A DNA stretch of 64,000 nucleotides from Lachnospiraceae bacterium. Its GTDB lineage: Bacteria > Bacillota > Clostridia > Lachnospirales > Lachnospiraceae. The stretch is from NCBI GenBank assembly GCA_017418645.1, contig JAFOND010000214.1, forward strand, positions 2,401 to 66,400. Direction: 5' to 3'. Below are positions 1 to 64,000 of this stretch, one piece after another (the first letter of the stretch is position 1; every line of letters begins with the position of its first letter). The position numbers and the translations under genes were made by a program. The notes beneath the pieces were generated by a model. It was given only the letters and a program-made list of their open reading frames with translations, had not been told where the DNA came from and made no database searches.

Positions 1-2
1 TA

Positions 3-740
3 CCCATAAACGAGGGCGGCTTTTTGGAGCATACTGTAGGATCGACGGCGGATGCGAATGCGCAGATAAGAAACGTTGCAACAAGCCGTCTCGCAAAGCT
101 TCTTCAGATAGGAGACATCGTTGCGGAATCGGAGGTTGCGGATCTCGAAACGAAAGATGGTGTTATGCATGGAATCTCAATGGAAGGCGCTCCCGGAACG
201 GAGATGTTCAAGATAATGAGAGAGGCTAAGAAAAACGGCGGTTCCATTGTTTATTCCGATAAGGCATTGAAACAGCTGTCGATACTTATGGTTTTTGATG
301 CGCTCTGCGGTCAGGTCGACAGAAAGACGGACAACTATTTTGCGGAGTATGAAGTGGCCGGAGAGGCTTATGTAATAAAGAGCATTAAGGCTATAGACAA
401 TGATATGGCTTTCGGACTTTCAAAGGTAAGCGGAAGATTTTTAAGTCAGGTGTTTTCAAAGGACAAGTTATGTGCGCTTCCACCTGAGTTTTGTACACAG
501 ATCATGGGCATTAACGAAGGCGCGATCGTACATGAACTTTTGGACATTCTTCCCGCGCAGGAAGTGAATGCCGTTGTGGCAAGACTAAGGGAAATAAGAA
601 AGATCATAGGCGACAGAATCCGGGAAGACGGAGGAGATTTTATTGACTGGCAAAGCGAAGATATGATGCAGACAAGGTTTGCATGGTGGTTCGCGACGCA
701 TCAGGGAACTAACGACGGAAGATATTTTAATGCAACCTGA
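3..740 (+). CDS. C-terminal part of a putative atypical kinase-fold (HipA/PI3-4-kinase-like) protein, 5'-truncated by the window
   Basis: Frame is open from base 3. Motifs DALCGQVDRKTDNY and IKAIDNDMAF resemble the DRHxxN...IDxx catalytic and metal-binding loops. Confidence 0.55.
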   Translation, partial: PINEGGFLEHTVGSTADANAQIRNVATSRLAKLLQIGDIVAESEVADLETKDGVMHGISMEGAPGTEMFKIMREAKKNGGSIVYSDKALKQLSILMVFDALCGQVDRKTDNYFAEYEVAGEAYVIKSIKAIDNDMAFGLSKVSGRFLSQVFSKDKLCALPPEFCTQIMGINEGAIVHELLDILPAQEVNAVVARLREIRKIIGDRIREDGGDFIDWQSEDMMQTRFAWWFATHQGTNDGRYFNAT

Positions 741-790
741 CTTATAAGAAACCGTGATGATGCGAAAGAGACATAAACAGGAGAAATACT

Positions 791-1006
791 ATGTGTGTTG
801 CACTACCCGGAAAGGTAATAGAAATAAAAGAAAAAACAGCAGTTGTGGATTTCAACGGAAACAAAGTTGAAGCTGCCACCGGTCTTATTCCGGTGCAGAT
901 CGGCGACAGTGTTCTTGTTCATGCGGGATGTATTTTACAGGTGGTTTCGAAAGACGAGGCGGAAGAGTTAAATGATTTGCTACTGGAATTGTCGGAGAAT
1001 CCCTGA
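791..1006 (+). CDS. hypC: Hydrogenase maturation chaperone HypC/HupF
   Basis: N-terminal MCVALPGKV, GDSVLVHAG motif, 71 aa, next to hypD. Confidence 0.95.
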   Translation: MCVALPGKVIEIKEKTAVVDFNGNKVEAATGLIPVQIGDSVLVHAGCILQVVSKDEAEELNDLLLELSENP

Positions 1007-1054
1007 TGTCATTTCGAGGAGCAGAGCGACGAGAAATCTTAAGTAGTAATGACA
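1007..1054. repeat. REP-like palindromic intergenic element (copy 1)
   Basis: TGTCATTTCGAGGAGCAGAGCGACGAGAAATCTTAA matches 25018-25053 at 34/36 positions. Terminal inverted repeat TGTCATT...AATGACA. Confidence 0.7.
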
Positions 1055-1065
1055 GGAAACAATAA

Positions 1066-2109
1066 ATGACCATAGATAACATAAAAAACTACCTACAATC
1101 CTACGACGGCCCCGACCTTAATATCATGGAGGTCTGCGGGAGCCATACGGATGCCATTTCAAAAAACGGCATCCCTTCGATGCTGTCCAAAAAGATACAT
1201 CTTCTTTCCGGACCGGGATGTCCGGTCTGTGTTACGCCCTCATCATATATCGATAAGCTTATAGACCTTTCAAAAGAACCGGGAAACGTTATTGCAACCT
1301 TCGGAGACCTTATCCGCGTTCCGGGAAGCAGTAAAAGTCTTTCGGATGCAAAGGGGGAAGGGGCGGAAGTTCTGATGCTATATTCGCCTCTTGATCTTAT
1401 AAAAACCGCAAAAGAAGATCCGGATAAGAATTACATTTTTGCGGCGGTGGGTTTTGAAACCACAACGCCGGTCTATGCGGTTCTTCTCGATCGCCTTATT
1501 GAAGAAAACATAAAGAACGTTAAGCTTCTTACCGCATTAAAAACCATGCCGGAAGTTATATCCCATCTTCTTAAAAACAAAGCTCCCATAGACGGATTTA
1601 TTGCGCCGGGACACGTATCCGCGGTAACGGGATACGGGATATTCGAACCGATAGCAGAGGAGTTTGATATTCCCTTCGGCGTATCGGGATTTAAAGGAGA
1701 AGAACTCCTTATAGCTCTTTACGGCATAGTAAAAAACGCCGGAAAGGGAGTTGTTAAGAATTATTATCCATCCGTGGTAAAAGATGAACCCGAAGAAGAA
1801 ACAAAACGTATAACGGATAGGTATTTCGTTATGTGTGATGCCGTTTGGCGCGGTATGGGAAAGATAGAAAATTCGGGCATGAAGATACGGCCGGAATACG
1901 CAATGTACGATGCCGGAAGCGACGGCCTCTTTACAGATGAAAAGAAGAATAAGGCATGTATATGTGATCAGGTTCTGATGGGGAAAAAGAAACCTTTTGA
2001 TTGTCCGTTGTTTAAAAAAGTATGCAACCCGCTTTCACCTCAGGGAGCATGCATGGTTTCAACGGAAGGAAGCTGTTTTTCCTATTATTCGAATGATAGG
2101 AGAGATTAA
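1066..2109 (+). CDS. hypD: Hydrogenase maturation protein HypD
   Basis: MEVCGSHT, GPGCPVCVT, GFETT, PGHVS and C-terminal GACMVSTEGSC motifs. Confidence 0.97.
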   Translation: MTIDNIKNYLQSYDGPDLNIMEVCGSHTDAISKNGIPSMLSKKIHLLSGPGCPVCVTPSSYIDKLIDLSKEPGNVIATFGDLIRVPGSSKSLSDAKGEGAEVLMLYSPLDLIKTAKEDPDKNYIFAAVGFETTTPVYAVLLDRLIEENIKNVKLLTALKTMPEVISHLLKNKAPIDGFIAPGHVSAVTGYGIFEPIAEEFDIPFGVSGFKGEELLIALYGIVKNAGKGVVKNYYPSVVKDEPEEETKRITDRYFVMCDAVWRGMGKIENSGMKIRPEYAMYDAGSDGLFTDEKKNKACICDQVLMGKKKPFDCPLFKKVCNPLSPQGACMVSTEGSCFSYYSNDRRD

Positions 2110-2126
2110 ATACCGGAGGACATAGG

Positions 2127-4724
2127 GTGAAAAGAGGACTGATAATAACAATAAATCTTTTAATAATGGGATTTATTCTGCTGTTTATCATCGGCTATGC
2201 ATATCTTAAGGCGAAAGAGAGCAATGAAAACGAGATAGCAGCCTTTGAAAAGATGACCGTGACCACAAATCAGATCATCACCAACTACCTGGAGGATGAA
2301 CAGCATCTTTGCGACATATGGACAAACTATATAAACCGTTCTGCCCAGGACGGCAGTCCGATGACGGTGGAGGAAGCGGTGTCTTTTATCAGGAAGGCAA
2401 AGATATCCCCGGAGATCGAAGGCCATCTGATCTTTCCGGACACGCCTGAACGTGAGGGAGTTTCGACTGCGGCAAAGGTATCGGACCCCGATGATTATAC
2501 GGTCTCATACAGGTATATTGATATCTTTGACAATATTGAAAATGAACGGGACACAAATGATGCTGTCTCTCTTACGAGAGCCTACACAAACCCCATGAAT
2601 GGTGTACAGTCCATTGCGTTTTACAATAACGTTACCATTCTTGACGAGGAAACAAACGAACCGAAAAAAGGTCTTATGATGCGTGTTGTTCCCTTGAGCC
2701 GCCTTGAACAGAAACTGGTTTTCTTAAAAGGTGAATACGAGAATGTGGAGATAAGCATCGTGGACAGAGAAGGAAATTATGTTGTCCACGGCAAGTCTTT
2801 TAAAAACAGTAATTTCTTTGAGTATTACAAATCATATAATGAAGCCACGTCGGAGGAATATGAAAATGTGATAAAAGAGATCGCCGGCGGAACAGGCACC
2901 ATGACGATAAAGAACTTCAAGGGAGAGGACTGTATTTTATCATATACGCCCCTTGAAAGCATGACAACATGGTTTCTCCTGGCCTATATTCCCGCAGACA
3001 ATCTTGTGGCCAACAGATCAATAGACTGGCTTCTTCTCGGCATAGCGACCGTTGGATTTTTGGTGCTTCTGATATTTAATACTGCTGTCATGATAAACTA
3101 TAACCGTGAACTGTCGGCGGCTGCGAAGCAGGCGAATCAGGCCAATGAGGCAAAATCCAGTTTCCTGTCCACCATGTCTCATGATATCCGTACTCCCATG
3201 AATGCAATACTGGGCTTAAACGAGATGGTACTTAGGGATGCCCGGGACGAAAATATCAGGATGTATTCGGAGAATATCAGAACTGCGGGAAATACACTGC
3301 TCGGTATAATAAACGACATTTTGGATTTTTCGAAGATCGAAGCGGGAAAAATGGAAATAATAAACGTTGATTACAGTACCGCATCCCTTCTTAACGATCT
3401 TGTAAATATGGTTAAAAAGAGAGCGGATGATAAGGGACTTTCTTTAAACATTAATATTGACGAAAGTATTCCCACGATTCTTCACGGAGATGAGATCAGG
3501 ATAAAACAGATAATAATCAATATCCTCTCGAATGCCGTAAAATATACCAAACAGGGAGAGATAACCTTCTCTGTGAGTTCGAAAAAGACGGAGAATAAGC
3601 CGGATTCCATCATCCTTAAGGTCTGTGTTTCGGACACGGGAATAGGGATAAAAAAGGAAGATATTGATAAGCTGTTCGTTGCCTTTGAAAGGATTGAAGA
3701 AAAAAAGAACAGGAACATTGAGGGAACCGGCCTTGGCATGACTATTGTCCAGCGGTTTCTTGATATGATGGGCAGTCATCTTGAAGTTGAGAGTGAATAC
3801 GGTAAGGGTTCGGTCTTCTCTTTTGAGCTTGAGCAGAAGGTCGTTAAATGGAATCCCATCGGAGACTTTGAAGAGGCGTTCAGACGTTCATTAAGCGAGA
3901 GAGAAAACTACCGTGAAAAATTCACGGCGCCCGATGCAAGAGTTCTTGTGGTTGATGACACATCGGTTAATCTTACTGTATTCGTAAATCTTTTAAAGCA
4001 TACGGCTCTTCGGATCGATACTGCGGAAAGCGGTGATGAAGGTATATCGTTCTTTAAGGAAAATCATTATGATGTTATCTTCTTAGACCATATGATGCCG
4101 GACAAAGATGGCATAGAAACCCTGAAGGAAATGAAGGAAACAGCGGATACCCCGAATAAGGAAACTCCCGTGATCTGCCTTACGGCCAATGCGATATCGG
4201 GTATGCGGGAGATGTACACGAACGAAGGATTTGACGACTATCTCACGAAGCCTATTGACGCGGAACGGCTGGAGACCATGCTTTTACAGTATCTTCCGAA
4301 AGAAAAGGTGACTGTCACATCCAATAACGGGGATAACGATGATAACGAAGAAACCGAAGACAATACGCTGCCGGCTTTTCTTTATGATATTAAGGAACTG
4401 GATCCGGACGCGGGCCTTAGTTATTGCGGTGATGCCGAGGACTATATTATGGCACTCACACTGTACCTTGGAAGCGCGGAAGAGAAGGCTGAAGAGATAG
4501 AAAAATACTGGGCTGCAGGTGATATAAAAAATACGACAGTAAAGGTTCACGCTCTTAAGAGCTCTTCACGTGCCATTGGCGCGCTTGAACTTGGAGAATT
4601 CGCCGAAAGACTGGAAAAGGCGGGAAACAGCAATGATACGGAAATACTGGACAAAGAACTTGAAATTCTGATATCAAGATACAGACAGCTTGCAAATGAA
4701 CTTGAACCCATTAACAAAGTATAA
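2127..4724 (+). CDS. Hybrid sensor histidine kinase (extracellular sensor, HisKA, HATPase, receiver, HPt)
   Basis: Two TM helices; FLSTMSHDIRTPMNAI; NILSNAVKYT; DTGIGI; GTGLG; LVVDD/DHMMP receiver; HALKSSSRAIGA HPt. Confidence 0.93.
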   Translation: MKRGLIITINLLIMGFILLFIIGYAYLKAKESNENEIAAFEKMTVTTNQIITNYLEDEQHLCDIWTNYINRSAQDGSPMTVEEAVSFIRKAKISPEIEGHLIFPDTPEREGVSTAAKVSDPDDYTVSYRYIDIFDNIENERDTNDAVSLTRAYTNPMNGVQSIAFYNNVTILDEETNEPKKGLMMRVVPLSRLEQKLVFLKGEYENVEISIVDREGNYVVHGKSFKNSNFFEYYKSYNEATSEEYENVIKEIAGGTGTMTIKNFKGEDCILSYTPLESMTTWFLLAYIPADNLVANRSIDWLLLGIATVGFLVLLIFNTAVMINYNRELSAAAKQANQANEAKSSFLSTMSHDIRTPMNAILGLNEMVLRDARDENIRMYSENIRTAGNTLLGIINDILDFSKIEAGKMEIINVDYSTASLLNDLVNMVKKRADDKGLSLNINIDESIPTILHGDEIRIKQIIINILSNAVKYTKQGEITFSVSSKKTENKPDSIILKVCVSDTGIGIKKEDIDKLFVAFERIEEKKNRNIEGTGLGMTIVQRFLDMMGSHLEVESEYGKGSVFSFELEQKVVKWNPIGDFEEAFRRSLSERENYREKFTAPDARVLVVDDTSVNLTVFVNLLKHTALRIDTAESGDEGISFFKENHYDVIFLDHMMPDKDGIETLKEMKETADTPNKETPVICLTANAISGMREMYTNEGFDDYLTKPIDAERLETMLLQYLPKEKVTVTSNNGDNDDNEETEDNTLPAFLYDIKELDPDAGLSYCGDAEDYIMALTLYLGSAEEKAEEIEKYWAAGDIKNTTVKVHALKSSSRAIGALELGEFAERLEKAGNSNDTEILDKELEILISRYRQLANELEPINKV

Positions 4725-4745
4725 GTGAAGACGAGGAGGATGCTT

Positions 4746-6047
4746 ATGAAAAAAAAGACGTTGGGAATGATCGTTTCCCTGAGTATGGCCGTTATGCTTC
4801 TTTTGCAGGGTTGTAGCGGCACAAAGAAGGCAGAGGTTCCCTTTTCCCCGAAGTATGACAAAGATACGGTATTTTCTTTGACAGTGGCAGGAACCTACGG
4901 AAACTTTGAGTCCCTTGAAGCGGAATTTGAACGCTTTTACGAATACTATCCCAATGCAGAACTGCAGTATGTGACAATGGATGATTACAATAACGTCATC
5001 TCCAGTGCCCTTGTAAACAACGAGCCGCCGGATATTTTTACGACCGGAAGCTGGATGATCGGTAATGAAGCATATGATGATATGTTTAAAAACTGCGAAG
5101 TATTGTCCGATCCCTCCGTTGGTATTGATTATTCGTGCATCAGGGATTCGCTGATAAGAACCACGGATTCCGGGGATGTTGTTATGCTCCCTATTTTTAC
5201 AACATCATACGGAATGCTCGTTAATATGGATATTTTTGAAAAAGAGGGTCTGGAAGTCCCCCGGAACTTTAATGAGCTGACGAAAGTATGTGCCGATCTT
5301 AAAAGCGCGGGATATGAATCTCCCGTTATGGGCACGGATATGTTCAGCGGATCCGGACTTTTTAACTGTTTCTCCTATCCGATGTTTGCTTATGACGTAA
5401 AGAACAACAGCGATAAGCTTGATGCCCTCAATAATCTTGAACCTTCGTCCGGAGAACTGATGCGTCCTTCGCTGGAAAGGCTGTATGAGTTTGTAAATTC
5501 CGACTGCATTGATATTTCCAAATGTAAGGAAGAAATAGCGGACGAATATGACGCGGTGATAATGAGATTTTTTGAAGGCGATGTACCGATGATGCTTGCC
5601 ACTGGTGATGTTGCTTCGGGAACGGCAAAGAGAGAGAGCAAGTCCGAAGCCTTTTCCGCCAATCCGTTTAAATACAGATTCTATGTCGCCCCTTCGGGTG
5701 ATGACGGAGGTTACTGTATCAATTCCGTAAGCCTTTGCTTTTCCGTTAACAAAAACAGTGGGAATATAGATATGGCCAATGAATTCATGCGGTTTCTTAT
5801 CAGCAGTAAAGAACTGGGTAACATGGCAGGATTAAAGCGTCTGATCCCGCCTGTGGACGATTTTTCCACCAATGAGATTTATTCCGCACTTGCGGATATA
5901 CCTTCTGACAGGAGTTTCAGTGACAAGGAAACAGGCCTTTTGGATCCTGCGGTAAGACAGTTCAGAGCTGCAATCTATGCCGTCGGTAACGGAGAAATGA
6001 GTGTGGATGAAGCTGTTTCTTCTTACGGAAGCATTCCGGAAGAGTAG
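4746..6047 (+). CDS. ABC transporter sugar-type substrate-binding lipoprotein
   Basis: Signal peptide with lipobox LLQGC; PDIF and NMDIFEKEGLEVP motifs. Start chosen from RBS GAGGAGG at 4733. Confidence 0.85.
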   Translation: MKKKTLGMIVSLSMAVMLLLQGCSGTKKAEVPFSPKYDKDTVFSLTVAGTYGNFESLEAEFERFYEYYPNAELQYVTMDDYNNVISSALVNNEPPDIFTTGSWMIGNEAYDDMFKNCEVLSDPSVGIDYSCIRDSLIRTTDSGDVVMLPIFTTSYGMLVNMDIFEKEGLEVPRNFNELTKVCADLKSAGYESPVMGTDMFSGSGLFNCFSYPMFAYDVKNNSDKLDALNNLEPSSGELMRPSLERLYEFVNSDCIDISKCKEEIADEYDAVIMRFFEGDVPMMLATGDVASGTAKRESKSEAFSANPFKYRFYVAPSGDDGGYCINSVSLCFSVNKNSGNIDMANEFMRFLISSKELGNMAGLKRLIPPVDDFSTNEIYSALADIPSDRSFSDKETGLLDPAVRQFRAAIYAVGNGEMSVDEAVSSYGSIPEE

Positions 6048-6050
6048 AAT

Positions 6051-6338
6051 GTGATAACCATGTCTCAATACTTTAACGAAGCGCTCGGAAATTTTGTGTC
6101 GGATGTGGCAAACGGCGGCACGATCCGCCATCTTACGGATCTTGGCTATTCGGCCGAAGAGATCAAAGAGCATCTTGCGATAAAAATATCCGATGAAAAA
6201 TTAAATGAGCTGATAAGGCAGAGAAAGATAGAAAACGGAACACTTCCTCCCGAACCGGGGGAGGAAGTGAAGAATTACCGTATCGTAAAAGAACAGACAA
6301 AAACCGGTAAGATCACCTTCCGGAAAGTGGAAGAGTGA
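6051..6338 (+). CDS. Hypothetical protein
   Basis: 95-aa ORF directly after the binding-protein gene, with normal composition. Confidence 0.65.
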   Translation: MITMSQYFNEALGNFVSDVANGGTIRHLTDLGYSAEEIKEHLAIKISDEKLNELIRQRKIENGTLPPEPGEEVKNYRIVKEQTKTGKITFRKVEE

Positions 6339-6353
6339 AGCTTTGAGTGAATC

Positions 6354-6926
6354 CTAAGCCTGCTCCTTCATCATCGTCTTCTTAAGCACTGCCCAGATAA
6401 TGAAAAGATATACGAATCCGATCAGCGCCGTTAAGAACTGGAAAACGGAAAACGTCATCTGGAAAACGCTCATCTTTGCACGAAGCGGGCTCTCTGCCGG
6501 GATGAATGTCGGAAGGAGCCAGAGCGAGATCGTAAGACCCATGAACACACCCTTTGCAAGAGCGCATACAATCGCTTTGAAATAACTGGAGATCTTCTTA
6601 AGGCCATCGCCGAGAAGATCTTTTTTCATAAGGAAATTGAAGCATACAACAAGGACAACATTTCCCGCCATGATAAACGGAACGATTGCAGGTACCGCTG
6701 TCATAACCGGTGATGCCGCAATAAAGAATGCCGTTACCGGAGTGATCACGGAAAGCGCGATCGCAGCAGGAAGTCCTGCCGTAAGAACGGTAAGAAGAAG
6801 GCAGACATTGATTATCGGTCCCGTGATAAAAATACTTAAGTTCTTAAAAAACTGACTGGCGATACACACCGCAAGAAGAAGTGCGGTTATTGCAATCTGT
6901 TTTGTGCCGAATTTTTTGTTTTCCAT
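6354..6926 (-). CDS. ECF transporter S-component-like membrane protein
   Basis: 190 aa, multiple TM helices, N-terminal TKQIAITALLLA and ITGPIIN motifs. Confidence 0.75.
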   Translation of the reverse strand: MENKKFGTKQIAITALLLAVCIASQFFKNLSIFITGPIINVCLLLTVLTAGLPAAIALSVITPVTAFFIAASPVMTAVPAIVPFIMAGNVVLVVCFNFLMKKDLLGDGLKKISSYFKAIVCALAKGVFMGLTISLWLLPTFIPAESPLRAKMSVFQMTFSVFQFLTALIGFVYLFIIWAVLKKTMMKEQA

Positions 6927-6981
6927 GGTAAATTGTTCCTCCCAGAAATAAATGTGAGGTTAAAGATTTATAACCCAAATG

Positions 6982-7010
6982 ATTATAGTTTTCTTGCAGA
7001 AAAAAAACAA
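6982..7010 (-). promoter_or_regulatory. Putative sigma-A promoter for the ECF gene
   Basis: TTGTTT-N17-TATAAT on the minus strand. Confidence 0.4.
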
Positions 7011-7018
7011 GCGTATCA

Positions 7019-7047
7019 TTGAAAAAATAACGAAATTATGTTACATT
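7019..7047 (+). promoter_or_regulatory. Putative sigma-A promoter (extended -10) for the regulator-galT unit
   Basis: TTGAAA-N17-TACATT with TG just before the -10. Confidence 0.5.
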
Positions 7048-7079
7048 CAGTTTTCAGGACAAATCAATTTGGGGGACAT

Positions 7080-7877
7080 ATGAACAAGATAATCTTAAGC
7101 AGTTATACACCCGGAAAAACCGACGACGTTAAAGAGATACTCGACTATGCGGGGGCATTCGAGGTATTGATATGCGTGGATGGTATAGACAGGGCTGTTG
7201 ATATAGCAAAAAATGAAAACTACGATCTTTTGATCTTTAGTCTGGACGATATTCCGGAGAATTCATACGTTAGCATAATGCAGCTTCAGATGGCATGTCC
7301 GAACGTATCTGTTCTGGCATACGGAACAACACTTCAGTATACGGAATTTCTTTCAAAATTCCTCGGAGAAAAAGTTAATCAGCTTGAATATCCCGTGGAT
7401 GCGGAGAAGGTTATAAAAACCGTTTCCCGGGCCCTCGGCCTTTCAAAAGATGTGGCAAGAGCGTTAAAGAAAAAGATAGATTCCGCTTCTCTTTCTTCCG
7501 ATACCAGACCGATGGTTCTTTTGATAGACGACAGCGCGGTATTTCTTCGCTCTATGAAAACCGTCCTCGAGGACAAATACAGGGTGTGCATTGCATCCTC
7601 CGGTGCGTCGGGATTAAGACAGATGGTAAAGAAAAACCCGGATCTTATTCTTTTGGATTATGAAATGCCGGAGATGGACGGAGCCGAAGTTCTTTCGAAA
7701 ATAAGAAATGATAAAGAGTATGAAAAATTCAAGGATATAAAGGTTCTGTTCCTTACGGGCGTTAGCGATCAGGATAAAGTTAAAGCGGTAATGGCATTGA
7801 AGCCCCTTGGATACCTTTTAAAGACAATGGCTTTCGATACACTTATGTCGGAAATAGATAAGGGATTAAAACAGTAA
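7080..7877 (+). CDS. Response regulator (degenerate N-terminal receiver plus C-terminal receiver, no output domain)
   Basis: VLLIDD, PDLILLDYEMPEMDG, FLTG and GYLLK motifs. Start taken after a GGGGG RBS. Confidence 0.85.
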   Translation: MNKIILSSYTPGKTDDVKEILDYAGAFEVLICVDGIDRAVDIAKNENYDLLIFSLDDIPENSYVSIMQLQMACPNVSVLAYGTTLQYTEFLSKFLGEKVNQLEYPVDAEKVIKTVSRALGLSKDVARALKKKIDSASLSSDTRPMVLLIDDSAVFLRSMKTVLEDKYRVCIASSGASGLRQMVKKNPDLILLDYEMPEMDGAEVLSKIRNDKEYEKFKDIKVLFLTGVSDQDKVKAVMALKPLGYLLKTMAFDTLMSEIDKGLKQ

Positions 7878-7894
7878 GACAGGGAGGGAAAAAT

Positions 7895-9385
7895 ATGTTA
7901 CAGGAAAGCATTAAAAAACTGGTACAGTACGGAATAGACAGAGGGCTTACACCCGAATGCGAAAGGATATACACAACAAATCTTATCCTTGATGTTATGC
8001 AGGAGAATGAATATACGGATCCGGACTGTGATCTTTCGAACATAGATCTTGAGGAAGTGCTTGCAGACCTTCTTGACGAAGCCGTAAATAAAGGGATCTG
8101 CGAAGACAGCATTGTATTTAAAGATCTTTTCGATACAAAGCTTATGAACTGTCTCATGAAGCGTCCGGCCGAGATTCAAAGAGAGTTTAATGCGGAATAT
8201 GAAAAATCTCCGGAAGCGGCGACGGAATATTTTTACAAACTATCAAAGGATTCCAATTATATCCGTGCGGCGCGCGTTGCAAAAGATATGCGCTGGACCG
8301 TAGATACGGATTACGGTGTTCTTGACATAACCATAAATCTTTCAAAACCGGAAAAGGATCCTAAAGCCATCGCTGCGGCAAAGAATGCTCCCCAGTCCGC
8401 ATATCCGAAATGCCAGCTCTGTATGGAAAACGAAGGCTATGCAGGACGCGTTGATCATCCCGCAAGAGAGAACCACAGAATAATCCCCATAACGGTAAAC
8501 GACAGTCCCTGGGGCTTTCAGTATTCACCCTATGTTTATTACAACGAGCATTGTATCGTCTTCAACAGTCTTCATACACCGATGAAGATCGAGCGCGCAA
8601 CTTTCGTTAAGCTTTTTGATTTTGTAAAACTGTTCCCGCATTACTTCCTGGGATCCAATGCGGATCTTCCCATAGTCGGCGGTTCCATTCTTTCCCACGA
8701 TCATTTCCAGGGCGGACATTATACCTTCGCAATGGAGCGTGCGGACTTTGTTGAGAGATTCACCGTTAAAGGATATGAAGACGTTACCGCGGGAATCGTT
8801 AAATGGCCGCTCTCCGTTATCCGTCTCCAGTGTAAGGACGAAAAGAGAGTTATCGATCTTGCGGATCATATCCTCGGAAAATGGAGAGGATATACGGATG
8901 AGGATGCGTTCATCTTTGCGGAAACGGACGGTGAACCGCATAACACCATAACTCCCATCGCAAGAAAGCGCGGGGATCTTTATGAACTCGATCTTGCTTT
9001 AAGAAATAATATTACAACGGAAGAAAATCCCCTGGGACTTTATCATCCTCATGAAAAGCTCCACCATATCAAGAAGGAAAACATCGGTCTTATCGAAGTA
9101 ATGGGACTTGCAGTCCTTCCTTCAAGATTAAAGGGAGAGATGGAGGCACTTTCGGAAGCGATCCTTAACGGGAAAGATATCCGTTCCGACGAAGTTCTTT
9201 CAAAGCATGCGGATTGGGTGGATGAATTCCTTCCGAAGTATGATTCCGTTACAAAGGACAACATCGATGACATCTTAAAGAAAGAGATCGGAAAGGTGTT
9301 CTGCGAGGTTCTTGAAGACGCCGGCGTTTATAAGTGTAACGAAGAAGGGCTGGCTGCGTTCAGAAGGTTTATAGGGATTTTATAA
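7895..9385 (+). CDS. galT: UDP-glucose--hexose-1-phosphate uridylyltransferase (type II GalT)
   Basis: TINLSKPEKDPK, YPKCQLC, GSNADLPIVGGSILSHDHFQGG and HIKKENIGLIEVMG motifs. Confidence 0.96.
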   Translation: MLQESIKKLVQYGIDRGLTPECERIYTTNLILDVMQENEYTDPDCDLSNIDLEEVLADLLDEAVNKGICEDSIVFKDLFDTKLMNCLMKRPAEIQREFNAEYEKSPEAATEYFYKLSKDSNYIRAARVAKDMRWTVDTDYGVLDITINLSKPEKDPKAIAAAKNAPQSAYPKCQLCMENEGYAGRVDHPARENHRIIPITVNDSPWGFQYSPYVYYNEHCIVFNSLHTPMKIERATFVKLFDFVKLFPHYFLGSNADLPIVGGSILSHDHFQGGHYTFAMERADFVERFTVKGYEDVTAGIVKWPLSVIRLQCKDEKRVIDLADHILGKWRGYTDEDAFIFAETDGEPHNTITPIARKRGDLYELDLALRNNITTEENPLGLYHPHEKLHHIKKENIGLIEVMGLAVLPSRLKGEMEALSEAILNGKDIRSDEVLSKHADWVDEFLPKYDSVTKDNIDDILKKEIGKVFCEVLEDAGVYKCNEEGLAAFRRFIGIL

Positions 9386-10611
9386 TGAATTTAGAAGAAG
9401 CAAAAGCAAAATTGGAAGAGTTCGACCAGGCTCATGTCTTAAACTATTACGACGAGCTTTCCGAAAGCGAAAAAGAAGAACTCTTATCACAGATAAAAGA
9501 AACGGATCTTTCGGTTCTTAAAAAACTCGATGAACTTAAAACGCCTAAAAAGAGGGGAAGGTTTTCCCCTCTTAAAACTGTACAGCTCAGTGATATCGAA
9601 AACAGAAAAAAAGAGTTTTACGATATCGGTTCCGATGCCATAAAGAACGGTAAAACCTGTGCTCTTCTCCTTGCGGGAGGAATGGGAACACGTCTCGGCT
9701 CCGACGATCCCAAGGGGATGTATAACATCGGAGAAACAAAGGATGTTTTTATCTTCCAGCGTATAGTAGAAAACCTTCTTGATGTGGTAAACGAAACGGG
9801 GACATGGATCCGCCTCTTTGTTATGACCAGTGAAAAGAATCATGAAAAAACGGTGGATTTCTTTGAGAAGAAAAACTACTTCGGCTATAAAAAAGATAAA
9901 GTTCTTTTCTTTAAGCAGAGTATGGCTCCTGCCTGCGACCGCGAAGGAAAGGTTTATCTCGAAAAGAAGAACAGGATATCAACTTCACCCAACGGAAACG
10001 CGGGATGGTATTCTTCAATGATCCGTGCCGGATATGATAAGATCATGAAAGACGAAGGCATTGAATGGATAAACATTTTTGCCGTTGATAACGTCCTTCA
10101 GAGAATATGCGATCCCTGCTTTATCGGAGCAACCATAGATGCGGACGTGTCTGTGGGAGCAAAGGTTGTAAAGAAGGCCGCACCGGACGAAAAGGTGGGT
10201 GTCATCTGTCTTGAGGACGGCAAGCCTTCCATCGTTGAATACTATGAAGTATCGCAGGAAATGATGGACGAAAAAGACGAAAACGGAGAACCTGCATATA
10301 ACTTCGGTGTCATCCTGAATTATCTCTTCCGCGTAAAGGATCTTGATGCGGTAACGGATGATAAAATGCCGCTTCATGTGGTTGAAAAGAAAATTCCGTT
10401 CTTAAACGAAAACGGGGAAACCGTTAGACCCGAAACGGAAAACGGATATAAATTCGAGCAGTTGGTTCTTGACATGATCCATGAACTGGGTACCTGCCTG
10501 CCATATGAAGTCATTCGCGAAAAGGAATTTGCGCCGATAAAAAACAAGACCGGAGTGGATTCCGTTGAGAGCGCAAAGGAACTTTGTAAGAAGAACGGGA
10601 TAGAGCTTTAG
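9385..10611 (+). CDS. UDPGP type 1 family nucleotidyltransferase (UDP-hexose/UDP-GlcNAc pyrophosphorylase-like)
   Basis: LLAGGMGTRLG...PKG, SPNGN, VDNVL, VEY, YKFE and EFAPIKN motifs. Confidence 0.9.
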   Translation: MNLEEAKAKLEEFDQAHVLNYYDELSESEKEELLSQIKETDLSVLKKLDELKTPKKRGRFSPLKTVQLSDIENRKKEFYDIGSDAIKNGKTCALLLAGGMGTRLGSDDPKGMYNIGETKDVFIFQRIVENLLDVVNETGTWIRLFVMTSEKNHEKTVDFFEKKNYFGYKKDKVLFFKQSMAPACDREGKVYLEKKNRISTSPNGNAGWYSSMIRAGYDKIMKDEGIEWINIFAVDNVLQRICDPCFIGATIDADVSVGAKVVKKAAPDEKVGVICLEDGKPSIVEYYEVSQEMMDEKDENGEPAYNFGVILNYLFRVKDLDAVTDDKMPLHVVEKKIPFLNENGETVRPETENGYKFEQLVLDMIHELGTCLPYEVIREKEFAPIKNKTGVDSVESAKELCKKNGIEL

Positions 10612-12047
10612 TAATCATCATGGAACAGGTTGTCCCCGATGATGACGCCTGTGATCCCATGCTCCTTAGCGTAGGGCGCATAGTGGAAACCGATGTAATT
10701 AACGTTTCGCTTTCCGTTTAAAACATCCCGCGCGGCATCTATCGCAACCTGGTCAGGGCCTTTTGCCAGGCAGGCTGCAAGACGTCCCGATTCGGCGGGA
10801 GAGAACTGTTTCTTCTGATATATAACACCCGCTAGGGTATTCGGAAATTTCGGACTTTCAATACGGTTCATAACAACGCTTCCCACGGCTATCATTCCCG
10901 GATAGGATGTGGGGAGCGCTTCTGTATTTATTATCCCCGCAAGGAGTAAAAGATCTTCTTCCGTATAGGGAACGGGATCAACATACCAGTAGTCCGTTCC
11001 TTCGGATTCCGTGGTAACGCCTTCGTAGTTGGCTGCCGTAAGGTTTTCGAGATCGTAACCTTCCAGCAGACCGTATTCCATGTCACGGAGTTCATCCATA
11101 CGTTTTTCAAGGGCTTCCAAGGATTCTGTCGCCTTGTCCTGTTCAACCTGTGCAAAGGCAAGGGAGCCGTTTAGGGATTGAACTTCCGCATCAAGTTTTT
11201 CCCTGCTTTTATCCAGCTCTTCTTTTTCTTTTTCTTCTTCTTTCTTTAAGTCTTCGAGTTCAGTAAGACCTTTGGAAAGATCTTCCTGGGCACTCATGTA
11301 TTCTTTTGTTTTTTCATCAAGATCGTTATAGATCGCTTCTATATATTTTTCGCGGCGGAAGAGGTCCGCTATGGATCTTGATCTCAAAAGAATGTTTACT
11401 ATATGAAAATCGTTTTTCGATTCATATATGACAGCGATAATGGCAAAGAGCCCGCGCTTTGCGTCCGACCTTTTGTTCTCGAGAGTCCGGATCTCGTTTT
11501 CGGCGGACTTCATTTTATCGTCCAGTTCTTTTATCTTTTCTTCATGGTTGTTGATTTCGTTTGCGACTCTTCTTATGCTTCCGTTAACTTCGTCTATCCT
11601 TACCATTATACCCGAAACGGTTCCTTCTTTTTCGGAAAGTTCCTTCTCGGCCGCTTCGATCTGTTCGGAAAGGATTCCCGCCTGGTTTAAAAGAGCTTTG
11701 TCCTGATCCGTAAGAACCTGCTTCTGGTTATTAAGGGACTGAAGCTGGTCGGCGGAAAGCTGTCCGGAATTGAAAAGCTCCTGAAGATAATCGGAATTAA
11801 GCTGTCCGGAATCATACATCATCTGGAGCTGCCTTAATGTATTTGCATCTTCCGCGGAAAGAGAAGAATAAAGATCGGAACTCATTCCGGAATTAAAAGA
11901 GCTTAGATCGTAGGATTCGAGTCCCGTTGCATGAACGGTAAATGGAAAATCGGTAAAAAAAGGCTCGGAAACAAGGATCGACGCGGAAACGAAGATCGCA
12001 ACAATGCTTTTTTTTGTTCTTTTATATAGTATTTTTACCGAGTTCAT
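10608..12047 (-). CDS. Exported coiled-coil protein with C-terminal SleB/CwlJ-like (Hydrolase_2) cell wall hydrolase
   Basis: Signal-like N-terminus, long coiled coil, LLAGIINTEA...AVGSVVMNRIESPKFPNTLAGVIYQKKQFSP...IGDNLF. Confidence 0.85.
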   Translation of the reverse strand: MNSVKILYKRTKKSIVAIFVSASILVSEPFFTDFPFTVHATGLESYDLSSFNSGMSSDLYSSLSAEDANTLRQLQMMYDSGQLNSDYLQELFNSGQLSADQLQSLNNQKQVLTDQDKALLNQAGILSEQIEAAEKELSEKEGTVSGIMVRIDEVNGSIRRVANEINNHEEKIKELDDKMKSAENEIRTLENKRSDAKRGLFAIIAVIYESKNDFHIVNILLRSRSIADLFRREKYIEAIYNDLDEKTKEYMSAQEDLSKGLTELEDLKKEEEKEKEELDKSREKLDAEVQSLNGSLAFAQVEQDKATESLEALEKRMDELRDMEYGLLEGYDLENLTAANYEGVTTESEGTDYWYVDPVPYTEEDLLLLAGIINTEALPTSYPGMIAVGSVVMNRIESPKFPNTLAGVIYQKKQFSPAESGRLAACLAKGPDQVAIDAARDVLNGKRNVNYIGFHYAPYAKEHGITGVIIGDNLFHDDY

Positions 12048-12199
12048 AACATATTTATACCAAAAATTTAGAAATTATGCAAAAAATGTGGAAACAAAAT
12101 TCATTTTTTGCTATACTGTTTCTTGTTTGAAGCAGGGACGGGGTAGTTATACCCTTTTTTCGGCATAAGAAAACGAAGAAACAGTATAAGAATTCAGTT

Positions 12200-12754
12200 A
12201 TGTTTGTATTGATCGTTAACGATGACGCGGAAACTAAAGAAGATGAAAACAGAGCTTCCCGCATCAGGGAGGCGATAAAAAACATCGAGCCGGATATCAG
12301 ATGCGATATCGTTTCGGAACTTCCGGAACCGTCGAAGACAAAGAAAAAGAAAATACGTGTCCAATGCTTCGGAGAATTTGAGGTTTTCGGAAATAACGGA
12401 CCTTTAAAGTTTAAAAGGGCAAGGACAAAAGAACTTTTTGCAATCCTTGTCTGTCACAGAGGGAGCATGCTCTCAATGGGAACGCTTATGTCGATCCTCT
12501 GGGAAGACGGAGAAGATACGGATTCCGACAGGAGTTATTTAAGAAGCATGATAAGCGATCTTAAAAAGACTCTTTTAAACGAAGAGCTTCCGGAACTGGT
12601 TATTAAGAAATACAACAGCATCGGCATAGACACATCATACATCGATTGCGATTATTATGACTTTTTGGAAGGAAAATGGGAGGCGGTCGAGCAATACAAC
12701 GGCCAGTTCATGAGACAGTATCCTTGGGCCGAATATGAGATCTCCCGAATATAA
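12200..12754 (+). CDS. Winged-helix (OmpR/SARP-like) transcriptional regulator with vestigial receiver
   Basis: IRVQCFGEFEVF...FKRARTKELFAILV...ILWE...DLKKTL...CDYYDF...YNGQFMRQYPWA pattern. Confidence 0.8.
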   Translation: MFVLIVNDDAETKEDENRASRIREAIKNIEPDIRCDIVSELPEPSKTKKKKIRVQCFGEFEVFGNNGPLKFKRARTKELFAILVCHRGSMLSMGTLMSILWEDGEDTDSDRSYLRSMISDLKKTLLNEELPELVIKKYNSIGIDTSYIDCDYYDFLEGKWEAVEQYNGQFMRQYPWAEYEISRI

Positions 12755-12757
12755 AAA

Positions 12758-13267
12758 ATGAACGGAAAGAAAAAGAAAAACACTATTACCGTTATTGCGG
12801 TTGCGGTCATGCTCCTGGCAGCACTTGCGGTTCTTCTTATGGTAAGGGGGCTTCCGAATTTTTCCAAAGACAAAGAGTCGAAGGAAGAAAAAGAAGCAAA
12901 GGAACAGGAAGTTTCGCAATTCGGAGTCCTGGGCGAATGGCAGGCCAAAGACAACGAAGACTATATCATCGATGTCTGGAAGGACGGAGAAGGCGAGTTC
13001 CATGCGATAGTAAATTACTCGGAAAAAGAAGACGAGGTTTACTTCTGGGAAATGAGCGGATCCTGGCAGGAATTCCAAAAGGGCTTTTCATACGGGGACT
13101 GCAAAAAGACGCGGGTAACATATGACAGCGAAGGAAAGCCGACGGAAGAAGTTATCTATACCGACGGCGAAGGCTCCATAACCGCCAACGGGGATTCCAT
13201 TAAATGGAAGGACAAAAAAGAGAAATTCGGTGACAAAGTCACTTTTGAATATGTGGGTGAGTATTAA
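12758..13267 (+). CDS. Membrane-anchored/exported hypothetical protein
   Basis: Basic N-terminus, one hydrophobic helix, beta-rich acidic domain. Confidence 0.7.
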   Translation: MNGKKKKNTITVIAVAVMLLAALAVLLMVRGLPNFSKDKESKEEKEAKEQEVSQFGVLGEWQAKDNEDYIIDVWKDGEGEFHAIVNYSEKEDEVYFWEMSGSWQEFQKGFSYGDCKKTRVTYDSEGKPTEEVIYTDGEGSITANGDSIKWKDKKEKFGDKVTFEYVGEY

Positions 13268-13289
13268 AAATTAATAAGGAGAAGGTACC

Positions 13290-15158
13290 ATGCAAAACAC
13301 ACAACTTTATCCGTTTGAACGGAACCGTTATTACCCGAGAAAGCGTATGTCCAGCGGAGATTTCACCGCAGAGCAGACATACATGAACAACAAAAGGCGT
13401 TTCCTGAACGGGCTTATGTTCGGCTCGGGAGTCGTTTGCGGACTTGGAGTGTTTTCTCTTGACGATCTTTCATTCCTGGTTGAAAGCGGTGTTGCTATCG
13501 ACGGAATGGGACGCGAGATCGTTGTTGAGACATCTGATGTTAAAAAGCTTTCCGCAATCGAAGGCTTTGACTCACTTCGTACGAACAAGGCAAGCCTTTG
13601 CCTTCGTTACAACGAAGAAGATGTTCATAAGGTATATTCCATAGATCAGGACGATACGGGTGCTGAATTCCAGTTTAACCGCGTTCGTGAAGGATATACT
13701 CTTTTCCTTATGGATCAGGAAGATATTCCCGAAACCTTTGAAATGGAAGGGGAATTCCTTTTAAGCTCGATCCTTTATTCAAGCATGAACTATACGATAA
13801 CTTTCAGAATGCCGGCATCCGCCTGCCGCGGACATGTTATCCGCTCGGAAGTCATCGTTGAAAAAATCTCGGACGAAGATACCGCGTTAACATTCTCCGC
13901 GAAACTTCAGACACCGACATTCTTATCACCCGACGGTACAAACATTATCTCTATCGACCTTTCCGACATCTCCCTTCAGATGGGAGAAACATCCACATAT
14001 TACTATTGGATGGAAACGGTAGATTCACCCGTTAATACAACAAACATAATCCTTGAGAGCGGATCTTCCAGCGCATTTGAAAATGATATAGCCCAGGAAG
14101 TTTCCGGAAGTTTCATGATGGAAGTTGCTCTTACGGATCTTAAACCGAGACAACTTGTTAACCGCGAGATCGGCCGTATGAATCTTGAAATGAAGAACAT
14201 CGGCGGAATGGGCGATTATGTTCGTCTTGCGGACTTCACCCTCGTTCGTACGGAGAGCGCATACATCATCGAAGATGTTGTGGAAGCAACGGTTAAGCAG
14301 TATGTTTCCGTTCCCGCACAGGATCTTAAGCGCGGTGATTATCTTGAATACTTCATCAAAGATGCGGATATCCATACACCGAAGGCCGTTGCCTATGCGG
14401 GCGGTCCGGTGGAAAGCCAAGCGGGCAAAAAGAATGCGCTTCCGGAAATAGCAACCGGTATCGTGGAAATCCCCTTGGGAGAAGATGCTGCAAGAGGCGA
14501 TATCTTCTATTCGGGAGAGATCATGCACGGTCTCGGAAAAGGAAATGTTTATGTTGAAGTCGGATACGAGCTTATTTCCGATGAAACCGGAAAGAGCAGT
14601 TCCGTTAAGAGCACGATATACGGATCCCCGGATATTTTCGGTAACGATCAGAAGAGTGTCGTTAAGGCGGAGACCGCTGTTCGTGTATTAAACGACAAAG
14701 GAAGTTTCGTTGTCGGAGCAAAGCTTCTTGACACCGTTGATTACATCGTCCTCACATATCGCTGGGTTGCGATCCGCTTCCCGTCGGGCGATGAAGTTAA
14801 AGAAGTTGAGGATATTCCGGGCGCAAGCATTTCTCCGGAGATGCCCACAGTCCGTATGCTTACCAAGGAAAGCCATTTCTTCGGAGTTCGTTTTGAAGGC
14901 ATGGATCCCTGCTCCATCACGTATGAACTTACGGATGAAGGAAGCGGAGATATTACTGCGGACGGCGTTTACACCGCGCCTTCGAAAGCCGGAGTATATG
15001 AGATCCGTATTTACTGCACCGATATGCCTAAGATCTGCACATACGCATATGCGGTTGTTGAAAAGAAGGGCGCAGATGAAAACCAGGCCGAAGCAGCTCC
15101 CGTTGAGCAGGCACTCGGCGGCGGACAGGCTAATATGCTTACAAGCGTCTTGAAGTAA
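13290..15158 (+). CDS. CIS fibre/baseplate-attachment-like protein (Afp13-type N-terminus, C-terminal Ig-like domain)
   Basis: FERNRYY...DFTAEQTYMNNKRR...GSGVVCGL...GVAIDGMGREIVV is typical of CIS fibre N-termini. C-terminal GDITADGVYTAP. Confidence 0.65.
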   Translation: MQNTQLYPFERNRYYPRKRMSSGDFTAEQTYMNNKRRFLNGLMFGSGVVCGLGVFSLDDLSFLVESGVAIDGMGREIVVETSDVKKLSAIEGFDSLRTNKASLCLRYNEEDVHKVYSIDQDDTGAEFQFNRVREGYTLFLMDQEDIPETFEMEGEFLLSSILYSSMNYTITFRMPASACRGHVIRSEVIVEKISDEDTALTFSAKLQTPTFLSPDGTNIISIDLSDISLQMGETSTYYYWMETVDSPVNTTNIILESGSSSAFENDIAQEVSGSFMMEVALTDLKPRQLVNREIGRMNLEMKNIGGMGDYVRLADFTLVRTESAYIIEDVVEATVKQYVSVPAQDLKRGDYLEYFIKDADIHTPKAVAYAGGPVESQAGKKNALPEIATGIVEIPLGEDAARGDIFYSGEIMHGLGKGNVYVEVGYELISDETGKSSSVKSTIYGSPDIFGNDQKSVVKAETAVRVLNDKGSFVVGAKLLDTVDYIVLTYRWVAIRFPSGDEVKEVEDIPGASISPEMPTVRMLTKESHFFGVRFEGMDPCSITYELTDEGSGDITADGVYTAPSKAGVYEIRIYCTDMPKICTYAYAVVEKKGADENQAEAAPVEQALGGGQANMLTSVLK

Positions 15159-15182
15159 TGATTAAATGAGGAGGAGCGTATT

Positions 15183-16031
15183 TTGCTTTATCGTACGCAA
15201 AACATGAGCCTTTCCGAGGTGCAGCTTATTTCAGAAAGTGAAACCGGACGCGTTATGATCTGCGAGGATCTTAATTCCTCGCAGCGTCTGCGTTATTCGG
15301 TTTTTGTCACGAACGATCACGAGATAATCGCAAAGCTTCACCGTGTATACAGTACGGCAAGGAACATATCAAAAGATACCGCTATCAACTATTTCTCTGA
15401 CGGCGGTCAGTTTTTGGTGTTCTATCCTTATGTTCCACCCAGACCGATAGAAAGCTTCTATATGGGAAAACATATAGAGCTGTCAAAGTGTGAGGAAATA
15501 TGCAAGAACTATATTATCACCTGCATGACCTCCGAACTTCCCTATCAGGTATTAAGTCTTGCGATTCAGCAGGGGCAGATGAACATTGCCCGTGACGGTT
15601 CGGTCTACCTTTCATACGCCATAGATCTTTCCGATGTGGATGAAACCCTTACGGAAAAGGACTGTGTTCGTCTTTGTACGGACAATCTATTAAAGATGAT
15701 CGCGATGAAGGAAGAGAGCGTCAAATGGGACCTTCGGGATCTTTTGACAAAGAAGAGCGAAAGAAAGGCTTTTACAAACTTCGCAGAACTTTATCGTGAT
15801 GTTGATCTTGTGGCAGGAAGGCACAGAAAAACCGGATTTTTCCGTGCCATCAAGATGTGGTTCGAAGATCATAAAGACAGACTTTTCAGGATATTCCTTA
15901 CGGTATGCGTTATCCTGCTTGTTTTTACGCTTATCACATTTTTAACGAATGCAATATTCGGCGATGTACCGTGGCTGAGGCTCTTTATCAGGAGCTTTGA
16001 GCAGATCGGCCTTCAGTCGCTTGTTGAATAA
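15183..16031 (+). CDS. Hypothetical protein with C-terminal TM helix (possible pseudokinase fold)
   Basis: TTG start after RBS GAGGAGGAG. Soluble ~230-aa domain, then the hydrophobic stretch IFLTVCVILLVFTLITFL. Confidence 0.6.
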   Translation: MLYRTQNMSLSEVQLISESETGRVMICEDLNSSQRLRYSVFVTNDHEIIAKLHRVYSTARNISKDTAINYFSDGGQFLVFYPYVPPRPIESFYMGKHIELSKCEEICKNYIITCMTSELPYQVLSLAIQQGQMNIARDGSVYLSYAIDLSDVDETLTEKDCVRLCTDNLLKMIAMKEESVKWDLRDLLTKKSERKAFTNFAELYRDVDLVAGRHRKTGFFRAIKMWFEDHKDRLFRIFLTVCVILLVFTLITFLTNAIFGDVPWLRLFIRSFEQIGLQSLVE

Positions 16032-16060
16032 TAATTGTAAGATTTATGTGAGGAGAGAAA

Positions 16061-18520
16061 ATGAGGCACATAAAAAGAAGTACATGGATTTTATGCGCAA
16101 TATGGGCTGTGGTTGTTGTGGTAGTCGCAGCTTATACAAATATCAGTAAAACGGATAAGTCAACATATACCGCTACAAGCGACAGCATATCTTTTAACGG
16201 CAAGACCTATGTTTCCGATAACAGTAACGGTTTCGGCGTAATCTACCGCCTTTCTACGGAAGGAGAGACCGAAAAAACATATATAAACCACAGAAGAAAA
16301 TATGTTTCCGACTGGAAGGTTGCAAAGCTTGCTTCGGAAAACGTTGACGGTACCGTAGGCGGATCCGTATATGGTCTTATGGTCGGAAAAGAAACGTCCA
16401 CGGGTAAAATTCCTTACAGGATAGCAAGTTTTACGACGGATCTTGTTACGGAAGCCATGAGTACAACATTCTATCTTCACGGAGGACTTACAGTTACCGG
16501 TTTTTCCGCAGATGAAGGAATTCTCTACATAACCGGCGTTTCAAAAAGCCGCCAGGATGTATATGTATACAGATATGATAAATACTCTCTCATACAGTTT
16601 GAGGGAATGACTAATACCCAGAAGGCAAACCTTGTGGGAGAAGCGGAAGAACTTTCCGAAATGAGCAAAGAAAGAAGCTCATCGGGTGGGATCTATACGG
16701 ATGCGGAATATGCGGAAGGCATGCTCTATACACGTATGGACGATCAGGAAGCAAGCGAATACTTTGCCGAAGATACGGATGTTAAAAATCTTTTCGATAC
16801 CAGATCCGAATCCATTTTCGAAAACCTTAAGGCAGGCGGAATGTCCATCGTTGACATCTTCGCATACATCATCTTCGGATGCGCGATAATAGTAGCGCTT
16901 TCACTTATTCTTGTACACAGAAGACGAATTGTTTACAGAATAATATTTATAGAAATCCTGTTTGTTGCCATAACCGTTTTTGCGTTCCTGATCTGCGCAC
17001 ATATCAACCATAAGGCCGCGGAACGTGAATTTATGAGAAACGAAGTTTATTCGCTTTCGCTTCTCGGAAGCAGCGCACCGAAAGATATCGGTACGGATGA
17101 TTTCTTTGCATCATCGGAATACGAAACCTTTTATACAAACATGAATACCGTTGCGGACAGATCCGATGAGATGGCAAAGATTAAGGATATCGCACTTGTT
17201 GATTCCATCAGCGGAAAAATCCTTATGAGTACAAGCGGATACGGCGGCGGCTCGGTATCATATGTATACGGTGATACCGCAAGATCACTTGTTACGGGGC
17301 CTGAGAGCATCAGCGATGCTACCGGAAACCTTGACGGGAACGATGTACATTTTGTATGTGTCGGAGTTACGGGTGCTCCGCAGTACAGACTTCTCTGCGT
17401 TGCAAACCTGCTTTCCGTAATGGAATATGTACTGGCTTTCCAGATACAGCTTCCGATAATACTTATCATATTCTTCTTTATCGCGTCCACCGCTGCTGTT
17501 GTACTCATCAATTATGAGACCGCATCCCTTGAAAGAGTGGGAGAGGCTTTGGAGAAACTCGGTGCCGGAGAAGGAAACGTTGATATTCCCAACGAACCCT
17601 TCGGATACGACATAAAGCGTATGTGGGCAAGCATAAACGAGATCGAAAAGAATCTTAAAAAAGCGGGGCGGGAGAAGTTCCTTACATATGAGGCATATTT
17701 CCGCTTTGCTCCGAAAAAGATAGAAAAGATAATCGGAAAAGACGATATAACAGAGGTTCAGATCGGAGATACAAAGCGTATCAACGGAACCGTTGCGATC
17801 ATAGAAAACGGCCGTGACGAAAGACTCGACGAAGTGAATCTCAAAAAGAGAAACAGCTTCTTTGAGGTTGTTGAGAAATGCAGCGAAGCAAATAACGGAA
17901 TATTTATTTCTGCGGAAGACGATCTTACGACAATGAAGGTTCTCTTCCTTGAAAATGACAAAGAGAGCATCCGTTTCGGAACGGATCTTTCAAGGGATAT
18001 GATATCCAACAACGGATCCTTTAACGAGACGTTGCTTCTCCATTACGAATCTTTCCTTTACGGAGTTTTCGGAACAAAGGATCAGGCCATTACATTCCTC
18101 TCCGCAAAAGATATAACTGCGCTTGAGGATTACACCAGATGGCTGGGAGACCTTGGGGTTTCCATGGTTGTTACGGAGTCTGTCAAGGAACGTGAAACCG
18201 GTCCCTGGGACTTCAGATACATCGGATTCATTCTTCCGGACGAAAACGATAAGAGCAGAAGAATTAACCTTTACGAAGTTTTGGATGCTTCGAATGCGGA
18301 AATAAGACGCGGAAAGAAAAAGACGATGGATGCGTTCCGGTCCGCACTCGATATGTTCTATGAGAAGGATTTCTATTTTGCAAGAAACGCGTTTACGGAT
18401 ATCCTTCACGAGGTTCCGCAGGATGAGATAGCAAAGTGGTATCTCTTTGAATGCGAGAGACTTCTTAACGGTATAGCCGAGCCCGACTTTATCGGGGAAC
18501 TGCATTTAGACAGGGCATAG
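16061..18520 (+). CDS. Multi-pass membrane protein with degenerate class III nucleotide-cyclase-like C-terminus
   Basis: About four TM helices and a HAMP-like linker. AYFRFAPKKIEKIIGKDDITEVQIGD and INLYEVLD...AKWYL match sequences flanking class III cyclase domains; catalytic motifs are absent. Confidence 0.65.
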   Translation: MRHIKRSTWILCAIWAVVVVVVAAYTNISKTDKSTYTATSDSISFNGKTYVSDNSNGFGVIYRLSTEGETEKTYINHRRKYVSDWKVAKLASENVDGTVGGSVYGLMVGKETSTGKIPYRIASFTTDLVTEAMSTTFYLHGGLTVTGFSADEGILYITGVSKSRQDVYVYRYDKYSLIQFEGMTNTQKANLVGEAEELSEMSKERSSSGGIYTDAEYAEGMLYTRMDDQEASEYFAEDTDVKNLFDTRSESIFENLKAGGMSIVDIFAYIIFGCAIIVALSLILVHRRRIVYRIIFIEILFVAITVFAFLICAHINHKAAEREFMRNEVYSLSLLGSSAPKDIGTDDFFASSEYETFYTNMNTVADRSDEMAKIKDIALVDSISGKILMSTSGYGGGSVSYVYGDTARSLVTGPESISDATGNLDGNDVHFVCVGVTGAPQYRLLCVANLLSVMEYVLAFQIQLPIILIIFFFIASTAAVVLINYETASLERVGEALEKLGAGEGNVDIPNEPFGYDIKRMWASINEIEKNLKKAGREKFLTYEAYFRFAPKKIEKIIGKDDITEVQIGDTKRINGTVAIIENGRDERLDEVNLKKRNSFFEVVEKCSEANNGIFISAEDDLTTMKVLFLENDKESIRFGTDLSRDMISNNGSFNETLLLHYESFLYGVFGTKDQAITFLSAKDITALEDYTRWLGDLGVSMVVTESVKERETGPWDFRYIGFILPDENDKSRRINLYEVLDASNAEIRRGKKKTMDAFRSALDMFYEKDFYFARNAFTDILHEVPQDEIAKWYLFECERLLNGIAEPDFIGELHLDRA

Positions 18521-18534
18521 AGGGGTAGTTTTAT

Positions 18535-19776
18535 ATGAACTTGTTTAACGTTCTATTAAACGTATTTAAAGCGCGGATCGTCCCGCTTGTCACAAAGGCA
18601 AAACTCCTCCTTAATCCGAGGTTCGTTCTTTCGAGATTAACGGAGTTAATACGTCGTCTCGTTCGAGAAGTTCTTAACGTACGCCCGCGTAATAAGGACG
18701 ATTATTATCCGATCGGTAACTGGCTTGTTTCAAAGAAGCTTGCGTATGCTGTGGTTATCGTTATCGGTATTCTTTGTACGGTTTATATCGTATCCCAGAA
18801 GGATGCGCTTTTCCCGGGTAACAGCGAGAGTTACATAAAAACATATAATTACAATTCGATCCTCTTAAAATATGCAAAAGGCAAGGTCCGCATCAAAGGA
18901 AAGAGCGGCTGGATCGCATATGAGGGAGAGGTTTCCGATGCTGCCTGCAACGGCAAGGGAACCCTCACAAATCCCGAAGGGATCGTTATCTACGAAGGAA
19001 ACTTTAAGTCCAGCATGTATGAAGACGAGGGTACGCAATATTATGAAAACGGTATCCTTGAATATGTTGGCGAGTTCCATGAAAACCAGTATAACGGAGA
19101 CGGCAAGCTTTACCGCGAGACGGGAAGTCTTTTGTATGACGGCGACTTCTTGAGAAACATGAAGGACGGTACCGGAAAGCTTTATAATACAGGCGGAGAA
19201 GAAATTTATAACGGACAGTTCTCACAGGATAAGATCCTTTTCTCATCCCTTCTCGGAAAGAATTCAACCGAGATGGCAATGATTTATAACGGAAACAGAA
19301 AACTCTATGAAGCGGGTTCCGAAAGAGTCCGTGTTATGAACGATATCAATGCCATGACGGAAGAGATTACGAATTCTTCTTCCATCGAATCAAACGCAAC
19401 GGTAAGTGCCGTATATGTTATGGAAAATTCCATACGTATCGGTTCACATGATTATACAACCTTTGAAGGTATTCAGCAGGTTCTCGGAGAGCCGACCTAT
19501 GTCGGAGATTCATATGCAACTCTTCCGGAGCTTATGATAATAAACCGATTAAACGACAAGTCCGACGTAAAGGTTATGAACGGAAGCGCGGAGATTGTTG
19601 AGAACGAACTCTATACGGAATATACGGAAGTTGAATCCTATGATACGGATTACATCGTATACCTCCATTCTTATGAGAAGGACGGTCTTGTATACAACTT
19701 TGTATCGGGACCGGACGATACGACGTTTGCTTTCTATTATATCCTTGAGAGAAATCAGTCAGACGATGCGGCATAA
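18535..19776 (+). CDS. Membrane-anchored MORN-repeat protein
   Basis: One TM helix, then repeats YEGEV..GKGTL, YEGNF..DEGTQY, YVGEF..GDGKLY, YDGDF..GTGKLY, YNGQF. Confidence 0.85.
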   Translation: MNLFNVLLNVFKARIVPLVTKAKLLLNPRFVLSRLTELIRRLVREVLNVRPRNKDDYYPIGNWLVSKKLAYAVVIVIGILCTVYIVSQKDALFPGNSESYIKTYNYNSILLKYAKGKVRIKGKSGWIAYEGEVSDAACNGKGTLTNPEGIVIYEGNFKSSMYEDEGTQYYENGILEYVGEFHENQYNGDGKLYRETGSLLYDGDFLRNMKDGTGKLYNTGGEEIYNGQFSQDKILFSSLLGKNSTEMAMIYNGNRKLYEAGSERVRVMNDINAMTEEITNSSSIESNATVSAVYVMENSIRIGSHDYTTFEGIQQVLGEPTYVGDSYATLPELMIINRLNDKSDVKVMNGSAEIVENELYTEYTEVESYDTDYIVYLHSYEKDGLVYNFVSGPDDTTFAFYYILERNQSDDAA

Positions 19777-19794
19777 ACCACTTAGGAGGATATT

Positions 19795-21258
19795 ATGGGT
19801 AAGTATTATCGTCTCACGGAAGACACAGCCCTGAGAAGCTGGCTGTTTGTTCCCCAGGCTTATTATAAAAAAAATGAGGTAGGAGCGAAGCCTTTGAGCG
19901 ACGAGGAATTCGACATCCTGTCTCTGTGTGACGGAGAGCATGAGATCCCGGACAGCGAGCTTTTAAGCTCCCTTGTTTCCCAGGGTCTCATCAGCGAGTG
20001 TCAAAAAGGGGAAAAGCCATCGGAATGGTCTTCATATAAGGAATATCCCCATCGTTATTTTCCGGAAATGTGCCTTATGATGACGGGACATTGCAACTTA
20101 AACTGCCTCCATTGCTTTAATGCGAAAGACAACGCTCCCATAGTGACTGAATGGAGCTGGGAGCAGCTTAAGGATCTTTTGGATCAATGCGCGGATGCCG
20201 GCGTTCAGGCATTTACCATCACCGGCGGCGAGCCCATGGTGCATCCCCATTTTATGGATATGATGCGCTATATCTATGAGAAGAACATGATCGTTAAGGA
20301 ATTAAACACCAACGGTCACTTCCTTACCAAAGAACTCCTGGACGAGTTAAAGAGCTTCGGATGTAATCCCCTTATAAAGATTTCCTTTGACGGCGTGGGC
20401 TTCCACGACAGGATCCGTAATGAAGAGGGTCTTGAAAAGGAAACAATCGGGAAAATGCATCTTGTGGTGGACAACGGCTTCCGTCTTATGTCCCAGACAC
20501 AGGTTAACAGGATAAATATCAGTTCCATGATGGATACGGTAAAACTGATGACCGACATCGGCGTTGTTCGTGCCCGTATCACCCGTACACAGGAGGTTCC
20601 CCGCTGGGTTCAGCTTGTGGGAGATGCAAGCCTTCCCCCCGACGAGTATTGCGAAAAGATGCTTGAGTTCGCCGGCGAGTATGCAAGAAGCGGGATGCAG
20701 ACGGAACTTTCCATCTGGAATCTCATTAACATGAATCCAAAGGAAAAGACGTACCGTCTTGTTCCCGTCATGTTCAGGGATGGCGAATACAAGCCCACCC
20801 AGGCGGTCTGCATGGACTGCAGGAAAATGATAAACGTCCGATCCAACGGAGAGGTTATCACCTGTCTCCAGATCGGCGGAGGCCTCGACGCAATGGGCGA
20901 GCATTTTGAAAGCCTTCATGAAAAGCCTCTGGCAGAGATCCTTAAAGACAGTCTTTGGGAGAGGATGGTGTGCACCAATGTACACCGTATTTCGGAGGTT
21001 ACACCGGAATGCAAAAACTGCAGGTTCTTTAAGTACTGCGGCGGAGGATGCCGGGCGGTGGGAATGCTTCTTTCCGACTATCGTTATGATTTCTTAAAGG
21101 CGCACGGCAACACCGAAGGCCTTGAACTGGTAGAAAAGATGTATCTTTCTCCGGACAAGACAAAGTGCGCTTTCTTTCATCAGGGCTATTATAAAAAGGC
21201 TGTTGAGATCATGGGAGACTGGGAGAACCAGAGCACAATTCCGGAGGATGTGCTTTGA
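19795..21258 (+). CDS. Radical SAM/SPASM peptide maturase
   Basis: CNLNCLHC (CxxxCxxC), TGGEP, SPASM-like C...GEVITC...CKNCRFFKYCGGGCRA...C, plus an N-terminal RRE-sized extension. Confidence 0.9.
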   Translation: MGKYYRLTEDTALRSWLFVPQAYYKKNEVGAKPLSDEEFDILSLCDGEHEIPDSELLSSLVSQGLISECQKGEKPSEWSSYKEYPHRYFPEMCLMMTGHCNLNCLHCFNAKDNAPIVTEWSWEQLKDLLDQCADAGVQAFTITGGEPMVHPHFMDMMRYIYEKNMIVKELNTNGHFLTKELLDELKSFGCNPLIKISFDGVGFHDRIRNEEGLEKETIGKMHLVVDNGFRLMSQTQVNRINISSMMDTVKLMTDIGVVRARITRTQEVPRWVQLVGDASLPPDEYCEKMLEFAGEYARSGMQTELSIWNLINMNPKEKTYRLVPVMFRDGEYKPTQAVCMDCRKMINVRSNGEVITCLQIGGGLDAMGEHFESLHEKPLAEILKDSLWERMVCTNVHRISEVTPECKNCRFFKYCGGGCRAVGMLLSDYRYDFLKAHGNTEGLELVEKMYLSPDKTKCAFFHQGYYKKAVEIMGDWENQSTIPEDVL

Positions 21259-23318
21259 CAAAGCCTGTAAAAAATGTTCCGCTGATCACACAGCTCGAGA
21301 GACGGGAATGCGGAGCCGCCTGCCTTTCAATGGTTCTGGCAGCATATGACAAATGGATCCCTCTTGAAAGGACCCGAATAGACTGTGGAGTAACCCGAAG
21401 CGGAGTCTCCGCAGGAAACATTGTCCGTGCCGCAAGGTCATACGGCATGGAAGCAAAAGGCTATTCGTTAAAAGCCGAAGCTCTTAAGGGAAAGATTCAT
21501 TTTCCCTGCATTATCCACTGGCAGAAGAATCATTTTGTTGTTCTTTGCGATCTTCGCGGAAGATCCGCGGTTATTAACGATCCCCAAAAAGGAAAATTAA
21601 AGATTACCTTTGATGAGTTTAAAGATAACTTTACGGGTGTTGTGCTTGATATTTATCCCGGAGAAGCTTTTGTTCCTTCCGGAGAAAAGAAAAGCATTGT
21701 TTCTTTTGCAAAAAAGAGACTTACGGGTATGACGGGGGTTGTAGTTCTTATCACCCTTGCAATGCTTTTAAACAGCGCCTTCGGGTTTATCGATCCCGTG
21801 ATGAACAGAATGTTTTTGGACAGGATCCTGGGAGAAAGGGATGCTGCCTTTTTAAACACTTTTATATTGATACTTGTTGCGCTTGCGGTTTTCAGGATAA
21901 TCGTACTTCTTCTGCAGACACTGTATCGCATGAAGATTATGAATAAGATGTCTTACGAAGGAAATGCTTCTTTTATAAGAAAGATATTCCGCCTTCCTTA
22001 TGAATTCTTTTTGCAGCGTCCCGCAAGCGACCTTTTATCAAGAAAAGAAAAGAACGCATCCATTGCCATGTCCCTTGTAAGCACCATCGCCCCGCTGTTC
22101 TTAGAGACAGGATTAATGATATTCTTTTTATGCGTGATGATCAAAGAATCCCTGCTCCTTACGGCTGTGGGAATGGTTACGGTTGTGATCAATCTTTTTA
22201 TGTCGAGGGTCATTGCAGAAAAAAGGATAAATTTCAACAAGATGATGATAAACGATACGACACGTCTTTCTTCCGCCACGCTGACCGGGCTTTTGATGAT
22301 GGAAGGAATCTTTGCTTCCGGAGCGGAGGACGGTTTCTTTAAGAAATGGAAGGAATACAGGGATCTTCGTTACGAAGGAAAGGAAGCATTTATAAGAGCG
22401 GATTCGTTCTTAAATATCATTCCCGGTTTTATTTCTGCGGCATCAAGTTATACCGTAATGTTCATCGGTGTTTATCTTACAATGCAGGGCAGATTCACCC
22501 TTGGCCTTATGACTGCATTCCTGGGTTATCTTTCTTCTTTTATGAATCCCGCGGAGACTCTTATATCATCCGGACAAAAGATTTCCGAAATGCGTACTGA
22601 TATGGATAGGATAGAAGATGTGACGGAATATCCGGATGATCCCCTGACGGCGGAAGAGGGCGAAGATGAAGAAGAAATAACTCTCTCCGGAAATATCGAA
22701 ATGAAAAACGTATCCTTCGGTTACGATCGTTTTGAGGAACCTTTGATAAAGGAATTTTCCTTAAAGATTTCCGCCGGAGAAAACCTTGCGGTGATCGGGC
22801 GTTCCGGTTCGGGAAAAACAACTCTCGTAAGACTTCTTGCGGGGCAGTATCTTCCCATTTCGGGAGAGGTACTGTATGACGGAAAAAGCATAAAGGATAT
22901 AGGGCATAAGGCGTTTACAAAGAATGTGGCGTTGATAGAACAGGATACCATCTTCTTTAACGATACAATAAGAAACAATATAAAAATGTGGAATGAAACC
23001 GTTACAGACGAGGAGATGGAAAAGGTGTGCAAAGATGCACTGATCTATGACGAGATAATGTCCCGGGAGGGTGGATTCGATGCCGTTATAAAAGAAAACG
23101 GAAACGATCTTTCCGGCGGACAGAGGCAGAGGATAGAGATCGCGAGAGCGCTTCTGAAGAATCCGAAGATCCTGATCCTTGACGAAGCCACGGGAGCTTT
23201 GGATTATGAGACGGAAGAGAAGATACTGAAAAATCTGAAGGAGAAAGGAATAACCTGCATAACGGTAACCCATCGGAAGACGGCACTGACATTCTGCGAC
23301 AGAGTGATAGAAAAATGA
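21255..23318 (+). CDS. Peptidase C39-containing ABC exporter (NHLP/bacteriocin type)
   Basis: QLERRECGAACL, HWQKNHFVV, INDP; Walker A GRSGSGKT; LSGGQRQR; LDEAT. Confidence 0.93.
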   Translation: MTKPVKNVPLITQLERRECGAACLSMVLAAYDKWIPLERTRIDCGVTRSGVSAGNIVRAARSYGMEAKGYSLKAEALKGKIHFPCIIHWQKNHFVVLCDLRGRSAVINDPQKGKLKITFDEFKDNFTGVVLDIYPGEAFVPSGEKKSIVSFAKKRLTGMTGVVVLITLAMLLNSAFGFIDPVMNRMFLDRILGERDAAFLNTFILILVALAVFRIIVLLLQTLYRMKIMNKMSYEGNASFIRKIFRLPYEFFLQRPASDLLSRKEKNASIAMSLVSTIAPLFLETGLMIFFLCVMIKESLLLTAVGMVTVVINLFMSRVIAEKRINFNKMMINDTTRLSSATLTGLLMMEGIFASGAEDGFFKKWKEYRDLRYEGKEAFIRADSFLNIIPGFISAASSYTVMFIGVYLTMQGRFTLGLMTAFLGYLSSFMNPAETLISSGQKISEMRTDMDRIEDVTEYPDDPLTAEEGEDEEEITLSGNIEMKNVSFGYDRFEEPLIKEFSLKISAGENLAVIGRSGSGKTTLVRLLAGQYLPISGEVLYDGKSIKDIGHKAFTKNVALIEQDTIFFNDTIRNNIKMWNETVTDEEMEKVCKDALIYDEIMSREGGFDAVIKENGNDLSGGQRQRIEIARALLKNPKILILDEATGALDYETEEKILKNLKEKGITCITVTHRKTALTFCDRVIEK

Positions 23319-24913
23319 CAAAAAAAGACCTCATAAAAAACCTCATACGCCCGACGGATATCGGCCTTGTCCTTGTCGTAACACTTATTTCGACAGGTCT
23401 TTCTTTGCTGCCCGCATACTTTGTCAAACTGCTTACCGGCGATGTCATCCTTAAAAACAGCGAAACGCTTCTTGTGGGCGTATTTGTTATGATGCTTTCC
23501 GCGGAAATCTTTTCGCAGCTCATGAAATCCTTAAAAAAGATTTTTTCCGGCCGTTTAGGTCTGCGCTCAGAGAAGTATATGGAAGAAAAAACAATGGAAA
23601 AGATGCTTTCCCTTCCCATATCTTTCTTCAGGCAGTTTCCGGCCGGAGAACTGTATCAAAGACAAAAGGCCGTCCCGGAACTTTATTCAGTAATAACCGG
23701 CGCCATAGTTCCGTTATGCATCGGAGTGTTTTCAGGAGTTGCTTTTTCCGTACAGATATCGGGGTTTACGCCGAAACTTTTACTTCCCGCCATTGTGATA
23801 ATAATTGCGACGGTTTTTGTATCTTTTTTAACATCCCTGAAAAAAGTTGATATCGGAAAAAGAGAAGTCCTTTTATCAGCAAAAGAAAACGCCATAAGCC
23901 TTGATATTATCCGGGGCGCATCAAAGATAAAGCATTCCGGTTCGGAGGATACCGCATTTAAAAAATGGGAGGAAGAGTATGACCGCGCCGCAAAACTAAA
24001 GTATGATCCGCCGTTTTTTATAAAAGTGTCCCCTGTTCTTTTTACAGTATTAAAGATCTTCGGCGGGATACTTATCTATTACATCGCGGCAAAGTACGAT
24101 ACGGAAGTATCCGACTACCTTGCTTTTAACACGGCATACGGCGGGCTTTTATCCGCATTTTCAACCCTTTCGGATACGGCTCTTTCCTTTGCGTCCGTTC
24201 CTCCCGTATTAAACCTTGCAAAACCGATCCTTGATGCGGTACCGGAGGATATGACGGGAAAGGAAGAAGTAAAAGAACTGTCCGGCAGGATAGAAGTAAA
24301 GAATCTTACTTTCGGATACGAAGAAGGGAAGGACGTCATAAAAAATCTGTCTTTTAGTATCGAACCCGGAGAATTTGTTTCGATAGAAGGGAAGACCGGC
24401 TGTGGAAAGACAACGCTTATCCGACTTCTCCTCGGACTGGAAAAGCCCCGGGAAGGACAGGTTTTATATGACGGGAAAGATATTGAAACACTTAATAAAA
24501 AAGAATTAAGAAAGAACATCGGAGCCGCAATCCAGGACGGACGGCTCTTTGCGGAGGATATTTTTACAAACATAACCATAGGAGACGAAAGCCTTACGGA
24601 AGAAGACGTCTGGGCTGCAGCGGAAATGTCTGAGATCAAAGACGAGATAAAAGATTTCCCCCTTCTTTTGGAAAACCAGATAAACGAGACGGGAACAAGC
24701 ATATCCGGCGGGCAGAAACAGCGCTTTCTTATTGCCCGGGCAGTTTGCAAAAAACCGAAGATCATAATATTTGACGAAGCCATGAGCGCCCTTGATGCCG
24801 GAATGCAGGAGGCGATCATAACAAACGTCCGAAAGACGGGGGCAACGCTGATCGTGGTTTCCCACCGCCCGGAAACCGTTGCGGGTGCGGATAAAAAGAT
24901 AAAGCTCCCTTAA
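23315..24913 (+). CDS. Second ABC transporter subunit (permease plus ATPase, NHLM bacteriocin-system type)
   Basis: TM domain, GKTGCGKT, ISGGQKQR, FDEAMSALD. Overlaps the upstream gene (ATGA). Confidence 0.9.
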   Translation: MTKKDLIKNLIRPTDIGLVLVVTLISTGLSLLPAYFVKLLTGDVILKNSETLLVGVFVMMLSAEIFSQLMKSLKKIFSGRLGLRSEKYMEEKTMEKMLSLPISFFRQFPAGELYQRQKAVPELYSVITGAIVPLCIGVFSGVAFSVQISGFTPKLLLPAIVIIIATVFVSFLTSLKKVDIGKREVLLSAKENAISLDIIRGASKIKHSGSEDTAFKKWEEEYDRAAKLKYDPPFFIKVSPVLFTVLKIFGGILIYYIAAKYDTEVSDYLAFNTAYGGLLSAFSTLSDTALSFASVPPVLNLAKPILDAVPEDMTGKEEVKELSGRIEVKNLTFGYEEGKDVIKNLSFSIEPGEFVSIEGKTGCGKTTLIRLLLGLEKPREGQVLYDGKDIETLNKKELRKNIGAAIQDGRLFAEDIFTNITIGDESLTEEDVWAAAEMSEIKDEIKDFPLLLENQINETGTSISGGQKQRFLIARAVCKKPKIIIFDEAMSALDAGMQEAIITNVRKTGATLIVVSHRPETVAGADKKIKLP

Positions 24914-24929
24914 TGAAGGGAGCTTTTTT
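24901..24929 (+). terminator. Rho-independent terminator
   Basis: AAAGCTCCCTT-AATG-AAGGGAGCTTT followed by a T run. Confidence 0.85.
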
Positions 24930-24933
24930 GTTT

Positions 24934-24966
24934 GTTGCGGTTTCGTTGCACTTTTTATTGTAAAAT
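24934..24966 (+). promoter_or_regulatory. Direct-repeat operator plus -10 element (copy 1)
   Basis: GTTGCGGTTTC-GTTGCACTTTTTATTG-TAAAAT, 27/33 identical to 32863-32895. Confidence 0.75.
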
Positions 24967-25017
24967 ACGTCCCAAATAGGGTATAATAACTCCGTATATA
25001 TTGATGTCGCCACGCGT

Positions 25018-25053
25018 TGTCATTTCGAGGAGCAAAGCGACGAAAAATCTTAA
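25018..25053. repeat. REP-like element (copy 2)
   Basis: 34/36 identical to 1007-1042. Confidence 0.7.
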
Positions 25054-25085
25054 CTATAAATATGAGTAAGTAAGGAGGACGCACT

Positions 25086-25418
25086 ATGAATATCGAAAGA
25101 TACCTTAAAGGGTTAAACGAAGACATAAAAGATGAGCTTCGCGCCTGCGATAATGTTGAGGAACTTCTTTCCGTTGCGCAGGAAAAAGGGCTTGAACTTC
25201 CGGACGAGGCGCTGGATGCGGTTTACGGCGGATGCGGCACAAGCTATACATACCAGATCGACGATTATCAGAGATGCAAGACCTGTTATAACAGAGTTGC
25301 TCTCCGTTCGGTAGGACATGACGGTTTTCCGGATGTATATTTCTGCCAGTTCTGCTTTACGACAAAGACGCCGACAGAGATCGAGAGATATTACAACAGG
25401 AGAAAAGTAGTTAAATAA
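25086..25418 (+). CDS. Nif11-like leader RiPP precursor peptide
   Basis: Leader ...EELLSVAQEKGLELPDEALDAVYGG (double-glycine) and a 61-aa Cys-rich core. Next to the C39 exporter and radical SAM. RBS AAGGAGG. Confidence 0.85.
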   Translation: MNIERYLKGLNEDIKDELRACDNVEELLSVAQEKGLELPDEALDAVYGGCGTSYTYQIDDYQRCKTCYNRVALRSVGHDGFPDVYFCQFCFTTKTPTEIERYYNRRKVVK

Positions 25419-25442
25419 GATCTTTTTAAAGGGGGATCCGCA

Positions 25443-28400
25443 ATGCATAATATTTTTAAAAAGAGTACAAAACGGATGATATCCGCAATGCTTGTTTTTG
25501 CAATGCTTGTGGGTTCTCTTTCTTATTGCGGAGATCTTTCTTCGTTCTCCGTTTTAGCGGCAATATCGGACAACACATATGATTCCACGGGAGCTGTCCT
25601 TGGGGATCTTGTTCGCGCGAACGTAAAAAATCACGGCATAGAAGATTACCAGTTTACAAATGATGAGGTCATTGCCGCCCTTAAGGCGGTGGGCGATGAG
25701 ATGCATGTCACGGGAGGATCGGACGAGGAATCCGGTCAGGTATATGATGACGACATTACTTCCGTTCCCATCTACAAGATAATCCAGGTGCTTTTTGAAA
25801 ATTATAACGAAGCAAAGAAAAAAGCTATCATAAAAGAAGCTGAGGAGATCAAGGCAGAAAACGAAAAAGCAAAGAAAGATTATGAAGAACAGAAGAAAAA
25901 GATAGAGGAAGAAAACGCTGAGGCTGACGAAGAAAATCAGAAGTCGCTTCCTGAAGAGCCTACATATAAAGAGGTTCCGGATGTCAACGCATACGTTGAT
26001 GTAACATATAATATCAAAAAGTCCGTGGGCTATTCCGGAGGCACTCTTGCAAACGCATACACATACCTTAATCTTATAACCGATTACGTCCGCGAAAAGG
26101 AACCTGCGGCACAGTCTTTGTATGACGATAAGATCGAGGCGATGATCACGGAAAGAGTTAAAACCGTTTCCACAAACATCAGCATGTCCGCAATAACGGA
26201 TGCGGTTAAACAGTATATCAAGGATCATACCACGGAACTTGTTAATTATAATGAGATGGAATATGTGGACTCTTTTACGAGCCCCCATACGGTAACGTTT
26301 TTCCAGTATACGCAGACACATTTCATCGATCCCGGAACACTTTTTATCGGAACATATCTTATTGACGCAAGTGCCATAAACGATGTGTATTATCGCTATG
26401 CCAAAGACAGCATGGGTATTATGTCACAGAATATCATGTATTATAAATCGGAACTCGACGGAGGAAACTGGAAAGATATTATCTCCGCAGCGGGTCTTTC
26501 CGATATTCTTCCCACGTCAACAACCGTTCCCAGTGCGGATCTTAATAAATATAAGATAACCTGCGTTGTTGGAAAGGACGGTATCCCAAGATATCCGGAT
26601 CTTCCGGCAACGGATCCCAATTCCGAATGCGATATCTTTACAATGACGGATCCCTATGATATGGCTGCGGTTCCTGAACTTGTAAAGCTTAAGCTTATGT
26701 TTGATGCCGGTGTCGTTTCCCAGAATACCGCCGATCTTTCGAACCGTTATACTGCGGACATTCTTTACCGTTTCTTTAACTATGACGGTTGCGGCGACAA
26801 TAAATCCATGATGATAATAAGAAACAGGGGCTACAGGGATTATGTATACGATCACCCGGAAGACGGAAAGACCATCGTTGGACAGAACCCCATCCCCATG
26901 TCGGAAAAGCTTCCCGCGGCTGCAAAGGATATAAAGAAGTTTACTTATATCACAAAGGAAGAGATCATGTATGTTACGGACCTTCAGGACAAGGCCCTTC
27001 ATCTTTCATGTAATATGGCACAGACTGTGGACCGTTATCAGGACCATCCGGATGCATGGATAGACCAGATCCTTTCCTGGATGGAATATTACGGTAACAG
27101 AAAATTCAATAATGTTAACGGCGGAAGACCCATAATCCTTCCCATAGAAGATATGGCAGATTCCCAGTGGGAGCGCCTGAATTTTAATCAAGATCCCCTT
27201 AATCCCCAGAGATTCATGTTCATTGTTAACGGTGTTCCCAGCACCGGAGACCAGAAGGAATTCATTAACCGCTGGATGTCGGATTCCGGTTTTCAGACCG
27301 GATCGACTCATTATGAAGACAGCAAAGGAAACAGGGTGGATAACCCCGGCGATGCGTACGGATTTGATAAATCCTGGTATGATCTTTATAAGAAAAATCC
27401 AATTGAAAAATTTAATGTATTTAAAGAGAACAACTATAGTAATGTAAAAGGTGACAACAAATATTATCTGATCGCTATGGGTGTTAATAGCGAAACGCGA
27501 TATGTTGCGGCAAAAGCGACCTATGATTATTTCAAAAACATAGAAAACGGCACATATAAAGAAGTTCCGGATACGTATTACTTAACTTATGATTATATCA
27601 ATGCCAATAAAGACAAGATGAATTTTGTTTTCTATGCACAGACGGGAGTATATGACGGCGGCCAGACCTTCAGCCTGAAGTTTGTTGAAGGTCAAAAGTG
27701 GAAGGATTTTAAGAATCTTATCTATCGTTATATGGACTGGCTTCGGAATATGTATGACATCCGTGATGACGTTACCTATACCTGTGACGATCATCTTAAG
27801 AACTTAAATGCGCTCTACAAGAAAGAAAGAAACGCCGGCAGGATCGACCAGGCAAATACTCTTATGGAACTTATGAGCCATGTGGATGCCACCCGCCGTG
27901 CGGAAATATATTATAACCTGGTATTCAATGAAGATAATAACGTTGTTCTCGGCCCCTCACTTATGTATGTCCTTGATCTTCTTATGGACGGAAAAGGAAA
28001 GGTGGGCCAGAACTATACCTTTATCTCCGGCGATACCGACGGTTCCTATGCATCAAACGATGCGATCCTTACGGCAGTTGAAGATGCCGTTGAAAACTGC
28101 CAGAAGAAATATTACGACTATGCGAGCATGTCCCTTTCGGATTCCGAAAATCTCTTGAAGGAGAAGGAATATGAATTATCTAACCTTATCCTTGCATCAA
28201 GAAACGATACGGACAGAAGCACATACCTGGACAGACTTGATTCTCTTTACAACATAATGGATATGGCCATCGTTGATAAAGACAGAGAAAAAACAATGAT
28301 AGACGAACTCCTTGAAGAGTCAGAGGAACGCTATGCGGAAAAGATCCATGACGTTGCAAGTGCGGATTATACGGAACTTGCATCAACTCCGGGAGTTACA

Positions 28401-29774
28401 AAGGCAACTCTCCGCGCAAGCCTTGAACTTCAAAAAGATGAGGCAAACACAAAGGTTTCGGAACTTCAGTTCCTTATAAGAGGATATGCATTAAGAAGCA
28501 ATATGTCCCAGGGTATCCTCTTCATAAACAGAAGACTTGACTGGGCACAGGCACAGGCTGCGGATATTCAGATGGAAGATCCCTTCGGCGCTTTTGCAAA
28601 GGAATCTCTTGATGAACACATAAAATGGCTGAAGGACATCTTGGCGAAGGTTAAGAACGGAACCCTTTCGGGAGACGATACGGAAGATGTGGATGCGGAT
28701 GCATATCTTCAGGGAGACCTTCTGGATGCACTTGATAATAACGACCTTGAACTTGCAACCAAGATCGGTGAAGAAGAAAGAGATCCGAATGCAGGCGGAA
28801 GCGGAACAGGTGACGACGGAAACGGCGGCGCCGGCGGCGGAGACGGAGACGGAGGACTTACTACCAGTACGAATCCGTTCCAGGAGCTTATCGATAAACT
28901 GGAAGAAAAGATACTTGACGATCCGGACGGCGCGAACCGGGATCCGAAACCGCTTATCGAAGCGTTGGGACAGCTGGGAGATGCGAACCTTCCGAATCTT
29001 AAGAACAGCCTCGTAGCAAGAGGCGTTGATGAGAGTATCATAAATGCCGTGGATGATGCCATAGAGAAATCAAAGAGTTCCAGCTATTATGACGGAACGG
29101 GAGATGACGGCTCCGGAAATAAGGATACAGGCAACGGACCGAGGCTTTCATACGACGATCTCTTAAAGCTTATTGAATCCCTGTTCGGAAAAGCTTTTGC
29201 GGATCTCGATGATGACGAAAAAGCAATCGTTGTTGCGGCTTGTACAAGATACGGAAACGACTACACGTATCCGGAGGTTTCCGAATTCGGACGCGGCGTT
29301 ATGTATCAGGCCCTTGACGAAAACAACGGATTCTTCTACAGACAGTTTACGGCGGATACCAGTGAGGAATATGTCAACCTTGCCGCTGTGGATAAGACAA
29401 GAAGACAATCCTGCTACAGATACGTTAAGCGAGGAAGAGAAGTAATCATGTCACAGATCAACCGTCCTTCCATGTCAGGAAGTTATGTATTTACGGTGGG
29501 ATCCAATATTGCATACAACAGATCCAAGAGATATATGGACCTTTCGAAGAATGTTGTACAGCAGACGGATGAATATGTACGCGGATCCCTTACAAGAAAC
29601 TATGCATATCTTGACGAGGGTGATGCGCAGAAACTTCTGGGTGTAACATGCCAGTACGTTCCGCAGAGCATATATGCGGTATACCTCTCCGGCGATATGG
29701 AGACAAAGGCGACGGCGTTCTATGAACTTATCGTTAAGACGGTTAATGAACTGGAAGCGAATTCTAAGAAGTAG
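25443..29774 (+). CDS. Giant exported protein (1443 aa), paralogue A
   Basis: Signal peptide. Shares blocks with the next gene (FIGTYLID, YKSELDGGNWKDI, DATRRAEIYYNL). Confidence 0.8.
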   Translation: MHNIFKKSTKRMISAMLVFAMLVGSLSYCGDLSSFSVLAAISDNTYDSTGAVLGDLVRANVKNHGIEDYQFTNDEVIAALKAVGDEMHVTGGSDEESGQVYDDDITSVPIYKIIQVLFENYNEAKKKAIIKEAEEIKAENEKAKKDYEEQKKKIEEENAEADEENQKSLPEEPTYKEVPDVNAYVDVTYNIKKSVGYSGGTLANAYTYLNLITDYVREKEPAAQSLYDDKIEAMITERVKTVSTNISMSAITDAVKQYIKDHTTELVNYNEMEYVDSFTSPHTVTFFQYTQTHFIDPGTLFIGTYLIDASAINDVYYRYAKDSMGIMSQNIMYYKSELDGGNWKDIISAAGLSDILPTSTTVPSADLNKYKITCVVGKDGIPRYPDLPATDPNSECDIFTMTDPYDMAAVPELVKLKLMFDAGVVSQNTADLSNRYTADILYRFFNYDGCGDNKSMMIIRNRGYRDYVYDHPEDGKTIVGQNPIPMSEKLPAAAKDIKKFTYITKEEIMYVTDLQDKALHLSCNMAQTVDRYQDHPDAWIDQILSWMEYYGNRKFNNVNGGRPIILPIEDMADSQWERLNFNQDPLNPQRFMFIVNGVPSTGDQKEFINRWMSDSGFQTGSTHYEDSKGNRVDNPGDAYGFDKSWYDLYKKNPIEKFNVFKENNYSNVKGDNKYYLIAMGVNSETRYVAAKATYDYFKNIENGTYKEVPDTYYLTYDYINANKDKMNFVFYAQTGVYDGGQTFSLKFVEGQKWKDFKNLIYRYMDWLRNMYDIRDDVTYTCDDHLKNLNALYKKERNAGRIDQANTLMELMSHVDATRRAEIYYNLVFNEDNNVVLGPSLMYVLDLLMDGKGKVGQNYTFISGDTDGSYASNDAILTAVEDAVENCQKKYYDYASMSLSDSENLLKEKEYELSNLILASRNDTDRSTYLDRLDSLYNIMDMAIVDKDREKTMIDELLEESEERYAEKIHDVASADYTELASTPGVTKATLRASLELQKDEANTKVSELQFLIRGYALRSNMSQGILFINRRLDWAQAQAADIQMEDPFGAFAKESLDEHIKWLKDILAKVKNGTLSGDDTEDVDADAYLQGDLLDALDNNDLELATKIGEEERDPNAGGSGTGDDGNGGAGGGDGDGGLTTSTNPFQELIDKLEEKILDDPDGANRDPKPLIEALGQLGDANLPNLKNSLVARGVDESIINAVDDAIEKSKSSSYYDGTGDDGSGNKDTGNGPRLSYDDLLKLIESLFGKAFADLDDDEKAIVVAACTRYGNDYTYPEVSEFGRGVMYQALDENNGFFYRQFTADTSEEYVNLAAVDKTRRQSCYRYVKRGREVIMSQINRPSMSGSYVFTVGSNIAYNRSKRYMDLSKNVVQQTDEYVRGSLTRNYAYLDEGDAQKLLGVTCQYVPQSIYAVYLSGDMETKATAFYELIVKTVNELEANSKK

Positions 29775-29796
29775 TGTCAAAAAAAGGGGAAGAGGA

Positions 29797-32700
29797 ATGA
29801 AGTATAAGAAGGGAAAAACAAATAAATACATTGCGGCGGCCCTTGCGGGTTCACTTCTCCTTGGTGTGCTTTCACCATACATAACACCTGCTTCTTCGGC
29901 GTACGCAAAAGGTTCCGGAGGAAGTTCCGGAAATACGACGCAGACCCCGGCAACGGAGAAAACGACCTCTTCCGAGGAAACTGTTTTAGACCTTGCCCAG
30001 GCGGACAAAGAGCGTTACGCTCCGGAAAAATTTCATAAATACGGAATAACCTATAAGGAATTCGTTAAAAAGAACGGCGAGCCGAGATATGCTCATATCC
30101 TTATAGGTACATATCTTATCGATCTTGTTCCCACGGAACAGATGATGAAAGACGGCGACGAGGCTCTTACGTCCGAGACTGCAGTCGCAGCAAAAACTTC
30201 AAAACTTACGTATCAGCAAAACGTTACATTCTATAAGAGCGAACTCGGAGACGGAACCTGGCGAGATATTGATCTCGCGGAAAGCCTTGATTCCATACGT
30301 CCGGGATCCGGCACAAGAGTAAGCGACTCCGAAATGGATAACATGCTTATCACGGTTTATGTTTCCGGCGGAAAGTCCAATTCCACATTGGATGAGGACG
30401 AAAACGGTGAAGATCCGTCAAGAAAGAATCCCTTCCTTGAACCCTCACCCTATAACCTTGACGAGATGCCGGAAATGGAAAACATCCTTAATATGTTATC
30501 AGACGGAAGTCTTCCCTATACGTCTGTTGCAGCGAGCAAGAGTCTTATCGCCGAAAACCAGTCCAATTATTTCCTTTCGGAAAGACTTCGTTATATGTTC
30601 GACCATGACGAGGTTACGGATACCATAAAGCTTCAGGACGGAGACGTTGAAAAGGCAAAGGCCGCAAGCGATGCCTTGAGGACCGGTTCCGGTGGAGAGA
30701 CCGCAAAAAAGATAGAAGAAGCCATCGATAACACTGAAGAAAGAGGCAGTCTTTATTTTTCAAACCTTACCACTTTAAAAGAAAATAAATCATTCACTCT
30801 CGGAGAGAACGGCACCGTTGCGGCAACCGAAAGACTTGCATACCATTTTTCCGATACAAGGGATGAACTTACGGATGTAATGGATAAGGCTGTCGTTAAT
30901 CTTTGGAAGATCTTCCTTGAATATAAGGATGCCGCAAAGGAAGCGGGAGAAGAGGAGGACTCTTTCGACAGACAGGATAATACCATTTATAACAAGGATA
31001 AATATTCTTTCATATATCAGCTCTGCGCAAATGCGGATGCAACAAGGCGCGGGGAGGCTTATTACAATCTTTCCGTAAACGATGAATTCCATGGATACAC
31101 GGGTTCTGTTCTTACAAACTTAAAGGCCATGAATACCAATGGCCAGTCATATATCGGAAGAAATATCCAGAACGCAAATTATTATCAGCCGCAGAAGGAA
31201 TATAACGCTATTGAAAAAGTGGGGAATGCGGTGTCGGGTCTCATAACCGGGGAAAAGAAAGAATCGAACTACGGAGGCTTTAAGTCCAACGAACAGCTGG
31301 CGGAAGAGATCCAGACCGCAACGGAAGCTGCCCAGGAGAAATATATAGGTTACGGCGAGTCCACTCTTTCCAGGGGAACTACCGCGGTTTCCATCCTTAT
31401 CTATGACAACGATCTTAAGATGTTCGAAAAGGAAAAGAAGGATGACGAGTTTGATACACTTGTTACGGAAACCATTTATGCAACCGCGATCCGGGATGAC
31501 GCGCCCAGATCAAAGCCGGCTGAAGCGGCGCTTATAAAAGATAAGCTTACGGGATCCCAGAATGAGATACTTCTTTCATATATAAAATCGGGAGTACCTG
31601 CGGAATATGCAAGCGCAACTTCCGATAACGAGAAGAAGAGTGTTCTTTTGGTACAGCAGCAGTCCGGAAAGAATGCCGAGAATGCGATGGAGAAACTTGT
31701 TAATTCCTATCTCGCAAGAGAAACCGTTAAAGATACATATTCTGCTTATCTTATATCACAGCTCAGATGGATCCGGGGAACAAAGGATTCCATCAAGGAT
31801 GACGTATATGAGAGTTATGCGGAAGAAATAAGATCCACGTATGAAACTTTCTTATTAAATAAGATGAGGGAACTGGGAATAGCGGATCCTGACGATCCCG
31901 GCGAAGGAGACCTTACCGATGATCCGTCGGATAAGCTTCCGAAGAACCTTGATCCGGACGATCCTTCTTATCAGCAGACTTTAGATGCTCTTCTTGATAA
32001 GTATATAAAGGAAGGCAATACGATTCCGGAAGGCTATCATGCGGAAGTGTCCATAGACCCGGCAACGGGAGCCGCATCCCTTAACTTTGTAAAGGACGAC
32101 AGGGACAGTGATTCCGGAAGTTCAAAGAACGATGCCGGAAGTACGGGCGGCGGAACCGAAGGCTCCGCGGGAACAAACAACGGACAGGGCGGCAAAGACG
32201 GTGTCGGATCGGGACTTCTTGTTCCCACAGGCAATATGCTGGATAATCTTTTGGCATTCCTTGGAAAGTCCTGGGACGAACTTAGTCCGGATCAGCAGGC
32301 GGAACTTGTATGCGCACTGAACCAGTACGGACGTGAAAATAAAAATGATGAAGCGGCGGAACTTGCAAGAACCCTTCTTGATAAGATAAAGGAACTTAAG
32401 AACCCGCTGGTTTATGCAAAATATAAAAACAATACCTATACGGAATATGTTTCTTTGGGATGTGCGGACCGCGCCAGACTGTATACAAAATTCCGATCCG
32501 TTAAGAAGAAGGGCACAACATCCCTTGCAACGGTTTCGATGCAGAAAACCGATGACGGTGTTGCATATGTTTATCAATACGGAAAAGCCAGGGTTAAAAA
32601 GACAGGCGGAAAGTGGGAGGATATTACGGCGGCTCCCGTATTCCAGAAAGATATATACTTAAATCGCGGCGAAGACACAAAGTTTATGTACATAAGCGAG

Positions 32701-32832
32701 GAAGATTCGCAGAATAAGCTTAAGTGCCGCGCGGAGTATATCGTTGATAAGCCGGATGCCATTCTGGTAACGTCCGCAATGGAACCGAACATCAAGAAAC
32801 TTGTGGACAAATTGAGGGACATGTACCCTTAA
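29797..32832 (+). CDS. Giant exported protein (~1011 aa), paralogue B
   Basis: Start at 29797 after a purine-rich RBS gives signal peptide MKYKKG...SSAYA. Blocks LIGTYLID, YKSELGDGTWRDI, DATRRGEAYYNL. Confidence 0.8.
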   Translation: MKYKKGKTNKYIAAALAGSLLLGVLSPYITPASSAYAKGSGGSSGNTTQTPATEKTTSSEETVLDLAQADKERYAPEKFHKYGITYKEFVKKNGEPRYAHILIGTYLIDLVPTEQMMKDGDEALTSETAVAAKTSKLTYQQNVTFYKSELGDGTWRDIDLAESLDSIRPGSGTRVSDSEMDNMLITVYVSGGKSNSTLDEDENGEDPSRKNPFLEPSPYNLDEMPEMENILNMLSDGSLPYTSVAASKSLIAENQSNYFLSERLRYMFDHDEVTDTIKLQDGDVEKAKAASDALRTGSGGETAKKIEEAIDNTEERGSLYFSNLTTLKENKSFTLGENGTVAATERLAYHFSDTRDELTDVMDKAVVNLWKIFLEYKDAAKEAGEEEDSFDRQDNTIYNKDKYSFIYQLCANADATRRGEAYYNLSVNDEFHGYTGSVLTNLKAMNTNGQSYIGRNIQNANYYQPQKEYNAIEKVGNAVSGLITGEKKESNYGGFKSNEQLAEEIQTATEAAQEKYIGYGESTLSRGTTAVSILIYDNDLKMFEKEKKDDEFDTLVTETIYATAIRDDAPRSKPAEAALIKDKLTGSQNEILLSYIKSGVPAEYASATSDNEKKSVLLVQQQSGKNAENAMEKLVNSYLARETVKDTYSAYLISQLRWIRGTKDSIKDDVYESYAEEIRSTYETFLLNKMRELGIADPDDPGEGDLTDDPSDKLPKNLDPDDPSYQQTLDALLDKYIKEGNTIPEGYHAEVSIDPATGAASLNFVKDDRDSDSGSSKNDAGSTGGGTEGSAGTNNGQGGKDGVGSGLLVPTGNMLDNLLAFLGKSWDELSPDQQAELVCALNQYGRENKNDEAAELARTLLDKIKELKNPLVYAKYKNNTYTEYVSLGCADRARLYTKFRSVKKKGTTSLATVSMQKTDDGVAYVYQYGKARVKKTGGKWEDITAAPVFQKDIYLNRGEDTKFMYISEEDSQNKLKCRAEYIVDKPDAILVTSAMEPNIKKLVDKLRDMYP

Positions 32833-32862
32833 AATAAAAAAAATAGTAAAAATATATAAATA

Positions 32863-32895
32863 GTTGCATACTTGTTGCACTTTTTATGGTAAAAT
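32863..32895 (+). promoter_or_regulatory. Direct-repeat operator plus -10 element of the CIS operon (copy 2)
   Basis: GTTGCATACTT-GTTGCACTTTTTATGG-TAAAAT, preceded by an A-rich tract. Confidence 0.75.
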
Positions 32896-32936
32896 TACTC
32901 CATCGTTAGAAAAGTAATTCAGGGGGATATTAATAA

Positions 32937-33551
32937 ATGGCTGATTATACAATAATATCCGATGTCAGTAATTACATCCTCGGCCTCCTTCGACAAAGGA
33001 TGTGCCCGGAACCGATACCTTCACCGAACAACATCGAAGTATCGTCTCCGTCATCACAGGATGTAGACTATATCTTGGGGCTTTACCTCTACGATATTAA
33101 AGAGGAAGACACAGTAGCCCCGCCGCCCATGGTCCCGAGGGGCCGGGCGCAAATGGCACCGCCGCCCAAACCGTATAGCCTCTACTATATGGTTTTTGTA
33201 AATTCCGGAGGCCAGGCAGGGTTGAAGGATCAGGACTTTCAGAAGATCGTCGGGAAGGTAACACAGATTGTAAACGATCATCCGTCAGTTCTACCTACCC
33301 AACTGCAAAGCTGGCTGGACACGCAGGAACCGCCGATCGTGCTCTCTCAGGCAAAGATCGGTCTGGAAGAAAAAGTTCGGGTGTGGAGCGCGATCAACAA
33401 ACCTTATCAGATCTCACTCTTCTACAAGGCGGCACCCGTATTCGTATCCAGCGAGATTGTCATCAATACGCCTCGTGTTGTTGACGCACAGTTTGGTCTG
33501 CATGTGGCCGGCGAAAAACTTGAGGAGGAAGGAGGAGAAGGCAGTAAGTGA
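32937..33551 (+). CDS. DUF4255 / Pvc16-like CIS cap (tail terminator) protein
   Basis: LGLYLYDIKE, LYYMV and VWSAINKPYQISLFY...RVVD patterns; first gene before the sheath. Confidence 0.8.
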   Translation: MADYTIISDVSNYILGLLRQRMCPEPIPSPNNIEVSSPSSQDVDYILGLYLYDIKEEDTVAPPPMVPRGRAQMAPPPKPYSLYYMVFVNSGGQAGLKDQDFQKIVGKVTQIVNDHPSVLPTQLQSWLDTQEPPIVLSQAKIGLEEKVRVWSAINKPYQISLFYKAAPVFVSSEIVINTPRVVDAQFGLHVAGEKLEEEGGEGSK

Positions 33552-34294
33552 CAAAACAAGAAGGAGTCATCCAATGCACATTAGATCTTTTGATCAGATT
33601 GCAGGATACTACGACAGGGCTTCCCGTGGACGACCGAAGTGCCAAATTCATTTTTAACGGCGAAGAGTTCAGACCCACGGCCCGCGGATTCGGAAACTTT
33701 ATTCTGATAAACCACGGGAGAGTAAACGGAACGATGCAGGTTAAAGTATACGGATACGAACCCTACAGAGTTGAAGTTAACTACGAAGCACTTGACGAAA
33801 GACTCCCAGCAGTGGATGTGTTCCTGATACCGTCAGAGAATACCCGTTCCGGTCAGGAGATGCTTTCTTTATCCGGAACTTTGAAGGGAATTTCGTCACT
33901 GGAATGTATCCATCCGGGCAGACCCATTTCGGGTATCAGAGAGTTTGAACCGAAGAAAAAGGTGATGACGATCTACGCACCGAACAGAAGAATGAACATG
34001 ATACATTCTTACTACGGTCTGTACCACAGTGAAGAGGACACTTACGAGAGCATCGAAATTGTCGAACAGATTGAAAACAACAAGGTGCGACTCAGGGAAC
34101 CGCTTCACGATGAATTTACCGTAAACGCTCCGATATGCAGAAGGATATTCGGGCAGGTTTACCCAGACGGAAGGTACATCCTGAAAGTCAGGGACGACGG
34201 TAAAAGACAAAAATATCTGGTAAAATACGTTGTAGAAGGCGAGACCAGATATAAGAGCGTGGACTTCCGCGAAGACGGGGAGGTGACGCTGTAG
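33548..34294 (+). CDS. CIS-associated hypothetical protein
   Basis: Overlaps the cap gene; beta-rich, with a DTTTGLPV motif. Confidence 0.65.
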   Translation: MTKQEGVIQCTLDLLIRLQDTTTGLPVDDRSAKFIFNGEEFRPTARGFGNFILINHGRVNGTMQVKVYGYEPYRVEVNYEALDERLPAVDVFLIPSENTRSGQEMLSLSGTLKGISSLECIHPGRPISGIREFEPKKKVMTIYAPNRRMNMIHSYYGLYHSEEDTYESIEIVEQIENNKVRLREPLHDEFTVNAPICRRIFGQVYPDGRYILKVRDDGKRQKYLVKYVVEGETRYKSVDFREDGEVTL

Positions 34295-34318
34295 AAGTTT
34301 TAGGGGAAGGAATCTTAA

Positions 34319-34705
34319 ATGGCACTACTTGTAAACACGGGATCAACATTGTTCTGTACATTCGGAACAGCTACCACTCCTTTTAAGGCAACAAACAATC
34401 CCACCGTTCTGGTGGACGGAAAGCCGGCAGGGAGCATTGTGGACGGAGACGCCATCGTAAACATCACACCTTTCGGAATGTGTACAACTTTATCAAACCC
34501 GGCTGTTGCAGCAGCGACGGCTGCGGCTCTCGGAGTACTTACTCCGCAACCCTGTACACCACAGACGAAAGCCTGGACAACCGAAACGGCAACGGTGTTG
34601 ATAGGCGGAAAACCATGTTTGACCCAGGGATGTCAATGTATGTGTGCATACGGAGGGACAATATCCGTTACGGATTCCGCTCAAAAGACAGTGATCATAA
34701 CTTAG
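34319..34705 (+). CDS. DUF4280 PAAR-like spike-tip protein
   Basis: LFCTFG, NITPFGMC, PCTP...W and CMCAYGGTI motifs. Confidence 0.9.
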   Translation: MALLVNTGSTLFCTFGTATTPFKATNNPTVLVDGKPAGSIVDGDAIVNITPFGMCTTLSNPAVAAATAAALGVLTPQPCTPQTKAWTTETATVLIGGKPCLTQGCQCMCAYGGTISVTDSAQKTVIIT

Positions 34706-34744
34706 TGATCAAAAAAATATTTCTATAAGGAAGGAGATATGATT

Positions 34745-36511
34745 ATGGCTGAATATTTTAGCCCCGGAGTATATGTGGAAGAGATAGATAACTCTCCGCG
34801 TAACGTTGAAGGAGTCGGCACAAGTACCGCTGGTTTCGTAGGTCTTGCAGAAAAAGGCCCGGCGGGCGGCGCTCCGGTTCTCGTTACAAACTTCAAGAGC
34901 TTTTTAGGACAGTTCGGAGGATTCCTCTCCGAATATACACATGGCGAGTATCGCTATCTTGCCAACAGTGTTGAGCAGTTCTTCAATAACGGTGGAACAC
35001 GTTGCTACATCGCACGTGTAGTACCGGAAGACGCAAAGGTTGCTTCAAAGAAGATGGGCATCCTTGATGTTTCCGCAGCTAACGAAGGTAAGTGGGGAAA
35101 CAGAGTACAGGTTTCTTTAAAGTCCGTTAGCAAGCGTCGTATGCAGCTTGTATCAAAGGACGGAGATACCGTTTACACAGCTAAGTCTGTAGAAGGCTTC
35201 AGAGAAGGCGATATCGTTGAATTCAACGGCGAGTACAACCGCATAGAGATGATCTATGACAAGCAGGTTACATTCACCGGCAAGTTCAAGGGAAATCCTG
35301 TTGACGAAGGTGTTATTCCGAAGACGGTCATCACACTTGTAACATTTGATGTTCAGGTTCGTTACAATGACCAGATCGAGAACTTCTTCGATGTAACATT
35401 AAACGATCAGGCTCCGACATATATCAAGTCACGTCTTGCTAAGTCAAACCTTATCAAGGTTGAAGCAGGCGCAGTTAAGGATACAACTGTTAAGGGCGAA
35501 AAGGGAGAGGCTCCGGCTACGGTTATCGCTAACCCGGTTGAAGCAATCCTCGGCAAGGGAATTACGGAAGGAACATTCTCACTTGAGGGCGGTTCCGACG
35601 GTTCCATCAAGAGCGTTAATGCCGGCACATTCATCGGCGTTGATGACGGCCCCTCCGGACGTACAGGTATCCAGGCGTTCCTTGAGAACGACAATGTTAG
35701 CATCATGGCAGTTCCGGGCGTAACAATTCCGGAAGTAGCAGTAGCACTCGTTGCTCATTGCGAGAATCAGAAGAACCGTTTTGCAGTTCTTGATATGCCG
35801 CATGATGCAGTTAAGGTTGAAGACCTTACAGACTATCGCGGAATCATCGACAGCACATACGCTGCAATGTATCATCCGTGGATCAAGGTTTTCGATCGTG
35901 GATCAAACCAGACAGCAGATATCCCGCCTTCAGGCGCAGTTATCGGTATCTATTCACGTACAGATCAGACTCGCGGCGTTCATAAGGCACCGGCTAACGA
36001 GACAGTATTCTGTAACGGACTTTCCGTTAACTACACGAAGGCAGAGCAGGATCTCCTCAATCCCGAAGGAATCAACCTTATCAGGAACATCCCGGGCGAA
36101 GGAATCCGCGTATGGGGCGCTCGTACAGCTTCCTCGAATGCAGCTTTCCGCTATGTCAACATCAGAAGACTCTTCATCTATGTTATGGAATCCATCAAGG
36201 CTTCCACAAACTGGGTGGTATTCGAGCCCAACGATGCTACACTTTGGCAGAGAGTTAACCTTACGATCTCCTCATTCCTTGAGAGTATGTGGAGAACAGG
36301 CATGCTTGCAGGAAATTCCGCAGGCGAGGCTTATTTCGTAGAAATCGGCCCCGGAACAACGATGACAATGGACGATATCCGTGCCGGCAGACTTATCTGC
36401 AATATCGGTATCGCACCGAGCCGTCCGGCAGAGTTCGTAATCTTCAGACTGTCCCAGTATACAGCTGATGCAGGCGCTGAAGGTGGCGGCGGAGAAGCAA
36501 GCGAGAGCTAA
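34745..36511 (+). CDS. Contractile tail sheath protein
   Basis: SPGVYVEE, FFNNGG, YHPW, GVHKAPAN, LNPEGIN, VWGART, YVNIRR, FEPND and PAEFVIFR motifs. Confidence 0.96.
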   Translation: MAEYFSPGVYVEEIDNSPRNVEGVGTSTAGFVGLAEKGPAGGAPVLVTNFKSFLGQFGGFLSEYTHGEYRYLANSVEQFFNNGGTRCYIARVVPEDAKVASKKMGILDVSAANEGKWGNRVQVSLKSVSKRRMQLVSKDGDTVYTAKSVEGFREGDIVEFNGEYNRIEMIYDKQVTFTGKFKGNPVDEGVIPKTVITLVTFDVQVRYNDQIENFFDVTLNDQAPTYIKSRLAKSNLIKVEAGAVKDTTVKGEKGEAPATVIANPVEAILGKGITEGTFSLEGGSDGSIKSVNAGTFIGVDDGPSGRTGIQAFLENDNVSIMAVPGVTIPEVAVALVAHCENQKNRFAVLDMPHDAVKVEDLTDYRGIIDSTYAAMYHPWIKVFDRGSNQTADIPPSGAVIGIYSRTDQTRGVHKAPANETVFCNGLSVNYTKAEQDLLNPEGINLIRNIPGEGIRVWGARTASSNAAFRYVNIRRLFIYVMESIKASTNWVVFEPNDATLWQRVNLTISSFLESMWRTGMLAGNSAGEAYFVEIGPGTTMTMDDIRAGRLICNIGIAPSRPAEFVIFRLSQYTADAGAEGGGGEASES

Positions 36512-36530
36512 GGAAAGGAGGAACACATAG

Positions 36531-37037
36531 ATGGCAGAGACAGCTTATGAGAACAGCAACGGCTTATCATATCCGTTGACTAAAATGAACTTCCGTGTTT
36601 CCGTTGACGGTGTTGACGGCGCGGCAGCCTTTAACCAGGTAACCGGTCTTGATGCACAGATCGACGTGATCGAGTTCAGACAGGGAAATGCGAATTCACT
36701 TTCCCCGGTTAAGATCCCCGGTCTTGTGAAGCACGGAAATGTTACTCTTCGTTTTGGATATACTCTTAACAATGCGTTTAAGACATGGATCCAGGAATGT
36801 GTATCCGAGCGTCGCGGCCCGATCCCCAGAAACAATGTTCTGATCGAGCTCATCGACATTAACGGCGGTGCTCCCCAGACAACATCCGATGCTGTTTCAA
36901 CAGCGGATGCAAGGGTATGGCAGCTTACAAACGCTTGGGTTGCTCATTACACAGGTCCCGAACTTGATGCGGCAAATTCAGACGTAGCTCTTGAATCTGT
37001 TGAAATCGCGTTCGAAGAAATGGTAATCCCGAACTAG
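36531..37037 (+). CDS. T4 gp19-like inner tube protein (Afp1-like)
   Basis: FRVSVDG, FNQVTGL, IEFRQG, KIPGLVKHGNVTL, WQLTNAW and ESVEIAFE motifs. Confidence 0.93.
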   Translation: MAETAYENSNGLSYPLTKMNFRVSVDGVDGAAAFNQVTGLDAQIDVIEFRQGNANSLSPVKIPGLVKHGNVTLRFGYTLNNAFKTWIQECVSERRGPIPRNNVLIELIDINGGAPQTTSDAVSTADARVWQLTNAWVAHYTGPELDAANSDVALESVEIAFEEMVIPN

Positions 37038-37127
37038 GCCGAAGCGCAAGGCGCGAAGGTCGTTCTCCGAACGAAGAGAGGAGAACATCCCGCGAGGGCT
37101 TTATACTTACCGGATACGCAAAAAGGC

Positions 37128-37190
37128 GTATCCGGTAGTGTAATATATTCTTGAAGAGAGTATATTACACTGCCGGATACATATTTTTTT
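37128..37190 (+). terminator. Long hairpin plus U tract (terminator/attenuator), with a competing stem at 37108-37137
   Basis: 37128-37147 pairs with 37161-37180 (one G-U pair), followed by ATATTTTTTT. Confidence 0.7.
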
Positions 37191-37207
37191 AAAAGGAGAA
37201 GCAGAAA

Positions 37208-37570
37208 ATGGAAACAATATTCGAATTCGATCTTCCGAAAGGCTATGTGGATAACAGTGGGGAGATCCACCGCCACGGAAAGATGAGACTTGCAACGGCG
37301 GGAGATGAGATGAACGCGCAGCGTGACCCGCGTGTGCTTTCGAATCCGTCCTACCTCACAATAGTATTACTCGCATCCGTTATAACGGAGATCGAGGGCG
37401 TAAACATTATCGCACCCGCAACGATAGAAAAACTTTTTACGGCGGATCTTGCATTCCTTCAGGATATGTACCAGAGAATAAACGACATCGAGCCGCCGAC
37501 AATGCGTTATGTATGTCCGGATTGCGGAAAGGAGCATACAATCCCCATAAATTTTACAAGAGAGGGATAA
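37208..37570 (+). CDS. Tail assembly chaperone (gpG-like)
   Basis: FDLPKGYVD...GKMRLATAGDE...DPRV...LFTADLAFLQDMYQRIN...CPDCG. Confidence 0.8.
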   Translation: METIFEFDLPKGYVDNSGEIHRHGKMRLATAGDEMNAQRDPRVLSNPSYLTIVLLASVITEIEGVNIIAPATIEKLFTADLAFLQDMYQRINDIEPPTMRYVCPDCGKEHTIPINFTREG

Positions 37571-37776
37571 CGCTCTATCCACAGGACGAGATGTATAGAG
37601 AGATGGCATTTATCTCGTATTACTTCCACTGGCCGGAGCATGAAGTGCTAAGTCTGGATCATGCAACAAGGCGAAGGTGGTGCAGGGAGATATCATCAAT
37701 CAATTCGAGCCTTACTCCCTCTGAAACAAGGAAGGAAAAAAGTATTCTGGAGATGAGTCCATCTCCGAAATGGTAA
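37550..37776 (+). CDS. DUF6760-like small protein (gpT-like), possibly reached by -1 frameshift
   Basis: LYPQDEMYREMAFISYYFHWPEHEVLSLDHATRRRWCREISSIN. No good start codon before the conserved region; it lies in the -1 frame behind the slippery heptamer AAATTTT (37549-37555). Confidence 0.7.
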
Positions 37777-37788
37777 GAGGTAAACGAT

Positions 37789-38985
37789 ATGGCAGGAAAA
37801 TATGAAGTTTTACCAAATTTTCGGTTTGTCCTTCGAGTAGAAGCGGCATTCGATGTTCCGCTCAAGTCTATACGACCGTTTACAAAAGAAAACGAGTTCG
37901 AACAGATAGAAGAAGGCGGGCTTAACGACTATGTCCACATCAAAAGAAAACATTGCACAAGACCGCACACCATTCAGGTGGAAAGATATCTCACGGAGGA
38001 TTTTTACGATCCCATTCCCAACGGCACCTCTTTTGCGCTGCCGCTTCTGCTGTTTGTAGGCGGAAACAACGGCCAGGAGTTTTCATGGGCGCCGAGAAGA
38101 ACCTATTGCTTCTTCGGAGCACAGGTTATGAACAAAGAGATCGGCGGATTTGATGCGGAAAAGAGCGGCCTCTTAACGGAAACCGTTACCATCGCTTATC
38201 ATCAGCTTTATATGATGGATACGCCGGTAGATCTTGAGGACGAAACATGGAGCATCAAGTCCTCAACCGGAACGGGCGCAAATATCGAAAATCTTTATGC
38301 ATACAAAGATGTTACCGTACCGGCACAGAACAAAATCGAAAAAAAAGATTTTGTCGCAAAGGCTGCCGAGAGAACCTGGCATTTCGGAGAATCCGCAGAT
38401 GACTTCGAAGGAAACGGAGTTCGTTACAGCGGCTCACCGGAGAAGAACATCAAGAAGAATACAAGAACAAGGAAGGATCTCGAAACTGCGGCAAAAGCAA
38501 ATACCTGGCATTTTGCGAAGGATCCGAAGAATTATCTCGGAAACGGAATCACCCATTCGCGTTCTGAGGTTGTGGAAGATCCGAAGGCAAGGCCGTATTA
38601 CAACGAATCTTCCGGAAAGTCTTCCGTAGGAACCACAAAGCTCGAACTTTCAATGAAGAAAGCAGAAAGAAATACATGGCATTTCGGACCCAGCAAGGAA
38701 GACTTCCTCGGAAACAAGAAGATACATGCAAACAAACTTCCGGAAGCGGAAGGTCAGAGAACCGATATCGACGAGAAGTCACTTGCAATAAAGAAAGCGG
38801 AAGAAAATACATGGCGCTTTGCGGATAACAGCAAGAATTACACCGGAAACGGCAAGATGCATGCGAAGCATATAAACGGCGAAAAGAGCGTTACCGAACT
38901 TGAGGCAGCGGCAGCCGAAAAGAGATGGCCGAACGCATCATATGCGCTTAAACTTCCAAAAACTCCTCCGGAAAGTCAGGAATAG
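37789..38985 (+). CDS. Second tube-like protein (Afp5-like) with C-terminal repeat extension
   Basis: FRFVLRVE, EEGGLNDYVH and ETVTIAY tube motifs, then four TW(H/R)F...GN repeats. Confidence 0.75.
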   Translation: MAGKYEVLPNFRFVLRVEAAFDVPLKSIRPFTKENEFEQIEEGGLNDYVHIKRKHCTRPHTIQVERYLTEDFYDPIPNGTSFALPLLLFVGGNNGQEFSWAPRRTYCFFGAQVMNKEIGGFDAEKSGLLTETVTIAYHQLYMMDTPVDLEDETWSIKSSTGTGANIENLYAYKDVTVPAQNKIEKKDFVAKAAERTWHFGESADDFEGNGVRYSGSPEKNIKKNTRTRKDLETAAKANTWHFAKDPKNYLGNGITHSRSEVVEDPKARPYYNESSGKSSVGTTKLELSMKKAERNTWHFGPSKEDFLGNKKIHANKLPEAEGQRTDIDEKSLAIKKAEENTWRFADNSKNYTGNGKMHAKHINGEKSVTELEAAAAEKRWPNASYALKLPKTPPESQE

Positions 38986-39011
38986 GATTAAGATTTAAAG
39001 AGTAGATAAAT

Positions 39012-41006
39012 ATGCTAACCGTTACAGCACCGATAAAAACAGTAATAAATCCCGATCTTTGCGGGAGCAACGAATCCTTTGCAAAAAGGATAATCGCAAA
39101 CTACGATCAGATGTCGGAATTTATAACAAGGGAAGATCTGTTCCATGTTGTAACACAGCCCCCGGAAGTATTCCTTGTGGACGGCGGCGGAAACTCATTT
39201 TTATCGGAAACGGAAATAAGAAACACACAGCTTAAAAAAGTCGAGATCATTAACAATTTAATGAACAGGATCCTTGTATCGGCGGATTCAAACCTTACAT
39301 ACAGGGATGAGGTGTATATCACAAATGTTCTTCATAAACTCGGAATAAGAGACGAGCGTACATTTATGAAGAACGTATACAACCTTCTTGAAGAGACGAA
39401 GGAAAAGAACGAGCTCATAAACGCTTATTGGGAAAACAGAGAAGAGCTTTCCCAGATGATCTCCTTCTACAGGATGCAGAGTAAAGAGGGAGATACGACG
39501 GAAGTAACGGAGTCGAATCAGGAAATCCTCCATCTTCATGAAGACGTGTTTAACCGCTGGATGACGGCTGCGATATACAGAGCCCAGAACAACTTCCGTT
39601 CCATGGGAGACAGCAATACCGTTATAAATTCCGATTCATATCGGATGACGGAAGAGATAAGGCTCTCACAGCAGATTCTTTTACAGAGATTAAGAGAATC
39701 CGTCCGGGGAGAAAACGTACCCCTTATATACAGACATGACAACTATTACGAGCAGCCGGGAGACGACGAAGCTTCTCTTGAACCGGAAGCGATCTCCGAA
39801 CAGATCGCATCCGCGGTGCTCCTCTCATTAACGGATAACCTTTACGAGAACATTTTATATAAAAACAATTCCGTCGGAGACAAGTTCTACAGAACGGAAA
39901 ACGCTTTTTACGGAGCCGCGGACCATGTATTCGAAAGAATGGAAGGTAACACGGCATATATAATTTCCGAACACAGAGCCGGGGACGTTATACAGGAACT
40001 TTCACAGCAGAATAAAACGGAACTCAATGCGATAAACGAGATCCTCCAGTACTATTACACAGGCGGGGACGAGGTCGCACAGCAGAATCTGTTAAACGAG
40101 ATCACGGAAGTTTCCATGCAGCATCCCGAAGCTGAAGTGATCGAAAGAGAAGAAACTTCCACGGAAATAAATGTTGACGCAAGAAATACGATAGAGCAGC
40201 AGCTTTATCAGACGAACCTTAGAAACGAACAGAGACAACAGGTTTATATGCAGAACCTGAAGAAGCTTTCGGAGAAGACAAAAAAGACGGCGGGACAGGC
40301 ATTAACCGAAGAAGAAAAGAGAAAAGAAGCTGAGTTCGCATTCCTGCATCCGGAAGAATTCAAAGAACAAAAGAGGGAAGAAGGAAGAAGAGAAATCGAA
40401 TCCGCAGAGGAAAGCATTACGGAATTTATAGAAGCCCTTCCCCCAAAGACCAGGGATGTATACAAAGTCATACGTGAATACATAAAGAATCCGGAAATCT
40501 TTTACGGAACAAGGATTGTTCAAAAAGATGCGGATATGCTTCTTATAAGAGAACAGCTTGAAGCTGAGAGAGAAGAAAGACTGATCCGTGACAGCAAAAT
40601 GATCACGGAAACCATAGAAAACAACACGGAGATTGAAAACCGTATAACGGACAGGGTACAGGGAATAGAGGAGACCGTAGGACGGATCACTCCCGAAACC
40701 GTAAGACTTGTCCACCGTGTAAACGATGTTACCGTCGATGAAGAGACCATAGAAAACATAAGACGTGAGATCAACGACATAAGGACGGAAACGAGAAAGG
40801 TTGAAAACCGGACCGAAACCATTGAGACCATAAACGAAAGACAGGTTAACAACGTTAACGACATCGTTATAAACACGGATAATACGGAAAATATCACACG
40901 CATGATCCAGGAAAACCTGAATCAGCAGATCGGTAACATAACGAGTAAAGTCTATGATCGCTTAGAGCGGCAGCTTATGAGCGAGAGAAGAAGAAGAGGA
41001 ATGTAA
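39012..41006 (+). CDS. Helical CIS protein at the tape-measure position
   Basis: E/T/N-rich helical sequence ending ITSKVYDRLERQLMSERRRRGM; lies between the tube and Afp7-like genes. Confidence 0.55.
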   Translation: MLTVTAPIKTVINPDLCGSNESFAKRIIANYDQMSEFITREDLFHVVTQPPEVFLVDGGGNSFLSETEIRNTQLKKVEIINNLMNRILVSADSNLTYRDEVYITNVLHKLGIRDERTFMKNVYNLLEETKEKNELINAYWENREELSQMISFYRMQSKEGDTTEVTESNQEILHLHEDVFNRWMTAAIYRAQNNFRSMGDSNTVINSDSYRMTEEIRLSQQILLQRLRESVRGENVPLIYRHDNYYEQPGDDEASLEPEAISEQIASAVLLSLTDNLYENILYKNNSVGDKFYRTENAFYGAADHVFERMEGNTAYIISEHRAGDVIQELSQQNKTELNAINEILQYYYTGGDEVAQQNLLNEITEVSMQHPEAEVIEREETSTEINVDARNTIEQQLYQTNLRNEQRQQVYMQNLKKLSEKTKKTAGQALTEEEKRKEAEFAFLHPEEFKEQKREEGRREIESAEESITEFIEALPPKTRDVYKVIREYIKNPEIFYGTRIVQKDADMLLIREQLEAEREERLIRDSKMITETIENNTEIENRITDRVQGIEETVGRITPETVRLVHRVNDVTVDEETIENIRREINDIRTETRKVENRTETIETINERQVNNVNDIVINTDNTENITRMIQENLNQQIGNITSKVYDRLERQLMSERRRRGM

Positions 41007-41009
41007 TAT

Positions 41010-41939
41010 ATGGCTATAAGTGAAGCAGGTAATACCGCAATCGGAACCGCCGCAATGGCCGGTTTTGAAGCAGCTTATAAGGGAGTACATCTTGCACTTC
41101 CCAAGGCTCAGCTTTATGTTCCGAAAACCTACAGCTTAAATGCTATGGGAGCAATGACTGCGGCAATAGGAAAAAACGATTCGGCGATCCTATCTGCCCT
41201 CTCAAAGAAGAAGAGGTCAAATTCCAGGGCTGCAACGGCAACGGACGGATTCTTTAAGAGAGGTGTAAAGCAGGCTCTTGGATCCATGCCGGTCGTAAGT
41301 CTTGCCATGGCTGCAAACTTAAAGGGCGCGGCTACAATGGAAGGCCTTTCGGAAAAGAATTATTCCGTTATGGAGGTTCAGTACAATCCGAAGAGCATCC
41401 AGATTTCTTCAAACGGCGGTGGAATGCTCCGTCCCCCTGCGGCGGGAGATGCGAGCGCGTATCAGATGCAGATCACATCAAACGTCATGAGAACAAACTT
41501 CTCCGTCGAACTTGTATTTGAAGATATCAACATTGCGGATGCCTTCCATCTTGAAGGTCTTTCGATGAATGCGGAAGAACTTGCACAGACGGCATTGTCT
41601 ACGGCGGTCAATACCATTGGAGACGGTTTTTCAATTCAGAAACAGTGCGAAGGTCTTTTATCGCTTCTTAACTTTAAGAGATTAAAACAGGTAATATTTA
41701 TGTGGTCGGATATGTTCTTCCACGGAGAACTTACAAGCGTCCGGGTTAGCTACGAAATGTTCAATAAACTGGGAAATCCGGTTCTTGCAAAGGTACAGCT
41801 GGAAATACAGCAGAACGACTCTTCCGGCGGTATCAGATATGTATCGGATGATGATCAGTGGAATACAGCTTTCGACATTGCCTTCGGCGATGCAACACTG
41901 GGAGCGGCCGCTACAAAGATGGGCGGATTCGGAGCATAG
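41010..41939 (+). CDS. CIS tube-initiator (Afp7-like) protein 1, no LysM
   Basis: VQYNPKSI and FMWSDMFFHGELTSVRVSYEMFNKLGNPVLAKVQL motifs. Confidence 0.75.
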   Translation: MAISEAGNTAIGTAAMAGFEAAYKGVHLALPKAQLYVPKTYSLNAMGAMTAAIGKNDSAILSALSKKKRSNSRAATATDGFFKRGVKQALGSMPVVSLAMAANLKGAATMEGLSEKNYSVMEVQYNPKSIQISSNGGGMLRPPAAGDASAYQMQITSNVMRTNFSVELVFEDINIADAFHLEGLSMNAEELAQTALSTAVNTIGDGFSIQKQCEGLLSLLNFKRLKQVIFMWSDMFFHGELTSVRVSYEMFNKLGNPVLAKVQLEIQQNDSSGGIRYVSDDDQWNTAFDIAFGDATLGAAATKMGGFGA

Positions 41940-41957
41940 GATTAAAGGAGATATCAT

Positions 41958-42860
41958 ATGGCTGATTTTGCAGGCTTAACAAATGCCTTTTCTACCATAA
42001 CGGGGTCAACCGCAAAAGCAAATATCCTTATCGCGGACAGAAGAATCGAGGCGGCAAAGCCAAATGATCCGAAACCTGCGGTAAGCGCGGGAACGGGTGG
42101 CGCCGGCGGTATCAGTATGCCTGCAGGGGCGCAGGTGGGAAAAATCGCTTCCGCGGCAAGCGGAGCTTCGAACGCCATCGCAGGCGCAGCAGGGTCCGTT
42201 ATGTCAAACCTCGGCCTTGATCCGTCTCAGTATATCGGTGGAGAGGACGACGAATTCAATAAGTGCTTTACGGTACAGTTTAACCCGGCATCATTAAACA
42301 TCACCGGATATTCCGGCGGTTCATATGATACGACAGACTTCTCCGAACAGGGTAAGTCCGCAAAGGCAACGGGACTGAGTACAAACTATTCCCTTTCCGT
42401 AAGGCTTATCTTTGACCAGATGGAATTGCAGAATTCCTTCCCGCTGGACGTTTTTGATTTTAATCTGTCCACCGCGTTAGCAAGTGTATATAAAATAGTA
42501 AACGTTGCGGCAAGCGGTCTTTCGATCTCCGTTCAGGCGGCGACGGAAGGTCTTATCGGCGCACTTTACAATCCGCGTACAAGGTATGTCTGCTTCGTAT
42601 GGGGACCCATGAGATATAAAGGCGTATTAAAGAGTGTAAACGCCCGTTATACCATGTTCGATCTTATGGGACGTCCCGTTCGTTCGGAAGTAAACCTTAC
42701 GTTATATCTTGCGGACAAGGATATCAAGCAGGCCGGAGGAAATGCAAATCTCGGTATGTGGGCAAATTCCTACAAGAAGGCGTTTATCGATACGGCTGTC
42801 GGCGGCGCGGCAAAGGTTAAGACGGCAACAAAGATTGCAAAAGCAGTATTGGGTGATTAA
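41958..42860 (+). CDS. CIS tube-initiator (Afp7-like) protein 2, no LysM
   Basis: VQFNPASL and FVWGPMRYKGVLKSVNARYTMFDLMGRPVRSEVNL motifs. Confidence 0.75.
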   Translation: MADFAGLTNAFSTITGSTAKANILIADRRIEAAKPNDPKPAVSAGTGGAGGISMPAGAQVGKIASAASGASNAIAGAAGSVMSNLGLDPSQYIGGEDDEFNKCFTVQFNPASLNITGYSGGSYDTTDFSEQGKSAKATGLSTNYSLSVRLIFDQMELQNSFPLDVFDFNLSTALASVYKIVNVAASGLSISVQAATEGLIGALYNPRTRYVCFVWGPMRYKGVLKSVNARYTMFDLMGRPVRSEVNLTLYLADKDIKQAGGNANLGMWANSYKKAFIDTAVGGAAKVKTATKIAKAVLGD

Positions 42861-42865
42861 TATAT

Positions 42866-44035
42866 ATGTTTGATGCATTTTCATATTCTTCTCTGGAAGA
42901 TGAGTATAATCAATTTGCGGATCCCGTAGCGACTATCATTGTCGGCGAGACAGACATCCGCGGAAATAAGGGCGGAGTTGCACTTTCCGAAGTGGAAGTG
43001 GATCTTACCAGCGGCTTTGAAGCCGGACAGGCCGCCTTTTCTTTGTATGACTGCTATGATCTTATAAATTCCACCTTTGAATATGACAAGATAAAAAACT
43101 TTATCATACTGGGTGAAAAGGTTAAGGTCTCATTGGGCTACAGCGGTACGGTAAGAGAGGTTTTCCGCGGCGTTATCGTACGCGTGGAATTTGTTGTGGA
43201 AGATACGGATGCACCCCATGTGAGGGTTACGGCAATGGATATTAAAGGGATAATGATGGCAAATCATTATCATAAAAAACTCCTTTCGGATTCATATTCC
43301 GGCGCAGTGAAAGAGATCTTTATGCAGGATGTGTATCTTGGCATGACAAACCCCACGGGTGTTATCTCAAAGCTTTCCATAAGCGATACACCGGATGCGT
43401 CGCCCTTATCGGGAGGAGGGGAAACCGCAAAGACAATAGAGATGGTCGGCGAGTCCGATTACGAATTTGTTGTAAAAGCCGCAAAGAAATGGAATTTCGA
43501 ATTCTTCTGCGTTGGCGGACAGGTTCTTTTCAGAGAAGCAAGATCCGATACAACAACTCTTATAACATTAAAGAATACCACAAAGCTTTTTTCCATGAAT
43601 GTTACTTATGACATCACGGGACTTGTACAAAACGTTTGTGTCCGCGGACTGGATGCCGGCGCGGCAAAGGTCATAGAAGGTAATTCCAGAAATTCAAACA
43701 AGATCTCTTCCAAGCCCAACGCCAAGAATCTTATAAGCGGATCGGAATATGTTTATACGGATCCCACGGTTGATTCCAAACTTGATGCCATGAGAAGAAG
43801 CTGGTACTTAAGCGATACGATGAATTACAGATTCGGCAATCTTGATATGGAGATCATGGGACTGCCGGAGATCATACCGGGAAGGTTCATCGATGTGGAC
43901 GGATACGGCACCGCCGTTTCAAATACCTTCTATGTAACGGGTGTTAAGCACCACATGGATAAATCCGGAAGATACATTACAAGAATACTCGGTAAGGCGC
44001 AGTCGTTACAGACAGACCTCTCGAGCCTGTTGTAA
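42866..44035 (+). CDS. Baseplate hub (phage late control D / gp27-like)
   Basis: VSLGY...VFRG, ESDYEFV..AA, GLPEIIPG and FYVTGVKH motifs. Confidence 0.85.
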   Translation: MFDAFSYSSLEDEYNQFADPVATIIVGETDIRGNKGGVALSEVEVDLTSGFEAGQAAFSLYDCYDLINSTFEYDKIKNFIILGEKVKVSLGYSGTVREVFRGVIVRVEFVVEDTDAPHVRVTAMDIKGIMMANHYHKKLLSDSYSGAVKEIFMQDVYLGMTNPTGVISKLSISDTPDASPLSGGGETAKTIEMVGESDYEFVVKAAKKWNFEFFCVGGQVLFREARSDTTTLITLKNTTKLFSMNVTYDITGLVQNVCVRGLDAGAAKVIEGNSRNSNKISSKPNAKNLISGSEYVYTDPTVDSKLDAMRRSWYLSDTMNYRFGNLDMEIMGLPEIIPGRFIDVDGYGTAVSNTFYVTGVKHHMDKSGRYITRILGKAQSLQTDLSSLL

Positions 44036-44044
44036 GGAGAGATT

Positions 44045-44878
44045 ATGGCAATATTTGATATCTTCGAAGAAGTAACAGAGAAAAACATAGTAAAATCCGA
44101 AACCGGCGACCCAAGAATCTTCGGAATCCTTGTGGGTCAGGTAACGGATAATTACAATATGCAGATGCCCGGCAGGGTCTGTGTTTCCATACATGTCCGT
44201 GACGAGATGAAGAATGTCTTAAAGTGGGCCCGGGTTGCACAGCCCAGTTCCGGCGCCGAGTGGGGACATTATTTTCTTCCGGAAGTCGGAGACCAGGTTC
44301 TTGTGGTATTCGATCAGGGAATAATAGACAGACCGTATATCATCGGATGCATCCCCAAAGACAAGGATAAGTTCTTAAGAGAGGTAAAGCATTCCGAGAA
44401 CATTAACAAGGTCATCCGCACAAGACACGGAAGCACCATAGAATTTATCGACGGAAAGAAGTTCGCGACGGAGGGAGAGCAGGAAGACGGCTCCAACGAC
44501 AAGATAAATATCTATACCGCGAACAATGCGCATACGATCTCCATGGATAACGAAAATCATAAGATCGTGATCCAGGACCAGCAGAAAAACGGATCCATTG
44601 AGATGGATACCTTAAACGGAAAGATAGAGATAAATGCCACTCAAAAACTTACGATCACGGTGGGAGAAAACATTTCCATCGCGCTGAACGGAATGACGGG
44701 AAAGATTTCCGTTTCGGCGAACGATATAGCGATGGAAACTGTGGGACAGATGAAGCTGAAGGGCGGCGGAAGAGCAGAACTCTCCGGTGCAACGATCAGC
44801 GTTTCCGCACAGGGAAAAGCGGATTTCTCCGCACAGGGTCTTACGACACTATCCGGAAAACCCATAAAGATCGGATAA
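44045..44878 (+). CDS. Central spike (baseplate assembly protein V, gp5 OB-fold/VgrG C-terminal-like)
   Basis: GRVCV, WARV, FLPEVGDQVLVVF...PYIIG and IRTRHG motifs, then a beta-repeat tail. Confidence 0.9.
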   Translation: MAIFDIFEEVTEKNIVKSETGDPRIFGILVGQVTDNYNMQMPGRVCVSIHVRDEMKNVLKWARVAQPSSGAEWGHYFLPEVGDQVLVVFDQGIIDRPYIIGCIPKDKDKFLREVKHSENINKVIRTRHGSTIEFIDGKKFATEGEQEDGSNDKINIYTANNAHTISMDNENHKIVIQDQQKNGSIEMDTLNGKIEINATQKLTITVGENISIALNGMTGKISVSANDIAMETVGQMKLKGGGRAELSGATISVSAQGKADFSAQGLTTLSGKPIKIG

Positions 44879-44897
44879 GGAAAGGGAAGAGAAAACT

Positions 44898-45365
44898 ATG
44901 GCAGATAAAGATTTTTTGGGAATAGGAATGAAGTTCCCGCCCCAGATCAATAAAGCGACGGGAAGGTTTGAGACGGTAAGCGAAGATGAAAGTGTACGTC
45001 AGTCGATCTACCTTATTCTTATGACACAGCTCACGGAACGTCCGCTGCGTCCGGAATTCGGAACGGAGATCATGGGCTATACATTTATGGATATAAATGC
45101 AGGTTCCATCGGCTGGATAAAAAGAACCATTCACGACCAGATAACGTTACAGGAACCCAGAATTTCGGATGTTGATATTTCTGCGGAAGTGACGGACGGA
45201 TCGGGCATGGTGATCTTTGATATCAAATACCGCGTTGCCACAACCAATACGGAAGACAATATTGTATTCCCATTCTATATGAAGGCACTGACAGAAACCG
45301 AAGAAGAAGTAGAAAAGGAGTCGGAAGCTTATGAGCCGCAAATTGTCGAAGAAGTTGAATATTGA
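44898..45365 (+). CDS. GPW/gp25 baseplate (sheath initiator) protein
   Basis: FLGIGMKFP, SIYLILMTQLTERPLRPEFG, EPRI and NIVFPFY motifs. Confidence 0.92.
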   Translation: MADKDFLGIGMKFPPQINKATGRFETVSEDESVRQSIYLILMTQLTERPLRPEFGTEIMGYTFMDINAGSIGWIKRTIHDQITLQEPRISDVDISAEVTDGSGMVIFDIKYRVATTNTEDNIVFPFYMKALTETEEEVEKESEAYEPQIVEEVEY

Positions 45366-48300
45366 TACGCGGACGGCTTCGGATATAGAGAACCGGATAT
45401 CCGAGCTCTCTAATCTGTATGATACCGGATGGCATTTTGACGCCGAAGATCCGGATATCGGTACCGCGATCGCAAAAATATATGCAGGCGAAATGGAAGA
45501 AAACATTTCGCGTGTTAATGATATCCTTGACAGATATCATACAGAGTTTGTAAACATGCTCGATATATCACTCCTGCCTGCAAAACCCTCCGCAGGGTTT
45601 GTTGTTATGGATGTTACCTCCGATACCGTTGAAGGAACGGGGGTTCCGAAAGGTACAAAACTTCTGGCAACAACGGGAAAGGGAGATCTTGTCTTTGAAA
45701 CGGATCACAGTGTTTACGTTACCGGTTCGAAGATCGTTTCCGCCTTCATGACGGACGGAGAAGAGGCAACATTTGCCCCGCTTCTCGGAGATTATCATGT
45801 TCCGCGTATCTACGGTGACGGCGGGATCGTTAAGGAAATTCCGGAAGAAGAAGCGGAAGTCCTCGGAGAGGAAGAAGAAGGGGATGAATTTGAGACCCCG
45901 ATGGTGGTTGCCGGAAACGCTTACGAAACGGAAGAAGTAATAAGAGAACGCGAGTTTAAGCCCTTCACTCTTTTCGGAAGAATGGAAGGTATCGGCATGG
46001 ATGCCATTATCTTTTATCACAAGTTTTTATTCGATGTTTTTGATGACGAGATATTCATTCGTTTTTCGGGAGCGGAGGAACTTGTTAAAGAGATCAAACA
46101 GGGCAAATATACCTTCAAATACGTGTCGGAAGATGGCCTTCTTCCCGTTGACCACGTGGGAATAATGCCGGACGAAGAAACCTTTGTTTTAAAGAAAGAC
46201 AAGGAAACGTTACAGGTTCCCGTGGGAGCAGATAAGACCTGTCTTCTTGCCCTCGTTGCGAACGAAAAGATAAAGGCTGTAAGAAAGGCTACTGATATAA
46301 GCTTTTCCGCAGAAGGTAAAAATGCACTTCCCCAGAGCGTTGCAAACGACAGCAACGATCTTGATATAGACCGCTTCCTTCCGTTTACGGATAACCTTGC
46401 GGTATATAACGAATGTTATATCGGTCACGACAGGTTCTTTGCAAAAGAAGGTGCAAAGATAACCGTATCCTTTGATCTTTCATTCGAGGTCAACAGGATA
46501 ACCCTCAGAAACGATGTTGAAGACAAGTCTTTAAAGATAATCAAGAGAAAGCCGAAGAACCGTGATGACGAAGTCTTTGCGGAAGCATTTGTCGATGAAG
46601 TTGCGATCGAATATTATAACGGCATAGGCTGGAAGAAACTTCAGCTTTTCGAAGATCTTACGACGGTATTTTCGGATGAGACCGCGCGCCACGTGGAATT
46701 CTCCTTTATCTGCCCGGATGACTGGGAAGAGGTGGAAGCCGGAGCATACGAGGGAAGAAGCATCAGACTTCAGGTAACAAGATCCGACAACTGCTATCTT
46801 TTCCCGTCCCTTCATCATTATCCCGTAATAACGGATCTTCGTATCTCATATTCTTTCGAAGATTCATATCTTTCCGCGGAAAAGACGGAAATGATAACGG
46901 GAACAAGAAGGATCGATCTTACAAACAAGAAAAAGAAAAGATCCGGCACGGTTCTCTTCTCCGTAAGCGATTATAAGGAAGATGCTCTGTATCTTGGGTT
47001 TTCCGGTCGTATAGACAAGGGACCGGTCAGCATCCTCTTTGAACTCGAAGAGGGAATCCGATACAACGGACTTCCGGTGTTCATAGAGTATTCCGCGCCC
47101 GAAGGAAGCTTTAAGAGGATAAAGGTAATTGATTACACGGGAGAGTTTACAAAGACCGGTGTTATCGCCTTTGTGCCGCCTTCGGACTGGGTTTCCTCAA
47201 CAATAGAAGGAAAGAAGAATTTCTGGCTCAGGATAATCCGTACAAAGAAAGAATTAAGAAGCGAGGATTCAACGGTTCTTCCGAAGATAAAGAGCATACA
47301 GATGAATGCCGTACAGGCTTCAAACGTTCAGACAAAGGAAGAAGAAAACGTATACATCGGAGAAGTTGTACCCGACATGAGATTTACCATAAACGCAACG
47401 GGTATCCTTAACGCGGATGTATGGGTTAACGAGATGGGTCGTTACTCGCAGGAAAAGATGCGCGAGATGAAGAACGACGATCCGGACAATATCAGAATAG
47501 AAGAGGATATGACCGGTGTTATCATTTCCTTCTTCGTACTCTGGCATGAAACCGAAAGATTTGAAACCTCGGAAGACAAGAGAGTATACATGCTCGACCG
47601 TCTTACGAACGAGCTTATATTCGGAAACGGAATAACAACATGGATCCCGCGGGTTACGGACGACATTGCGATAAAGATGTCCGTTCGCTGCTGCGACGGT
47701 GCCCTCGGAAACGTTGAAGCCGATACGATCACGGAACCCCTGGAGAGCCTTCCCTTTGTGGGAACCATAACAAACCCGAACAAGTCTTACGGCGGTTCGA
47801 ATATCGAGAATATCGATACGGCACTTCTCCGCGGAGCAAGTATCTTAAGTTCAAGAAAACGTCTTGTAACGATAGATGATTATCTTCGTGCGATAGCAGC
47901 ATTTTCGGATACCATCGATCAGACGGCGGGCGTTGTGGGACAGACCGTTGAGGGAGAGATAAACGATTCCGCTCTTACCTTCCTTCTTCTTATGAAGGAT
48001 TTCGCGGAAGGAAGCTTTGCGTTCCACAGGGTTGTTAACGATCTTAAGAATCATCTTATGGAGCATTGCGAACTTACGGTTGTTCCGGAACAGCTTCATC
48101 TTATCGAGCCGATCTTCGTTGATATATCGGTTGATGCGTGGGTTACTCTCGTATCCCTTGATGACAGTTTTGAAATCCAGAGTATGCTGACCGAATGTCT
48201 CGATGATTATCTTAATCCTTTGGGCTACGGTGATGGCAGCAGAGGTTGGAAGATCGGAACGCTTCCGAAGAAGCCGCAGATCCTTATGCGCCTCGGTATC

Positions 48301-48450
48301 TTAAAGAGCCGTGCGATAGTAAGGAAGTCTGTAATGATAGCAACGTACACCGACCACGAAGGCTACCATGAGGTTAACCTTGACGATCTCAAGATCACAC
48401 CGTTTATGGTATGCAGGAGTGGCAAACATGAGGTTCATATAGTGTACTAA
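45331..48450 (+). CDS. Baseplate J-like wedge protein (large)
   Basis: LNIDTRT...DPDIGTAI, VPKGTKL, FETD, RLVTIDDY, YLNPLGYG...GWKIG and SGKHEV motifs. Confidence 0.85.
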   Translation: MSRKLSKKLNIDTRTASDIENRISELSNLYDTGWHFDAEDPDIGTAIAKIYAGEMEENISRVNDILDRYHTEFVNMLDISLLPAKPSAGFVVMDVTSDTVEGTGVPKGTKLLATTGKGDLVFETDHSVYVTGSKIVSAFMTDGEEATFAPLLGDYHVPRIYGDGGIVKEIPEEEAEVLGEEEEGDEFETPMVVAGNAYETEEVIREREFKPFTLFGRMEGIGMDAIIFYHKFLFDVFDDEIFIRFSGAEELVKEIKQGKYTFKYVSEDGLLPVDHVGIMPDEETFVLKKDKETLQVPVGADKTCLLALVANEKIKAVRKATDISFSAEGKNALPQSVANDSNDLDIDRFLPFTDNLAVYNECYIGHDRFFAKEGAKITVSFDLSFEVNRITLRNDVEDKSLKIIKRKPKNRDDEVFAEAFVDEVAIEYYNGIGWKKLQLFEDLTTVFSDETARHVEFSFICPDDWEEVEAGAYEGRSIRLQVTRSDNCYLFPSLHHYPVITDLRISYSFEDSYLSAEKTEMITGTRRIDLTNKKKKRSGTVLFSVSDYKEDALYLGFSGRIDKGPVSILFELEEGIRYNGLPVFIEYSAPEGSFKRIKVIDYTGEFTKTGVIAFVPPSDWVSSTIEGKKNFWLRIIRTKKELRSEDSTVLPKIKSIQMNAVQASNVQTKEEENVYIGEVVPDMRFTINATGILNADVWVNEMGRYSQEKMREMKNDDPDNIRIEEDMTGVIISFFVLWHETERFETSEDKRVYMLDRLTNELIFGNGITTWIPRVTDDIAIKMSVRCCDGALGNVEADTITEPLESLPFVGTITNPNKSYGGSNIENIDTALLRGASILSSRKRLVTIDDYLRAIAAFSDTIDQTAGVVGQTVEGEINDSALTFLLLMKDFAEGSFAFHRVVNDLKNHLMEHCELTVVPEQLHLIEPIFVDISVDAWVTLVSLDDSFEIQSMLTECLDDYLNPLGYGDGSRGWKIGTLPKKPQILMRLGILKSRAIVRKSVMIATYTDHEGYHEVNLDDLKITPFMVCRSGKHEVHIVY

Positions 48451-48469
48451 CCACGGATGAGGTGTTAAT

Positions 48470-50569
48470 ATGTTACAATACATTGCAAACGACGGGAAAA
48501 CTTTTGAAGAGCGTTATACGGAGGCGATAACACAGATCCCTCTCTTAACGAAGGAATGGACGGATTTTAACCCGTCCGACCCGGGCATAACGATACTCGA
48601 AAACCTTATCGGTTTCCAGTCTCTGCAGGAGGAACACATCCTTGATGCATCCCCGGAAGTTAAGAGACGCCTTCTTCAGATGGTGGGATTCGTACCGGAA
48701 CGCGGTAGAAGAGCAAGACTTCTTCTTGCCGCGGAAGATGTTAAAGAGAGCATCACCCTTCCGGCGAACCATCGTTTCCTGCTTGGAGACATGAGTTTTG
48801 AAACAGGTCGTGTAATAAAAATAGAAGACCGAAAACTCCTTGGAGTTTACGGCAAAAAGGAAGGCGAAGAAAAGTATCATGATTTCCAGTTCCTGCTGGA
48901 CCATGAGACAAAGGTTCCCGCCTCGGTATTCGGTGAAAAACCGGTTGTCGGAAACGAACTTTATCTTATATCGAATTCTCTTCCGGAACCGGGAACGGAG
49001 ACAATATTCTATTTCAGACTCCGTGAAAGATTTAACAGAAATCCGCTTCTTGCAAGAACGGAAAATACCTTCGCATCCATAAGATGGGAATGCTTTACAA
49101 ACGCAGGTTGGGTTGAGATGCGCGTCAGAGATGCTACAAGCGCATTCTTAAACAGCGGCGAAGTCCGTATGTGGATCCCGGAAGACGCTGCGGTTTATAA
49201 AGATGCCCCGGTGGAAGGTTATTGCATCCGTGCTGTGCTTACGCGTGCGGAATATGATATCAGACCCAAGGTTACGGCGATCGATGCTTTTCTTTTCGAA
49301 ACATGGCAGAAGAAGACCGTATCCGAAAGCATAAGCTTTGACAAATCGGGTTCTGTGGAAGTCATTTCCGGAATAGCGGAAGAAGTGTATGTTAACGTGT
49401 TTGCACGCGAAGGAAAGGGTGAGCCGTACAGACTCTATGAGTATTCGGAAGACCCCGACCGTCCGGGACGCTTCTATTCGAGAGAAGATCTCGGAAACGG
49501 ACACATGCTTCTTAAGTTCGACAAGGCTAAAAGAGGTATAGGTCCGGAGCGCGGAAGAGACTGTGTCCGCGTTGTGCTTTACACGGAAGAAGTTATGAGA
49601 CAGTTCAGGATCGGAAAGGTTCTCGGTTACGATAATCAGAGATTCAAGATTCCGTATGAAAGAATAGTTCCGCATAACTTTAGCATAATCGCAAGAAGAT
49701 TAACCGACGAAGGCGAAGAAATCTATGATTTCGTACGTCCGGAACATGACGGTGAAGGCGCTCTTCTTTACCATCTGTTTGAGGGTGACGGCGAGATCGT
49801 GGTCGAAGATGCCGGAGATTTTATCGGCGCAGACCTCTTTGTTGCAGGTATCGCAGTACATGAAGGTGCAGCGGGAAATATCCGTGCAGGAAACAATCTT
49901 ATTTCACTCGGTGAGAATACCGGAAACGTATATTACAATCCGGGCGAAGGCACGGGCGGAGCATATCGCGAAACAATAGAAGATGTCAGAAAGAGATTCC
50001 TTATCGATATGGATACGGCATATACGGCCGTTACCACAAAGGATTATGAAGACATTGTTAAGACAACACCGGGACTTTGTATCCATAAGGCTCATGCAAG
50101 AATGGACGAGACAAAGAACCTTGTATCCATCGCGGTTAAGCCCGGAACGGACGAAGAATTCCCGAAGCTCCCGAAGCTTTATCAGACCATCATCATGAAG
50201 CGTCTTGAACAGAGAAGGCTTCTTACAACAAGGATAGAGCTTGTGCAGCCGGTATATACGGAGGTGAATGTTTCGGGTACGGTATATGTTAAGCTCCATT
50301 ACGAAAACTGCGTGAAAGAGATAGAGGATACCGTACGCCGCCACATAGATTATCTGAATTCCGAAAAGAATTTCGGTGACAGACTTCATTTTGACGAAGT
50401 TTTCCATGCGATAGAAGTACTTGACTGTGTTGAATTCGTATATGATCTTTCGATAAGACCAAAGAGCAAGCATGCTGCGAAAATGGAAGATGCGGATATA
50501 ATCCCGGCGTATAATTGTCTTCTCTGCCCGGGGCAGATCCGGATCGAAACGGTCACAGCAACTGATTGA
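48470..50569 (+). CDS. Baseplate J-like wedge protein (second)
   Basis: EWTDFNPSDPGITILE, AVTTKDYE and RRLLTTRI motifs. Confidence 0.88.
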   Translation: MLQYIANDGKTFEERYTEAITQIPLLTKEWTDFNPSDPGITILENLIGFQSLQEEHILDASPEVKRRLLQMVGFVPERGRRARLLLAAEDVKESITLPANHRFLLGDMSFETGRVIKIEDRKLLGVYGKKEGEEKYHDFQFLLDHETKVPASVFGEKPVVGNELYLISNSLPEPGTETIFYFRLRERFNRNPLLARTENTFASIRWECFTNAGWVEMRVRDATSAFLNSGEVRMWIPEDAAVYKDAPVEGYCIRAVLTRAEYDIRPKVTAIDAFLFETWQKKTVSESISFDKSGSVEVISGIAEEVYVNVFAREGKGEPYRLYEYSEDPDRPGRFYSREDLGNGHMLLKFDKAKRGIGPERGRDCVRVVLYTEEVMRQFRIGKVLGYDNQRFKIPYERIVPHNFSIIARRLTDEGEEIYDFVRPEHDGEGALLYHLFEGDGEIVVEDAGDFIGADLFVAGIAVHEGAAGNIRAGNNLISLGENTGNVYYNPGEGTGGAYRETIEDVRKRFLIDMDTAYTAVTTKDYEDIVKTTPGLCIHKAHARMDETKNLVSIAVKPGTDEEFPKLPKLYQTIIMKRLEQRRLLTTRIELVQPVYTEVNVSGTVYVKLHYENCVKEIEDTVRRHIDYLNSEKNFGDRLHFDEVFHAIEVLDCVEFVYDLSIRPKSKHAAKMEDADIIPAYNCLLCPGQIRIETVTATD

Positions 50570-50580
50570 GGTAAAAAATT

Positions 50581-51678
50581 ATGGCAGGAATCACTTATTC
50601 CATAAAAAAGAACAGGCTTAAAAGAGCCGGTATGTTCGGGATGGATCTTGACGAAAATGGCGTAATTACGCTACATAACGAGGCTGAGAGACATCTTTAT
50701 CTTACCGGTTTGGACAGTTCCGAAGAAAAAGCTACCTGGGGACGCATTTCTTTTATTGCAGAAATCACCGAAAATATGGTATTATATACCTACGTGCTTT
50801 CGGTGGATGATAATAAGATCGTAGAGGAAGATAAATTATACAACCTCGACGATATATTTACCAAGGAAGATTTTCCCGAAACGGAAAAGAAACGCATCAT
50901 GAAAGGCCTGGGTGCAAAGAGGGTCGTTGACAAGGATGACATTCTTCTTTATGATCTTTCCGGAAGATATCTTTATGTATGTATCGATATCATCGGAGAT
51001 GGAGAAGGAACTATTTCGGACATAATGGTCGACAGGGTCGGTGATAATTTTATGGATACCTTCCCATCGGTCTATCGAGAAAGAGACAGTTTCTTCCACC
51101 GTTATATGTCCGTGTACTCAACGATATATAACGACTTCGAAAGAGAGATTGATGAACTTCCGAAACTTCTTGATGTCGAAAGCGCTACACAGGAACAGCT
51201 TGAAGCATACGGTTCATGGCTGGGCATAGATCTTTCCGGAGATTATCTTCCGGTTGAGACAATGAGAACCATAGTCCGCGAAGGATACAGGCTCAACCGA
51301 ATGAAAGGCACAAGAGCATGTCTTGAGAGACTTCTCGAGATCATACTCGGAGAACGGGCGATAATACTTGAACAGAACACGATCCGCTCTTATATGGAAG
51401 AGGGCGAGATCACCGGAGGGACGCTGGAGGACAGCAGCATATACGATGTTAACATCCTCATAAGAAAACGTCTTTCCGATTCGGATCGTCATCAGATCCT
51501 GCATCTTATACAGCAGTTTGTACCGCTTCGGAGCAGATTACATCTTATCCGTCTTAAGGATTCGGGCGTACTCGATACCGATATCTATCTGGATATGAAT
51601 GCAGTCCTTTCCGAAGAATCATACGGAGTATTCGACGAAGATATGGAGATGGATGACGACATCATTCTTGATGAATAG
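50581..51678 (+). CDS. Phage tail protein I-like baseplate protein
   Basis: FPSVYRE..FFHRYMSVY, LEAYGSWLG, RMKGTRACL..LLEI and FVP motifs. Confidence 0.8.
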   Translation: MAGITYSIKKNRLKRAGMFGMDLDENGVITLHNEAERHLYLTGLDSSEEKATWGRISFIAEITENMVLYTYVLSVDDNKIVEEDKLYNLDDIFTKEDFPETEKKRIMKGLGAKRVVDKDDILLYDLSGRYLYVCIDIIGDGEGTISDIMVDRVGDNFMDTFPSVYRERDSFFHRYMSVYSTIYNDFEREIDELPKLLDVESATQEQLEAYGSWLGIDLSGDYLPVETMRTIVREGYRLNRMKGTRACLERLLEIILGERAIILEQNTIRSYMEEGEITGGTLEDSSIYDVNILIRKRLSDSDRHQILHLIQQFVPLRSRLHLIRLKDSGVLDTDIYLDMNAVLSEESYGVFDEDMEMDDDIILDE

Positions 51679-51695
51679 AGAGGACGATACTTCAA

Positions 51696-51995
51696 ATGAC
51701 CATCACAGAAATAAAGGGAGACGGCAACATCCAGCTTTCGATCGAAGGAAATGTGGATACAAATACAGCGCCGCAGCTGCAGACACAGATCCTTCAGAGT
51801 TTCCAGAAAGCTAAGAACGTCGTCCTGGAAATGAGCAAATGCCCGTACATGTCAAGTGCGGGCTTAAGAGCGTTGCTTATAGGTCAAAAAACCGCAACAA
51901 GTAAAGGCGGCAGCATGAAACTTGTTAATGTTCAGCCTACGGTTAAGGAGGTTTTTAACGTATCCGGCTTTGCCACGATACTTACCGTGGTCTGA
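51696..51995 (+). CDS. STAS-domain anti-sigma factor antagonist
   Basis: IEGNVDTNTAP, YMSSAGLRALL and VKEVFNVSGF motifs. Confidence 0.92.
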   Translation: MTITEIKGDGNIQLSIEGNVDTNTAPQLQTQILQSFQKAKNVVLEMSKCPYMSSAGLRALLIGQKTATSKGGSMKLVNVQPTVKEVFNVSGFATILTVV

Positions 51996-52055
51996 TTTTT
52001 TGGCTTTTTTGAACTTTATTCGACCGGATATTTAATGCATTAGGGGGAAAATGTT

Positions 52056-54605
52056 TTGGGCGAAGTAAAACCATTTAAGAGTTACGACGAATATATGGGC
52101 AATGTGTTTGACTGCGTCAACCGTTGCCTTTATCAATATCTGGAGGGGATGAAAGGCGTTTTTTCAAACGGCCAGGGCGGCTATAAAAACGTTCTTTATC
52201 CCGACCTTGAAGTCGCCAGCGACAGCACGAAAGAGCAGATGCAAAAACTTTCGTGGGTTCTTACCACTCCTGCGGAAGAAGTGGGAAAGAAAACTACCGA
52301 GGGCTCGGCAAAAAGCGAAGCATCTGACGACGATCCCTTTGCAGGTTTCGGGGGCTTGGGTGACGATAGCGACTCCGGAGAAAGCGGTGGCGGTGCCGCT
52401 TCGGACGATCCTTTTGCGGATGTTTTCGGACTCTTCGGTTCGGACGACGAATCGGGCGGAGAAGGCGGAGACGACCTTTCCGATATCTTCGGTTCCGATG
52501 ACGATCTTATGGATATCTTTTCTTCATTCGGATCTTTGGGTGACGAGGAAGACGAAGGCGAAGGCGGCGGGGACGATCCCTTCGGAGGACTCTCCGGCGG
52601 TGCTTCTTCGGGTCCCGCGGTTGACACAACTCCCATAGCGGATGTTGGAGGACGCATTCTTGAAATTCAGGAACGGGCGAAAGCAGCGGTAGAAGCCGGT
52701 GTAAACATGCCGTTCTATGTCCTTACGGAAAAACTGGGATTCGATCCCTTTACGATCTTCTGTTTTGCCTGCGGTATCCTTTCATCAACCCAGACGGATT
52801 ACTCCGCTGTTTTCCAGATCGTTAACGAGAGCGGCGGAATGAATACCCCGACAATAGAATCTGCGGGTAAACTCTATTACGGAAATAAGTTTTCGATAAC
52901 CGGCGCATACGGCGATATGTCCGTATGTCTTGAACAGATGCAGCCGATACTGGATCTTCGTATCATACCTTCCATGCCGTTCTCGACACCGGTTTCCCCG
53001 GACAAGAGAATCATCGACTACCTCTTCGGTAAGTACCCCATGAAGCTTGATGAAAATTATTCAAGATTCTTAAAGATGCTTACAAAAGAAGATGAACAGC
53101 TTGATGATATCCTTTGTAACGAGAACGTTCTTGAGGCAATGAAGATTGCATACGGCGACGGCTCAAGACTTTTCTCATACATGGGAGACGAAGGCTCCGG
53201 AAGAAAATTCTTTATTAAAAAATTCTGTGCGGAGAACGGTCTTCGCGCCATGTCCGTTAACTGTAAAAAACTTTTCGTATACGACTATTCATACGTTGAA
53301 AAAGCCATATGGGCGGTTACGAGAGAGTGTATCTTAACGGACGGCTGCTGCGTTCTTGAAGAACTTCAGTACCGTGACGAGGAAAAAGAAAAGTTCTTCG
53401 GATACATGGATCTTTTCTTTACAAAACTTACGGAAAAGGGAGTTACCGTTTTCTGTAATTCAAAAGAAACCATCAACTTTAAAGAGATAACAAAAGAACA
53501 GATCACGCTTCTGACACTTAACCCGCCGGATATCGACGGTCGTGTTGCGTGCTGGAATTATTATTCAAAAGATTATAAATGGGGAGAGGATGTTGACTTC
53601 TTCGAAATGTCAACGAAGTTCCTCTTTACACCCGGTAAGATCAAAGATGCCTGCCATTACGGTAAATCACTTTCCGTTATGGACAGAGCGGAACTTATCG
53701 ACAGAGCAACACTCTTTAAGAGCTGTAACGCACAGATGTCTTCCGAACTTTCCGCGAAGGCAACACGAGTTGAAGCGAAGTTCGGTTTCGAAGATATCGT
53801 TATGAACAAGGATCAGCGTGAACAGATCGGACATGCCATCGAGCAGATGAACAATAAGAAGACGGTCTACGAGGATTGGAACTACATGAAGAAGTATCCT
53901 TACGGCCGAGGTCTTACGGTTCTTCTCTACGGGGCTCCCGGTACCGGAAAGTCCATGATGGCGCAGGTTCTTGCGCACGAGCTTAATCTTGAGTTATACC
54001 GTGTTGATATTTCAAAGGTTGTAGATAAGTACGTCGGTGAAACGGAAAAATCACTCTCCATGATCTTCCGCGAGGCAAAGAAGTGTAACGTCGTATTGTT
54101 CTTCGACGAGTGCGATACCATCTTCGCAAAGCGTGCCGACGACGGCGGTTCAAACCAGGCATCCGCAAACAACAAGACAGCCCTCCTGCTTCAGGAAATG
54201 GAAGCTTACGATGGCGTCTGCGTTCTGGCAACAAACTACAAGCACAATATCGACCCGGCTTTCTTCCGTCGTATGAAATACATCGTTGAGTTCCAGTTCC
54301 CGAACGAAGATACACGTGAAATGCTCTGGACAACAACGGTTCCGAAAACAACGCCCCTCGGCGAAGACGTGGACTTCAGATTTATTGCAGAGAAGTTCGA
54401 GTTTGCCGGCGGTAATATTAAGAACTGTATCCTTAATGCGGCCTTCCTTGCAGCTGAAGACGAAACTGCCGAAGGCAAGGTCTGCATGAGACATTATCTT
54501 AAGGCAATCCAGTACGAGTTCGTTAAGGTCGGCCGAGTATTCACGCGTGCGGACTTCGAACCCTACGCCGACATGATCTTCGGAGAGGAGCCTGAGAAGT
54601 ACTGA
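52056..54605 (+). CDS. CIS AAA+ ATPase (Afp15-like) with acidic low-complexity insert
   Basis: Walker A GAPGTGKS, KYVGETEK, Walker B LFFDECD, ATN, DPAFFRR and GGNIKN. The first P-loop is degenerate (GDEGSGRK). Confidence 0.93.
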   Translation: MGEVKPFKSYDEYMGNVFDCVNRCLYQYLEGMKGVFSNGQGGYKNVLYPDLEVASDSTKEQMQKLSWVLTTPAEEVGKKTTEGSAKSEASDDDPFAGFGGLGDDSDSGESGGGAASDDPFADVFGLFGSDDESGGEGGDDLSDIFGSDDDLMDIFSSFGSLGDEEDEGEGGGDDPFGGLSGGASSGPAVDTTPIADVGGRILEIQERAKAAVEAGVNMPFYVLTEKLGFDPFTIFCFACGILSSTQTDYSAVFQIVNESGGMNTPTIESAGKLYYGNKFSITGAYGDMSVCLEQMQPILDLRIIPSMPFSTPVSPDKRIIDYLFGKYPMKLDENYSRFLKMLTKEDEQLDDILCNENVLEAMKIAYGDGSRLFSYMGDEGSGRKFFIKKFCAENGLRAMSVNCKKLFVYDYSYVEKAIWAVTRECILTDGCCVLEELQYRDEEKEKFFGYMDLFFTKLTEKGVTVFCNSKETINFKEITKEQITLLTLNPPDIDGRVACWNYYSKDYKWGEDVDFFEMSTKFLFTPGKIKDACHYGKSLSVMDRAELIDRATLFKSCNAQMSSELSAKATRVEAKFGFEDIVMNKDQREQIGHAIEQMNNKKTVYEDWNYMKKYPYGRGLTVLLYGAPGTGKSMMAQVLAHELNLELYRVDISKVVDKYVGETEKSLSMIFREAKKCNVVLFFDECDTIFAKRADDGGSNQASANNKTALLLQEMEAYDGVCVLATNYKHNIDPAFFRRMKYIVEFQFPNEDTREMLWTTTVPKTTPLGEDVDFRFIAEKFEFAGGNIKNCILNAAFLAAEDETAEGKVCMRHYLKAIQYEFVKVGRVFTRADFEPYADMIFGEEPEKY

Positions 54606-55462
54606 TGGATTTTACCGTAATAGATAAAGACAACTTTAAAATATTCTCCCCGATAATCTTTGACGCCTTCACGGACGACTCCAAAGAAGTTCTCCGTATC
54701 GGCGCGGTGGAAGACAACAATATTATCGGAGCCATGTCCATAAGTTATCAGACTGCTATGGACACCGCAATCTTAGATTCCCTTTATGTCCTTCCGGAAT
54801 ACAGGAAAAAGGGCAAGGGAAAGGAGATGCTTAATAAGGCGGAGGAACTTGTAAAGAAACATGTTAACTGCCTTGAGGCGGAGTATCCGGAGTCTTCGAA
54901 AGGACTTGAAGCTTTGTTTAAATCCGGTGAATATGCCCGCATAGACGGTGATCCGATCTATGTGTACGATATAGATGAACTTCTATCAAACAAAAAGTTT
55001 ACATCTCTTTTAAAACCGGAAATAAAATCCGTGGACACCTTTACATTCAAGGATCTGTCCGGAGCACAGAAAAAGAGGATGTTTGAACTCTTTCGTGAGG
55101 ATGGCGAAAGAAATACCGAAGCGGGGACGAGAGGACTTTCGGAAGATCTTTCCGTGGCGGTATACGATGACAACGAATACAGAATTCCCAAAGCCTGTCT
55201 TTTGGCAACAACCTTTGAGGACTCGATAACAATTGCACAGCTTGAGGGTTCGGGAATCGATAACCCTAAATACATAACAGCGGCAATCTTTGCATTTGCA
55301 AATGCGGTAAAGGAAAAGAAGAAGGAAACAGACTATAAAGAACTTGGAATGGTTGCGGCACACAGAGGCGTAAAGAAAGTATTCGAGCTATTGTTCGACG
55401 GGAAGATAGAACCGAAGGAAAGCGGATTAAGACACGCCATAAAGGTTCTGAATGTGGGGTAG
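54605..55462 (+). CDS. GNAT-family acetyltransferase (paralogue 1)
   Basis: SLYVLPEYRKKGKGKEML acetyl-CoA-binding motif. Confidence 0.85.
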   Translation: MDFTVIDKDNFKIFSPIIFDAFTDDSKEVLRIGAVEDNNIIGAMSISYQTAMDTAILDSLYVLPEYRKKGKGKEMLNKAEELVKKHVNCLEAEYPESSKGLEALFKSGEYARIDGDPIYVYDIDELLSNKKFTSLLKPEIKSVDTFTFKDLSGAQKKRMFELFREDGERNTEAGTRGLSEDLSVAVYDDNEYRIPKACLLATTFEDSITIAQLEGSGIDNPKYITAAIFAFANAVKEKKKETDYKELGMVAAHRGVKKVFELLFDGKIEPKESGLRHAIKVLNVG

Positions 55463-55468
55463 GAGCGA

Positions 55469-56692
55469 ATGAAAGGTCCAAACGAAGAACTTAATCAGGA
55501 GTTACAAAAACAAACGGTAATAGAAACGCCCAAATCCTTAGAAGACGAGTTTGACGGGTTGTACGCCGGCGCAGAGGTAATATACAAGGAAGACATGGAG
55601 TCGTTGAAACTCAAGGACCAGCAGTTCCTTGAGGAGACGATGAAAGAGGAAAGCTTTATCCAGGCCGAGAAAGAAATGCTTACGGCGAAGGACCTTGAAA
55701 AAGCAAAAGAGAAGGCAGACAACTTAGCAAGCAAAGAAAGCTTTTTTAAAGGAGTCGGAAAAAGAGGCGTAAGACACGAAAACTATAAAAACAGAAAAGA
55801 CATTCCCGCAAAGGTTTCCGCTGTCCTTAAGGATAACGAAGAGTGTGATGCAATAGCCAGAAAACAATACGATTCTTATGTTGAAAAAATAAGAGAGAAA
55901 AAAGGTGTCTATTCCGGAGACGGAAGAAAGGATCCCGCCGTTCTTACACACCTTACCGCGATAGCCAGGATGGAACCGGAACTCGCCCCCCAGATGATGG
56001 AACCCAAACAGATGCTTTTAGCTCTGGGAGCCGTCAAGGAGGACGTGGCAAAAGTGAACGCATCCCCTGAGGAAATAGAAGAAGACAAACAGAAAAACTA
56101 TGAGCTTAGGACGGAAAAGGCAAGAGCCATCGAGTGCGTTATGGACAATATAATGTCCTGGGACCCGGTTCAATTTGAATTTGACAAGATGGAAGATCTT
56201 GCAAAGAGTGCAAAGCTTCCCGTCATACTTGAAAAGCTTGCGGTCTGCGGCGAGTGCGACAGAATGATGACAACATATGAAAAATTTATAAAGCAGGGCA
56301 CCGCAAATTGTAAATACGATAAAGAAAGCTTTATAAAGATAAAGGCAAGGCAAAAAACCTATGAAGGGCTTTGCAGTGATCTTAATATGCTTCTTCGTGT
56401 TATGAAAAACCCATATTATGCAAGGTTTCTTGATTCGGATTTTAAAAAACAAAATCCCGGTGAACTTGGAATGGTAACGAACGACGGACAGGGAAAGTAT
56501 GCTGAACTGATATCAAAGCACGGCATGTCATCGGATTCGCTTATGCAGGAAAACGCATTCCTTCATTACGTAATAAATATGGACAAGTATCTTCAAACAA
56601 AAGCGATGAAGCAGGACAGGGATTATACGGGTGGCTCCATCATAAAAACATTTCAGGTAAACGAAGCCCAGATAAGGTCGGAGTGGAAGTAG
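55469..56692 (+). CDS. Hypothetical helical protein, candidate CIS cargo
   Basis: No signal peptide, E/Q-rich N-terminus, RBS AGGAG; lies between two GNAT genes. Confidence 0.7.
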   Translation: MKGPNEELNQELQKQTVIETPKSLEDEFDGLYAGAEVIYKEDMESLKLKDQQFLEETMKEESFIQAEKEMLTAKDLEKAKEKADNLASKESFFKGVGKRGVRHENYKNRKDIPAKVSAVLKDNEECDAIARKQYDSYVEKIREKKGVYSGDGRKDPAVLTHLTAIARMEPELAPQMMEPKQMLLALGAVKEDVAKVNASPEEIEEDKQKNYELRTEKARAIECVMDNIMSWDPVQFEFDKMEDLAKSAKLPVILEKLAVCGECDRMMTTYEKFIKQGTANCKYDKESFIKIKARQKTYEGLCSDLNMLLRVMKNPYYARFLDSDFKKQNPGELGMVTNDGQGKYAELISKHGMSSDSLMQENAFLHYVINMDKYLQTKAMKQDRDYTGGSIIKTFQVNEAQIRSEWK

Positions 56693-56693
56693 T

Positions 56694-56951
56694 ATGAGAA
56701 TAACCAAAGAGTTATTAAAGAACCAGAATAAAAAGGAAGAGGACCGAAAGAAGGGGAAGCGCGCCCAAAGTCAGTACGACACCTTCTATTCCGATGAGGA
56801 ATATTATATGTATGAGGATGCGCCCCATATCGGATTTCTTAACGAGAACAAAGGCGTGTTCGATACGACGGACAAGAAGTCTTTAAACACCGCGCCCAGT
56901 GTTTTTGAACAGGGAACACTTTTCCATGTGAAAAGAAACGAAGAACAATAA
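56694..56951 (+). CDS. Small hypothetical protein
   Basis: 85-aa ORF filling the gap between neighbours on the operon strand. Confidence 0.55.
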   Translation: MRITKELLKNQNKKEEDRKKGKRAQSQYDTFYSDEEYYMYEDAPHIGFLNENKGVFDTTDKKSLNTAPSVFEQGTLFHVKRNEEQ

Positions 56952-56969
56952 ACCGGAAAGGAAAAAAGA

Positions 56970-57827
56970 ATGGAACTGACAAGGATCGGAAGTAATAACT
57001 GGGGATCATTTTCGCCGATCGTATTCGATTCATATACAATGAACGCACCTCAGGTTTTAAGGATAGGGGCAATCGAAGACGGTAAAGCCGTGGGAGCACT
57101 TTCCCTAAGCTTTGATATGCAGAACAGCACCGCATTTGTGGATTCATTGTATGTTATGCCGGACTTTCGGGGGAAAGGATACGGCAGGGCGCTTCTCGAA
57201 GAAGCGGAACGTCTTGCGAAGAACCGCGTAAGCACTCTTGAAGCCGAGTTTCTGGATGATGAAAAGAGCGGTCTTATAAAACATTTCGAAACAAACGGAT
57301 ATGCCTGTATTCCGGGCGAGCCGATATATGATTTCGACGTGAAAAAACTTCTGACATCAAAGAAGTATGAGGAGATTATGAAGAGACGTCTCTCCGGCGT
57401 TCGGGCAATGGATTTTTCAATGCTCACGGGAGCGCAGAAAAACGTTATCTTCGAGAAACTTCATAGTCACGGAGAAAGGAATACGGCGGACAACACGCTC
57501 GGTTTTTCGGACAAACTTTCCGTTGCTATATACAGAACCGATGACATGAGGAGCCCGAGAGCCTGTCTTGTTGCCACTGAAAACGAAGGAATGGTGACCA
57601 TCGCTCAGCTTTACGGCTCGGGAAAGAACAATCCGAAATTCATCCTTGCGGCGATATTTGGATTCACTTCCGCTTTAAAGAGATGCGGCGGCGCGAAAAC
57701 ATATGACGATATCGCCATGGTTGCGGCCCACCCGGGTGTGAAGGGGCTTTTCGATAAACTTTTCGGAACCCGCCTTAAGCCCACTGAAAGCGGACTTATG
57801 CATGCAATTAAACTTATAAACTTTTAG
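56970..57827 (+). CDS. GNAT-family acetyltransferase (paralogue 2)
   Basis: SLYVMPDFRGKGYGRALL; colinear with 54605-55462 (both 285 aa; FSPI, VLRIGA, ESGLxHAIK). Confidence 0.87.
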   Translation: MELTRIGSNNWGSFSPIVFDSYTMNAPQVLRIGAIEDGKAVGALSLSFDMQNSTAFVDSLYVMPDFRGKGYGRALLEEAERLAKNRVSTLEAEFLDDEKSGLIKHFETNGYACIPGEPIYDFDVKKLLTSKKYEEIMKRRLSGVRAMDFSMLTGAQKNVIFEKLHSHGERNTADNTLGFSDKLSVAIYRTDDMRSPRACLVATENEGMVTIAQLYGSGKNNPKFILAAIFGFTSALKRCGGAKTYDDIAMVAAHPGVKGLFDKLFGTRLKPTESGLMHAIKLINF

Positions 57828-57846
57828 AGATGGATGAGGTGTGATT

Positions 57847-64000: not shown

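What the first reader, a model, noticed from the sequence alone, without database searches (positions are those of the whole stretch)
19795..25418. Radical-SAM Nif11-leader RiPP cassette nested inside the CIS accessory region
Seen: rSAM/SPASM, C39-ABC, a second ABC and the precursor lie between the MORN gene (18-bp gap) and the giant proteins (24-bp gap). Maturase and export genes appear to read through from the membrane module, while the precursor follows a terminator and the CIS-type promoter. Inference: a peptide product co-regulated with the injection system (second weapon or signal), or a recent insertion that captured these promoters.
Basis: partly seen in the sequence, partly recalled or inferred. 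Interest (0 to 1): 0.75.

Follow-up and report, generated by a model that had tools for sequence, protein, structure and literature searches.

The report
Peptide-antibiotic-type gene cassette inside injection-system locus
A complete four-gene set for making and exporting a modified cysteine-rich peptide sits inside the gene cluster of a phage-tail-like injection machine in a cattle-rumen bacterium; it was inserted once, has been kept by four related species, and its peptide gene has almost the same promoter as the machine, so the two are probably switched on together.

Summary
Window 19795-25418 encodes a radical-SAM/SPASM maturase, a C39-peptidase ABC exporter, a second ABC protein and a 110-aa precursor (49-aa Nif11-like leader ending GG, 61-aa Cys-rich core). 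The 18-bp and 24-bp gaps, the terminator and the promoter are as described.

The cassette belongs to a large, apparently uncharacterised RiPP family of rumen and gut Firmicutes. 78 of 80 loci of this family lie away from any CIS genes.

Among 80 species-level genomes with this CIS type, only three others carry the cassette after the MORN gene, and 67 run from MORN to the giant gene without it. The four CIS-linked exporters form one clade (support 100). This points to one insertion that was then retained, not a fresh event.

The precursor promoter has two GTTGC repeats 11 bp apart plus TAAAAT. It matches the promoter before the CIS structural operon at 21 of 22 bases. The same type occurs in cassette-less CIS loci and in stand-alone RiPP loci. 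REG1, at the head of the locus, folds like a SARP activator.

Co-regulation is therefore well supported by sequence but not shown. The peptide's chemistry and role (weapon or signal) remain inferred.

The parts
12200..12754 (+). REG1: 184-aa receiver-less SARP-like winged-helix activator at the head of the CIS accessory module; candidate binder of the GTTGC repeats
   Evidence: Pfam Trans_reg_C E 1.2e-4. AF2 model has pLDDT 90.8. Best Foldseek hits are the AfsR SARP domain (8hvr_I, E 2.4e-6) and EmbR. Homologues head 19 of 80 CIS loci.
18535..19776 (+). MORN-repeat gene, last gene of the membrane module; left border of the insertion
   Evidence: Pfam MORN; homologues in 80 CIS loci.
19795..21258 (+). 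Radical-SAM/SPASM peptide maturase (487 aa). It has C100-x3-C104-x2-C107 and SPASM cysteines C339, C357, C406, C409, C415, C419 and C458. Its ~90-aa N-terminal domain is a possible leader-recognition element.
   Evidence: Pfam Radical_SAM 1.3e-16, Fer4_12, SPASM 9.4e-4. Invariant Cys columns in 25 homologues. Nearest solved relatives are SkfB, SuiB and CteB, all distant.
21255..23318 (+). C39-peptidase/permease/ATPase exporter that should cut the leader after GG and export the peptide
   Evidence: Peptidase_C39 1.6e-32, ABC_membrane, ABC_tran. TIGR03796 692.7 bits. Catalytic ECGAAC, HW..NHF and NDP motifs present.
23315..24913 (+). Second ABC permease/ATPase (no peptidase domain), partner of the exporter
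   Evidence: ABC_membrane + ABC_tran; TIGR03797 420.3 bits.
24901..24926 (+). Intrinsic-terminator-like hairpin overlapping the ABC2 stop codon
   Evidence: 11-pair stem, 5 GC pairs, loop of 4, T tract.
24934..24966 (+). Promoter of the precursor and giant genes: GTTGC-N6-GTTGCAC, 9 nt, TAAAAT. An overlapping sigma-70-like TTGTAA-18-TATAAT lies at 24958-24987.
25086..25418 (+). Precursor peptide: leader residues 1-49 (three predicted helices, ...LDAVYGG) and core 50-110 (C50, C64xxC67, C87xxC90, basic tail)
   Evidence: Translation. Alignment A2: L43, G48, G49 and C50 invariant in 40 of 40. AF2 pLDDT 72.
25443..29774 (+). Giant exported protein 1, right border of the insertion; co-transcribed with the precursor (24-bp gap, no terminator found)
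   Evidence: Giant homologues follow MORN directly in cassette-less loci.
32863..32895 (+). Second copy of the promoter, ahead of the CIS structural operon (Pvc16_N gene at 32937)

Best explanation
Window 19795-25418 is a complete RiPP cassette of a large rumen/gut Firmicute family. Inferred from family knowledge: the rSAM/SPASM enzyme modifies the Cys-rich, zinc-ribbon-like 61-aa core of the precursor while the Nif11-like leader is attached, most likely making Cys-derived cross-links. The C39-ABC exporter, with its ABC partner, then cuts after Gly48-Gly49 and exports a peptide that begins with the invariant Cys50. Shown by comparison: the cassette was inserted once between the MORN gene and the giant-protein gene of a Lachnospiraceae CIS locus, and four species-level genomes have kept it. 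Read from sequence: the maturase and exporters have no promoter of their own and are read with the membrane module. The precursor has a promoter of the type that also precedes the CIS structural operon and a distant GNAT/cargo gene. This promoter carries two GTTGC(A) repeats 11 bp apart in place of a -35 box, the architecture used by SARP activators, and REG1 at the head of the locus has that fold. The peptide is therefore most likely made and exported whenever the injection system is made, either as a second antagonistic molecule or as a signal.
For: Gene identities. Family: 1258 homologues at E<=1e-30. Within the 80 rSAM loci, 161 precursor-like ORFs lie in 66 of the loci scanned, ABC1 occurs in 47 of 80 and ABC2 in 45 of 80. 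Leader family. Same-site synteny in G061, G062 and G063. Absence in 67 of 80 CIS loci and in G001, G056 and G007. Single origin: the ABC1 clade of the 4 CIS-linked genes has SH-aLRT 100, and the rSAM pairs group at 85. Promoter. It occurs in cassette-less CIS loci before the fibre-like or Pvc16 genes (L145, L189, L154). REG1 SARP-like fold. Core conserved more than leader (75% against 45% between G000 and G061). Contigs from metatranscriptome libraries of three studies bridge the MORN-rSAM junction; one bridges rSAM-ABC1 and one bridges precursor-giant.
Against: No expression, binding or chemistry has been measured. The RNA-library contigs are short, low-depth and could contain DNA. The stretch after MORN is variable: G061 has 6 kb of other genes there, G062 has unrelated genes after ABC2, and L136 has a different gene, so the cassette may be only one of several passengers. 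G063 keeps the exporters and precursor in the locus, but its rSAM lies elsewhere among housekeeping genes. No precursor was found in G062. An overlapping sigma-70-like promoter could drive the precursor independently. The window's precursor does not reach the Nif11 thresholds on its own.
Confidence: 0.6

Rival explanations
1. Incidental passenger. The site after MORN is a hot spot where assorted modules carrying this common promoter type land. The RiPP cassette is an ordinary bacteriocin-like cluster whose only tie to the CIS is location and a widely used regulator family.
For: 78 of 80 rSAM loci lie away from CIS genes. 67 of 80 CIS loci lack the cassette. Other inserts occupy the same site. 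The GTTGC promoter occurs 2-9 times per genome, also before unrelated membrane or secreted proteins.
Against: The cassette has been retained at one site through four species-level lineages as a single clade. In this genome the precursor promoter matches the CIS promoter at 21 of 22 positions. The maturase and exporter depend on read-through from CIS accessory genes. The core peptide is conserved more than the leader.
Confidence: 0.25
2. Signal peptide. The exported modified peptide is the autoinducer of a LytS-type kinase / REG-type response-regulator pair that switches on all GTTGC promoters, so the RiPP works as a quorum or priming signal for the injection system.
For: REG-type regulators lie in 13 of the 80 stand-alone loci. 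In the loci tested they are receiver-plus-winged-helix response regulators (8 scanned), each preceded by a LytS-type kinase in the 5 loci examined. Such loci carry 11-bp direct-repeat promoters, before a precursor gene in L057 and L060. This genome has such a pair on contig C155 (kinase 44% identical to that of L054). That contig also carries a third copy of the promoter. The conserved core suits a receptor ligand.
Against: The C155 kinase has an in-frame stop before its H box. REG1 in the CIS locus lacks a receiver domain. No kinase lies in the CIS locus. Nothing shows that the peptide is sensed.
Confidence: 0.12
3. The rSAM enzyme modifies a CIS or giant protein rather than the small precursor.
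For: It is co-transcribed with CIS accessory genes.
Against: Precursor-like genes were found in 66 of the roughly 85 loci scanned. The invariant GG-Cys junction lies in the precursor. In G063 the rSAM is unlinked to the CIS locus, while the precursor and exporters stay in it.
Confidence: 0.03

Closest known systems
Nif11/NHLP-leader RiPP systems with the paired export ABC transporters TIGR03796 + TIGR03797 (Haft, Basu and Mitchell 2010, PMC2887384, cited from the reference lists seen)
   Same: Nif11-like helical leader ending in GG; a C39-peptidase ABC exporter plus a second ABC protein as the best NCBIfam matches; several divergent precursors per locus in relatives.
   Different: Both transporters score below the equivalog cut-offs (692.7 against 853.3, and 420.3 against 709.4 bits). 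There is no HlyD-type partner. The maturase is an rSAM/SPASM enzyme outside every NCBIfam equivalog (best 93 bits against a cut-off of 500). The cores are long and zinc-ribbon-like. The host is a monoderm rumen Firmicute.
Sactipeptide and ranthipeptide maturases (AlbA, StsB, SkfB, CteB) and other SPASM peptide maturases (SuiB, PqqE)
   Same: rSAM core plus a SPASM domain with two auxiliary-cluster Cys motifs; an N-terminal extension; a Cys-rich substrate; weak HMM and PDB similarity.
   Different: All matches lie far below the family cut-offs. The cross-link type is unknown. The 61-aa core with paired CxxC motifs is unlike known sacti- or ranthipeptide cores.
SARP activators (AfsR, EmbR) acting at direct-repeat promoters
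   Same: REG1's model aligns over about 160 columns with the AfsR SARP domain and with EmbR (E 2.4e-6 to 5.6e-5). The promoters have two repeats 11 bp apart next to a -10 box and no canonical -35 box for it.
   Different: REG1 is only 184 aa, with a short part of the BTAD helices and an N-terminal remnant of a receiver-like fold. It comes from Firmicutes. Binding has not been tested.
Extracellular CIS loci (PVC/Afp type) with accessory and cargo genes
   Same: The locus holds core genes (Pvc16_N, sheath, tube, spike, gp25, Baseplate_J, AAA ATPase) with variable genes around them.
   Different: The 12 top-ranked papers of a search combining 'contractile injection system' with RiPP or radical SAM contain no mention of a CIS. 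Here the variable region holds a secreted-peptide pathway rather than a loaded protein cargo.

Membership tests
Radical-SAM/SPASM peptide maturase | CX3CX2C SAM-cluster motif | tested here: met
   C100, C104 and C107 are invariant in 25 homologues; Pfam Radical_SAM 61.6 bits.
Radical-SAM/SPASM peptide maturase | C-terminal SPASM cysteine motif | tested here: met
   C339, C357, C406, C409, C415, C419 and C458 are invariant. Pfam SPASM scores 19.9 bits, just under its 21.5 cut-off.
Radical-SAM/SPASM peptide maturase | Modifies an adjacent precursor | not testable with these tools
   Precursor-like genes were found in 66 of the roughly 85 loci scanned. The chemistry needs mass spectrometry.
Nif11-like leader RiPP precursor (TIGR03798 / PF07862) | HMM score above threshold | tested here: not met
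   The window's precursor scores Pfam Nif11 14.9 bits against 23.8, and has no TIGR03798 hit. Homologues do hit at E<=0.01, though the curated cut-offs were not checked for them: 26 of 40 for TIGR03798 (best 2.7e-10) and 16 of 40 for Nif11.
Nif11-like leader RiPP precursor (TIGR03798 / PF07862) | Double-glycine cleavage site and a C39 exporter nearby | tested here: met
   G48 and G49 are invariant in 40 of 40. The C39 domain has its catalytic motifs.
NHLP/Nif11 export ABC pair (TIGR03796, TIGR03797) | Score above the equivalog cut-off | tested here: not met
   692.7 against 853.3 bits, and 420.3 against 709.4 bits. These are the best hits by far but below the cut-offs.
Sactipeptide / ranthipeptide | Cys sulfur-to-carbon thioether links | not testable with these tools
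   Only sub-threshold similarity to AlbA, StsB and SkfB.
SARP regulator | Winged helix followed by BTAD helices | tested here: met
   Foldseek top six hits are AfsR and EmbR, with 155-164 aligned columns and probability 1.00. Only part of the BTAD is present.
SARP regulator | Binds direct repeats 11 bp apart that overlap the -35 position | not testable with these tools
   The repeats are present. Binding has not been measured.
Conserved accessory gene of this CIS type | Present in homologous CIS loci | tested here: not met
   3 of 80 MORN-bearing loci have it, 67 lack it and 10 are uninformative.

The most novel reading that the evidence does not exclude
The modified zinc-ribbon-like peptide is not a bacteriocin. 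It is a dedicated signal or extracellular cofactor of the injection system: it is exported when the CIS is built and sensed through the REG-type kinase/regulator circuit, so that a RiPP gates expression or use of a contractile injection system. The purifying selection on its core across CIS-linked copies would fit this.
Probability: 0.12. Interest if true: 0.85.

Novelty: new variant of a known kind. Interest (0 to 1): 0.55.

Why it matters
Contractile injection systems are usually described with protein cargo and few known regulators. Here a secreted, enzyme-modified peptide pathway is wired into one by position, by read-through transcription and by a shared SARP-like promoter, and four species have kept it. 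That gives a concrete and cheap test of how a Firmicute CIS is regulated: REG1 plus two short promoters. It also allows a test of whether a diffusible peptide and a contact weapon are deployed together. Separately, the cassette marks a very large, apparently unstudied RiPP family. This family has more than 1000 maturase homologues, zinc-ribbon-like cores that vary greatly between members, and an invariant Cys right after the GG cleavage site. Its chemistry is open.

Tried and rejected
P0006's contig was reached as L040.
2. The search for related loci with the single rSAM protein found nothing. The alignment query worked.
3. My idea that REG1 and the GTTGC promoter arrived with the cassette was rejected. 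REG1 homologues head 19 of 80 CIS loci, nearly all without the cassette. The promoter precedes fibre-like or Pvc16 genes in the cassette-less loci L145, L189 and L154. The syntenic loci G001, G056 and G007 have no intergenic promoter before Pvc16_N at all.
4. Foldseek on the precursor model gave no match at E<=0.001. Zinc-ribbon chains and a Nif11 leader (9zn4) appear only among the non-significant rows.
5. The precursor's 5' leader RNA folds no better than shuffles (z 0.35). There is no Rfam family in 18000-33500.
6. The precursor alone gave only chance-level hits (E 0.1 and 0.21) in NCBIfam at E<=10.
7. Literature searches found no paper joining CIS with RiPP or radical SAM, and none on zinc-ribbon RiPP cores, among the top hits. 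The two older genome-mining papers I opened did not cover this family.
8. Parts of the 9-kb stretch without RNA-library contigs say nothing about absence of transcription.
Full report
WHAT IS THERE. The window carries a long run of + strand genes. After housekeeping genes (HypD, sensor kinase, GalT, a SleB-like hydrolase) come, in order:
- a small winged-helix gene, REG1 (12200-12754);
- a small membrane protein;
- a fibre-like gene;
- two genes with no family match;
- a MORN gene (18535-19776);
- the four genes of the finding;
- two giant genes;
- a CIS core at 32937-54605 (Pvc16_N, DUF4280/PAAR, sheath, tube, CIS_tube x2, base_V, gp25, Baseplate_J, Tail_P2_I, AAA ATPase).

- The rSAM/SPASM enzyme has the SAM-cluster motif and seven conserved SPASM-region cysteines.
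- The C39-ABC exporter has intact catalytic motifs.
- A second ABC protein follows.
- The 110-aa precursor reads ...LDAVYGG|CGTSY....

The gaps of 18 and 24 bp, the two 4-bp overlaps, the terminator at 24901-24926 and the promoter at 24934-24966 are all in the sequence.

THE CASSETTE BELONGS TO A LARGE STAND-ALONE FAMILY. The maturase has 1258 homologues at E<=1e-30, mostly from Ruminococcus, Lachnospiraceae and other gut or rumen MAGs, and none is named beyond 'radical SAM protein'. I examined 80 genome loci fetched with an alignment of these homologues:
- 47 hold a C39-ABC homologue, 45 hold the second ABC, and 13 hold a REG-type regulator.
- None holds CIS core genes. Only L052 and L053 hold CIS accessory genes.
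- A profile search of small ORFs in these loci and a few others found 161 precursor-like genes in 66 loci, often in arrays.

In a 40-sequence alignment, L43, G48, G49 and the first core residue C50 are invariant. 26 of 40 members hit TIGR03798 (Nif11-like leader), 16 of 40 hit Pfam Nif11, and many cores hit zinc-ribbon families. The window's own precursor stays below threshold. So 'Nif11 leader' is right for the family and marginal for this single sequence. The AF2 model (pLDDT 72) shows three leader helices, a disordered GG site, and four strands plus a helix in the core. No structural match was significant. The nearest characterised enzymes (SkfB, SuiB, CteB, AlbA, StsB) are distant, so the modification type is unknown. 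My data agree with it independently.

IS IT LINKED TO A CIS ELSEWHERE? Yes, but only in a small clade.
- Among 61 relatives, 9 have the sheath and 3 have a true rSAM orthologue.
- The syntenic CIS loci of G056 and G007 (sheath 66-68% identical) and of the same-genus G001 (79%) run from MORN straight to a giant gene.
- G061 (sheath 88%) has MORN - 6 kb of extra genes - rSAM - ABC1 - ABC2 - precursor - giant1 - giant2 - Pvc16_N.
- G062 has MORN - rSAM - ABC1 - ABC2, then unrelated genes.
- G063 (sheath 89%) has REG1 ... MORN - ABC1 - ABC2 - precursor - giant. Its rSAM is the closest relative of ours (71%) but lies alone between a gltD-like gene and secG/rnr/smpB.
- A survey of 80 MORN-bearing loci gives 3 with the cassette, 67 without, and 10 uninformative.
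- The four CIS-linked exporters form one clade with support 100 and long branches. The maturases form two pairs that group at support 85.

The simplest reading is one insertion in the ancestor of these lineages, followed by retention and fast divergence. The core peptide is conserved more than the leader (75% against 45% between G000 and G061). That is the opposite of the very variable cores of the stand-alone family.

REGULATION. The motif GTTGC-N6-GTTGCAC-N9-TAAAAT precedes three things in this genome: the precursor, the CIS core operon, and a GNAT-like gene on another contig. With a looser spacer and -10 box it occurs 5 times in this genome and 2-9 times in relatives, and never in the reversed control.

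The same motif stands before fibre-like or Pvc16 genes in CIS loci that lack the cassette. Stand-alone RiPP loci carry sequence variants of it (GTTGGAC, GTAACAC, GTGGCAC). In those stand-alone loci the regulator is a full response regulator (receiver plus REG-like winged helix), preceded by a LytS-type kinase in the five loci examined.

REG1 has lost the receiver domain. Its model (pLDDT 90.8) is most like the SARP domains of AfsR and EmbR. SARPs are known to bind direct repeats one helical turn apart next to the -10 box (established knowledge of the AfsR complex entries listed). REG1 homologues head 19 of 80 CIS loci. So 'CIS-type promoter' is a fair name in this lineage, and which system had it first cannot be told.

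The two window copies also share their spacer (21 of 22 bases), unlike the copies in G061. This suggests recent duplication or gene conversion within this genome. An overlapping sigma-70-like promoter (TTGTAA-18-TATAAT) could give basal expression of the precursor.

TRANSCRIPTION EVIDENCE. The 9-kb stretch is held by cattle-gut DNA runs of at least ten studies. Short contigs from metatranscriptome libraries of three studies bridge the MORN-rSAM junction. One contig bridges rSAM-ABC1 and one bridges precursor-giant. This fits read-through transcription but is weak: these are contigs of low depth, and DNA carry-over is possible.

VERDICT. The cassette is real and complete, and it is a new member of a large unnamed rSAM RiPP family. 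Its nesting in the CIS locus is a lineage-specific but retained insertion. Co-expression with the CIS is the best-supported reading, though it is inferred from sequence. Whether the peptide is a weapon, a signal or a mere passenger is open. A kinase/regulator pair of the RiPP-locus type on contig C155 keeps the signal idea alive, but its kinase carries an in-frame stop.

Noticed in passing
G000 contig C155:17093-19187 (- strand; outside the window): A LytS-type histidine kinase (44% identical to the kinase of RiPP locus L054) followed by a 274-aa REG-type response regulator. The kinase frame has one in-frame stop just before the H box. The same contig carries the third promoter copy (C155:1848-1880) before a 429-aa GNAT-like gene.
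   Followed up: partly
L040 (G063), 941-2389: The closest relative of the window's maturase (71%) is an orphan gene between a gltD-like gene and secG, rnr, smpB. That genome's CIS locus keeps the exporters and precursor but has no maturase.
   Followed up: partly
L006 (G007:C70), 1336-2895 (- strand): The rSAM ORF runs on in frame into a precursor-like tail (...LSDEQLNDVVGG FSDCTLYTPCPSQCFLDC). This may be a fused maturase-precursor, or an internal start for a 43-aa precursor.
   Followed up: no
L060, 2502-2621: A 39-aa ORF consisting of a Nif11-like leader only (no GG, no core). It sits 100 bp after a GTTGC-repeat promoter and just before the rSAM gene.
   Followed up: no
L090, L095, L098, L076, L108 (stand-alone RiPP loci): Arrays of 5-10 precursor genes per locus with conserved leaders and very different Cys-rich cores. 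Many cores end in a shared C..C.Y..YE.GLWLCN motif.
   Followed up: no
L052 3811-10001 (G061); L053 10018-15948 (G062); L136 10930-12244: The site just after MORN (or after ABC2) holds different inserts in different genomes. Each is preceded by a GTTGC-repeat promoter: a 1233-aa secreted protein, cargo-like 511/289/1168-aa genes, and a Lys/Glu-rich protein. This looks like an insertion hot spot for REG-controlled modules.
   Followed up: partly
window 61847-62950: REG2 is a REG-type winged helix fused to a GNAT acetyltransferase domain, at the far end of the CIS locus.
   Followed up: no
window 12200-12754: REG1's model shows an N-terminal strand-helix-strand (residues 2-38) that looks like the remnant of a receiver domain. 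Its longer homologues are full response regulators.
   Followed up: partly
G000:C196:784-816 and G000:C202:3662-3694: Two further GTTGC-repeat promoters in this genome, before a 316-aa membrane protein and a signal-peptide protein. The regulon is wider than the CIS plus the RiPP.
   Followed up: partly

Follow-up and report, generated by a model that had tools for sequence, protein, structure and literature searches.

Class II activation by regulators of the PhoB/OmpR family is known from the pho box and from the spa-box of SpaR; promoters of this kind have no -35 box, and a pair of 11-bp direct-repeat units is found some 10 bp before the -10 hexamer. In SARP promoters (AfsR at the afs box of afsS and the targets of ActII-ORF4, DnrI and RedD), direct repeats with a period of 11 bp replace or overlap the -35 region. 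According to the SARP rule, the repeats are spaced by 11 or 22 bp and the one on the 3' side lies 8 bp from the -10 hexamer; the afs box is centred at -29.5, and SARPs are said to occur mainly in actinomycetes (PMC10936776). How extracellular contractile injection systems are turned on is poorly understood, and cargo encoded away from the injection-system locus is hard to predict. The regulators proposed for these systems include the RfaH-like AnfA1, GerE/LuxR and genes with a BTAD domain, listed as a "shell" domain for loci of this kind (Geller et al. 2021, PMC8213781). That proposal and the present one both place a transcription factor gene beside an injection-system locus; the former is an association by gene neighbourhood that includes no operator, whereas here an operator is derived, together with a regulon that has dispersed members. 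Lachnospiraceae are not mentioned in the study of Geller et al. or in a Streptomyces paper, and other co-mentions of the family with injection systems are in passing.

The window, i.e. the whole stretch of 64,000 nucleotides analysed, comes from a rumen Lachnospiraceae bacterium. The original prediction had read two 33-bp segments of it as a shared direct-repeat promoter, located at 24934-24966 and 32863-32895, both on the + strand. The two copies are 27/33 identical and match at 21 of their last 22 positions (both counted by eye), GTTGC recurs in each with a period of 11 bp, and no TTGACA-like hexamer is present 16-18 bp upstream of TAAAAT at either copy; on all these points the prediction was borne out. 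When up to three mismatches were allowed in the 22-mer core, only these two copies were found in the window, with 0.00 expected from 100 shuffles. The features of the locus are collected in the table.

Features of the window, with positions counted from its first nucleotide
Feature	Position	Strand	Description
P0001, candidate activator	12200..12754	+	184 aa; at head of locus
Intrinsic terminator	24901..24926	+	11-pair stem with 5 GC pairs, then T run
Box copy 1	24932..24966	+	GTTGCG 24934-24939, GTTGCA 24945-24950, -10 hexamer TAAAAT 24961-24966
Overlapping sigma-70-like pair TTGTAA-N18-TATAAT	24958..24987	+	10/12 consensus match
Nif11-like precursor with double-glycine leader	25086..25418	+	First gene behind copy 1 (translation)
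Two giant proteins	25443..32832	+	1443 and 1052 aa, in the copy 1 operon (ORFs)
Box copy 2	32861..32895	+	GTTGCA 32863-32868 and 32874-32879, TATGG 32885-32889, TAAAAT 32890-32895
Contractile injection system operon	32937..54605	+	Behind copy 2 (Pfam)
P0002, P0001 paralogue	61847..62950	+	Winged helix fused to a GNAT domain; different recognition helix
Variant box GGTGGAC-N4-GTTGGAC-N9-TATAAT	62989..63021	+	Geometry as in the GTTGCA box

Copy 1 lies directly downstream of the terminator that closes an ABC-transporter operon, and its predicted transcription start is at about 24973. The precursor gene behind it has rSAM/SPASM and C39-ABC genes upstream, and no Pfam family was matched in the two giant proteins. 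The predicted start of copy 2, at about 32902, is 35 nt upstream of the ATG of the first injection-system gene. In the operon behind copy 2, Pfam detected Pvc16_N, DUF4280, sheath, tube, baseplate (gp25, J, VgrG-like) and Afp15-like AAA ATPase genes, i.e. the gene set of an Afp/PVC-like extracellular contractile injection system, and no capsid or terminase family was found among the ORFs scanned. The TATGG of copy 2, which directly precedes TAAAAT, is a TRTGn extended -10 element; at copy 1 the TG is shifted by one base. The original prediction had also noted that copy 1 overlaps a TTGTAA-N18-TATAAT pair, and this overlap is real. The arrangement recurs at a further site of the genome (C155) and at the precursor site of the related genome G043 and is absent from the injection-system copy; at copy 1 it is possibly a second basal promoter. 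No Rfam family was found in the whole window, and the 113-nt leader of copy 1 showed no stronger folding than shuffled sequences (z 0.46), which lends no support to an RNA element there.

The source genome (2.25 Mb, 84% complete) contains exactly seven sites of the form TTGTTGCA-N3-TTGTTGCA-N10-TAnAAT, copies 1 and 2 among them. The exact motif GTTGC-N6-GTTGC likewise occurs seven times, always between genes and oriented towards the downstream gene. A TAnnnT hexamer, which the search did not require, lies exactly 11 nt past the second GTTGC at 7/7 sites, and none of the seven has a usable -35 box. With a weight matrix trained solely on 157 sites of other genomes, the seven sites scored 31-41 bits (38 for copy 1, 37.5 for copy 2); the next matches reached at most 18 bits and belonged to a different box type. 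Seven sites in one genome, their scores with the foreign-trained matrix and the conservation across genomes described below rule out chance or mere local duplication. The spacers of copy 1, copy 2 and the C155 site are more alike than function appears to require.

The original prediction of a single regulon, in which a genome-wide scan would find dispersed genes, is thus supported by the seven sites and by the retention of the box before orthologous genes in five related genomes. Besides the RiPP precursor/giant-protein and injection-system operons, the regulon includes an operon with a second Afp15-like ATPase, a pseudo-receiver/kinase/PP2C operon, a secreted protein and cargo-like genes. Among its members are a partner-switching set (STAS, SpoIIE PP2C and a kinase-like protein) and, among the dispersed genes, a GNAT-like partner. 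A 429-aa member is GNAT-like by an Atlas lead only, its BLAST match to the GNAT proteins of the locus being not significant (E 0.19).

The architecture of the promoter was derived from 41 sites. Among the positions that the search left free, T0 (35/41), A6 (35/41), T10 and T11 (36/41 each) and A17 (34/41) are conserved, as are TRTG before the -10 (T23 and R24 in 32 sites each, T25 in 29, G26 in 20) and TAtAAT. At 41/41 sites the repeat period is exactly 11 bp and 9-10 bp separate the end of the second heptamer/hexamer from the -10, whereas the spacers vary freely between genomes. TAnAAT with TRTGn and without a usable -35 is the arrangement of a sigma-A extended -10 promoter, with the start site being predicted. 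In a scan of 185,579 species genomes with a 20-base pattern, at least 118 stretches in Firmicutes genomes carried the box, about 1 being expected at equal base frequencies. A gene of the P0001 family lies within 8 kb of the box in 32 of the 118, and in 19 the box is 11-230 nt past the stop codon of such a gene. All box-adjacent regulators of other Firmicutes are response regulators of full length, receiver domain included, and they share with P0001 the helix S(N/Y)LR(N/S/T)(L/M)I. Elsewhere the box drives many kinds of genes and is not specific to injection systems. A literature search for TTGTTGCA repeats returned nothing relevant.

Box and regulator also occur together among relatives. Five other Lachnospiraceae genomes with a P0001 orthologue contain the box 5, 6, 14, 8 and 2 times; in 43 genomes without an orthologue (40 relatives and 3 that bear injection systems) it occurs 0-1 times, as do reversed-pattern controls. 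P0001 orthologues were found only in box-bearing genomes, and two of the five genomes were selected for the protein before the box was looked for, which turned up in both as expected. These genomes are kin and not independent samples, and the co-occurrence with the box equally fits other genes that came down with the locus, e.g. P0002 or the pseudo-receiver/kinase pair. Across genomes the box stands 5' of orthologous genes for the Nif11-like precursor, the giant protein, injection-system gene 1, the pseudo-receiver/kinase operon, the secreted protein and cargo-like proteins. The orthologous precursor genes of G042 and G043 carry the box as at copy 1, and homologous precursors follow it in several Ruminococcus genomes as well. 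In G041 a box occupies the position orthologous to copy 2, and in G044 the box-driven operon continues straight into the P0001 gene. Injection-system gene 1 is preceded by a TGGAC-type box in place of the GTTGCA box in G043 and has no promoter of its own in G042, G045 and G001, so that the link between injection system and box appears evolutionarily labile. More distant injection-system loci, with proteins 78-82% identical, carry another box, TGTGAAAATTT-TGTGCCC-N18-TATAAT; among three such genomes searched for a P0001-family gene, two had none and one had only a 34% match. In most other loci there is no gap before gene 1.

In the candidate activator P0001, a receiver-domain vestige of 50 aa is followed by an OmpR-type winged helix and three short BTAD-like helices. 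The winged helix was detected by PF00486 (Trans_reg_C) with an E value of 1.2e-4 and 22.5 bits, below the Pfam cut-off of 26.2; the box-adjacent homologues score 16-25 bits with the same family. The structure model (pLDDT 91.9) has the expected strands and three helices, and its best Foldseek matches were AfsR (8hvr, 8k60) and EmbR over the whole length (TM 0.70-0.75), compared with 86 columns only and TM 0.54 for the PhoB DNA-binding domain. A PDB search with the full-length family profile returned receiver domains only, so the C-terminal part was searched alone and matched EmbR (E 0.011) and AfsR (E 0.014). Sequence matches to SARPs are weak. P0001 has the N-terminal OmpR-type winged helix of the SARP family, Pfam BTAD (PF03704) was not detected in it, and the EmbR alignment extends to the first BTAD helix only; in the absence of a BTAD domain it is SARP-like and not a full SARP member. 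Pfam found no Response_reg in P0001; only some 50 N-terminal residues of that domain (VLIVNDD...) remain. The protein thus has neither the receiver domain with a phospho-acceptor aspartate nor the Trans_reg_C gathering score expected of the OmpR/PhoB family. P0001 probably belongs to a widespread clostridial response-regulator family and has lost its receiver domain.

In repeat spacing and distance to the -10, the box corresponds to a SARP target promoter, with 8-10 bp between the 3' repeat and the -10 in both. As in SARPs, the winged helix of P0001 is followed by BTAD-type helices, the closest folds are AfsR and EmbR, and the gene is cluster-situated at the head of a natural-product (RiPP) locus. 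In contrast to SARPs, its host is a Firmicute, about 45 residues instead of a BTAD of about 150 follow the winged helix, and its relatives are response regulators with an N-terminal receiver domain. The repeat also differs (TTGTTGCA compared with TCGAG-like in SARPs), and the -10 of the box is a canonical AT-rich extended -10. With PhoB/OmpR class II promoters the box shares two 11-bp units about 10 bp upstream of a -10 without a -35; tandem head-to-tail binding, predicted here, and the receiver domain of the family members are further likenesses, whereas P0001 itself has no receiver domain and scores below the Trans_reg_C cut-off.

Combined, these results make it likely that each copy is an activator-dependent sigma-A promoter as well as a regulon operator, with the SARP-like P0001 as the most likely activator. 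The TAnAAT hexamer, often extended by TRTGn, would be preceded by two 11-bp units (TTGTTGCAnnn) that take the place of the -35 box and, with a start 7 nt past the hexamer, would span about -41 to -20. Two SARP-like winged-helix protomers, most likely of P0001, would bind these units head to tail on the same helix face and recruit RNA polymerase in the manner of AfsR at the afs box and of PhoB at pho boxes. One operator would thereby join the precursor/giant, injection-system, second ATPase, kinase, secreted-protein and cargo-like operons. Binding, activation, the start site and the identity of the binding paralogue are all predicted, and the whole account is a prediction from sequence. The OmpR/SARP-type activator on direct repeats that had been proposed at the outset finds support in the SARP-like gene, in the published SARP rule and in the P0001-family genes directly beside the box in 19 of the 118 stretches.

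The box could be a true operator of this regulator family and yet be bound here by a protein other than P0001, which might then act as a competitor or have another target. The candidates are P0002, the C155 regulator or a full-length paralogue with receiver and winged helix; as the genome is 84% complete, such a paralogue with the same helix could have remained unassembled. Three paralogues are present in the genome, and the full-length nature of all box-adjacent regulators elsewhere in Firmicutes also speaks for another binder. However, the recognition helix that resembles those of the box-adjacent regulators is that of P0001; P0002 and the C155 regulator have the helix (K/Q)(S/Y)FD..I and adjoin TGGAC- or GTAGGAC-type boxes. 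In five genomes the box is accompanied by full-length P0001 orthologues, and the G044 operon leads from the box into the P0001 gene, which makes a different binder unlikely. The six canonical OmpR-family regulators of the genome that score above the cut-off were also considered as binders; the box recurs only in genomes with a P0001 orthologue. The overlapping TTGTAA-N18-TATAAT pair offers another reading of copy 1, in which this pair is the working promoter, the copies are alike partly by recent duplication, and the repeats, then about 21 bp further upstream, form a class I-type site or have no role. Its 10/12 consensus match, the downstream TATAAT found likewise at the C155 and G043 precursor sites and the similarity of the copy 1, copy 2 and C155 spacers are in line with this. 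We nevertheless regard it as quite improbable: a second hexamer is missing from the injection-system copy and from most other sites, box and start codon are only 28 nt apart at the G042 precursor site, the element kept at all sites is the TAnAAT 11 nt past repeat 2, and spacers differ freely between genomes.

Direct reading of the GTTGCA elements by an alternative sigma factor or sigma-54, without an activator, appears very improbable. The sigma-54 element TGGCA-N6-TTGCA is one base away from TTGCA-N6-TTGCA, and the partner-switching set in the regulon would suit an alternative sigma factor, but no site has the GG of the -24 element, and a sigma-A hexamer with TRTG, for which sigma-54 has no need, stands at a fixed distance from the repeats at all sites. 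From either repeat to the -10 the spacing is 10 or 21 bp, which matches none of the known -35/-10 pairs, and a sigma gene was found next to none of the boxes, compared with a winged-helix gene in 32/118 loci. Sites of the LytTR type (AgrA/ComE) consist of 9-bp repeats about 21 bp apart and are ruled out by the 11-bp period.

The activator-dependent promoter, with P0001 as its probable activator, provides a defined operator, a named candidate activator and a short list of dispersed operons, and makes the question of which genes belong to the system testable. The claim that the shared box is the best direct evidence that the modules form one system held only in part: the regulon is shared, but "one system" is better founded on synteny, since most related loci have a giant2-like gene upstream of injection-system gene 1; in three close relatives it abuts that gene with no promoter between them. 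SARP-type activation would be extended from mainly actinomycete biology to widespread response regulators of gut and rumen Firmicutes, which adjoin RiPP, surface-protein and partner-switching genes. A bolder reading, which we find rather doubtful, makes a receiver-less "mini-SARP" the master switch of a lifestyle module built around the injection system in rumen Lachnospiraceae. From one operator it would fire the radical-SAM RiPP, both giant surface proteins, the injection machine, a spare ATPase for loading and the dispersed cargo operons. If so, the RiPP would be a functional part of the injection system, e.g. a signal or co-weapon, the cargo of such systems could in general be listed from sequence alone by scanning for the operator, and a large, as yet unstudied clostridial response-regulator family with SARP-like output domains would have the GTTGCA box as its code.

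A second box type accompanies the paralogues of P0001. The variant box downstream of the P0002 gene is probably the site of P0002-type paralogues, and in G001 a P0002-like gene is likewise followed by a TGGAC-type box.

Both 33-bp boxes lie in the window where the original prediction had placed them. They share 27 of 33 bases, and 21 of the last 22; GTTGC recurs with an 11-bp period in each, a -35-like hexamer is absent 16-18 bp upstream of TAAAAT in both, and a TTGTAA-N18-TATAAT pair overlaps copy 1, all as claimed. A search with the 22-base core allowing up to 3 mismatches yielded no further site in the window and zero matches in shuffled sequences. The source genome is a 2.25-Mb metagenomic assembly of a Lachnospiraceae bacterium that is 84% complete, and the gene order listed below was taken from Pfam annotation.

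Positions of features in the window and on other contigs (C) of the host genome
Feature	Position	Remark
P0001, candidate activator, 184 aa	12200-12754	Weak Trans_reg_C match
Five uncharacterised or membrane proteins		After P0001
Radical-SAM/SPASM enzyme, C39-peptidase ABC exporter, second ABC protein		Then terminator and copy 1
Intrinsic terminator	24901-24926	Strong; directly before copy 1
GTTGCA box, copy 1	24934-24966 (+)	
Nif11-like precursor, 110 aa		After copy 1; double-glycine leader
Two giant proteins, 1443 and 1052 aa (the latter giant2)		After the precursor, before copy 2
GTTGCA box, copy 2	32863-32895 (+)	
Afp/PVC-like contractile injection system		After copy 2; Pvc16_N (gene 1), then sheath, tube and baseplate genes, then Afp15-like AAA ATPase
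GNAT-like genes alternating with uncharacterised proteins		After the injection system
P0002, second winged-helix gene, fused to a GNAT domain	61847-62950	
TGGAC-type box, window	62989-63021	
TGGAC-type boxes, other contigs	C77(-)7803, C134(+)8674, C120(-)3747, C155(-)9460	
GTAGGAC-core box	C155, minus strand, about 19290	
Full-length receiver/winged-helix paralogue	C155 17093-17917	
Box-driven operon, first two genes	C196 (L003:824-2138)	Receiver-like protein and HATPase_c membrane protein; then two acyltransferases and SpoIIE-type PP2C phosphatase

In the whole host genome, GTTGC-N6-GTTGC occurs exactly seven times. All seven sites are intergenic and lie 7-175 nt from the start of a co-oriented gene, and in all seven a TAnnnT, which was not part of the search pattern, stands exactly 11 nt past the second GTTGC. 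With a weight matrix trained on 157 sites, all from genomes other than the host, they score 31-41 bits; below 18 bits only a different box type appears. The genome-wide scan proposed with the original prediction thus returned five sites outside the window, at dispersed genes. Besides the C196 operon, the box precedes genes for another AAA ATPase (35% identity with the Afp15-like ATPase of the locus, E 1e-72; two uncharacterised proteins follow), a 607-aa uncharacterised protein, a signal-peptide protein and a 429-aa protein. As a lead only, ESM Atlas sets the last beside the locus's double-GNAT proteins; its BLAST against the GNAT proteins of the locus was not significant. Since the assembly is fragmented, the list does not cover the full regulon. 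By eye, the first product of the C196 operon, a 116-aa stand-alone receiver-like protein, seemingly aligns without the acidic pocket, acceptor aspartate and conserved Thr and Lys; the second, a membrane protein with two helices, has a coiled coil and HATPase_c as its only domain, and no HisKA is recognisable. This atypical pair is kept in the regulon of four genomes.

Comparison of 41 sites from six genomes revealed strong conservation at positions left free by the search pattern: T before repeat 1 (35/41), A as sixth base of repeat 1 (35/41) and of repeat 2 (34/41), TT preceding repeat 2 (36/41 each), T-R-T-G preceding the -10 (32, 32, 29 and 20 of 41) and the interior A's of TAtAAT (32/41 and 34/41). 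This defines the unit as TTGTTGCAnnn, and two such units stand ahead of an extended -10 of the Gram-positive kind. With the start predicted 7 nt past the hexamer, the repeats would span about -41 to -20. In SARP promoters, direct repeats are 11 or 22 bp apart and 8 bp separate the 3' repeat from the -10, while the centre of the afs box is at -29.5 (PMC10936776); the GTTGCA box agrees with this rule to within one or two bases. A literature search for the TTGTTGCA repeat found nothing. One site (L117, related genome G043, contig C66) carries three GTTGCA units at the 11-bp period, compared with the usual two.

The box pattern was absent from 37 of 40 relatives of the same genus, family and order, with at most one copy in any. 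Exact copies number 5, 6 and 14 in the three genomes whose injection systems are closest (sheath identity 88-94%), against 0-1 matches for reversed-pattern controls, and precisely these three encode full-length P0001 orthologues (63-73% identity). Same-genus genomes lack a P0001 orthologue, their best matches being full-length response regulators at 36-48% identity, and 0-1 copies occur in three genomes where the injection system is 78% identical and the orthologue is missing. As a prediction test, 185,579 species genomes were searched with P0001; this returned two further genomes, carrying 8 and 2 boxes. As the six box-bearing Lachnospiraceae genomes are kin, their agreement is worth less than six independent cases. 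Across genomes, the box precedes orthologous genes: the precursor gene (G042, G043), a giant protein gene with its own copy (G043), injection-system gene 1 (G041), the pseudo-receiver operon (G041, G043, G044), a secreted-protein gene (G042 twice, G043, G044, G045) and the 429-aa family (G042, G043 twice). P0001 is always the first gene of the same operon, leading into the RiPP cassette. In G044 (L155, contig C169:1-12000), the box is followed by the pseudo-receiver, the kinase-like gene, a 239-aa gene and the P0001 orthologue with its operon, an order that would put P0001 under its own positive feedback.

The pattern TGTTGCA-N3-TTGTTGCA-N10-TAnAAT (20 bases) was then scanned over all species genomes. 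At least 118 stretches carry it, compared with about 1 expected at equal base frequencies; the matches listed include Ruminococcus, Oscillospiraceae, Acutalibacteraceae, Acholeplasmatales, Christensenellaceae, [Eubacterium] saphenum and others. Among these matches, a P0001-family gene lies within 8 kb of the box in 32 of 118 stretches (rough chance estimate about 1%); the box is 11-230 nt past the stop codon of such a gene on the same strand in 19 of 118, just upstream in two and divergent in one. These neighbours are full receiver and winged-helix response regulators with the recognition helix S(N/Y)LR(N/S/T)(L/M)I.D(L/M)K, which resembles that of P0001 (SYLRSMISDLKK).

The box could also be read by a paralogue of P0001. 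The recognition helices of P0002 (KSFDVVISSLKS) and of the C155 paralogue (KYFDTVIRSLKD) are unlike that of P0001, and the boxes near both genes share its geometry but have TGGAC (G-N-TGGAC-N4-G-N-TGGAC-N9-TATAAT) or GTAGGAC cores, unlike the GTTGCA box. Because the paralogues differ in helix and adjoin these other boxes, we infer that the GTTGCA box belongs to P0001; the arrangement suggests three paralogue/operator pairs in one genome. The TGGAC-type box is directly 3' of a P0002-like gene in the window and in G001, and on C155 it precedes the gene for a 1808-aa giant protein. In the GTAGGAC-core variant, two TTGTAGGAC units with an 11-bp period precede TAGTAT, and the operon that includes the C155 paralogue lies downstream of this variant.

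P0001 itself consists of a 50-residue receiver-domain stub and 134 residues modelled at pLDDT 91.9. The top Foldseek ranks are the SARPs AfsR (8hvr, 8k60) and EmbR, over the whole model (TM 0.70-0.75); PhoB-type DNA-binding domains align only with its first 86 columns. A search with a profile of the C-terminal part likewise gave EmbR (E 0.011) and AfsR (E 0.014) better ranks than OmpR-family domains. The winged helix is followed by only three short helices and Pfam detected no BTAD, therefore P0001 is SARP-like and not a full SARP. SARPs are described as occurring chiefly in actinomycetes (PMC10936776). For injection-system loci, Geller et al. count BTAD among the "shell" domains and suggest regulators of the BTAD, GerE and RfaH types, giving no operators (PMC8213781).

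Combined, these results support co-regulation of the modules as one regulon. The shared box is not, as had been proposed, the strongest link between them; synteny is the better evidence. Most of 56 related loci have a giant2-like gene upstream of gene 1, and in 16 of them the giant2 C-terminal match ends no more than 150 nt from the gene 1 start. In G042, G045 and G001 the giant2-like gene and gene 1 adjoin, and no promoter separates them. An operon that is continuous elsewhere therefore seems to have gained, as a local addition, the internal GTTGCA promoter that lies between giant2 and the machine. In G043 (L285, contig C16), a TGGAC-type GATGGAC-N4-GTTAGAC-N9-TATAGT replaces the GTTGCA box about 80 nt before the Pvc16_N gene, and the injection machine has apparently moved between paralogous regulators. 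Injection-system relatives at 78-82% protein identity (L018, L019, L021, L037) carry another conserved box, TGTGAAAATTT-TGTGCCC-N18-TATAAT, about 150 nt before the Pvc16_N gene; among three such genomes searched, a P0001-family gene was absent from two and the third gave a 34% match only.

Among 91 genes behind the box in the wider scan, Pfam families include BspA-type LRR surface proteins (5), receiver-domain proteins (5), clostripain-like peptidases, STAS proteins and GNAT proteins (3 each), and SpoIIE phosphatases and VanX-like peptidases (2 each). Nif11-like double-glycine precursors, a radical-SAM enzyme and C39-ABC exporters were found by tblastn behind the box in several Ruminococcus genomes, and among the stretches examined injection-system genes occur only in this Lachnospiraceae lineage. 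Thus the GTTGCA operator is not specific to injection systems, and box and regulator may originally have been part of the RiPP cassette. The RiPP genes behind the box in Ruminococcus and Clostridia (L170, L174, L190, L234, L243, L178, L168) have no injection-system genes nearby, and the radical-SAM enzyme of this set is 49% identical to that of the window. Proteins of 340-850 aa with similar N-termini (…LLKKLG…Y…NP…K…AL.YI…) also recur behind the box, sometimes twice per contig, in Acholeplasmatales and 'Bacillales' (L191, L196, L198, L201, L204, L209, L215, L258).
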